Source: Raja brachyura (taxonomy: Eukaryota). From it: DNA of 64,000 bases. Position 1 is the stretch's first letter, and each line of letters begins with the position of its first letter. The notes beneath the pieces were generated by a model. That model was not told where the DNA came from, did no database searches, and worked only from the letters and a program-made list of their open reading frames with translations. Positions 1-64,000 of the stretch are shown piece after piece. The stretch spans positions 124,682,001 to 124,746,000 of the forward strand of contig OY740784.1 of the NCBI GenBank assembly GCA_963514005.1, given 5' to 3'. The position numbers were made by a program, and so were the translations under genes.

Positions 1-3000
1 GCAAATTTTGGGTTCAGCGTGGGTTTGATGACGCTCTTCCTGAAGGCGTTTATCTCATACTGTGTGGTGCACAGTAGAGCCAGAGCATCCTCCTGCTCGG
101 TGCTCAGATCCTCCCCGTCCACCGACCGCGCAAACGCGGTAATCCCAGCAGTGAGCAGCTTCAGGACCCGCTGGAGCTTCATCTCCTGGGTCCTGATCCC
201 TGGGCTGATGTTGCCCCAAATCGGCGTATTGACGATGGGCACGTTGAGGGAGTTGCAGTTAGCTGGGGCTTTGTGCCTATTTATGGCCTCCGACAGGACC
301 TCCTCCTGGAGCTGATGGTTCGTCAGGAAGTCCACGGTGGCAGCCAGTTTGGGGTTGAGGAGTAGTCCTGACGTCTCCGACAATGCAAATTTTGTTGCTA
401 CATCCAGGAGCTCCTCCTGAGGGGCCTCCGATGTAGCTGGTGCATGGCCCAAAATGTCCTCATCCTCCGGCTGTCTGAGGCTACCTGCTGATGATGGTGA
501 TATCTCCCTGTGCCCTCTGGAGCTGGATGCTTCCTGCCTCTGATTCTGTTGCAGGAGGAGTTCCAACATCCGCTCCATCCTGTCAATACGCCCTTCGCCC
601 TTAGAACCTGGGCGGTCGGAGTCCTCATGTTCTGCGGAACTGCTGAGGCTCCTGTCATCGGCCCGTACCTCGTCGAGGTAATCTCGGTGCCGGAAGCTGT
701 CGCTACCAGCCGCCGCAGCGAAGCTGAGCGATTCCCGCGCGGATCTGTTCAAACGCCTCCTTTTGGCGGAGCTCGATCCCGCTGCCTCGGAGGGCAAACG
801 CGGTGAGAGGTCGGCACCCGACGCCTCGGCGTGGTGACCCGACGTCCGCGAGGGCTTGCCGACTGCCCTAATCCTGGGCCTAGCCGATGTACGGTCCCGT
901 CCTCCCATCCACGGGGGACTCGGTGACCGTGGCGGGACCCCACCCGAATGACTCTCCCTGGTGTCAAATGGGATAATCGAGAACGGAGTTAAAGGGAAAG
1001 AGAGTAAAGGGATGGTTAATGACCCCAGAATTAACGGGAAAGAAAGCTCACAAAGGGATAGGAGAGTATGGCCAAGTGTAATAGGGATCGATGTGAAAGG
1101 GGCCACTTGTCAACATAATTGTATAAGGAGTAAGAGTGTTGTAAAAACAAGCCTGAAGGCTTTGTGTCTCAATGCGAGGAGCATTCGTAATAAGGTGGAT
1201 GAGTTGAAGGTGCAGATAGCGATTAATGACTATGCTATAGTTGGGATCACGGAGACATGGCTCCAGGATGACCAAGGCTGGGAGCAGAACATCCAGGGAT
1301 ATTCAATATTCAGGAGGGATAGACGAAAAGGAAAAGGAGGTGGGGTAGCGTTGCTGGTGAGAGAGGAGATTAATGCAATAGAAAGGAAGGACATTAGCGT
1401 GGAGGAGGTGGAATCGATATGGGTAGAGCTGCGAAACTCTAAGGGGCAGAAAACGCTAGTGGGAGCTGTGTACAGGCCACCTAACAGTAGTATTGGAGTT
1501 GGGGATGGCATCAAACAGGAAATTAGAAATGCGTGCAACAAGGGTAACACGGTTATAATGGGTGACTTCAATCTGCATGTAGATTGGGTGAATCAAATTG
1601 GCAGGGGTGCTGAGGAAGAGGATTTCCTGGAATGTATGCGGGATAGTTTTCTCAACCAACATGTGGAGGAACCAACGAGAGAGCAGGCTATTCTAGACTG
1701 GGTATTGAGTAATGAGGAAGGGTTAGTTAGCAGTCTTGTTGTGCGTGGCCCCTTGGGCAAGAGTGATCATAATATGGTTGAGTTCTTCATTAGGATGGAG
1801 AGTGACAAAATTAAGTCAGAAACAAGGGTTCTGAACTTGAACAAAGGTAACTTTGAAGGTATGAGATGTGAATTGGCCAAGATAGACTGGCAGGTGATTC
1901 TTAAAGGGTTGACAGTGGATGTGCAATGGAAGGTATTTAAAGACTGCATGGATGAAGTACAAAAGTTGTTCATACCAGTTTGGCAAAAGAATAAATTGGG
2001 TAAGGTGGTGCATCCATGGATAACAAGGGAAATCAGGGATAGTATAAAAACAAAAGATGAGGCATACAAATTTGCCAGAAAAAGCAGCCAACCGGAGGAC
2101 TGGGAGAAATTCAGAATCCAGCAGAGGAGGATAAAGGGCTTAATTAGGAAAGGGAAAATAGATTATGAAAGGAAACTGGCAGGGAACATAAAAACTGACT
2201 GCAAAAGTTTTTATAGATATGTGAAGAGAAAGAGACTAGTTAAAACAAATGTTGGTCCCTTGCAGTCAGAAACAGGTGAATTGATCATGGGGAACAAGGA
2301 CATGGCAGACCAATTGAATAACTACTTTGGTTCTGTCTTCACTAAGGAAGACATAAATAATCTGCCGGAAATAGCAGTGGAACGGGGGTCAAATAAGATG
2401 GAGGAACTGAGTGAAATCCAGGTTAGCCGGGAGGTGGTGTTGGGTAAATTGAACAGATTGAAGGCCGATAAATCCCCAGGGCCAGATATTCTGCATCCCA
2501 GAGTACTCAAGGAGGTAGCCACAGAAATAGTGGATGCATTAGTGATAATTTTTCAAAATTCCTTAGATTCTGGAGTAGTTCCTGAGGATTGGAGGGTAGC
2601 TAATGTAACCCCACTTTTTAAAAAAGGAGGGAGAGAGAAAGCTGGGAATTACAGACCAGTTAGTCTAACATCGGTAGTGGGTAAACTGCTAGAGTCAGTT
2701 ATTAAAGATGGGATAGCAGTACATTTGGAAAGTGGTGAAATCATTGGACAAAGTCAGCATGGATTTACGAAAGGTAAATCATGTCTGACAAATCTGATAG
2801 AATTTTTCGAGGATGTAACTAGTAGAGTGGATAAGGGAGAACCAGTGGATGTGTTATATCTAGACTTTCAGAAGGCTTTCGACAAGGTCCCGCATAAGAG
2901 ATTAGCATACAAACTTAAAGCACACATTTGGGGGTTCAGTATTGATGTGGATAGAGAACTGGCTAGCAGACAGGAGGCAAAGGGTAGGAGTAAACGGGTC

Positions 3001-4718
3001 CTTTTCAGAATGGCAGGCAGTGACCAGTGGGGTGCCGCAAGGCTCAGTGCTGGGACCCCAGCTATTTACAATATATATTAATGATTTGGACGAGGGAATT
3101 CAATGCAGCATCTCCAAATTTGCAGATGATACCAAGCTGGGGGGTATAGTTAGGTGTGAGGAGGATGCTTGGAGGCTGCAGGGTGATTTGGATAGGCTGA
3201 GTGAATGGGCTGATGCATGGCAGATGCAGTATAATGTGGATAAATGTGAGGTTATCCTCTTTGGTGGCAAAACATGAGGGTAGACTATTGTCTGAATGGT
3301 GGCAGATTAGGAAAGGGGGAGATGCAACGAGACCTGGGTGTCATGGTACACCAGTCATTGAAAGTAGGCATGCAGGTGCAGCAGGCAGTGAAGAAAGCAA
3401 ATGGTATGTTAGCATTCATAGCAAAAGGATTTGAGTATAGGAGCAGGGAGGTTCTACTGCAGTTGTACAGGGTTTTGGTGAGGCCACACCTGGAGTATTG
3501 CGTACAGTTTTGGTCTCCAAATCTGAGGAAAGACATCCTTGCCATAGAGGGGGTACAGAGAAGATTCACCAGACTGATTCCTGGGATGTCAGGACTTTCA
3601 TATGAGGAAAGATTGGCTAGACTCGGCTTGTACTCGCTGGAATTTAGAAGATTGAGGGGGGATCTTATAGAAACTTACAAAATTCTTAAGGGGTTGGACA
3701 AGCTAGATGCTGGAAGATTGTTCCCGATGTTGGGGGAGTCCAGAACAAGGGGTCACAGCCTAAGGATAAGGGGGAATTCCTTTAGGACCGAAATGAGGAA
3801 AACATTCTTTACACAGAGAGTGGTGAGTCTCTGGAATTCTCTGCCACAGAAGGTAGTTGAGGCCAGTTCATTGGCTATATTTAAGAGGGCGTTAGATGTG
3901 GCACTTGTGGCTAAAGGGACCAGGGGGTATGGAGAGAAGGCAGGTACGGGATACTGAGTTGGATGATCAGCCATGATCACATTGAATGGCGGTGCAGGCT
4001 CGAAGGGCCGAATGGGCTACTCCTGCACCTATTTTCTATGTTTCCATGTTTCTATGGTCTTGGTGGTTGGTGAGTCGACACTGGTCCTTACAGGTCTCCC
4101 AGTGGACTTGAGTCCCGCCAATTCACAAGTCCGCAATCTAGCGGCAGGTGATACCTTTGCCCGTGAAGGGCTAGGTTTATGGGCTCCATCCCTCCCCTTC
4201 CTCCGAGGGCTCAGGGAGAAGGGCCGTGCGGCAGCACGTGAGCCCTGTTTGCCCTGGTTGACCAACGAGCCCATTGGCGACAGTGATACGGAGTCAGGGT
4301 CAACCTGCTCCGGTGGCACACCGAAATCCTGCTCCGCGGGATCCTCGCTGGAGCTCCGGTGTATCGGCGGGTCGGGTCCTGTAGCGACAGGGCTCCCCGA
4401 CTTCCTCGCCTTTCTCCCGGCCTGACTTGCAGGTGTAGCCGTTGATGAGGGCTCCGGCATGGGTGGCCGGCGACTCCGTGCGGACGTCCTACGGCCCTTG
4501 TTCTTCCCGTCCATGTTTCTATTGAGAGAAAAAAACACTCACAACAGAAACCAACCAACTCAAGGTTAGTTTCACTTACCTGAGCGGCTCCTTATGAAGG
4601 GCTGGTGGTGAGCCGCGCTCCACCTCCAGCCGTCGACTGCAATGCGTTGCGACGATATGTCGCGCATGCGTGCTGGCGGGTTCTTCACGAAGTCACTCAT
4701 GTGACTCCGAAATGAAAT
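1..4718 (-). mobile_element. DIRS1-type retrotransposon copy A (left terminus and gag; continues off the window; split by a CR1 insertion)
   Basis: Reverse complement starts ATTTCATTTCGGAGTCACATGAGTGACTTCGTGAAG, almost identical to the left end of copy D (18044). Minus-strand 1-959 and 4056-4514 match the gag of copy D. Confidence 0.9.
960..4056 (+). mobile_element. CR1 LINE, 5'-truncated; ORF2 (APE endonuclease + RT) broken by two frameshifts (~2925, ~3272)
   Basis: Endonuclease motifs GITETW, VYRPP, MGDFN, SDHN. RT motifs LDFQKAFD, GVPQGSVLGP, FADD across ORFs 961-3081, 2942-3277 and 3274-3957. 3' tail of CTATGTTT-type repeats. Near-identical to the copy at 51676-54885. Confidence 0.95.
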
Positions 4719-4810
4719 TAGGTGTTAAATTAAACTTCTTTTTATGCTTTATCTGATGGGATAAATTGCAGACTTGATTTTTAAAATCTCAAAATTTTGT
4801 AACATTGCTA
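4716..4810 (-). mobile_element. Terminus of a DNA transposon (possibly Academ-like) into which DIRS copy A inserted
   Basis: Reverse complement TAGCAATGTTACAAAATTTTGAGATTTTAAAAATCAAGTCTGCAATT... matches the repeat starting at 26337. The superfamily is inferred only from the TAG terminus. Confidence 0.5.
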
Positions 4811-5018
4811 GAAAATGTACCTGCATCTTGGAGGCTGAATGTTAGGTTGTTAGCCAAGAAAGATAGACTTTGTTATCCCTCAGTACAGCTACATCAAGAA
4901 CGATGTTGCTGTACTGAGGTATAGCCAAGTCTATCCCTCATTGCTGGCAGCTGATGGGAAGCGGCTGTAAAGTGGGAAGCGGCTGTAAAAGGACAGCGCT
5001 GCTGGTGGGGGGGGGGGG

Positions 5019-5571
5019 GTTCCTTTCAGAGCGTGTGGGTAGTCTGTCCAGGTGTAAAGTTGCGGGGAGGGCAGGAGGGTTGAGAAGGAGGGGGTCGGCT
5101 GGGGATCATCCAGCTCAAGAGCGGGTCAGCGGGCGATGGATAACAGGACAGCGGGCGGTGGAGCTTACTCCATATGTCAATGCGAGTAACCTCAATTGAT
5201 CCCTTGTTGGCGCTGACACAGGAGTGAGCTCCACCGCCCGCTGTGATGTTATCCTTCACCCGCTGACCCGCTCCGCTCCATGATCGTTGCTCTTGAGCTG
5301 GTCCCCTCACTGTTCAGATAAAGAGCACTGCCAGTGATGAGCGGGCCGGCAGAAGGCGCTGAGATGGCAGTTGTTTCCGCTATCCGGTGATGGAGGCCGC
5401 TCGTAGGCGAGCTGCTTCCCTCCCCGGCCACAATATGGTGGCGCCCGGAGCTCCGCGGCAGCGGTAAGTGAGCGAGTTACTGGCATGAACCCGACCCTCT
5501 AATTCTCAACGCTCCTGCCCTCCCCGCAACTTGACCCCCGGCTAGACTCCCCACACGCTGTGAAAGGAACT
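5019..5571. mobile_element. MITE-like element with ~75-bp inverted repeats
   Basis: TTCCTTTCAGAGCGTGTGGG...GTTGCGGGGAGGGCAGG at 5020 is the reverse complement of CCTGCCCTCCCCGCAAC...CACACGCTGTGAAAGGAA ending near 5570. A related copy lies at 37875-38556. Confidence 0.6.
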
Positions 5572-6944
5572 CTCCGCCGAATTGTCACATTACTCACGAC
5601 ACGTGATTTATTTATATCTCTATGAAAAATTTTCCCAATTGGGCCCCGCACCTCCGTAGGCCGGCCCTGACAAGAACCCATAGGCAGGATCGGACCTGGA
5701 TCTCTGCTGCTGCGAGGCAGAAACTCTACCTCTGCGCTGACCGCTTTGTTCTGGCCGCTTTACCCATTCTGTCCTTGTCTCTTTGTGAAAGAAACATTTT
5801 GAAAACATTCTGTTCTCATTAACCTGTTTCTAATTAGCAGCAACAATAGCCTTGTTTTTTTACAATTTGAACAACCATGACCGCGTGCTTTCCCATCAAT
5901 GTCAACAATGATGTGCATCCTCACAATTTCTCTGCCATCTTTTGACTAATTCCTCAAGATTACAATGATTTGAGGCAACATTGGAAGTCTCCCATTGCAA
6001 CATCTGTAACTCTGACACAGCACTGCCTGGACCCTTTATCCCACAATGTTTATAATTCCTGAAAGAAGAGTACATTTGAAACCCTCAGTTATTCCACTGA
6101 AACATTTGCCACCATTTATCTCTTGGCACTCATTATCTAGTTTCCCAATTTGTTCTTGCCAGCATTGCACAGATGCTGAACAATAAGTCAATATAAGTTC
6201 TGACTTGGCCAGTATGTCATAAATCCTCCAGATTTTATGACCCCAATATCAGACTCAACTAAATCGCTCCCACATGACATACAATTCCACCAGCACAAGC
6301 TGCAGCCTCTGTGTGTGGCGGGGAGGTGATGGAGGAAACTGTTGGTCCCATGTCATCTGTTGGTCACTGCTGCACATCTACCTGTTTGTTCAGTGACAGT
6401 CCCATATCTGGCAATGGACAAGTTGTGTCTATCACCATTGGACATTGTTCCACGGATAGTGTTCACAGCAGGGATCGTGACACTTGTCCTGACTGGTTCA
6501 TGCTGATATTTCTGTTCACCACCAGCTTCCTCCCATCCCTCTTTCTCACACCCCTCAGTGTGTCCTTCCAATTCTCTCCCATTGTCTGGTTATTCAGCTT
6601 CCCCTTCTCCAACCTCTCCCAGTGGTAGGGTGTTTCACCTTCCTGCCTCTCTCTGGCGTGAAGTTTCCCCTGAATTGTGTTTAATTTCTGTGACAGTTCT
6701 GTATCAGTGACTAGTGGAAGCATCTTGTCCTATCAATCTGCCGGAAATAGCAGAGGACCGGTCAAATGATATGGAACTGAGTGAAATCCAGGTTAGCCGG
6801 GAAGTGGTGTTAGGTACAGATCAGTTAGCCTGATGTCAGTGGTGGGAAAGATGCTGGAGTCAATTATTAAAGAGGTAATAATGGAGCATTTGGATGGCAG
6901 TAAAAGGATTAGTCCAAGTCAACTTGGATTTATGAAAGGGAAAT

Positions 6945-7151
6945 TGTAAAGAATTTCCTCTTACACATCTTGTATTTACCACTACTTTATTCACTAGACA
7001 CATACATCACAGCCCTAGCTGTACCTGGTCTGTCACGGATGCTAGAGAGAGAGCCAGGGGTGGGAAGGTAACAATTATACTGGATGGTAAGGGGAGTGGT
7101 TAACAGTGATTATGTCACTATTTTTAAAGATGTACACACATATCATCTACA
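6945..7151 (-). repeat. Gypsy 3' LTR
   Basis: Direct repeat of 9670-9875; the polypurine tract is adjacent at 7152-7161 on the minus strand. Confidence 0.9.
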
Positions 7152-9651
7152 TCCTTCCTCTACAAATAAGCTATAGGGTTGTGACAGGGCGACCACGTCT
7201 CATATGCTAAGGGCATTTAAACAGCAGTTATACAGGAAGCATTAATCACACAAAATCACCATAACGTTCGGGCGGCTTGACAAGGCGGCCCGACCGGGTC
7301 CATACCTCGCCATTTCTCCCCTCGACGGGACCAAAAGGGGTCGGCGCCGGGGCAGGAGGAACAACCATGACAGGGGAACCACGGGGGGACGGAGAGGACG
7401 GAGAAGGCGGAGAAACAGGGACCGCAGCGGGCGGACACACAGGGGAGGGTGGATGAGCCTTGGGTGAACAAGGCTGGGAGGGACGTGCAGGGACGGACTG
7501 AGGCAGCATAGTCTTCACGGGGGGGGGGGGGGGGCATACGGGGCAGCGGGAGGGGGACGAGGCTTGTTCACAAGCCGGAGGTGTTGTCGGGACCTCCGAT
7601 AGATTGTCCCATTGTGGTCAACCAGGTACGAACGTGGGGAACCAGCAGAGCCCACGACAGTGGCGAGCCTGGAGTGGCCGGAGGGCGATCGCATGCGGAC
7701 GATCTGGCCAGGGAAGAGAGGTGAGGGCACGGCAGGACCTGTCATGGGAGCGCTTCTGGATACCATGTTTGTGGGCAATGCGCTTCCGGACCGTGGCAGG
7801 TTTAAGGATGGAGGGTTCGAGCGACTGCTGGGTCACCGGGATCGGAGGCCTCGTGACACGAGACATGAGGCGCTGAGCCGGGGAACCCATGGCATGGTCG
7901 CGGGAGCTGTTGCGGAGGTTCAGGAGGGCAAGGTAAATGTCAGAGTGAGACAAACGACAACGTTCCAGCAACCCCTTTGCACTGCGGACCGCGTGCTCAG
8001 CCAGGCCGTTGCTCTGGGCTGCTGGTGTAGTGATGGAAATTCCAGCTATCAGCGAAATCACGGAACTCAGCGCTGGTGAATTGGCTGCCGTTGTCCGACT
8101 GCAGGCTGGCCGGGGATCCGAAGGTCGCGAAGTGGCGGCGCAGCTTCTCAATGACAGCAGACGACGTGAGCGAGTGCAGCTGGTCAACCTCGAACCAGCT
8201 GGAGTAGGAGTCGACAAGCACCAGGAAGTGTTTTCCACACCACTTGAAGATGTCAGTTGCCACTGCAGACCAGGGGAGCTCAGGAGCAGGTCGGAGAGGA
8301 GGACACCCTCTCCCGGATGTATTGAGCCATGTCAGGCCAGTAGAACTGGCTCTGAGCGTTGGACAGAGTGGCCTCGGCCCCGGGATGGCCACGGTGTGCG
8401 GTTTGGAAGTAGTGGTCGTGCAGTGCAGCGGGCACCACCACCTTGTGCCCCTTCACAATTACACCATCATGTAGCACGAGTTCGTCACGAACCAGGAAAT
8501 AAGGCACTGCCGCTGCCTGCAGGGAAGAACGGCGGTCTGGCCAGCCCCGCCTGATCACCGCGGCAAGCTGTTGTTGGGAAGGGTCCTCAGCTGTGCGCTG
8601 GACCAAGGACTTCATCTGTTTGGAAGGCACAAAATTAATGTTGAGAACCATCAGGTCGGATGCCTCATAGGGGTGACGTTTAGTGGATGCGAATGGCGCC
8701 CGTGACAGCGTGTCGGCAACGAACATGTCTTTGCCTTTGCGATAGACAACTTTAAATGTGAACCGTTGGAGCTGGAGCATCATGCACTGTAGTCTGGAGG
8801 AGGCGACGTGTATGGGCTTGTTGAGGATAGTAACCAGAGGCCGGTGGTCCGTCTCAATGGAAATGGCCAGACCGTTTCAACAATGAACTGGGCAGGCTCC
8901 CCTGCAGCTACAAGATCGCCCTCGATTTGGACATGGAGCCCGTTATCCGCCTGCCGCACCGGGTATCCTTCGCGATGAAGGACCGAGTCGAGTCTACCCT
9001 CTGCGAGATGGTGACCATGGGCATCCTGAAGGAGGTGAGCGAGCCCACCCGGTGGGTATCCACTATGGTGTTGCAGCAAAGAAGGACAAGAGCGAAATAC
9101 GGATCTGCATCAACCCAAAGGACCTGACCTTGGCCATCAAGCACCCGCATTACCCCATGCGAACTGTTGAGGACATTGCTGCACAAGTCGGTCTGGCCAC
9201 TGTCTTTTCGGTTCTCGATGCCAAGAGCTCGTTCTGGCAGATACCACTCGACGAGCAGTCTTCATACCTGACAACTTTTAGCCCACTCTTTGGCAGGTTC
9301 CACTTTCTCCGCATGCCATTCCGAATTAACTCTGCCAGCGAGGTATTCCAAAGGACAATGGAACAACTGTTTGCCGGTCTCCCGTGTGCCACCATATTCG
9401 ATGACATCCTGGTCTACGGGAAGGATATCGCTGAGCATGATTTCAACCTCCGCCGAGAAGTCAACCTAAAGCTGAACCCAAAGAAGCGCCGTTTCCGTGT
9501 CCCGGAAGTCACCTATGTGGGGCACGTCTTCACGGCATCGGGGCTGAAGCCCGACCCGCAGAAAACGTCCGCTACCTCCGACATGTCAGCGCTGACTGAA
9601 GTGCCTGGACTGCAACGTTTCCTAGGCATGGTCAATTACCTGGGGAAGTTC

Positions 9652-9669
9652 ATCCCACTTCTGACACCA
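9652..9669 (-). promoter_or_regulatory. Primer binding site (tRNA-Leu type)
   Basis: TGGTGTCAGAAGTGGGAT immediately inside the 5' LTR; matches my recollection of the vertebrate tRNA-Leu(CAA) 3' end. Confidence 0.75.
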
Positions 9670-9875
9670 TGTAAAGAATTTCCTCTTACACATATAGTCT
9701 TTACTACTACTTTATTCACTAGACACACACATCACAGCCCTAGCTGTACGTGGTTGTCACGGATGCTAGAGAGAGAGCCAAGGGTGGGAAGGTCACAATT
9801 ATACTGGATGGTAAGGGGAGTGGTTAGCAGTGATTATGTCACTATATTTAAAGGTGCACACACATGTCATCTACA
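9670..9875 (-). repeat. Gypsy 5' LTR
   Basis: Direct repeat of 6945-7151, with the PBS adjacent. Confidence 0.9.
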
Positions 9876-10547
9876 GAAATCATGCTTGACTAATCTTCTG
9901 GACTTTTTTGAGGATGTGACAAGCAAAATGGATCAAGTGGATGTAGTGTATCTAGACTTTCAGAAAGCCTTTGATAAGGTCCATCATGGGAGACTGGTGA
10001 CTAAAATGAGTGCACATGGTATTGGGGGTATTGGAGGTAGGGTGTTGACATGGATAGAAAATAGTAAGATTGAACGAGAACTTACCAAGTTTGAAGGTTG
10101 ATCTTTATTTCATGAGGAGTTGCGGTGAGGGATTTCGTGAAGAGCCCGCCGGCACGCATGCGCGACATTCTTCAAAGCAGCGGTGTGGAATCACAGAAAC
10201 AACAACAGAAATGACTTGGCATAGTAAGATTTAAAGACACTCTGATTACCAGCTGAAGATGATCGAGGGTTGGGAACGGAGGGCACGAAATCCCTCACCG
10301 CAACTCCTCATGAAATAAAGATCTACCTTCAAACTTGGTAAGTTCTCGTTCAATCTTACTATTTCATTTCGGAGTCACGTGAGTGACTTCGTGAAGACTT
10401 CAAAGCTTCTGTGATTACACGCCCTGGACAACGTCCATGCGGACACACCACTAGCAAGGATGGATTGGAGTAAACAAGTTGATGAAACGAGGTTATACTG
10501 AAACAAAAAGAAAATTTGTTAATAACACAACAAATAACACCCTTTTA

Positions 10548-13330
10548 ATCAGGGACATCCCCACGTTCACACCCGGCGTTCAGCACGGCCTCTGCGAACT
10601 GAAGGGGAGCAGCAACAGGCTTATTATAGAATCGCTGGAACACAGCTTCATTCGCCCATCCTGCTGTGGCGAGGATATGGTCCATGGGTACCTCCATGAC
10701 TCTCGCCGCCGACGTAGATGCAGCCCTGGTGGAGTGGGATGTAAACACATTAGTGTCAATACCTGCCTTATTCAGGACGATCCGGAGCCACCTGGATATC
10801 GTCTGGACTGTCACTCGATGGTGAGGTCTTTTGTGAGTGACAAGCAGGTACAACTCCATTCCTCTGATGCTCCTCGTCACCTTGATGTAGTAACGGATGT
10901 GAGTGGCTTAACATAGCCGAGCATCTGCAGGGTATGCCGGGAACTTCAGCTGCAGCCCTGTGCACCCAGGTCTATGCTGCTTAAGTAGCTCATCGATGAA
11001 AAAGACTACTTCTCCAGGGGTCGACGTCATCCTGTCAATACGTAGTTTGTGGAGCGTCTGAACCCGCTGTGCTGAAGTCAGCGCTAGTAACATCACCAAT
11101 TTCATAGTGAGTTGGTCCAGCTGTAACCCTTCCATGGGTGACCACGACCTGAGCAGGGTAAGTACATCCCTGACATCCCAGGTGATGTTGTAGCGTGGTG
11201 TAGGCGGATTCAGATTGAATATTCCCCGCATAAGCCTGGACACTAGCCTGTTCGATCCTACCTCGATGTTGAGGTAGAATGATAGCGCACTCCTGGCGCT
11301 GTTGATGGCACTATAACTCAAGTGCTCATCATGGTGCAACCCCGCGAGGAATTCCAGGACGTCGGCTATGGAGACAACATCATAGGTGATGTGAGAGCGA
11401 CTGCAGTAGGCTTCCCACTTGGTGATGTGGGAGAGATATCTCCGCCTGGTTGACTCTCGACATGATGCTCCAATGGTGTTCATGGTCCGGGTGGTAAGGC
11501 CATACTGCATCCATGGCCTGGTCAGAACCTGCAAGCCAGTAATTTTAGATAGGCATGGCAGGGGTGTAACTCCCCTGACAGGGTGAGAAACCAAATGTGG
11601 GCAACCCTCTAGAGGGACCCAAGGTTGACTAATCATGTCAGAGACCACCGGATACCAAGGCTGTGTAGGCCAGTCGGGTATGACAAGAATGCCTCTGGCA
11701 GAATCCATCCTGATTTTTTGTAATACCCGACTGATGAGGCAAAACGGGGGGAATGCATAGAAAAACCACTTCCCCCAGTCTAGCGAGAATGCATCAAGCG
11801 CTAATGCCCCAGGGTCTGGTTCCCATGAAACATATGTCGGTACCTGATGGTTCAACCGGGACGCAAAAAGGTCGATATCCGGTTGGCCAAATTTGGCTGT
11901 AATTTGGGCAAATATTTGAGGATGCAGCATCCACTCAAAACTATCATTGAATTTGCGTGACCTGGTGTCTGCCACAGTATTAAGCCTACCTGGCAAATAG
12001 GTGGCTGAAATCCAAATATCTCGATCAATACACCAGCACCAAATAGGATTAGCCAATTTGTCACAAGAGACTGACCTGGTACCGCCCATATGGTTAAAAT
12101 ATGCCACCGCTGTGGTGTTGTCTATTTGGAGACGGACATGAGTACCACTAAGATTAGCACAATATGCCCGCAGTCCGTGAAATGCTGCAAGCAGCTCCAA
12201 ATAGTTAATCCCTTGTATTGGCAACATGCTAGCTTCAAGGGGATCCCACCTGCCTCCACAACTAGAAGAGCTGTCCGCAGCTCCCCAGCCTAGAGAGCTT
12301 GCGTCAGTTTGCAAATATACCACCGGATTGGGCACAACAATGGGTTTGAATGCCTTGCCAATATTGGACACCCACCATTGTAGCTCAACCTTAGCATCGG
12401 AAGGCAGCCCCATAGGTCTGTCAAAATGACCAGCGTTCTTTTTTAACGCAGCAATCTTGGCCCTTTGCAGATTTTGATAATGCAAAGGTCCAAACCGGGC
12501 TGCCGGAAATAAAGCTACGATTTTCCCAATCATCTTAGCTGTATGCCGAATAGATGGTATACTGGCGGATGCGAGATCGTGACATGCAAGGGAGACATCC
12601 TCCACCTTGTGAAATGGAATGGTGGCCCTCATTTGAATAGAGTCCACCGTGAAACCCAAATAATCCATAACCTGGGATGGGTGAAACTTCGATTTTTCTG
12701 GATGGACTATAAACCCCAGCTGCTGAAATATAGTAACAGTTGCTGAAACAGCGCTTTCAGCTGCTTCCAGAGTGTTGCCAATAATCAGAATATCATCTAA
12801 ATAAGCCATTACAATATGATGTTGTATACGTAATTTGACCATAATAGGTTTGAGTAATTTAGTAAAGAGCCTAGGGCGGTAGTAAGCCCATTTGGTAAGG
12901 CCCGATATTGCCAGAGCTGATCCATCCAGACAAATTTCAAAAATTTCCGGTGATGTTTCCGGATGGACACTGAATAGCATGCATCTTTCAAATCAATACA
13001 TGCCATAAAGCAACCATGCGAAAGCAGTGATTTGGCTGTCTCAAAAGGTGTCCATTTTGAAATGTGTATATGTTACAAAGGTATTCAACTGGTCAAATCA
13101 ATAATCACCCGACAACCTCCATCCTTTTTTGGCCTAGTAAAAATATTGGAGACGAATTCAATGGGCTCGTGAATAGTTTTCTCTATCACACCTTTTTGTT
13201 CCAAACGAAAAATTTCAGCCGTGCCTGCTGCCTGCTCAACGGCAGACAGCGTAAACTTCCGTTGAGGCATATGCTGGGATGGAGGAATGTTCCCGTGAAT
13301 AAATTCAATAGAATGACCCCGAATATCCTT
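10548..13330 (-). pseudogene. DIRS copy B pol (RT-RNase H-MT) and tyrosine recombinase, with several frameshifts
   Basis: ORFs 13085-13945 (C-terminal part), 12809-13006, 10908-12980 and 10545-10880 tile the proteins of copy D. Confidence 0.85.
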
Positions 13331-25455: not shown

Positions 25456-25635
25456 NNNNNNNNNNNNNNNNNNNNNNNNNNNNNNNNNNNNNNNNNNNNN
25501 NNNNNNNNNNNNNNNNNNNNNNNNNNNNNNNNNNNNNNNNNNNNNNNNNNNNNNNNNNNNNNNNNNNNNNNNNNNNNNNNNNNNNNNNNNNNNNNNNNNN
25601 NNNNNNNNNNNNNNNNNNNNNNNNNNNNNNNNNNN
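25456..25635. other. Assembly gap
   Basis: Run of N. Confidence 0.99.
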
Positions 25636-26336
25636 CCCTCCCACCCTGACCCCTCATACACTCCTCCCCCCTCACACACTCCCCCCCCCCCCGCCCCATC
25701 CCCTCACACACTCCCTCCCTCCCTCTCTCCCTTCCTCTCTCCGCCCCAGAGAAGTGGCAGGTGGAACATCATGCAGCAAAGTGTGGAGTCGTGCATGCTG
25801 GTCGCAGGAATAAAGGCAAAGTCTATTTTGTAAATGGGGACAGAATTGGGAAATAAGAGGTGTAGCTGGTGCAGGATTCCCAAAATGTTCATCTGCGGTC
25901 CAATCAGTAGTAACAAAAGCAAACTTGATGCTGACATTTATTTACAGAGGGCTTGTGTACAACAGGGATGTAATGGTCAGACTCTACAAGGTGGGATGTA
26001 ATGGTGACTCTACAAGGCGCTGGCCAGGCAGCATCTGGAATATTGTAAGGGGTTCTGGGCCCCGTATCTGAGGAAGGATGTGCCGGCTCTGGAGAGGGTC
26101 CAGAGGAGGTTTATAAGGATTAACCTATGATCACTGACACAAGGTCAAAGGTTACCGGTACCTGGAGGACAAGAACTAGAACCAATCGGAGCAGGGAGAA
26201 ACTCCCCGTGACCCGCGGGACAGCACGGAACGACAGAGGCAGAGGAATGGCCTCAATGGCACTCTCTCCTCTCCTCTCCCCTCTCCTCGCTCCTCTCCTC
26301 CCCTCCTCTCTCCTCCTCCCTCTCTTTCTCTCTCTC

Positions 26337-27130
26337 AGACTTAAAAATCAAGTCTGCAATTTGTCCCACCAGATAAAGCATAAAAACAAGTTTAATGTGA
26401 CCCCTAATTCACTTTCATCTCTTCAGTATTAAAAACGTTATGGCCATTTTCATACTCGGAAATTAGCATCTTATTCCCTATCGCTTTTCCATTGGCTTAA
26501 CACAAAAGCTGTGATCGAGGACCGTCAAAAGCCCATTAGTTTCTTAAAAATCAAGAGAACTGAATGAAATGTTCAGTTATTATAGTTGAAGCATTCTGAA
26601 ACAAATATAAAACATCTTACTTGGATGACCTGAAATTAAAGCATATAATTAGTTAATTACCTAATTGTAGTTAATTACAAAATTGACCGTTGTGACGGAA
26701 ATAGTAATAAACACCCAGACTGCCTTGAAAATTCAACAATGTGATATTCTCAAGATCAGAACTTTAATATTGTTGAATAATAAGCTGTAAGTCCGTAACA
26801 GATAGGTAAATAAATGACAATTTCTAGCAATAGACTGTCTTTATGGAGAAGATCTGTTGCTAGCTGGTACATTGGCATATCATAATCAGTAGCATCATCA
26901 TTCTCCTCAGATTGTAACCAATAAGCAACTCTGTACACCTTGTTTTTCCTCAACTTTTCAATGTTGGCATTGTAAACTACAAGTTTTTGCTCTTCAAACC
27001 ACGCATGACATGTCGTTCTGCCCACTACTTTCACATTAACAATGTCCTGCAGATTCCATTTCTTAAGAAAAGGATAATTTTTTTTAACAGCCCAAGTATC
27101 CAAATAACAAACTAATTCCATTCACACAAG
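26337..27130. mobile_element. DNA transposon end (possibly Academ-like) with a minus-strand ORF remnant; partial duplicate at 30268-30850
   Basis: Matches the TAG-terminated repeat at 4716-4810. ORF 26756-27121 is duplicated at 30467-30832. Confidence 0.5.
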
Positions 27131-27201
27131 AATTCACAATATACCATGATTGAGCCCAACACAATATACACAATATACAACACCATAACACAATATACAC
27201 A

Positions 27202-28150
27202 CCATTGAGGATAAATGGGGATACTGTGGATAGGGTGAGTGTTGTAAATACCTGGGAGTCCACATCTCTGAGGATGACATGGACATCACACGGTGCAGCA
27301 CTCGTGAGTAAAGGGCCGGTGCTGCCAGCGAGCGAGCGCGACCAAACCGACGTGGCGCAAAGTTGGAGCGAAGTCCGCGGTAAGTTTGCAAGGACAGAGA
27401 GGGACACACAGAGAGGGTCACGGAGGCACGACGTTGAGGCGGTGCATAATGCGTCGAGGTGGCTGCGGGCCGACAGGCTGTTGCCGCGCGGAATTTTTGA
27501 ACGGTCAGTTTTTCAGAGCCCCGCGCGATGTCGGGACCAGCTTCGGATAACTCCATACGACTCTGGCGATCGAAGTGGGACTGGCCCCACGAGGCCAGAC
27601 GGCTCAAGCGACCACGTTAGGTCGCACTCACCAAATGGAGTCGCATGGTGATGGGACAGGCCCTTTAGGCAAGACATTGCCTTTACCACCTCAGGCAATT
27701 GAGGAAATTCAGAGTGTCTCTGAGGATCCTCCAGTGCTTCTACTCAGCGGCTGTGGAAAGCATCTTGTCCGGAAACATTACAATCTGGTTTGGGAATTGC
27801 TCTGCCCAGGACAAGAAGGCTCTGCAGAGAGTAGTGCGCTCGGCCGAACGCACTATGGGAACTACACTCGCCCCCTGCAGGAATTATACATCAGGAGGTG
27901 CAACTCCAGAGCCAATAAGATCATGGGAGACCCCTTCCACCCCTGCAACGGACTGTTCCAGCTGCTACGGTCAAGCAAACGCCTCCGTTGCCATGCTGTG
28001 AGAACGGAGAGGATGAGAAGGCGTTTCTTCCCAGAGGCCATTAGGACTGTAAACTCCTATCTCACCAGGGACTAACATTACTGGACCACCCTACTGTTTT
28101 TTCACAATTGCTGTTTTTTTTCCTTTTTCCTTCCTCCCACAATATGCAAT
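27202..28150 (+). mobile_element. Rex/Babar-type LINE 3' part interrupted by a Harbinger-like MITE (~27312-27665)
   Basis: RINGDTVDRV..YLGVHISED..LVSK|AR..YHLRQLRKF..FYSAAVESILSGNITIWFG..FFPEAIR. The insert is bounded by TAA-AGGGCC...GGCCCT-TTA. Confidence 0.7.
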
Positions 28151-28574
28151 TGGGGGGGGTGCGTTCGGTGCGATCGCATCCCGCTTTTTCCCCGCAGAAA
28201 AATAAAAAATCTTGAGAAAATAAATTTAAAAAACAGGAGCACAATCAGCGTTTCCACTTTGTCAGAATTCTGGTTCCAGCCGCGACCATCCGTGCCTGCG
28301 CAGTTGGGGAAGCGACGCAAAATGACGCCATCTTGTCACGCGTGCGCAGTGGGCTCGGGCAGGATCAGACTGGCATTTATACTCCACACATTCAGCTCGA
28401 TGCCTCGCGTCTACTCCAGGTGAGTAGTGGAATATTGCGTTGCAGGCGGGGGAGTCTGTGAGGGGATCTAATCCGGCCAGCCCGATGGTTTAGAAACCCA
28501 TTTCTCCAGGCCCTCTCCTCTCGCCTCCCCCTGCCGCCAGGGCCCAAGCCAACTTCCGCCCACGCTGGGCCTAT

Positions 28575-29333
28575 GCCACCCCCGCTGGACCCACACCACC
28601 CCCGCTGGACCCACACCAACCCTGCCACCCCCGCTGGACCCACACCAACCCCGCTGGACACACGCCAACCCCGCTGGACCCACGCCAACCCCGCTGGACC
28701 CACGCCAACCCCGCTGGACCCACGCCAACCCCGCTGGACCCACGCCAACCCCGCTGGACCCACGCCAACCCCGCTGGACCCATGCCAACCCAACTGGACC
28801 TACGCCAACCCCGCCAACCCCGCTGGACCCACACCAACCCCGCTGGACCCACACCAACCCCGCCACCCCCGAAGGACCCACACCAACCCCGCTGGACCCA
28901 CACCAACCCCGTTGGACCCCCGCCAACCCCGCTGGACCCCCGCCAACCCCGCTGGACCCCCGCCAACCCCGCTGGACCTGCGCCAACCCCGCTGGACCCG
29001 CGCCAACCCCGCTGGACCCACGCCAACCCCGCTGGGCCCACGCCAACCCCGCTGGGCCCACGCCAACCCCGCTGGACCCACGCCAACCCCGCTGGACCCA
29101 CGCCAACCCCGCTGGACCCATGCAACCACGCCAACCCCGCTGGACCCACGCCACCCCCGCTGGACCCACGCCAACCCCGCTGGACCCATGCAACCACGCC
29201 ACCCCCGCTGGAACCCCGCCACCCCCGCTGGACCCACGCCAACCCCACTGGACCCATGCCAATCCTGCTGGACCCACGCCAACCCCACTGGACCCACACC
29301 AACCCCACTGGACCCACGCCAACCCCGCTGGAC
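28575..29333 (+). repeat. 20-bp minisatellite array 1 (CCACGCCAACCCCGCTGGAC)
   Basis: Directly visible. Confidence 0.95.
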
Positions 29334-30029
29334 CAAACCGACGTGGCACAAAGTTGGAGCGAAGTCCGCGGTAAGTTTGCAAGGACAGAGAGGGACACAC
29401 AGAGAGGGTCACGGAGGCACGACGTTGAGGCGGTGCATAATGCGTCGAGGTGGCTGCGGGCCGACAGGCCGTTGCCGCGCGGAATTTTTGAACGGTCAGT
29501 TTTTCAGAGCCCCGCGTGATGTCGGGACCAGCTTCGGATAACTCCATACGACTCCGGCGATCGAAGTGGGACTGGCCCCACGAGGCCAGATGGCTCAAAC
29601 GACCACGTTAGGTCGCACTCACCAAATAGAGTCGCATGGTGATGGGACAGGCCCTTTAGGCAAGACATTGCCTTTACCACCGCAGGCAATTGAGGAAATT
29701 CAGAGTGTCTCTGGTTCCAGAATTCTGGTTCCAGCCGCGACCATCCGTGCCTGCGCAGTTGGGGAAGCGACGCAAAATGACGCCATCTTGTCACGCGTGC
29801 GCAGTGGACTCGGGCAGGATCAGACTGGCATTTATACTCCACACATTCAGCTCGATGCCTCGCGTCTACTCCAGGTGAGTAGTGGAATATTGCGTTGCAG
29901 GCGGGGGAGTCTGTGAGGGGATCTAATCCGGCCAGCCCGATGGTTTAGAAACCCATTTCTCCAGGCCCTCTCCTCTCGTCTCCCCCTGCCGCCAGGGCCC
30001 AAGCCACCTTCCGCCCACGCTGGGCCTAT

Positions 30030-30268
30030 GCCACCCCCGCTGGACCCACACAACCCCCGCTGGACCCACACCAACCCTGCCACCCCCGCTGGACCCACAC
30101 CAACCCCGCTGGACCCACGCCAACCCCGCTGGACCCACGCCAACCCCGCTGGACCCACGCCAACCCCGCCAACCCCGCCAACCCCGCTGACCCCCGCTGG
30201 ACCCACGCCAACCCCGCTGGACCCACGCCAACCCCGCCAACCCCGCTGGACCCCCGCCACCCCCGCTG
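30030..30268 (+). repeat. 20-bp minisatellite array 2
   Basis: Same unit. Confidence 0.95.
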
Positions 30269-31639
30269 AACTGAATGAAATGTTCAGTTATTATAGTTGA
30301 AGCATTCTGAAACAAATATAAAACATCTTACTTGGATGACCTGAAATTAAAGCATATAATTAGTTAATTACCTAATTGTAGTTAATTACAAAATTGACCG
30401 TTGTGACGGAAATAGTAATAAACACCCAGACTGCCTTGAAAATTCAACAATGTGATATTCTCAAGATCAGAACTTTAATATTGTTGAATAATAAGCTGTA
30501 AGTCCGTAACAGATAGGTAAATAAATGACAATTTCTAGCAATAGACTGTCTTTATGGAGAAGATCTGTTGCTAGCTGGTACATTGGCATATCATAATCAG
30601 TAGCATCATCACACTCCTCAGATTGTAACCAATAAGCAACTCTGTACACCTTGTTTTTCCTCAACTTTTCAATGTTGGCATTGTAAACTACAAGTTTTTG
30701 CTCTTCAAACCACGCATGACATGTCGTTCTGCCCACTACTTTCACATTAACAATGTCCTGCAGATTCCATTTCTTAAGAAAAGGATAATTTTTTTTAACA
30801 GCCCAAGTATCCAAATAACAAACTAATTCCATTCACACAAGAATTCACAATATACCATGATTGAGCCCAACACAATATACACAATATACAACACCATAAC
30901 ACAATATACACACCATTGAGGATAAATGGGGATACTGTGGATAGGGTGAGTGTTGTAAATACCTGGGAGTCCACATCTCTGAGGATGACATGGACATCAC
31001 ACGGTGCAGCACTCGTGAGTAAAGGGCCGGTGCTGCCAGCGAGCGAGCGCGACCAAACCGACGTGGCGCAAAGTTGGAGCGAAGTCCGCGGTAAGTTTGC
31101 AAGGACAGAGAGGGACACACAGAGAGGGTCACGGAGGCACGACGTTGAGGCGGTGCATAATGCGTCGAGGTAGCTGCGGGCCGACAGGCTGTTGCCGCGC
31201 GGAATTTTTGAACGGTCAGTTTTTCAGATCGGGTGCGATCGCATCCCGCTTTTTCCCCGCAGAAAAATAAAAAATCTTGAGAAAATAAATTTAAAAAACA
31301 GGAGCACAATCAGCGTTTCCACTTTGTCAGAATTCTGGTTCCAGCCGCGACCATCCGTGCCTGCGCAGTTGGGGAAGCGACGCAAAATGACGCCATCTTG
31401 TCACGCGTGCGCAGTGGGCTCGGGCAGGATCAGACTGGCATTTATACTCCACACATTCAGCTCGATGCCTCGCGTCTACTCCAGGTGAGTAGTGGAATAT
31501 TGCGTTGCAGGCGGGGGAGTCTGTGAGGGGATCTAATCCGGCCAGCCCGATGGTTTAGAAACCCATTTCTCCAGGCCCTCTCCTCTCGCCTCCCCCTGCC
31601 GCCAGGGCCCAAGCCAACTTCCGCCCACGCTGGGCCTAT

Positions 31640-32747
31640 GCCACCCCCGCTGGACCCACACCACCCCCGCTGGACCCACACCAACCCTGCCACCCCCGCT
31701 GGACCCACACCAACCCCGCTGGACCCACGCCAACCCCGCTGGACCCACGCCAACCCCGCTGGACCCACACCAACCCCTCTGGACCCACGCCAACCCCACT
31801 GGACCCACGCCAACCCCGCTGGACCCACGCCACCCCCGCTGGACCCACGCCAACCCCGCTGGACCCACGCCAACCCCGCTGGACCCACGCCAACCCCGCT
31901 GGACCCACGCCACCCCCGCTGGACCCACACCAACCCCGCTGGACCCAAGCCAACCCCGTTGGACCCATGCCAACCCCGCCAACCCCGCTGACCCCCGCTG
32001 GACCCACGCCAACCCCGCTGGACCCACGCCAACCCCGCCAACCCCGCTGGACCCACGCCAACCCCGCTGGACCCACGCCAACCCCGCTGGACCCACGCCA
32101 ACCCCGCTGGACCCACGCCAACCCCGCTGGACCCACGCCAACCCCGCTGGACCCACGCCAACCCCGCTGGACCCACGCCAACCCCGCTGGACCCACGCCA
32201 ACCCCGCTGGACCCATGCCAACCCAACTGGACCTACGCCAACCCCGCCAACCCCGCTGGACCCACACCAACCCCGCTGGACCCACACCAACCCCGCCACC
32301 CCCGAAGGACCCACACCAACCCCGCTGGACCCACACCAACCCCGTTGGACCCCCGCCAACCCCGCTGGACCTGCGCCAACCCCGCTGGACCTGCGCCAAC
32401 CCCGCTGGACCCGCGCCAACCCCGCTGGACCCACGCCAACCCCGCTGGACCCACGCCAACCCCGCTGGACCCACGCCAACCCCGCTGGACCCACGCCAAC
32501 CCCGCTGGACCCACGCCAACCCCGCTGGACCCATGCAACCACGCCAACCCCGCTGGACCCACGCCACCCCCGCTGGACCCACGCCAACCCCGCTGGACCC
32601 ATGCAACCACGCCACCCCCGCTGGAACCCCGCCACCCCCGCTGGACCCACGCCAACCCCACTGGACCCATGCCAATCCTGCTGGACCCACGCCAACCCCA
32701 CTGGACCCACACCAACCCCACTGGACCCACGCCAACCCCGCTGGACC
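31640..32747 (+). repeat. 20-bp minisatellite array 3
   Basis: Same unit; the variant pattern parallels array 1. Confidence 0.95.
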
Positions 32748-33442
32748 AAACCGACGTGGCACAAAGTTGGAGCGAAGTCCGCGGTAAGTTTGCAAGGACA
32801 GAGAGGGACACACAGAGAGGGTCACGGAGGCACGACGTTGAGGCGGTGCATAATGCGTCGAGGTGGCTGCGGGCCGACAGGCCGTTGCCGCGCGGAATTT
32901 TTGAACGGTCAGTTTTTCAGAGCCCCGCGTGATGTCGGGACCAGCTTCGGATAACTCCATACGACTCCGGCGATCGAAGTGGGACTGGCCCCACGAGGCC
33001 AGATGGCTCAAACGACCACGTTAGGTCGCACTCACCAAATAGAGTCGCATGGTGATGGGACAGGCCCTTTAGGCAAGACATTGCCTTTACCACCGCAGGC
33101 AATTGAGGAAATTCAGAGTGTCTCTGGTTCCAGAATTCTGGTTCCAGCCGCGACCATCCGTGCCTGCGCAGTTGGGGAAGCGACGCAAAATGACGCCATC
33201 TTGTCACGCGTGCGCAGTGGACTCGGGCAGGATCAGACTGGCATTTATACTCCACACATTCAGCTCGATGCCTCGCGTCTACTCCAGGTGAGTAGTGGAA
33301 TATTGCGTTGCAGGCGGGGGAGTCTGTGAGGGGATCTAATCCGGCCAGCCCGATGGTTTAGAAACCCATTTCTCCAGGCCCTCTCCTCTCGTCTCCCCCT
33401 GCCGCCAGGGCCCAAGCCACCTTCCGCCCACGCTGGGCCTAT

Positions 33443-36107
33443 GCCACCCCCGCTGGACCCACACAACCCCCGCTGGACCCACACCAACCCTGCCACCCCC
33501 GCTGGACCCACACCAACCCCGCTGGACCCACGCCAACCCCGCTGGACCCACGCCAACCCCGCTGGACCCACGCCAACCCCACTGGACCCACGCCAACCCC
33601 GCTGGACCAACGCCACCCCCGCTGCACCCACGCCAACCCCGCTGGACCCACGCCAACCCCGCTGGACCCACGCCAACCCCGCTGCACCCACGCCAACCCC
33701 GCTGCACCCACGCCAACCCCGCTGCACCCACGCCAACCCCGCTGGACCCACGCCAACCCCGCTGGACCCATGCCAACCCCGCCAACCCCGCTGACCCCCG
33801 CTGGACCCACGCCAACCCCGCCAACCCCGCTGGACCCACGCCAACCCCGCTGGACCCACGCCAACCCCGCCAACCCCGCTGACCCCCGCTGGACCCACGC
33901 CAACCCCGCTGGACCCACGCCAACCCCGTCAACCCCGCTGGACCCACGCCAACCCCGCTGGACCCACGCCAACCCCGCTTGTCCCACGCCAACCCCGCTG
34001 GACCCACGCCAATCCCGCTGGACCCACGCCAACCCCGCTGGACCCACGCCAACCCCGCCAACCCCGCTGACCCCCGCTGGACCCACGCCAACCCCACTGG
34101 ACCACGCCAACCCCACCAACCCCGCTGGACCCACGCCAACCCTGCTGGACCCACGCCAACCCCGCTGGACCCACGCCAACCCCGCTGGACCCATGCCAAC
34201 CCCACTGGACCTACGCCAACCCCGCCAACCCCGCTGGACCCACACCAACCCCGCTGGACCCCCGCCAACCCCGTTGGACCCACACCAACCCCGCTGGACC
34301 CACGCCAACCCCGCTGGACCCACGCCAACCCCGCTGACCCCCGCTGGACCCACGCCAACCCCGCCAACCCCGCTGGACCCCCGCCACCCCCGCTGGACCC
34401 CCGCCACCCCCGCTGGACCCCCGCTGGACCCAGGCCAACCCCGCTGGACCCGCGCCAACCCCGCTGGACCCACGCCAACCCCGCTGGACCCACACCAACC
34501 CCGCTGGACCCCCGCCAACCCCGCTGGACCCACACCAACCCTGCTGGACCCACGCCAACCCCGCTGGACCCACGCCAACCCCGCTGACCCACGCCAACCC
34601 CGCCAACCCCGCTGGACCCCCGCCACCCCCGCTGGACCCCCGCCACCCCCGCTGGACCCCCGCCACCCCCGCTGGACCCAGGCCAACCCCGCTGGACCCG
34701 CGCCAATCCCGCTGGACCCGCGCCAATCCCGCTGGACCCACGCCAACCCCGCTGGACCCACGCCAACCCCACTGGACCCATGCAACCACGCCAACCCCGC
34801 TGGACCCACGCCACCCCCGCTGGACCCACGCCAACCCCGCTGGACCCATGCAACCACGCCAACCCCGCTGGACCCATGCCACCCCCGCTGGACCCACGCC
34901 AACCCCGCTGGACCCATGCAACCACGCCAACCCCGCTGGACCCACGCCACCCCCGCTGGACCCACGCCAACCCCGCTGGACCCATGCAACCACGCCAACC
35001 CCGCTGGACCCATGCCACCCCCGCTGGACCCACGCCAACCCCGCTGGACCCATGCAACCACGCCAACCCCGCTGGAACCCCACCACCCCCGCTGGACCCA
35101 CGCCAACCCCACTGGACCCATGCCAACCCTGCTGGACCCACGCCAACCCCACTGGACCCACGCCAACCCCACTGGACCCACGCCAACCCTGCTGGACCCA
35201 CGCCAACCCCACTGGACCCACACCAACCCCACTGGACCCACGCCAACCCCGCTGGACCCATGCAACAACGCCAACCCCGCTGGACCCACGCGAACCCCAC
35301 TGGACACATGCCAACCTCGCTGGACCCACGCCAACCTCGCTGGACCCACGCCAACCCCACTGGACCCACGCCAACCCCGCTGGACCCACGCCAACCCCGC
35401 TGGACCCATGCCAACCCCGCCAACCCCCATGGACCCACGCCAACCCCGCTGGACCCACGCCAACCCCGCTGGACCCATGCAACCACGCCAACCCCGCTGG
35501 ACCCACGCCACCCCCGCTGGACCCACGCCAACCCCGCTGGACCCATGCCACCACGCCAACCCCGCTGGACCCATGCCACCCCCGCTGGACCCACGCCAAC
35601 CCCGCTGGACCCATGCAACCACGCCAACCCCGCTGGACCCACGCCACCCCCGCTGGACCCACGCCACCCCCGCTGGACCCACGCCAACCCCGCTGGACCC
35701 ATGCAACCACGCCAACCCCGCTGGACCCATGCCACCCCCGCTGGACCCACGCCAACCCCGCTGGACCCATGCAACCACGCCAACCCCGCTGGAACCTCGC
35801 CACCCCCGCTGGACCCACGCCAACCCCACTGGACCCATGCCAACCCTGCTGGACCCACGCCAACCCCACTGGACCCACACCAACCCCACTGGACCCACGC
35901 CAACCCCGCTGGACCCATGCAACAACGCCAACCCCGCTGGACCCACGCGAACCCCACTGGACACATGCCAACCTCGCTGGACCCACGCCAACCCCACTGG
36001 ACCCACGCCAACCCCACTGGACCCACGCCAACCCCGCTGGACCCATGCCAACCCCGCCAACCCCGCTGGACCCACGCCAACCCCACTGGACCCACGCCAT
36101 CCCCGCT
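33443..36107 (+). repeat. 20-bp minisatellite array 4 (~2.7 kb)
   Basis: Same unit with higher-order variants. Confidence 0.95.
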
Positions 36108-36519
36108 GTCACACGTCACTCATGCCCGGGCTGCGCCACCTTCATCCTTGTCCCCACCCGCTAGAAAGAGGGGGTCGGGATGTGAGGGGGGGGGGAGGGG
36201 GAGAGAGAGGGAAAGGGGGATTATCTTTAGTGAGATTGCTAAATTAATGTAGGTTTTAGAGCTATTATATTTTCTCCTCCATATGAATAATATTAAACAA
36301 TATCAAATAATATCAAACAATTGGAACTGCTGTATTTTCCTCGATAACAATACTGAAATATATGAATTCCATAGTTTGTGACATAAATATACATTTTAAT
36401 GGGACCCTTATATACAGATGTAACATTTCCATTTCAAGATCGGGGGGGATGGGGGGCAAATATGTGTCAAGCCGATAGCCTAATCATTAAAGAGTTAAAA
36501 GATAGCCTAATCGATAAAG

Positions 36520-37555
36520 AGTTGAGACGAGGAATCAGAGCTGCCAAGGAAAGTTAATCTGAGAAGTTGTGGAGCAAGTTCTCAGCCAGTGACTCTTCCT
36601 CAGTTTGGAAGGGCTTGCAAGAAATCACCAGCTACAAGAGGAAAGCCCCCCCGCTCTTTGGACAATCGTCAGCTGACCAACGACCTGAATGAGTTTTACT
36701 GCAGGTTTGAAAATCAGAAACGTAACCCTGGTACCCCCTTCCCAACCAACACAGCCAGACCCCAGTCTGCAAAGAATAGACCCTGCACCCTCTCCTTCCC
36801 ATTCACCACTTCACACCTACTTAAGGCAAGACTCCAGCATGAAAAGAATGGACCCTTTCCCACCCCAACCAACACTTCACACCCACTCACAGCCTGACCT
36901 CAGTCTGCAAAGACTGGGCCCTTCTACACCCACCCCACTCCAATCACCACTTCACACCCAATTACTCATTTTTAACCAATATCTGCAAAGATGTACTGTC
37001 CCTGCCTGCTTCAAAGTCTCCACTATTGTCCCTGTACCTTAAAAGGCATGGATTACTTGTCTTAATGACTACATCTGCAGTCATGAAAACCCTTGAAAGG
37101 TTTCTGCTGGCCAATCTGAAAAAATATCACAAACCCCCTGCTGGACCCTCTGCATTTTGCATATTGGCCAATAGATCTGTGGATGCTGCAGTCAATCTGG
37201 GCCTGCACTACATCCTGCAGCACCCAGACCGCCAGGGGACCTATGCAAGGATTTTGTTTGTTGATTTTAGCTCTGCATTCAACACCATTGTGCCAGAGCT
37301 ACTATGCTCCAAACTTTCTGAGTTGACTGTGCCTGAACCCCTCTGTCGGTGGATCACCAGCTTTCTGACAGACAGGAAGCAGCATGTGAGGCGGGAAAGC
37401 ATATCTCGGACCCACAAACGCTCAGCATAGGAGCATCACAAGATGCGCACTCTCCCCTCTCCTCTACTGTCGCCACACCATTGACTGCACATCCACAGAC
37501 ACCTCTGTCAAGCTTGTCAAGTTTGCAGACCCTGATTGGACTGATCCAGGATGGG
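36520..37555 (+). mobile_element. Degenerate Rex/Babar-type LINE RT fragment
   Basis: LNEFYCRF, VPACFKVSTIVPVP, ARILFVDFSSAFNTI, WITSFLTDRKQ. Confidence 0.8.
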
Positions 37556-37874
37556 GATCTCTGTACTCTTTTCAGTTTGACATCTTTCCTATAACATGTT
37601 GCACAGAACTGAACACAATACACTAAATGCAGTCTCACCAACATCTTATACAACTGCAACATGACCGGCCAACTTCTATACTCAATACTCTGACTGATGA
37701 AGGCCCAGGCATGTGCCGTGAGTAATTACTCAGGGTAGGCACTCATTCCGCTTTTTAAAAAAAATTAAACCGCGCATGCGCAGATTGTTTGCTCCGTTAA
37801 ATAAATAAATGAATAAAGACAGTGACATTTCAATTTGCCCAAGGCTTCCTAGTCCTAGACGAATTGGGGGAACA

Positions 37875-38556
37875 GTTCCTTTCACAGCGTGTGTAGAGTC
37901 TGTGCGAGGGGTAAAGTTGTGGGGAGGGCACGAGTGTTGAGAAGGAGGGTGTCGGGGATAATGCCAGTAACTCACTCACTCACCGCCACCGCAGCTCTCC
38001 GGGCGCGAAACCACGCACTGTAGCTGGGGATAGAAGCAGCTCGGGGAGCTACGAGCGGCCACCGGGACCCGACAGCAGAACTGGACGCCACTTCACCGCC
38101 TTCTGCCGGCCCGCTCACCTTTGGCAGTGCTCTCCGTCGGAACACCTGTTACCTGCCGTTTGCCGACTTCGCTCATGTCAGCGGCTTCCTGCAAATCCTT
38201 AAATTCCCACAGCCGAGTAACCTCAATCGTGCTGTCGGAATTTAAGGACATGAGTGAGGCCAGCGAGCGGCAGGAGAGAGGTTTTTAGACGGAGAGCTGC
38301 CAGAGGTGAGCGGGGACCGGCAGAAGGAGCTAAGGTGGCGGCTGGTTCCGCTGTCCGGCCCGGCGGCCGCTCAGCCACCCAAACTACTTCTCTCTCTCTC
38401 CCCCCCCCCCCCCCCCCCGGCCTCAATGTGGTGGCATTGCACGCCTCCGTGCAAGGAGCGTCGCAAGTGGATGCTCCCGACCCCTCATTCATAACATTCG
38501 TGCCCTCCCCGCAACTTTACCCTGGGCCAGACTCCCCAAATGCTGTGAAAGGAGCG
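37875..38556. mobile_element. MITE-like element with inverted repeats, same family as 5019-5571
   Basis: TTCCTTTCACAGC...GTTGTGGGGAGGGCACG versus CGTGCCCTCCCCGCAAC...GCTGTGAAAGGA. Confidence 0.6.
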
Positions 38557-38854
38557 CTCCCCCCACCCCCACACCCTGGGAAATACGGTATTTAAAAACA
38601 TAAACACAAAATGTACTTACCACATCATTGGTACACGACAAACCATAGTCAAAAACCCTGCCACGAAACTTGCGCTGCGCATGCGCAGTAGACCGATGCG
38701 CATGCGCAGTGCTGCAAAGGCAGAATTTCTGCTGCCTTCAGCCCCGCTTGAAATTGACGGCTTCAGGCAGCGCTGACGGCACGTGGGCTGCACAGGCCTT
38801 CCCGTGTTCAAGCATTGCGGATGAAAGGCACGGAGAATTATGCCTACCACGGAG

Positions 38855-39260
38855 TCCTGGAGTAACTTAGCGGGTCAGGCAGCATCTCTGGAGAGAGAGA
38901 ATGGTGACGTTTCGGGTCGAGGCCCTTCTTCAGACTGAAACTCACGGGAAAGGGAAATGGGAGACAATGGATGTAGAGAGATAAAGAACAAATGAAAATA
39001 AAGGAAACTGGCCATTGTTTGCTGTTTGTTGGGTGTGACTTGGGTGAGGGAGAGATGGTGATAGAGGGAATGCTGGGGTTACTTGATGTTAGAGAAATCA
39101 AGTCATATCACTGTTGTAAGCCTCTGTGGGAATGGGAAGGAGATTGAAAGTGTCCAGCAACCCGGAGATCAGGCAGGTTCAGGCGGCTGAGCGAAGGTGT
39201 TCCGTGAATCGATCGGCCAGTCTACGTTTGGTCTCGCCGATGTATAAGAGTCCACATCTT
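38855..39260 (-). mobile_element. Penelope-like element remnant (GIY-YIG fragment plus pLTR)
   Basis: Minus strand reads YIGETKRRLADRFTEHLRS, followed by the pLTR motif. Confidence 0.75.
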
Positions 39261-39449
39261 CTTGCAAACAGGTCTAGATACATTTTCTAAGAAGGGATCT
39301 AGTGGTTTTGTTGCTACATCTTCCGAGGATTTAGACGGCCATAGAATGGAGTGGATGTTTGTGTTGGAGCTTCGGTCGGCTGCCTAGTGTTTTATATTTA
39401 TATATATTAGAAGCTTTAAGCATGGTTACAGTCACATGCTTGTACTTGC

Positions 39450-39670
39450 TTGTACTCGCTGGAATTTAGGAGATTGAGGGGGGATCTTACAGAGACTTAC
39501 AAAATTCTTAAGGGGTTGGACAGGCTAGATGCTGGAAGATTGTTCCCGATGTTGGGGAAGTCCAGAACAAGGGGTCACAGTTTGAGGATAAGGGGGAAAT
39601 CTTTTTGGACCGAGATGAGAAGATCATTTTTCACACAGAGAGTGTGAGTCTGTGGAATTCTGTGAGGCCA
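39450..39670 (+). mobile_element. CR1 fragment
   Basis: YSLEFRRLRGDL..TRGHSLRI. Confidence 0.85.
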
Positions 39671-40307
39671 GAAATATTGTTCTATGTTATATGTTATATT
39701 TAAACCCCTGTCTCACTGTGCGAGTTGTCCCACGAGGTACCCCGAGTTTTCACTCGCGGTAATCCCGTACAATCAACGTAGCGGGAACGTCGGAACTCGC
39801 GGGAGCAACTTAGCGACTCGTGGCGCTAACGGCAGGTACCCGTGAAACTTGTTAACTCGTGAAAAAAATCAAACATGTTTGATATTTTCCATGAGTCAAA
39901 TTTACTGTTCAAGTTAAAAATTGAAACATTTAAACTCGTTGTAATAACGTAGTGGCCCGTGCATTTACCTTAGTGACTCGTGAGTCTACCGTGGCACCGT
40001 CAATGGAAACTTTTCATTTGCCAGGTGGGAAGATAGTTACCCGAGGCCAGACTCCAATAGTAGCAGCATTGAAAGTGACAGCAGAAAGCGGGAGCAGGAA
40101 CCTTCATTTGAATTTGCACTGAGGTTAAATGGATTGTCATCCATGATCATAAAAAGTTGCATATGGATGTAGTGGGTTTATTTACGGGTGACTGTGGCTA
40201 CCGATGACTGTGACTGTGGCTACCGATGACTGTGACTGTGATCCGGGAAGGGACACACACACACACACTATTCACTTTCCCACAAGCATTTACCAAGATT
40301 GTCTAAT

Positions 40308-43300
40308 ATTTTACTTCGGAGTCACGTGAGTGACTTCGTGAAGACCCCACCAGGCATGCATGCGCGACATATCGTCGACCGCATGCGAGCGACAGGCAGG
40401 GAGGAGCATTGCTCCTCTACTGCTGGGACCTGCAGGTAAGTAAAACACTAACCTGCGGTCTTTTTCTTCTAGGTGGCCCTGTCGCAGGGTCTCGCAGCCG
40501 CCTCGGATCTGACTGCTGCGGCAGTCAGCGGCGGCTCCAATAGTTGGAGTCGGGAAGCCCGTTGACCCAGGAGGGTCCGGGCTCATACACTCGCCGGCGG
40601 AGGACGGCAGAGGCAGTCCGACTCCACACCGCAGCCCGCAAGGGACGCCGCGGGCTGGCGGCACGAAAAGGAATGGGGCTTGCCGGCTCGCTGTCAACAG
40701 TTCGCGACGGCAGCGCGGCAGCCCCGACTCTACACCACAGCCCGCGGGGAACACCGCGGGCTGGCGGTGTACATGTAGGAGTGGGGCTTGCAGGCTCGCC
40801 GTACAAAGTAGGAACGGTAGAGCGGCAGCCCCGACTCTACACTGCAGCCGCGGGGGATACTGCGGGCTGGCGGTGTGCATGCAGGAGTCGGGCTTGCAGG
40901 CTCGCCGTCAGAAGTTTCAACGGCGGAGCGGCAGCCCCGACTCTACACCACAGCCCGCGGGGGTGATACTGCGGGCTGGCGGTGTGCATGTGGAGTAGGG
41001 CTTGCTGTGCTTGCCATGGGCAGCAGCCCGACTCTACGCCGCAGCCTGCAGGGGTTCTGCGGGTTGCTGGCATTCAGGGGGAAGCAGGCTTGCAAGCAAA
41101 GGCAGCCTGACTCCACGCTGCAACTGCAGGGATTCTGTGGCCTGGCTACATTAAAGTGCCCTGCTACTCTAGGGTATGCATTGTCTTCAAGAAGTTCAGA
41201 CTGCCAACATATAAAAGTTATTAAAGCATGAGAGGCTGGTCACCATACTTCTTAAAGACCCTCAGGTAAGATACTAACTTTGAATAGCTAAGCGTCTGTA
41301 TTAGAGTTTGCTTACAGAGGGATGGAGACCAGAATGAAGGCAGCGAAGCAGGTCTCCAAGGGCCGTGCGACTTCAGATGGGAGTCAGCGGCCACCATTCC
41401 AGAAGAACGCGGAGGTCGGGGAGCCCTGCGCAGCCAGGACCCGTCTCTCCACCACGGCTGACCATGGGGCCGCAAAATGGTGGAGCACCGCGTGGGAGCA
41501 GGGTGGGCAAGACCTGGACTCCCTACCACTCTCACCTATGCATAGTGACTGTGGGGCAAAGGTGCGTAAACATGTGACCCGCTCGGCGGCTCGTTTTGTC
41601 TCTCCTACTATGCAGGTATCAGAGATGGGGAGAGCTGCGCACAGGTCATGCCCCGCTGCAGTGGGAGGCATCGACATACCGCCGGGGGTAACCTGCTAGA
41701 CTGCAGGCCGGTGATGGACCTGCTGGAAATCGGGGAGCCCTGCAGGAGCGGGAGGTACCAGTGTCCACCGGAGCAGGCTGCCGGAGCGCAGACCGGTGGC
41801 AGCAGTTTACGGCTAGGCAACCCCATTGCTACGGGTAAAGCCGGCTATGCGCCCTCATGGACCCGTGTGGTTAAGGGTGACAGCAAGCCTGCATGGACAG
41901 CGGAGCCGGTATTGGGGACCGGTACCGATCCTTCCCTCTGCCTTCCCACCAGGCAGAGGTGCCGCTTAGGTCCAAACGACGGCGGACTAGCGGTATGTCC
42001 GTGCAGGAGTTGTACAGCCTGCGGGAGCAGGAGGTACCGGCACTGCACCGGAACAGGCTGCCGGAGCGCAGACCGGTGGCAGCAGAATACGGTTAGGCAA
42101 TCCCGTTGCTGCGGGTAAAGCCAGCCAAGCGCCGTCACAGACCCCTGGGGGTGAGGGTGACGGTGTGCCTGCACGGACCACGGAGCCGGTATTGGGGACC
42201 GGTTCCGACTCCTTTCCTCTGCCTGCTCGTCAGGTAGAGAGGCCGCTAAGGTCCGAGGGATGCCGGGCTGCTGAGGGGACAAGAGATGAAGAGGCAGAAA
42301 ATTCTGAAGCTATTGGCGTCGGGCATCACGGCGCTCATCAGGACCCTCGATGGGGCAGGTGCATCCGCAGAGCAGCAGGATGCTCTAGCCCTCCTGTGTA
42401 GCACACTTCGGGAAACTGTTTTAGTCAGAGCTCCATCCGGCCCGACATTAACCCTGAATTCGCTGGGTTGGGTCGTACCTCCACCACACCTCCAAGACAG
42501 CTATTTGGGGAGGACCTGCCCAAGCAGGTCAAAGACGAGGCCATCAAGAACACATCTGCACCAGCTCCCCAACAGCAGAAGCCTTGTTAGGGCAGAGCCA
42601 GTATAGACTACCTCACCACACACCAGCTGCAGGAACAAGGATTTACCGAGGCGATCGAGCAGCACCCAGCAAAGAAGGAATACTAGAAACCAGAACGTCA
42701 GGCTCGCCGGTAACCATGGAGGTAAGGGGGCCTGGTTCTCTTGGAAGTACTGCATGCATAACCTCACAAGTAGGAGGGAGGTACATACATTCTGCGGCTC
42801 TGTTTGTCACTATCCAGGGAACAGAGCTATAGCCATAATAGATGCATGTAACAGCCTTGCTTGCGCCAGGGAACCGACTTTCGACATGCTGCTAAGCTAT
42901 GGGTAAATTGGAGCTACATTCCAGCCACATAATTGGGTCGTTACGCTATCAAAGCTTGGGTGAATAAGCAAAATCTCGGCATGTATAGCGAATGCTGGAC
43001 AATTACGAGCTTAAGCAGCTGCCAATCAAAGCATACTTGAGGTACAACGGTGGATTAGCAATGGTTGTGATTGTTCAATCCCATCATTACATCAAACCTA
43101 GTAGTCGCGTTACAAACCGACGCAAGCGCCGAGGGCTGGGGAACTACTGACACCATTCCAGGTGGGGCGGTAAATGGGATTGCATGAGTCTACTTTCTTC
43201 AATCACAAGGTATAAACTGTTTAGAAATGCTGGGAGCATGTCCAGGGCTGCGCGTTAATGCACTAATCTGCAGCATACGTATGTTTGTCTTCAAAATAAT

Positions 43301-44951
43301 ACCACTGAGGAGGCATGTTAAACCTTATGGGTGGCGTCAAGTTAATATCTTGGGATGAATTGGAAACATTAATTTGGCTCTGGTGGATTGAAAGAAATTT
43401 GAGTTCAGCTATGTACCTTCTGGATAAGCTCAATATAGTGGCGGACACCAGGTCACAAGTATTAATAACGACATCAAGTAGATTAAACCTCCAAATATCT
43501 GCTAAAATTATAGCCTAATATGGAATACCAGATTTCGACCTCTTTGCGTCCAGGTTGAGCCATTGGATACCAACATATGTCTTGAGAACTAGATCCTGGG
43601 GCAGTGGCGATGGACGCGTTTTCGCTACGTTGGGGGGAAATGCGGGGTTTCTATGTTTTCCCCATTCTGCTTCATCAGACAGGTGCTGCAGGATACACAA
43701 CCAGGCTCTGCAACATAAAGGACCATGGATGTCAAACAGCATCGTGCAGAGAGAGTCCAGTAGGAAGCAGTACCTCGCCTACATAAGGATATGGGAGGTT
43801 TCTGTAGTCGGACCTAGACCATCTACATATCTGCTATACTCTCCAAGGTGCTGGAATACTCATGGGTCGTCATTATGACGAGTCCCTCAGTTACAGTGCT
43901 GTATACAGTGCCAGGAGTGCATTGTCGTCCTATCGCTAGATTGGACTGGGATGAGGTAGTGTTGACCCTCCTCAGGAGCTGGTCGCCTATGATGGACTTA
44001 CTCACCTTCAAAGTGCTTATGATAATGGCACTGAACACAGCTCAACAGGTCATGACTTTACAGGAATTAAACCTGGATAGAATGATCGGACCATAATAAG
44101 GTAACTTCTTTATAGAAGAATTACTTACACTACACAGACCTGGGACTACACGTCTGCAAATGGGCATCAGATATATGGAGACGGGTCTGTTTCAGCCATG
44201 GTAACCCACGTCACAGGGTGATTGTGCAGACTATCTCCAGATGACACGAGGTGGTATTCGGTGCAGCAGGTAAGACACTAATATTTTAAATGTCATTCTA
44301 TCAGGGCTGCATCCACATCAGTGGCAAGGACTATGGCGGTGTTCATGGATTTTGGCCTCGCAATAGCGAGCTGGGCCAGTGAATCTACACTTCAGCGGTT
44401 TTATAACTGATTTATAACCGCTCCCGCAACGTTGGCGGATTCAGTTTTAAGTGCTGTTCCCTAAACGTTTGTCCCTGAGTTCAGGGGGTTATTGTTGTAT
44501 TAACAAATGTTATTATTTTTCAGCTTGTTCAAGTCTGAAATACGTTAACATACTTCCTCCATCAGAATTACGGCAGTGTGTGAGCATGGGCGTGGTCCAG
44601 GGCATGTAATCACAGAGCTTTGAAATCTTCACGAAGTCACTCACGTGACTCCGAAGTAAAATAGTAAGATTAAACAAGAACTTACCAGTTTGAAGTTTGA
44701 TCTTTATTTCATGAGGAGTTGCGATGAGGGATTTCGTGCCCTCCACTCCCAACCATCTATTATATATTCAACTGGTATGGTCAAGTTTTAATCTTACTAT
44801 CCTCGGTTTGTGATCTGTGATTCCACACCGCTGCTTTGAAGAATGTCGCGCATGCGTGCCTGGCGGGGTCTTCACGAAATCCCTCATCGCAACTCCTCAT
44901 AAAATAAAGATCAAACTTCAAACTGGTAAGTTCTTGTTTAATCTTACTATT
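40308..44951 (+). mobile_element. DIRS1-type retrotransposon copy C (old and heavily decayed; both ends and ICR retained)
   Basis: ATTTTACTTCGGAGTCACGTGAGTGACTTCGTGAAG left end. ICR at ~44627-44738. Right end ...AATCTTACTATT. Remnants of gag (QQDALALLC), RNase H/MT and YR. Confidence 0.85.
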
Positions 44952-47900
44952 TTGTTGTACATGCTTTCGATATTCATTTTACACCACGTATTGCGACTTT
45001 GTCAAGACCCTTCTGGAAGTCCGTATTCAGGTTGTTAAGGTTTGGCCTCAGCATTCATTGCTTTCAGAAAGATGCTTGCTGCAGACAAACTCGCTACGAC
45101 GATGCACAACTACCCGATACAAACAACATTAGGTTTAGATTTATTACTTTCATGTGTAAAGTTATGTTTTGCATGCTATCCAGTCAAATCAGATAATACT
45201 ATACATAAATAGAAGTAAACTAAATTCAAGTACATAGATCGGGACAGAAACAAAATGCAGATCTTGTCGTTCTCAATATTTTAGCGCTGAATTCCAGAGA
45301 CAAAGTCCAATGGCCACAATGAGGTAGAGGAGAATCGGACGGTCCCCCAATTTATGGAAGGACCATTCAGAAGCCTGATAACAGAGGGAAAGAATGCATT
45401 CCTGATTCTACTGATTTGAGCTTTTAAGCTTCTGTTTCTTCTTCCGATGGGAGCGGGGAGAGGAAGGAATGGCCCGGGTAGGAAAGGTCTTTAGTTCAGT
45501 TGGCTGCTTTCCCGAAGCAGCATGAAATGCACTTGTAGTCAATGGTGGGGAGTTTGGTCTGTGTGGTGAGACGAAGAGATGTAGAGTGGGGGTAGAGTTG
45601 TGGAAGTACCACTAGTTCCCCACACATACAGCCTCTGCTCCTGTCCCTCTGCCCCTGTTCTGCCTGTGCTTCCTGCACACCCTGGCTCTTCTGTACTGTT
45701 CTGTTTTCATTATTGCTTCATACTGCACAGAAACGGGCTCTTCAGGTTGGGAACTACAGTTAGTTTGGAAATTAGCAAGCAGACAAAAATGCTTCCATGT
45801 AGCCTTCCAGCAGTGACGAGACACCATGATCTCATGATCAACCCGATCACCGGAGCCCAACTGTCACTTTAACGACCACAGAAATTGACAAATAATCGCT
45901 TCCTTTGATATTTGAACAACGAAACTCTATTAAACAATGTAACACACAACCTTCAGTATTTTAGCTTGCAGTACACATACATAAATAAACTTATAGTTAT
46001 TCAAAAGACCATGTTTGTAAAATCACACAGGAATATAACTTGATTACTGCAAGCGTGAAACACCTTTTCCCCATTGCTACGATTGTTTCTATAACATGAT
46101 TTTCTATTAAAAAAAAACGGCGTTACATCGCAAAGCAACGATCGTGTTATAGCAGAATTATTGTCCTTGTTGAATGTGAGTGTCTCTGTCTCCATCTTCT
46201 CTTCAAGCCTTTAACCTATTCCTGTTGGGACCCAATACCCATGCTGGTTCTCTCACGCTGGGTTCGGCTTCCCGAACACTATTCCACTCACTGTGTGCGG
46301 CTCCCACGCTCCCGTCAAACTCACCTGCTTCTGATGCCCGCACTCCCTCTAAAGTTCTTGGGTTCAATAGACTCTTCTAAGCCTCGGTTAATGAAAGCAA
46401 GGATTCCGTAAACGTTGCAACCCACCTTGAGCAAACCATCAAGTTCTCGGTGGATAAGAGCTCGGTGGGTCCGGCAATGGAGTGCGATATTTCAGGCCGC
46501 GACCTTTCTTCGGAATGACCATTCTTCACCATCGGTCTGAAGAAGGGTCCCAATAGGAAACGTCCCCCTCCATTCCCTCCACTGAAGCTGCCTGACCCCC
46601 TGAGTTCCTCCAGTGCTTCGTGTTTTGCCCAAGATGACAACAGTTGCAGCTTTCTGTATCACCATCTTCCTAACCCCCACATCTAGCTGTGCTAAATAGA
46701 AACAAATAAATGCAGATGCTGGTTTATACCAAAGATAGACACAAAGTGCCGGAGTAACTCCGCGGACCAGGCAGCATTTCTGGAGAGATGTTTCGGATTG
46801 GGACCCATCTAACGAACGACACCCACCCTTTTTCTCCACAGATGCTGCCTGACCCACTGTGTTACTCTGGCACGTTGTGTGTATCTTTTATCCAGCTGCG
46901 ATGATGCCTTCAAGCAATTTTTTTTCACTTGTACAACAACGTTCCTTGTTGATAGGATATTCCCAATGTTGCTACCATTCATTGCACATGTCCTAATTTA
47001 TCAGCCCTCCTAAAGTGCAATACCTCAGACCTATCAGCATTATATTTTGCTTGCCCCTCCAAATATAACAAACATTCGCCCGCTGGTCGTCTAACTACGT
47101 GATGTGTGTTTCAAATAAATCATAAATATAACTGTACTGGCACTGTACGGTGCGTATTTCCCTTTGTAGGTCATATCAATAGATGCGGCCGCGCTCAATT
47201 CTATCTTTAACTCCAAGCCCCAGGATGGAGATGTCTTCTTTAACACTGTTGCTTCTTTTTTCGACACTCCTCGTGTTTTCCTCACAAATCAGTGAACTAC
47301 TGTTTCTAACTATCTCCTCACGTAACTCTAGCGGATTCTTCTTCAGATATCTCTGTTAGATGTTTCCACACCATTCGCCCAACCAGTGCAGCCTGGATCA
47401 TTGAAACACTACCCAACAAATATGCTCATTGATTGATTGGTTAGAATGCGCCTTCATTCAACTTTGCTCTTTGGAAGCAGCATCTGAAAATCAACACCAC
47501 ATGAATCATCCCTAATGCCGATTTCCCCAATCACTGCACTAATCTACAATTCCCCTCCTGCACTATGCCATCCATTCATTTCCTTCCCATCTCTTAATGA
47601 CATTTTAATATAATTTTGTATTTGCTTTATATCAATTTCCTCTACTGCCATTTATGTAACAAATCTCAATATTGACATTTTATCTGTATGGCTGTATGGT
47701 GACCACACATTTCATTGTACCAAACTGGGACATGACAAATAAATGTATCTTGATATTGGAATGGACAGTCCCAATATTGTTCGAACGGCTCATATTGATA
47801 ACAACGAATGTGTAGGAAAGAACTGCAGATGCTGCTTTAAATCGAAGCTCGACACAAAATGCTGGAGTAACTCAGCGGGACAGGCAGCATCTCTGGAGAT

Positions 47901-48295
47901 CTGAAGAAGGGTCTCGACCCAAAACGTCACACATTTCTTCTCTCCAGAGATGCTGCCTGTCCCGCTGAGTTTCTCCAGCATTTCGTGTCCACCTACCAAT
48001 GAAGGCAGGTCTGTCTGTCTGTCATTCTTGCTCAAATATTTGTTCTCACCTCTCCTCGCTCTCCCTCTCACACACGCAAGCACACGCACACCCAGAAGCA
48101 TTGTAATATAAATTTGAGGAATTCCGAACATATTTTACGAAAAAACTGCACTATGAAACCAATCTTGAAACCATTTTATTTACAACTATACCATGAGTTT
48201 ATATTGTGTAAGGGGCGGAAAAGCACGCTGTTTTAGCCCCATCTCGAAGTTGCAAACCAAATCTCGTTGCACTTAAGTGTAATGACAATAAAAGA

Positions 48296-48326
<31 letters not shown>

Positions 48327-48399
48327 CGCTTGTGCATCTGTATCAGTGAATAGATGTGAAACTGTGAGTGCATCTTGCTGTTGAGTTGGGAGCCGTGTC

Positions 48400-48563
48400 T
48401 CAGCCCCGCCCGCTGCACCACTCGGTTTACTGCCCCGCCCACAGCCGCACCCTCTTTTGCCGGGTATTTAATTCTCTCTAAGAGGGTCCGAAATCCAACT
48501 TCCTTGCAGTTGGTTTGTTGCGAGGTTCTGTACAGAAACAACCGGGTCACACTTCCCAGCGGG
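48400..48563 (+). promoter_or_regulatory. Putative VH promoter
   Basis: Two GC boxes (CCCCGCCC) and TATTTAA ~100 bp upstream of the leader ATG; no canonical octamer seen. Confidence 0.45.
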
Positions 48564-48609
48564 ATGAGGTCGGCGGTTTCACTGAGTCTGTTCCTGGCGT
48601 TAATAGTCC
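48564..48609 (+). pseudogene. IgH leader exon (MRSAVSLSLFLALIV)
   Basis: Hydrophobic signal peptide, phase-1 GTGAGT donor, and an intron 48610-48783 ending TTGCAG that joins in frame to RVHS-DVVLTQ. Confidence 0.9.
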
Positions 48610-48783
48610 GTGAGTAATGAGTTGGACAAATTCCTCATGCAAGTTTCTCAGTGGTATATCCACTACACCGTTCCCCTTCTACCCACTCTAGAACCCTCCT
48701 AATTTATTTCCTATTAATAATTAGAGTCGGGGATCAATGGTCAATAATTTGTCCTCACCATTCATGCCTTTTTTAACTTGCAG

Positions 48784-49123
48784 GCGTCCATTCCGATGTC
48801 GTTCTAACTCAGCCCAAGACAGAGACCGTCCGTCCTGGAGGCTCCATCACACTGACCTGCAAACCCAGCGGGTTCGATGTTAGCAGCTACTGGATGGCTT
48901 TGGTCCGTCAGGTCCCCGGGCAGGGGCTGGAGAGGCTGCTTCGCTACTACTATTCGGGTAACAAGAACTTCGCTCCGGGGATAGAGAGCGAATTTACTCC
49001 GTCCAAAGACAATTCGAATAATATGTTCACCGTGGCGGCCAGGAACCTGAGGATCGAAGACACCGCTGTCTATTACTACTGGCCACTACTGGGGAGGAGG
49101 CGACTTGATGACCGGAACCAGCG
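48784..49123 (+). pseudogene. Germline-fused VH-JH exon, out of frame
   Basis: DVVLTQPKTETVRPGGSITLTCKPSGF..VRQVPGQGLE..EDTAVYYY, then in the +1 frame HYWGGGDLMTGTS and a G|GTAAG donor. No heptamer/nonamer. FR2 Trp is Leu and the second Cys is absent. Confidence 0.88.
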
Positions 49124-50399
49124 GTAAGAAACTTCATCCCATTCAGTCTCTAGATGTATCCAGTTGCAATTTTATTCTATATTTCCAATAATTGTATTAA
49201 ATTGTTCTTCTACATTAATTCCCCATTCATTGCAATGTTGGATCGATGTTGCTCTAGAATGTTATATGATTCCGCTCCAGATTTAAGCTTGCCTTATGTG
49301 CTATGACTTTCGATCCTTTGACTATGAAACGGATGCGGTTTAGTTCCTAATTAGTGGGAAAATGCGCATCAATTTGCTTTCACTGTGCTTGCTAATTGTT
49401 TGAAATTGTTGTGGTCCTTGGTCTGTGATGCATCGAACTGTATTTTCTGATCAACAGCAGGTACTTTGTCTCAGTTTGTTTCGTCTCCGCGCGTATGAAA
49501 CAAACGACAGAAACGGATAAATCCTGGGTGTAAAATTTTCAAGTGTTTAAAGTGTATGTATTAATTGGTGGAATCGCCTTGCCACCTTTAATCCAATCGC
49601 TAACAAAACTTGCATGGAAGAAGTAATAATGTCTTGCAGCAAAACACAGAAGTGCAAGGGTCAGCGTCAGGGTTAATTGCGCAGTTATATATCTTGAAGT
49701 AGAATGAATAGGAAGGAACTGTGGATGCTGATTTGTGCTGGCGATTGACACAAAGAAGGACCAACTCTGCCTGTCCCGCTGAGTTGCTCCAACTTTTTTC
49801 GTCTATCTTGAAGTACAATGAGTTGGTCATGTGAACCAATGTTACAGCAAAGCTAAGAATGCAAAGTCCGTGAAACGTGATCTATAGAATGACAATGTAC
49901 CGGGTGTACGAGGGGACAGAGGAACTAGGGTGACGGAGGAACTGAAGGGAATTCACATTATATGGATATGGTATCTATGTAATCCATGTGTATTGTGTTA
50001 TTCATCGTTATTTCAACAATGATTGGCTCTGTGGTCATTGGGACAATGAATTTTGGTGGCCTTTGGACAGAGATATTTGGATTTTTGTGAAGAGTTTCAG
50101 CAAATGTGTGTTAAGCGATTCAACCCATCACGGTATGATTCAGCCGGTCATTGTGGGAGATGATATTGTTGCACAATTTGACGTGTTTGTACGTTCAATT
50201 CGAATGGCAGCGACCGGGTATTGCTGTTGTATGAAGTGACTGATTAGGTCATTTCAATAAATGCAAAGGAGATACATGTTTAAAAATAAAAATACGAAGA
50301 AATTACTAGAAATCATAAATAGGAACAGTAAATGTCGCAAACGCCCAGAGGGTCACGCAGCCCGTGGCGAAAGACAAATCCCATAGAGGGGAGCCGAAT

Positions 50400-50645
50400 G
50401 ACAGCTGCTAGAGCCAGAGACACGACTTTGTTCCCAAAATCAGGTGCAGACTGTGCGTTCTCCCTGTGGTTTCTTACTGGTGCTCTGCTTTCCTCCCACA
50501 ACCCAAAAGAGTGCAGGTTTGCAGGTTAATTGACCCGGGTGATTGACCCAGGTGGGTCGGGGGTGGATGCAATAGTGCACTAACGTGGAACGCGTGTGTC
50601 GCCGTGGATTTCGTTGGCAGAAGGATCTATTTCTATGCTATATCA
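50400..50645 (+). mobile_element. Degenerate V-SINE (HE1-like)
   Basis: Resembles the V-domain core GTTCTCCC..GGTTTC..GGTGCTC.G.TTTCCTCCCACA..CCAAA. Confidence 0.6.
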
Positions 50646-51180
50646 GTAATTGAAACTGAATTCGCCATGGTTTAGTCTCCCAACGATAGTCGACCTGGAA
50701 AATGCTTGGCTTTCTCTTTCCACAAATGCTGCCTAACCCAATGACCCATTTCTCTGTTTTCTGTCAAAGATCACGAGTTTACCCATTTGGAAAATGTGTT
50801 GACTGTAAAATGGGGAAATTTCAGAACAGCTATTGTTTGGGCATAACTTTTAATCCATGGATTTATTAGAAAGAGAATTTGAATTTGTGTTTGTCTCTGG
50901 CTCCCAATGTCATTTAAACATAAAATGTTCCTCTATTTAGCCAATTGCTAATGAAAAATGTCAGTTTTACGAATAGTTATGGTAAAAAAAATGAAAAATT
51001 GGGAAATGGAATGTTGGAAACAAAATTTACTCTGCTATTTTAGACAATAGGTCATACGGTCCTCGAGCCAGCACCGCCATTCAATGTAATCATGGCTGAT
51101 CATCCACAATCAGTACCCCGTTCCTGCCTTCTCCCCATATCCCCTGACTCCGCTACCTTAATTTTAATTATAAAACTAAG

Positions 51181-51280
51181 AGTATCCCACTAATCCTTGA
51201 ACAGAGTGGGAATTGAAATCGATGGCTTAAAGGAGGGGTTGAGTGACGTTCAAATTTACATTTGCATTTATTTAATTAAA
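51181..51280 (-). promoter_or_regulatory. Octamer-containing block, arm 1 of an inverted pair (candidate intronic enhancer)
   Basis: ATTTGCAT at 51260-51267; 89/100 ungapped identity to the reverse complement of 55409-55508. Confidence 0.45.
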
Positions 51281-51675
51281 ACATTGATTTAGCAACATTG
51301 TGCATTTTCGCTATTAAAAGTAGACTTCCTCTATATGAATGAAAGCCTTTTCCTGTGAAGTCACGAACCAAACTCAGATTTTTTTAATAGATTGCAGGTT
51401 ATAATTTATAATTTGTATCTTTTTTTATTCGTTTCCTATCGGACAGTGATACAATGTTAATCATTCGTTCTTCAGTGCCGATGACATTGTAAACGTAAAC
51501 TCGTTTTACAGATGCTGGAAACGGAAATGAGCATCATTGCATAAACATTCATTTAAATGTATTATTGAATTCATTAAGGCAATGGTGCACACAGACAAAC
51601 ATTGAAACCTGTGCCAATTTATTTAATTACGAATTATTTATATGCTACATTTAGTTTCCAGAAGTTGTGGTATAT

Positions 51676-54600
51676 AGAAACATAGAAACATAGAAAATAG
51701 GTGCAGGAGTAGGCCATTCGGCCCTTCGAGCCTGCACCGCCATTCAATGTGATCATGGCTGATCATCCAACTCAGTATCCCGTACCTGCCTTCTCTCCAT
51801 ACCCCCTGATCCCTTTAGCCACAAGTGCCACATCTAACGCCCTCTTAAATATAGCCAATGAACTGGCCTCAACTACCTTCTGTGGCAGAGAATTCCAGAG
51901 ACTCACCACTCTCTGTGTAAAGAATGTTTTCCTCATTTCGGTCCTAAAGGAATTCCCCCTTATCCTTAGACTGTGACCCCTTGTTCTGGACTCCCCCAAC
52001 ATCGGGAACAATCTTCCAGCATCTAGCTTGTCCAACCCCTTAAGAATTTTGTAGGTTTCTATAAGATCCCCCCTCAATCTTCTAAATTCCATCGAGTACA
52101 AGCCGAGTCTATCCAATCTTTCCTCATATGAAAGTCCTGCCATCCCAGGAATCAGTCTGGTGACTCTTCTCTGTACCCCCTCTATGGCAAGGATGTCTTT
52201 CCTCAGATTTGGAGACCAAAACTGTACGCAGTACTCCAGGTGTGGCCTCGCCAAAACCCTGTACAACTGCAGTAGAACCTCCCTGCTCCTATACTCAAAT
52301 CCTTTCGCTATGAATGCTAACATACCATTTGCTTTCTTCACTGCCTGCTGCACCTGCATGCCTACTTTCAATGACTGGTGTACCATGACACCCAGGTCTC
52401 GTTGCATCTCCCCCTTACCTAATCTGCCACCATTCAGATAATAGTCTACCCTCATGTTTTTGCCACCAAAGTGGATAACCTCACATTTATCCACATTGTA
52501 CTGCATCTGCCATGCATCTGCCCATTCACTCAGCCTATCCAAATCACCCTGCAGCCTCCAAGCATCCTCCTCACACCTAACTATACCCCCCAGCTTGGTA
52601 TCATCTGCAAATTTGGAGATGTTGCATTGAATTCCCTCGTCCAAATCATTAATATATATTGTAAATAGCTGGGGTCCCAGCACTGAGCCTTGCGGCACCC
52701 CACTAGTCACTGCCTGCCATTCTGAAAAGGACCCGTTTACTCCTACCATTTGCCTCCTGTCTGCTAGCCAGTTCTCTATCCACATCAATACTGAACCCCC
52801 AATACCGTGTGCTTTAAGTTTGTATGCTAATCTCTTATGCGGGACCTTGTCGAAAGCCTTCTGAAAGTCTAGATATAACACATCCACTGGTTCTCCCTTA
52901 TCCACTCTACTAGTTACATCCTCGAAAAATTCTATCAGATTTGTCAGACATGATTTACCTTTCGTAAATCCATGCTGACTTTGTCCAATGATTTCACCAC
53001 TTTCCAAATGCGCTGCTATCCCATCTTTAATAACTGACTCTAGCAGTTTCCCCACTACCGATGTTAGACTAACTGGTCTGTAATTCCCCGCTTTCTCTCT
53101 CCCTCCTTTTTTAAAAAGTGGGGTTACATTAGCTACCCTCCAATCCTCAGGAACTACTCCAGAATCTAAGGAATTTTGAAAAATTATCACTAATGCATCC
53201 ACTATTTCTGTGGCTACCTCCTTGAGTACTCTGGGATGCAGACTATCTGGCCCTGGGGATTTATCGGCCTTCAATCCGTTCAATTTACCCAACACCACCT
53301 CCCGGCTAACCTGGATTTCACTCAGTTCCTCCATCTTATTTGACCCCCGTTCCACTGCTATTTCCGGCAGATTATTTATGTCTTCCTTAGTGAAGACAGA
53401 ACCAAAGTAGTTATTCAATTGGTCTGCCATGTCCTTGTTCCCCATGATCAATTCACCTGTTTCTGACTGCAAGGGACCAACATTTGTTTTAACTAGTCTC
53501 TTTCTCTTTACATATCTATAAAAACTTTTGCAGTCAGTTTTTATGTTCCCTGCCAGTTTCCTTTCATAATCTATTTTCCCTTTCCTAATTAAGCCCTTTG
53601 TCCTCCTCTGCTGGATTCTGAATTTCTCCCAGTCCTCCGGTAGGCTGCTTTTTCTGGCAAATTTGTATGCCTCATCTTTTGTTTTTATACTATCCCTGAT
53701 TTCCCTTGTTATCCATGGATGCACCACCTTCCCTGATTTATTCTTTTGCCAAACTGGTATGAACAACTTTTGTACTTCATCCATGCAGTCTTTAAATACC
53801 TTCCATTGCACATCCACTGTCAACCCTTTAAGAATCACCTGCCAGTCTATCTTGGCCAATTCACATCTCATACCTTCAAAGTTACCTTTGTTCAAGTTCA
53901 GAACCCTTGTATCTGACTTAATTTTGTCACTCTCCATCCTAATGAAGAACTCAACCATATTATGGTCACTCTTGCCCAAGGGGCCACGCACAACAAGACT
54001 GCTAACTAACCCTTCTTCATTACTCAATACCCAGTCTAGAATAGCCTGCTCTCTCGTTGGTTCCTCCACATGTTGGTTGAGAAAACTATCCCGCATACAT
54101 TCCAGGAAATCCTCTTCCTCAGCACCCCTGCCAATTTGATTCACCCAATCTACATGCAGATTGAAGTCACCCATTATAACCGTGTTACCCTTGTTGCACG
54201 CATTTCTAATTTCCTGTTTGATGCCATCCCCAACTCCAATACTACTGTTAGGTGGCCTGTACACAGTTCCCACTAGCGTTTTCTGCCCCTTAGAGTTTCG
54301 CAGCTCTACCCATATCGATTCCACATCCTCCACGCTAATGTCCTTCCTTTCTATTGCATTAATCTCCTCTCTCACCAGCAACGCTACCCCACCTCCTTTT
54401 CCTTTTCGTCTATCCCTCCTGAATATTGAATATCCCTGGATGTTCAGCTCCCAGCCTTGGTCATCCTGGAGCCAAGTCTCCGTGATTCCAACTATAGCAT
54501 AGTCATTAATCGCTATCTGCACCTTCAACTCATCCACCTTATTACGAATGCTCCTCGCATTGAGACACAAAGCCTTCAGGCTTGTTTTTACAACACTCTT

Positions 54601-54885
54601 ACTCCTTATACAATTATGTTGACAAGTGGCCCCTTTCACATCGATCCCTATTACACTTGGCCATACTCTCCTATCCCTTTGTGAGCTTTCTTCCCCGTTA
54701 ATTCTGGGGTCATTAACCATCGCTTTACTCTCTTTCCCTCTAACTCCGTCCTCGACTATCCCATTTGATACCCCACCCCCCTTATTCAGTTTAAAACCAT
54801 CCGTGTAGCAGTGGCAAACCTGCCGGCCAGAATGCTGGTCCCCCACCTGTTAAGATGCAATCCGTCCCTTTTGTACAGTTCCCCC
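51676..54885 (-). mobile_element. CR1 LINE in the J-C intron, 5'-truncated within ORF1
   Basis: CTATGTTT-type tail, full ORF2, and the ORF1 C-terminus GELYKRDGLHLN...VLN* (esterase-type DxxH) at ~54786-54885. Confidence 0.95.
51772..54720 (-). CDS. CR1 ORF2 protein (APE endonuclease + RT), intact; 982 aa from the first ATG
   Basis: Uninterrupted ORF 51772-54846 with endonuclease and RT motifs. Confidence 0.9.
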   Translation of the reverse strand: MVNDPRINGEESSQRDRRVWPSVIGIDVKGATCQHNCIRSKSVVKTSLKALCLNARSIRNKVDELKVQIAINDYAIVGITETWLQDDQGWELNIQGYSIFRRDRRKGKGGGVALLVREEINAIERKDISVEDVESIWVELRNSKGQKTLVGTVYRPPNSSIGVGDGIKQEIRNACNKGNTVIMGDFNLHVDWVNQIGRGAEEEDFLECMRDSFLNQHVEEPTREQAILDWVLSNEEGLVSSLVVRGPLGKSDHNMVEFFIRMESDKIKSDTRVLNLNKGNFEGMRCELAKIDWQVILKGLTVDVQWKVFKDCMDEVQKLFIPVWQKNKSGKVVHPWITREIRDSIKTKDEAYKFARKSSLPEDWEKFRIQQRRTKGLIRKGKIDYERKLAGNIKTDCKSFYRYVKRKRLVKTNVGPLQSETGELIMGNKDMADQLNNYFGSVFTKEDINNLPEIAVERGSNKMEELSEIQVSREVVLGKLNGLKADKSPGPDSLHPRVLKEVATEIVDALVIIFQNSLDSGVVPEDWRVANVTPLFKKGGREKAGNYRPVSLTSVVGKLLESVIKDGIAAHLESGEIIGQSQHGFTKGKSCLTNLIEFFEDVTSRVDKGEPVDVLYLDFQKAFDKVPHKRLAYKLKAHGIGGSVLMWIENWLADRRQMVGVNGSFSEWQAVTSGVPQGSVLGPQLFTIYINDLDEGIQCNISKFADDTKLGGIVRCEEDAWRLQGDLDRLSEWADAWQMQYNVDKCEVIHFGGKNMRVDYYLNGGRLGKGEMQRDLGVMVHQSLKVGMQVQQAVKKANGMLAFIAKGFEYRSREVLLQLYRVLARPHLEYCVQFWSPNLRKDILAIEGVQRRVTRLIPGMAGLSYEERLDRLGLYSMEFRRLRGDLIETYKILKGLDKLDAGRLFPMLGESRTRGHSLRIRGNSFRTEMRKTFFTQRVVSLWNSLPQKVVEASSLAIFKRALDVALVAKGIRGYGEKAGTGY

Positions 54886-55408
54886 TTTAACCTTTATTAA
54901 TTCAGATATTATATTGAGAGAGTTTTTAATCCGTACCAATGCAATCTCATACATGTTTTTAATCTGGTATGAATGTAATGTTCTTGTCGGCTGGTTTGCT
55001 TTTTGGAATTTACTTGCAATTACTGTCGGCATACAATGATCGGTATATTGTCGTGAGTGATGGGGAAACAAAATACAGTCAAAAAAGTGACATTTTAAGT
55101 GTGTTATTTGTCGTCAAATAACAAAGCTACCATTTCAATCCCATCCACCCCCTTAGTTGGTTTTGTTCGATCGACACATTTAAGGCCAAATTTCACGAAC
55201 AAGATTGATTGTTTATCTCATTTTTTCTCCCAAATTATGTTCGGGAGCCCGATATGGAAAACCACAGCTTTCCTTCCATTTTCTGTGCTTTTATCGGATA
55301 ATCTCTGAACCATTTATAAAACAAAAACTCTTCCCTCTTTCTCCAAATCAAAAGTTTAGCCATGGGCACTCTCAGTGGCCCAAGCGAAACCTACCTAAAT
55401 TATTTAAT

Positions 55409-55508
55409 TTAAATTAAATATATGCAAATGTAATTTTGAACGTCAGTCAAACCCTCCTTTGAACCATTGATTTGAATTCCCACTCTGTTCACGGATTAGT
55501 GGGATACC
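55409..55508 (+). promoter_or_regulatory. Octamer-containing block, arm 2 of the inverted pair
   Basis: ATGCAAAT at 55422-55429. Confidence 0.45.
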
Positions 55509-55574
55509 TGTTCTATAATTCTAATAGCAGAGAAAATGTCATTTCCAACATTGCACATTTCACCAATTTCCATT

Positions 55575-56040
55575 TAGTTGGGTACATGGAACAGCCGCTG
55601 ACACAGACTGCCCGATTCCCTGAACTCTTCATCCTGTATCCATGCAGAACTCATCGACTTCATTGTCTATAAACTTTGACCGTACGATCAAATTCACTGG
55701 GTCTATCCCCGACACATACCTCCCCTTTGTTAATCTCACCGTCTCCATCGCAGGAGATAGACAATTGACTGACATAAATTACAAATCTACCGACTCCCAC
55801 AGCTATCAGGACTACACCTCTTCCAACCTTGCCTCCTGCAAAGACTCTATGTCCTACTCCCAAATTCATCCATCTCCACGCAACTGCTCCCAAGATGAAT
55901 TGTTCCATACCAGGATATCCGAGGTCCTCATTCTTTAGGGAGCGGGTATTCCCCACTTTTACCATAGATGAGGCCCTTGCATGTGTCTACACTATCCCGT
56001 AGTTCCGCCCTTACTCCATCATCCCCAGTCGCAACAAGGA
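55575..56040 (+). mobile_element. Penelope-like RT fragment
   Basis: KFT..LPFVNLTV..TDINYKSTDSHSY.DYTSS..CKDS..YSQ. Confidence 0.7.
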
Positions 56041-56164
56041 GTTTGGTGAGGTTGTAACCCATAGGCCAACGTTAGTTATAGCCACTGAACATTGAGCATT
56101 CCTGAGAAACCCTGGGAATTTTACAGTTATAAATACGGGTGGCCTAGCGATATATTTCCAACTT

Positions 56165-56930
56165 GAAATTGAATTGAATGAATGAATTGCCTTTATTGTC
56201 ATTCAGACCTTTCGGTCTGAACGGAATTTCGTGCCTGCAGTCATACATATATAAAAATAACAAAACCACACAGTAAACACAAAAAATTAACATCCACCAC
56301 AGTGAGTTCACCAAACACCTCCTCACTGTGGTGGAAGGCAAAAGTCTTAGAGTCTCTGTCTTCTTCCCTCCTTGTTCTCCCTCTGCGCTGAGGAGATCCA
56401 GGCCTCTGATGCTGCCGTCCACCAGGCCCGCGGCTGAGCCTCCGAAACCGGGCCGCCACCACCGCTGTCGCCGTAATGCCGCCACAGGGCCCGCCGCCGG
56501 AACGCCACTGGAGCACCTCATCCCCGAAGCCAGGTCGCCGCTGGAGCACCACAGCTGCGAAGCCAGGTCACCGCTGGAACATCGCTGGAGCACCGCAGCC
56601 CCGAAAGCCAGGTCGCCGCTGAAGCTCCGAAAGCCGTGCCGCCGCCGCTGGAAGCTGGAGGCCGCCAGCTCCGCCATTAGGGCCTCAGCACAGACGGAGA
56701 CGGTGTCGGGGGACACGACAAGAAAAGTCGCATCCCCCCGAAGGGAGAGACTAAAACCCCGTTTCTCCCGCCTTCCCCCTCCCCCCCCCCCCACCCCCCC
56801 CACCCCCCCCCCCCCCCACACACATACACAACCTAACAAACCAAAAATAATCCCTAAAAACAGGCGCGAAGACAAAAATAAAATAAAAGACAGACGGACT
56901 GCAGGTGAGCCGCAGCTGTCAAGCAGCGCT
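56165..56930 (-). mobile_element. Non-autonomous retroposon with a LINE-like 3' stem-loop and short-repeat tail
   Basis: Minus strand ends TTCAGACC-GAAA-GGTCTGAA TGACAATAAAGG followed by ATTC-type repeats. Confidence 0.5.
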
Positions 56931-57191
56931 TACATTTGACAGTACATTTGACAAATTGTGCGTAAATTTTACAGTAACTGCCAGATATGGGCACCCCAAG
57001 AAGTTTTCAGCCAATGTTTTCCAAGGTGGGATCAAGGCGGAATGATTAACTAATAGTTTATGATACTCGGGTGAAGTTGCATGAAATAGAAAACTGCGTA
57101 ACGAATTGCTGTGTAATGATTCCTCGCACTGAATATTTTGCAAAACGAGCAAGAGAGAGAGTTTAACATTCATGTGGCCTTTGCCTTGCAG

Positions 57192-57500
57192 CGGCTCCAT
57201 CCACGCCCAACCCCTTCATTCTCTTCACCTGCGAGGATCACGGCTCCAGTGGTCCGTTCACCTATGGTTGTTTGGCGTTGGGCTATTCCCCTGCGGGCGC
57301 CAGTGTTTCTTGTAAGAAAGATGATAACCAACTGACCACCGGAGTGAAGCACAACCCGGCAGTGTTCAATAAGTTGGGAACTTACACCTGGAGCAGCGAG
57401 CTAACCATCACCGAGGCGGAGGCAAGGGGAGACAACATCTTCTGCATCGTTCAGCACTGCCAAAGTGAAAGTAGCAGGTTCGTGTTGGGGTGCACCGCGT
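57192..57500 (+). pseudogene. IGHM: IgM constant exon Cmu1 (3' boundary uncertain)
   Basis: TTGCAG acceptor; AAPSTPNPFILFTCEDH..YGCLALGYSP..KKDD..TTGVK..PAVFNKLGTYTWSSELTITE..IFCIVQH resembles elasmobranch Cmu1. The core Trp is replaced by Cys, and I see no clear phase-1 donor before the repeat at ~57515. Confidence 0.85.
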
Positions 57501-57514
57501 GGCCGAGGGTGGAG

Positions 57515-58705
57515 TTGAGAGTCAAGAATGTTTTATTGTCATATGTCCCAGATAGAACAATGAAATGTTTGCATGTACACACGCACACATACTCAAAACA
57601 AACAATAATAGTGCAATAATAATAATAATCTATTGTAGTTCAGAGCATATGAGGTTGTAGTGTTTAATAGCCTGATGGTTGTCGGGAAGAAGCTGTTCCT
57701 GAACCTGGACGTGACAGTTCTCGGGCTCCTGTACCTTCTTCTTGATGGTAGTGGTGAGATGAGTGTGTGGCCACGATGGTGTGGGTCTCTGATGATGTTG
57801 GCTGCCTTTTTAAGGCAGCGACTCTGATACATCCCTTTAATAACCATATAACCATATAACAATTACAGCACGGAAGCAGGCCATCTCGGCCCTTCAAGTC
57901 CGTGCCGAACAACTTTTTTCCCTTAGTCCCACCTGCCTGCACTCATACCATAACCCTCCATACCCTTCTCATCCATATGCCTATCCAATTTATTTTTAAA
58001 TGATACCAACGAACCTGCCGCCACCACTTCCATTGGAAGCTCATTCCACACCGCTACCACTCTCTGAGTAAAGAAGTTCCCCCTCATGTTACCCCTAAAC
58101 CTCTGTCCCTTAATTCTAAAGTCATGTCCTCTTGTTTGAATCTTCCCTATTCTCAAAGGGAAAAGCTTGTCCACATTAACTCTGTCTATCCCTCTCATCA
58201 TTTTAAAGACCTCTATCAAGTCACCCCTTAACCTTCTGCGCTCCTGAGAATAAAGACCTAACTTATTCAACCTATCTCTGTAACTTAGCTGTTGAAACCC
58301 AGGCAACATTCTAGTAAATCTCCTCTGTACCCTCTCTATTTTGTTGACATCCTTCCTATAATTGGGCGACCAAAATTGTACACCATACTCCAGATTTGGT
58401 CTCACCAACGTCTTGTACAATTTTAACATTACATCCCAGCTTCTATACTCAATGCTCTGATTTATAAAGGCTAGCATACCAAAAGCTTTCTTTACCACCC
58501 TATCTATATGAGATTCTACCTTCAAGGAACTATGCACGGTTATTCCCAGATCCCTCTGTTCAACTGTATTCTTCAATTCCCTACCGTTTACCATGTAATG
58601 ATGGGGGGTCCGAGCTGGTGAAGGAATGTGCCAGTGGTCACAACATTTTTCAGTATTTTCCGCTCCTGGATGTTCAAGTTGCCGAACCAGGCCATGATGC
58701 AATCC
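57515..58705 (-). mobile_element. Rex/Babar-type LINE 3' part with a nested CR1 fragment (~57840-58597)
   Basis: IIRDPHH..LPSRRRYRS..RFRNSFFPTTIRLLN. CR1 RT C-terminus in ORF 57923-58702. Confidence 0.8.
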
Positions 58706-59622
58706 ATATAATTCACGGGATTTGACAATTGAAGATAAGTATTTGATTTAATGGGCCCTGTTCGGTTTTATTCTTCATGTCATACTGACTGTAGAACATT
58801 CATCTGAGCTCCACAATCCACCTAGTCAAAGACAGACAATTCATTTCTATATATTAATGTGAAAGTGCCGTTGCATCTGCAGATGTCATGTAACATCTGG
58901 AACGCTGATGAAATTCCATTCTGAACTTAACTACCAAAGGCTTAGTCTCAATAGAAAGTGACACATGCCTTACCCGCCACATTATTCCAGCCCTTTGCTT
59001 TTTTTAATCAAACAACATCTGCTGTTCTTGTTTCGATAAAACAGTGAGTTTTGTTTCCTGGCACCGAGGGGAGAAAGCGATATTCATAATACCGAAGCAC
59101 TGACGTTCCTTCTTGGGGCGGAACGAAAGGCGGTACTTCAAATATCGAGATAATTCACCATTTACAAAATCAAAGAAAACTAAAATTTACCTGTGGAGAG
59201 CTTGGAAAGAGTGCTGATCAATTTATTATCATCACGAGCAAATCCATGTAATTCACGAGGAACTGATCCATCTGTAGATAAGTTACATTTTAACTCGTGA
59301 ACAATTGAAGCGGCTGAGTGCATCATGTTGAGAACATTATCAAGAATATTAAAAGTACAGACACAGCCACAGAGGACAAAAGCAGAACAGTAAGCCCATT
59401 ACATCCCTGTGACAATGACTTACCGAGCTATAATTTCCCCATTTACAAGCACTCGATGTACTGTGATAAATACAGAATTTAGCAGCATCTCAGGAAGTCC
59501 AAGTGAGTGGACGGCTACTTTTAATCAGAAAAAGTGATTGTTTTTGGGGGGTCAAAATATTGGGTGTCTTTATTAATCGACGATAGTTTATGAGCAATTC
59601 CAATGTAGTTATTTTCTTTCAG

Positions 59623-59934
59623 ACCGCGTGGTACATCATCCTACCCTCGCCATTACCATAACTGCCCTTGATGAAATCAAGCATAGCAGAAAAGCGATCG
59701 CCGTGTGTTTGGTCAATGATTTCACCCCAGTGAAATTTACTGTGAACTGGCTGAAGGATGGCGAGCCTTTGCATTTTGGCTTCGTCACCTCTCCCGCCTT
59801 CCAGGTGAACGGTAACTTCTCGGCGACCAGCCAGTTGACATTCCCAGCTGCAGGGTGGTTCGGAGGTTTCGTCTATACCTGCCAAGTCAACCATGAAAAA
59901 GATTTGAAAAGCCTAAACATCAGTAGGTCTCCAG
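59623..59934 (+). CDS. IGHM: IgM constant exon Cmu2 (open, with intact splice sites)
   Basis: TTTCAG acceptor and G|GTAAG donor; C1-set motifs VCLVNDFTP, VNWLKDG, GFVTSP, NGNFSATSQL, YTCQVNH. Confidence 0.9.
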
Positions 59935-60029
59935 GTAAGAAATACATCTGCGGTATGTCTCGGGATATTAGTGTAAACATTAGCGCTCACTGTGGTAGTA
60001 CTTCACTGACAGTGTGAAAGCCTATGTGT

Positions 60030-61430
60030 AGATGGAAGTGCTGATGCTGGTTTGCACCGAAAATAGAAACATAATTCCGGAGTTACAGCGGGTTAGGCAT
60101 CTGTAGAGGAAAGGAATATGTGACGATTCGGGTCGAGACTCTTCTTCCTACTTAGAATCAGAGGAGAGGGAAACTAGAGGTATGGGAATGTACAAACAAA
60201 TGAGTGAATGGTATGAAAAGAACAAATCAAAGCCAGCAACAATGAACAAGGAAAGGTCGAGGCCACATTGGCCCAGTGTTGCTCTGGAAATGGTGATAAC
60301 GAGTAGATACAGAGTGATACGAAACAGGACCGCAGTGAAACTAGTCGGATGACGAGGGTGGGAGGTGGCCGGAGAGAGATGGAATGCAAGGGTTACATGA
60401 AATTAGAAAAGTCAATATTGATACCGCTGAGTTTTAGGTTCCCGAAGCGAAACATGAGGTGTTGTTCCTCCAATTTGCGTTTAGCTTCACTCTCACAGTG
60501 GAGGAAGCCCAGGACAGAAAGGACAGCGTGGGAATGGGACGGGGTTTTAATGTGCTTGGCAAGCTGGTGATCGCCTTGAGCAAGGCGGACAGAGCGAAGG
60601 TGTTCGGCGAAACGACCGCCAGAGTCTGCGCTTTGATTCACCGATGTACTGGAACATCTAGAACAGCGGATGCAGTGGTTGGTGGAGGTGCAAGCGAACT
60701 TCTGCCTCATCTGAAAGGACTCTCGGGGTCCCTGGATGAAGTCGAGTGAGGAGGTATCCTTATAAGTGTTGCGTCTCCTGCTGTTGCCGGATGGGATGGT
60801 TGCTGCAGGAAGGGGTGGATTAAACGGAGTTGCGGAGGGAACGTTCTCTGAGAATGGTGGAAAGGGGTGCAGATAGAAAGATATGATCGATGGTGGAAAC
60901 CCGTTGGAGGTGGTGAGGACTTTTAGGACCTTGTCCCTGTTGAGACGGGGGGGGGGGGGGGGGGGGGGCAAATGGGAGAAAGAGCGGAGCTGCGGGATAC
61001 TGAGGAGACATGGGTGAGGGCATCATCTATGATAAAAGAGGGGAAACGCGGTTCCCTAACGAATGAGTCCTTGTATGGAACAGCTCATCTTGGGTGCAGA
61101 TACGATGGAGAGAGAGGATACGTGACCAGGGGTAGAGTCCTTGCAGGAGGAAGGATGAGAAGTGTCGCCCAGCAAGCTGTGGTTGTCCGTAGGTTTGTAA
61201 TAGAAGTTTGACGATAGCTTTCACCTGTGATGGAGACGGTGAGAGCAAGAAAGTGGAGGGAGGTCTGAGATCGTCCAAGTGAATTTGAGTGCAGGCTGGA
61301 AATTGGTAATGATGATAATGATGTCCATGAGTTTTCCATTGGTGCAGGGAGTGGCCCCTTTTGAGTCGTGAATCTAGCAGGGAAAGAGGCAGCCATAGCT
61401 GGGGCCAATACGAGCCCATGGGCGCATGCT
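60030..61430 (-). mobile_element. Degenerate Penelope-like element (RT end, GIY-YIG endonuclease, pLTR)
   Basis: CIRCSRC..RFAEHLRSV..RKLEEQHLMFR..GINIDFSNF. Confidence 0.8.
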
Positions 61431-61462
61431 ACGCCTTTGATTTGGAGGAATTGGGAGAATTC

Positions 61463-64000
61463 TTTTTTTTTTTTTGTTAATATTTTTTATTAGAAGTTAA
61501 TGCATATTGATACATATTAAGACAATTTAAAATGTAAGGAAAAAAAGAGAAACAAAAGAATTTACTATTCATCTCATACATTCTTAATATTTATAAAATT
61601 TACAGTCATTCTTGTTTATACTTCTACATATTTTTTTATTATTTTTAATAAAGAAGGAAATTAATAGAAAGAAATAATAAAAGAAATTAAAAAAATAATA
61701 AAAATAGAAAATCAATAATATGAGTGGAGTTTTAAACATTCTGTTCTACATTGGAGATATATCAGTGATCTATTATATATAATTCTTCATCCGCTCCCCG
61801 TCCAGGTTTCAGTCAGGCCCTCGAACCGAGCCCATTTGTCCCTTTAGATAATCAATAAATGGAGACCATGTTCCTCTAAACTGATCTAGCCTGTCCGAGA
61901 GGACAAGTCTTAATCTTTCCAAATGAAGTGTCTCCGACATTTCTGTAATCCACATTTTAATAGTGAGGTTGGTAGGACCTTTCCAAAATTTTAGTATTAA
62001 TTTTTTACCAATTATTAAACTATAATCGATAAAAAATCATTGTTTTGTTGTTAGTGATTGATCAGTTTCTAATATACCTAATATAATTAATTTGGAATCT
62101 GGATATAGATTTGTATTAACTACCTTCAAAATTATCTTAAAAATTTCTGACCAAAAATTAGTAATTTTAATACATTTGGTAAATGAATGTGTTAGGTTGG
62201 CTTCTAGGTGTTGACATTTGTCACATATAGCAGAAACATTTGGAAAAATTCTATTTAGTTTGGACTTTGAGAGATGTAATCTATGTAAAATTTTAAATTG
62301 TATCAGAGAGTGTCTGGCATTTAATGAGCAGTAGTGTATATGTTGTAAACTTTCCTCCCATACTTCTAAACTAATTGATTGTCCTAATTCACTTTCCCAT
62401 GCTTGCCTATATATTTCCGACGGTGGTGCATCATTTTCCAATAAAATATTATAAATATATGATATTAATTTTTCTGTGTTCGGATGTTTATTTAAACATT
62501 CATCTAGAATTTCTGTCTTTCTATTTCTAAATTCTTGTGTATTTGATTTAACATAATCTCTAATTTGTAAATATCTAAAATATTCTTTTGAGTGTAGTCC
62601 ATATTTTTGTTGTAATTCTTGAAATGAAAGAAAAAGGTTTTCCCTATAGAGATCCCGTATCTTATTAATTCCATAATTTTTCCATTGTGAAAAACCTTTA
62701 TCCATCCTAGAGGGTTTAAAAGTGATATTGTTTGCAATGTGAAGATCCAGTGGTATACATTCCAATTTTAAAGATTTTTTTAATTGTTTCCAAATACGTA
62801 TCCCATTTTCTATTATTGGGTGTAATTTGGTATTAGCAAATATAATGGAGTTAATTTCAAAAGGTAGGCAGTCTTCCTTTTCCAATTTTAACCAATTCGG
62901 CTGTGTATCTAATTCTTCCAACCAAAAATTCATATTTTTAATATAAACTGCCCAATAGTAAAACATAAAATTAGGCAACGCTAAACCTCCACTTATTTTT
63001 GCTTTACATAGATGTTTCTTATTTATTCTATGGCTCTTATAATCCCAAATAAAATTTGTAATTATAGAATCTACCTTCTTAAAAAAAATTTTGGGAAGAT
63101 ATATCGGCATCATTTGAAATAAATATAATAATTGCGGGAGAAAGATCATTTTTATCGCATTTATTTTACCTAACATTGAGATAGGTAATGCTTTCCAATA
63201 TAGAATATTCTTAAGTAATTTATTCAATAAAGGTGGGAAATTAGATTTAAATAAAGAGTCATGTCTTTTTGTTACATAAATTCCAAGATATTTAATTTTT
63301 TCATTTGCTATCGTAAAAGGGAATCGTTGTAATATGTGTGAGTTATTTCCCATTATTGACATAAGTTCACTTTTATTCCAATTAATTCTATATCCTGAGA
63401 GTAGACCAAATTGAGTTATTAAATCTAGCAGGGTAGGTATACTAATTTCAGGCTTTGTAATATAGAGTAATACATCATCTGCGTATAAAGAAATTTTATT
63501 TTCCGTTTCTTTGGTTTCATTCCCGTATATTTTAGGGTGTAATCTCACACGCTGTGCTAATGGTTCTATTGCTAACGCAAAGAGTAGTGGTGATAGCGGA
63601 CAACCTTGTCTACAGCCTCTGAATAAGTTAAATTTAGTTGATAACATTTGATTTGTTTGTATTCTAGCTGTCTGACTGGTGTATAATAATTTGACCCACG
63701 TTATAAACTTTTCTCCTAGCTGGAAGGATTCCAAAACCGAGAATAAATAAGACCATTCAACCTGATCGAAAGCTTTCTCTGCATCTAATGAGATAATTGC
63801 TAGGCCTTTACTAATATTTCTTTTCGAGTATATAATATTGAATAATCGTCTCAGGTTATATGAAGAATATCGTTTTGGTATCAATCCAGTCTGGTCTGGG
63901 TGTATTATTTTGTTGATCACCATATTTAATCATGTGCTAATATTTTAGTTAATATTTTTTGATCAGTGTTTAAAAGAACTATGGCTCTATACGATCCTGG
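61463..64000 (-). mobile_element. L1-clade LINE, ORF2 RT and C-terminal part with poly(A) tail; continues off the window
   Basis: ORF 62037-63923: DAEKAFD, GCRQGCPLSPLLF, YADD, and a Cys/His knuckle CDKC..H....C. T-run at 61463-61476. Confidence 0.92.

Follow-up and report, generated by a model that had tools for sequence, protein, structure and literature searches.

The mammalian enhancer Emu is found some 2 kb behind J in the J-C-mu intron, contains an octamer and has AT-rich surroundings (PMC1852116, PMC1800861). It is described as single-copy, with a core acting via E-protein and Ets sites and with its sole octamer outside this core. According to PMC1800861 the IgH enhancer of teleosts is located 3' of C-mu and not in the J-C intron; that of the catfish, Emu3', depends on octamers, carries two variant octamers in its core and needs uE5. 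In the mouse 3'RR (hs3a / hs1,2 / hs3b) two inverted copies carrying sites for octamer factors flank a central segment that is a proven enhancer. The 3'RR is located 3' of C-alpha, spans about 25 kb and has arms that are 94-97% alike (PMC4757795, PMC4000994, PMC3068965). The IgH genes of sharks and skates form many autonomous clusters, whose promoters are described as lacking the octamer, and a model of exclusion among them invokes a promoter-enhancer complex yet to be identified (PMC2435157). OCA-B has been reported to be present in sharks (PMC13043367). No description of an elasmobranch IgH enhancer was found in literature searches.

In the analysed stretch of Raja brachyura DNA (64,000 nucleotides, hereafter the window) the J-C intron of an IgM cluster harbours an inverted pair of octamer-bearing blocks, referred to as arms, which the original prediction had proposed as an intronic enhancer. 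This location is supported by the J donor at 49124 and the C-mu1 acceptor at 57191, which flank the arms. Our preferred reading, given a probability of about 0.5, is that the pair represents an inverted duplicate of about 170-180 bp, common to the IgM clusters of related animals, and forms the octamer-based part of a candidate per-cluster B-cell enhancer, designed like mouse hs3a/hs3b and not a member of the Emu type. The features of the locus are:

48406..48473, forward strand: VH promoter region with two GC boxes and a TATA-like TATTTAATT at 48465-48473, no octamer
48564..48609, forward strand: VH leader exon (translation and GT donor)
48784..49123, forward strand: V-J exon, germline-joined pseudogene that lacks D, RSS, the second Cys and the FR2 Trp; V and J in different frames
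50989..51042, forward strand: left arm, outer block, 79% to 55523-55575 reversed
51043..51160, reverse strand: CR1 3'-end fragment splitting the left arm, 83-88% to five other CR1 ends in the window (homology 51049-51155)
51161..51281, forward strand: left arm, core, with GTGGGAATT at 51206, TGACGTTCA at 51244 and a variant octamer at 51254 overlapping the perfect octamer at 51260-51267
51282..51673, no strand: left part of the spacer, 392 bp, 32% GC, contig-covered in all four runs
51674..54890 (5' end approximate), reverse strand: young 5'-truncated CR1-type LINE, 98.4% to 960-4055, homology to 54772
54891..55407, no strand: right part of the spacer, 517 bp, 36% GC
55408..55575, reverse strand: right arm, uninterrupted, 168 bp, with the octamer at 55422-55429, TGACGTTCA at 55437-55445 and GTGGGAATT at 55475-55483
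55576..56017, forward strand: decayed repeat abutting the outer end of the right arm, 71% to 60975-61348 reversed
57192..57469, forward strand: C-mu1 exon, 80% to protein P0002, Pfam C1-set
59622..59935, forward strand: C-mu2 exon, 84% to an Amblyraja radiata protein, Pfam C1-set

The host IgM heavy-chain cluster is a pseudogene, which had been missed originally: its V and J are joined in the germline and out of frame. The V-J exon is still recognised as Pfam V-set (E 1e-10) and is 63% alike to protein P0003; in C-mu1 a conserved Trp is changed and the similarity stops about 10 residues early. The CR1-type LINE in its intron retains an intact endonuclease/RT frame of 1024 amino acids (51772-54846; Pfam RVT_1, E 2e-32, and Exo_endo_phos). 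The second, small CR1 insertion within the left arm had been overlooked; a 6-bp repeat flanking it (51037 and 51161) may be a target duplication. The decayed repeat may be Penelope-like, judging from its motifs, and two short frames in it gave no Pfam match. With the pseudogene and the two later CR1 insertions, in the left arm and in the spacer, the element in this copy is likely a relic. The proposal that the spacing disrupted by CR1 matters functionally here finds no support because the cluster is already dead (V-J frameshift, lost Cys/Trp residues).

As predicted, 51181-51280 and the reverse complement of 55409-55508 differ at 11 of 100 ungapped columns. A BLAST search of the arms against the 64-kb window delimited an arm core at 51166-51281 / 55408-55520 (88% over 116 columns, E about 1e-33) and recovered the weaker likeness claimed toward about 50990 and 55570 as an outer block at 50989-51039 / 55523-55575 (79% over 53 columns). 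Each arm measures about 170-180 bp, more than first noted, and the arms are 81-89% alike. A 24-base arm pattern matched the window at these two places only and was found in none of 100 shuffles; between 48001 and 64000 there was no inverted pair apart from the arms and one decayed repeat pair. The right arm has no continuation beyond 55575, the best scores in all four stretches staying at or below the maximum of 200 shuffles. At its inner end lies a 20-bp perfect AT palindrome (55401-55420). After subtraction of the CR1 the spacer amounts to about 909 bp, so that the proposed ~0.9 kb holds, and the whole inverted unit with its spacer to ~1.25 kb. The spacer is non-coding, and a search of 48000-60000 against Rfam gave nothing at E up to 1. 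To look for AT-rich flanks such as MARs beside an Emu-type enhancer, 300-bp windows of 48300-60000 were ranked by GC; the 12 lowest all begin at 50701-51401 or 54851-55251.

The octamer and the two other predicted motifs were confirmed, one of each per arm. The perfect octamers ATGCAAAT at 51260-51267 and 55422-55429 are the only ones in the IgM unit and two of the three in the window. In 168 bp of arm composition an octamer has a chance of 0.025 (20,000 simulations); anywhere in the CR1-free intron the chance of one is 0.34, the two arm octamers counting as one event. The blocks described as CRE-like and Ikaros/RBPJ-like are present, but were selected in hindsight from blocks bounded by mismatches. 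The mismatches between the arms avoid the octamer with P 0.38 and all three motifs with P 0.03, two of these motifs being a post hoc choice. Core and outer block did not differ significantly in preservation (Fisher p 0.10 with gaps, 1.0 with substitutions only). Within one mismatch, neither an octamer nor a CRE was found in the 600 bp preceding the leader ATG, which bears out the claimed absence of an octamer from the VH promoter. Both arms contain GGAA cores, as in Ets sites (uA/uB, PU.1). A reading of the two TCCCAC/GTGGGA halves as a paired Su(H)/RBPJ site was rejected, since they face the opposite way to its consensus.

TATTTAATT, the 9-mer of the TATA-like box of the V promoter, occurs one base after each octamer, and five of its six matches in the window lie in the promoter, the arms or the spacer, with 0.34 expected from shuffling. 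The arms might accordingly be read as two inward-facing promoter-like cassettes, from which sterile, I-mu-like non-coding transcripts would converge across the spacer, and not as a distal enhancer. However, the shuffle expectation disregards the local AT richness, three of the matches stem from the duplication and a palindrome, and the one-base gap would leave little space for both factors. We regard such cassettes as very improbable.

The geometry of the pair, with 170-bp imperfect inverted ends around a 0.9-kb AT-rich non-coding centre, is also that of a MITE or another non-autonomous TIR DNA transposon. The pair may therefore be a neutral relic, either of a local inverted duplication or of the TIRs of an extinct low-copy element of about 1.25 kb, which became fixed in an ancestral IgM cluster and was passively copied, the octamer being an AT-rich coincidence. 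The lack of excess conservation in the core fits this explanation, as does an intron that readily accepts mobile elements. The copy analysed here differs by 2.5-8.7% from the 12 highest-depth of the 32 listed contig pieces and by 5-16% from the other 20; the 11% divergence between the arms exceeds the former range and falls within the latter, as would be expected for free drift since the duplication. On the other hand, no target duplication was found at the outer ends of the pair, where the longest shared flank word has five bases, although the right end abuts another insertion. The chance of 0.025 for an octamer in such a block likewise speaks against coincidence.

Contigs were compared in four of the 21 listed runs (X1, X4, X10 and X18; organisms A, B, D and E; four studies). 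Taken as order-of-magnitude contrasts and not as copy numbers, the depths of the arm bins and of position 51238 were 0.5-3.0 times the median of 19 non-repeat bins in all four runs, similar to V exon and intron, while the short repeat reached 460-1,800 times and the CR1 fragment 1.5e4-6e4 times control. A high-copy TIR family was rejected as the source of the arms: their depth is about 15,000-60,000-fold below that of the CR1 fragment, and the arm is therefore no high-copy transposon end. Accordingly, the four runs revealed no dispersed occurrence of the arms at non-Ig loci as transposon TIRs at 80% likeness, below which families would escape. A neutral relic appears quite possible without being the reading we favour, and a mobile origin would be compatible with later use as an enhancer.

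The arm was not absent from other IgM clusters but is part of the cluster unit in the four organisms. The left arm is in place in X4 record 32, which spans the arm core into the spacer (51192-51460), and upstream intron continues into the outer arm in X4 record 31 and X18 record 23. A joint without the CR1 fragment, carrying the 14 junction letters of the right arm, was detected in X1, X4 and X18 at 0.55-1.1 times control and was not seen in X10; in X1 and X4 the right-arm-type junction differs by one letter, and either arm could be its source. No contig of the four runs showed both arms together in one other cluster. The depth at 51238 (2.0, 1.7, 0.7 and 2.4 times control) would fit two arms per cluster, yet these values fall within the control range or exceed it by little and were disregarded. 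In X10 and X18 the CR1 fragment is also joined to 51255/51256, with 21-letter sides; these joints were attributed to chance. Arm patterns had no matches in metagenome and viral contigs, collections not expected to contain skate DNA. All 30 bins, including neutral intron, were covered in all four runs; since the whole intron is equally shared, the presence of the arm elsewhere indicates inheritance and is no proof of selection.

The arms might instead act structurally, forming a long stem within the IgM pre-mRNA or the displaced DNA strand and thereby focusing AID, inter-cluster switching or splicing, with incidental motifs. The predicted core duplex reaches -144 kcal/mol as RNA and -93 as DNA, values that any such repeat would give and that have no shuffle control. 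In favour of this role, Zhu in 2012 is said to have placed shark switch joints in the J-C intron. Sharks are described as switching between clusters without S regions (PMC4279169), and removal of the mouse 3'RR palindrome halves hypermutation with the enhancers kept (PMC4757795). However, the arms are poor in AID hotspots (no AGCT; 78-83 WRC/GYW per kb versus 110-119 in V and upstream intron) and do not begin until 1.9 kb behind J, and with 11% mismatch they fall well short of the 94-97% identity between the arms of mammalian 3'RR palindromes. A structural role seems improbable.

Returning to the candidate per-cluster enhancer, the duplication would be older than the main cluster family and would have multiplied together with them. 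Oct1/Oct2, in concert with OCA-B, may bind each octamer, while other factors on the CRE-like and GGGAA/GGAAA blocks would assist, and the bound arms may loop to the GC-box/TATA promoter. The arms would thus supply the POU input that VH promoters of other vertebrates carry themselves. In its most far-reaching form, every elasmobranch IgM minilocus would possess its own palindromic J-C intron enhancer, whose two facing octamer modules replace the missing VH promoter octamer. With POU/OCA-B factors in limiting supply, the modules would compete for them, leaving only a few clusters active in each B cell. This general scheme is doubtful.

A cluster-linked, octamer-bearing candidate of 170 bp makes the postulated promoter-enhancer complex directly testable, and it bears on whether an intronic IgH enhancer is ancestral and the 3' position of teleosts derived. 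If each minilocus does carry a palindromic enhancer, this would be the first cis-element for an IgH gene in cartilaginous fish, intronic octamer enhancers would go back to the base of the jawed vertebrates, and the inverted-twin design of mouse hs3a/hs3b would have arisen twice. If neutral, the pair would only be a marker for dating cluster duplications.

Compared by features, the skate arms share with Emu the intron, the approximate distance to J, an octamer and AT-rich surroundings, but are doubled and inverted. The Emu-like make-up originally suggested is not supported: the arms contain no uE5, uE2 or uE3 box (by their consensus; the only related word, one CATTTG per arm, overlaps the octamer) and no uB-type GGGGAA or GAGGAA, and the octamer of Emu itself lies outside the core (PMC1800861). 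CAGGTG is found at 50441 and 50549, upstream of the arms and at or in a short repeat. With catfish Emu3' the arms have in common the octamer of a fish IgH enhancer, and one of the catfish variant forms is that overlapping the left-arm octamer at 51254, the right arm carrying no variant; in contrast to Emu3', they are intronic and without uE5, the window ending before the region 3' of C-mu. In design the pair resembles the mouse 3'RR, where two inverted copies with sites for octamer factors likewise enclose a central segment within an IgH locus. The skate pair differs in being intronic and about 1.25 kb long, with 170-180-bp arms only 81-89% alike and no known central enhancer, and its likeness to the mouse palindrome is at most convergent.

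The paired octamer-bearing arms are located in the J-C intron of an IgM cluster, between the V-J exon and C-mu1, as had been predicted.

Features of the IgM cluster and its inverted arms in the window
48564-48609, VH leader
48784-49123, V-J exon
50989-51042, left arm, outer block
51161-51281, left arm, core
55408-55575 (-), right arm
from 57192, C-mu1 exon
59622-59935, C-mu2 exon

The C-mu2 exon is 84% identical to an Amblyraja radiata protein and 82% to the comparison protein P0002, which makes a skate the probable host; C-mu3 and C-mu4 lie outside the window. The host cluster is a pseudogene: its V is germline-joined to J out of frame, with no D and no RSS and with the second Cys and the FR2 Trp missing, and C-mu1 has lost one conserved Trp and its final residues. 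An AT-rich LINE-like stretch on the minus strand (61460-64000), presumably L1-like, occupies the intron after C-mu2. A single contig of X1, a sequencing run of organism A (record 2, depth 8), spans the V-J joint (48784-49123) with 29 gap letters, mostly extra, and suggests that there is a related cluster whose VDJ is also germline-joined and whose CDR3 is longer. In the 600 bp preceding the ATG no octamer or CRE was detected at up to one mismatch, which bears out the octamer-less VH promoter of the original prediction and agrees with the absence of an upstream octamer from shark IgH genes described in the accessible part of PMC2435157.

Aligned as reverse complements, 51181-51280 and 55409-55508 mismatch at 11 of 100 columns, and each arm carries the octamer, the CRE-like and the Ikaros/RBPJ-like motif once. 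According to a BLAST search of the arms within the window the core extends over 116 columns (88%, E about 1e-33), and the weaker similarity expected further out corresponds to the outer block (53 columns, 79%). The two blocks of the left arm are separated by a CR1 3'-end fragment at 51049-51155, which matches five further CR1 ends of the window at 83-88% and is flanked by a possible 6-bp target duplication; with the fragment removed the inverted repeat comprises 180 columns at 81%. No arm similarity was found beyond 55575, where another decayed repeat starts. That this repeat acts as a hairpin on RNA or single-stranded DNA seems unlikely. A perfect 20-bp AT-only palindrome (55401-55420) lies directly inside the right-arm octamer.

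The spacer between the arms (GC 32-36%) measures about 909 bp without its large insert, in line with the proposed 0.9 kb. This insert, whose 5' end was placed between 54846 and about 54890, is a LINE of the CR1 type whose 1024-aa endonuclease/RT frame is intact; it is 98.4% identical to window 960-4055. Since ORF2 (51772-54846) is intact and this second copy, 48 kb away and with a broken frame, is so similar, the family appears to be recently active. A functional effect of the CR1 on the pair is not supported here, since the gene is already dead on coding grounds and neither CR1 can account for loss of function in this copy. Elsewhere in the window, decayed elements with inverted ends (40307-44953; 10058-13050 / 20391-23263), which we take to be DIRS-like, share termini (44576-44953, 10058-10448, 22515-23263), and large 20-bp-period minisatellite blocks occur inside 1.5-2-kb repeated units, together with a telomere-like CAACCC array adjoining two N gaps (26557-36000 and 24692-25190).

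Chance alone would place an octamer in the CR1-free intron with a probability of 0.34, and the window holds three against 2.9 expected; the sharper test, that the duplicated block itself holds one, gives 0.025. Eleven mismatches would spare the octamer with a chance of 0.38 and all three motifs with 0.03, the motif borders having been drawn after the fact. The words GGGAA and TGGAAA are kept in both arms, AID hotspots are sparse in both, and in the left arm a catfish-type variant octamer overlaps the perfect one. The TATA-like 9-mer of the V promoter, TATTTAATT, is repeated beside both octamers and in the spacer (48465, 51269, 51620, 55401, 55412); five of its six matches in the window lie at the V promoter, beside the octamers or in the spacer. 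A role of the arms as facing promoters is considered very improbable.

When 48400-51670 was searched against sequencing runs, 21 were listed, each containing less than half of the query words and none recorded as RNA. Contigs of four of these (X1, X4, X10 and X18; organisms A, B, D and E; four studies) were compared at 80% likeness, over a stretch that ended short of the large CR1, the right arm and C-mu. Depths were related to the median of 19 bins without repeats or arms (the remaining 11 hold repeats, repeat edges or arms), and by order of magnitude only, because contig depth is no copy number. Across the four runs depth reached 1.1-3.0 x control in the outer-arm bin, 0.7-2.4 x at position 51238 and 0.5-1.6 x in bin 51260-51369, compared with 460-1,800 x for a short repeat at 49720 and 1.5e4-6e4 x for the CR1 fragment; omitting X1, a possible source, left this contrast unchanged. 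The arm thus matches the IgM cluster itself in abundance, and at 0.5-3.0 x control in all four runs at 80% likeness it does not behave as the end of a dispersed transposon. The left arm also occurs in context on contigs of other organisms: X4 record 32 covers its core and the spacer, and X4 record 31 and X18 record 23 cover the upstream intron and the outer block.

Among the joints listed, 51040->51182 with the right arm's 14 junction letters was present in three of four runs (0.55-1.1 x control; one letter differs in X1 and X4). Nearly the whole depth at 51238 carries the right arm's base in every run, and thus the left-arm difference is private to this copy. Among the contigs listed for the four runs none held both arms within one other cluster, the right arm lying outside the stretch compared. 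An X4 contig (depth 82) joining 50991 to 51186 with 15 other letters represents a more distant cluster in which the arm is shorter.

All 30 bins were covered in all four runs, so that neutral intron is shared as well as the arms, and conservation of core and outer block did not differ significantly. A neutral duplication, or the ends of an extinct transposon, is a possible if doubtful explanation. Of the 32 contig pieces listed, the 12 of highest depth diverge from the window by 2.5-8.7% and the other 20 by 5-16%; since the arms differ by 11%, their duplication may be older than the main cluster family.

The most likely reading, with a probability of roughly 0.5, is that the arms are a doubled octamer module acting as a per-cluster enhancer. 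What was observed is where the arms lie, which motifs they carry, that they are about as abundant as the cluster and how the promoter is made up. POU factors would bind the octamer of each arm, and the arms might loop to the promoter, which lacks an octamer and lies about 2.5 kb away, and drive enhancer activity. The arm pair is real, cluster-linked and no common repeat in the four runs compared, and makes a fair enhancer candidate that could be tested cheaply, known here from a pseudogene copy. The full-text articles searched, which include few subscription papers so that an earlier mention elsewhere is possible, described neither an IgH enhancer of elasmobranchs nor an inverted repeat in the J-C intron, and none was found in the accessible parts of PMC2435157, PMC13043367, PMC3308330, PMC2192082, PMC12227049, PMC4279169, PMC5192425, PMC13670022 and PMC6795676.

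The arms share their location in the J-C intron with Emu, the mammalian IgH intronic enhancer. An Emu-like make-up was not recovered: neither arm contains a uE5, uE2 or uE3 box or a uB-type site (consensus motifs). As the arms lack these E-boxes and Emu's own octamer sits outside its core, according to the accessible parts of PMC1800861 and PMC1852116, they were not assigned to Emu. The catfish enhancer is likewise octamer-driven but lies 3' of mu, as far as described in the accessible part of PMC1800861, whereas the arms are intronic. In design the arms come closest to the mouse 3'RR, the IgH 3' region, which has inverted hs3a/hs3b copies at 97% identity and a palindrome that plays a part in hypermutation (PMC4757795, PMC3068965 and PMC4000994, in the parts accessible); the arms resemble it in their inverted copies and differ from it in place, scale and identity.
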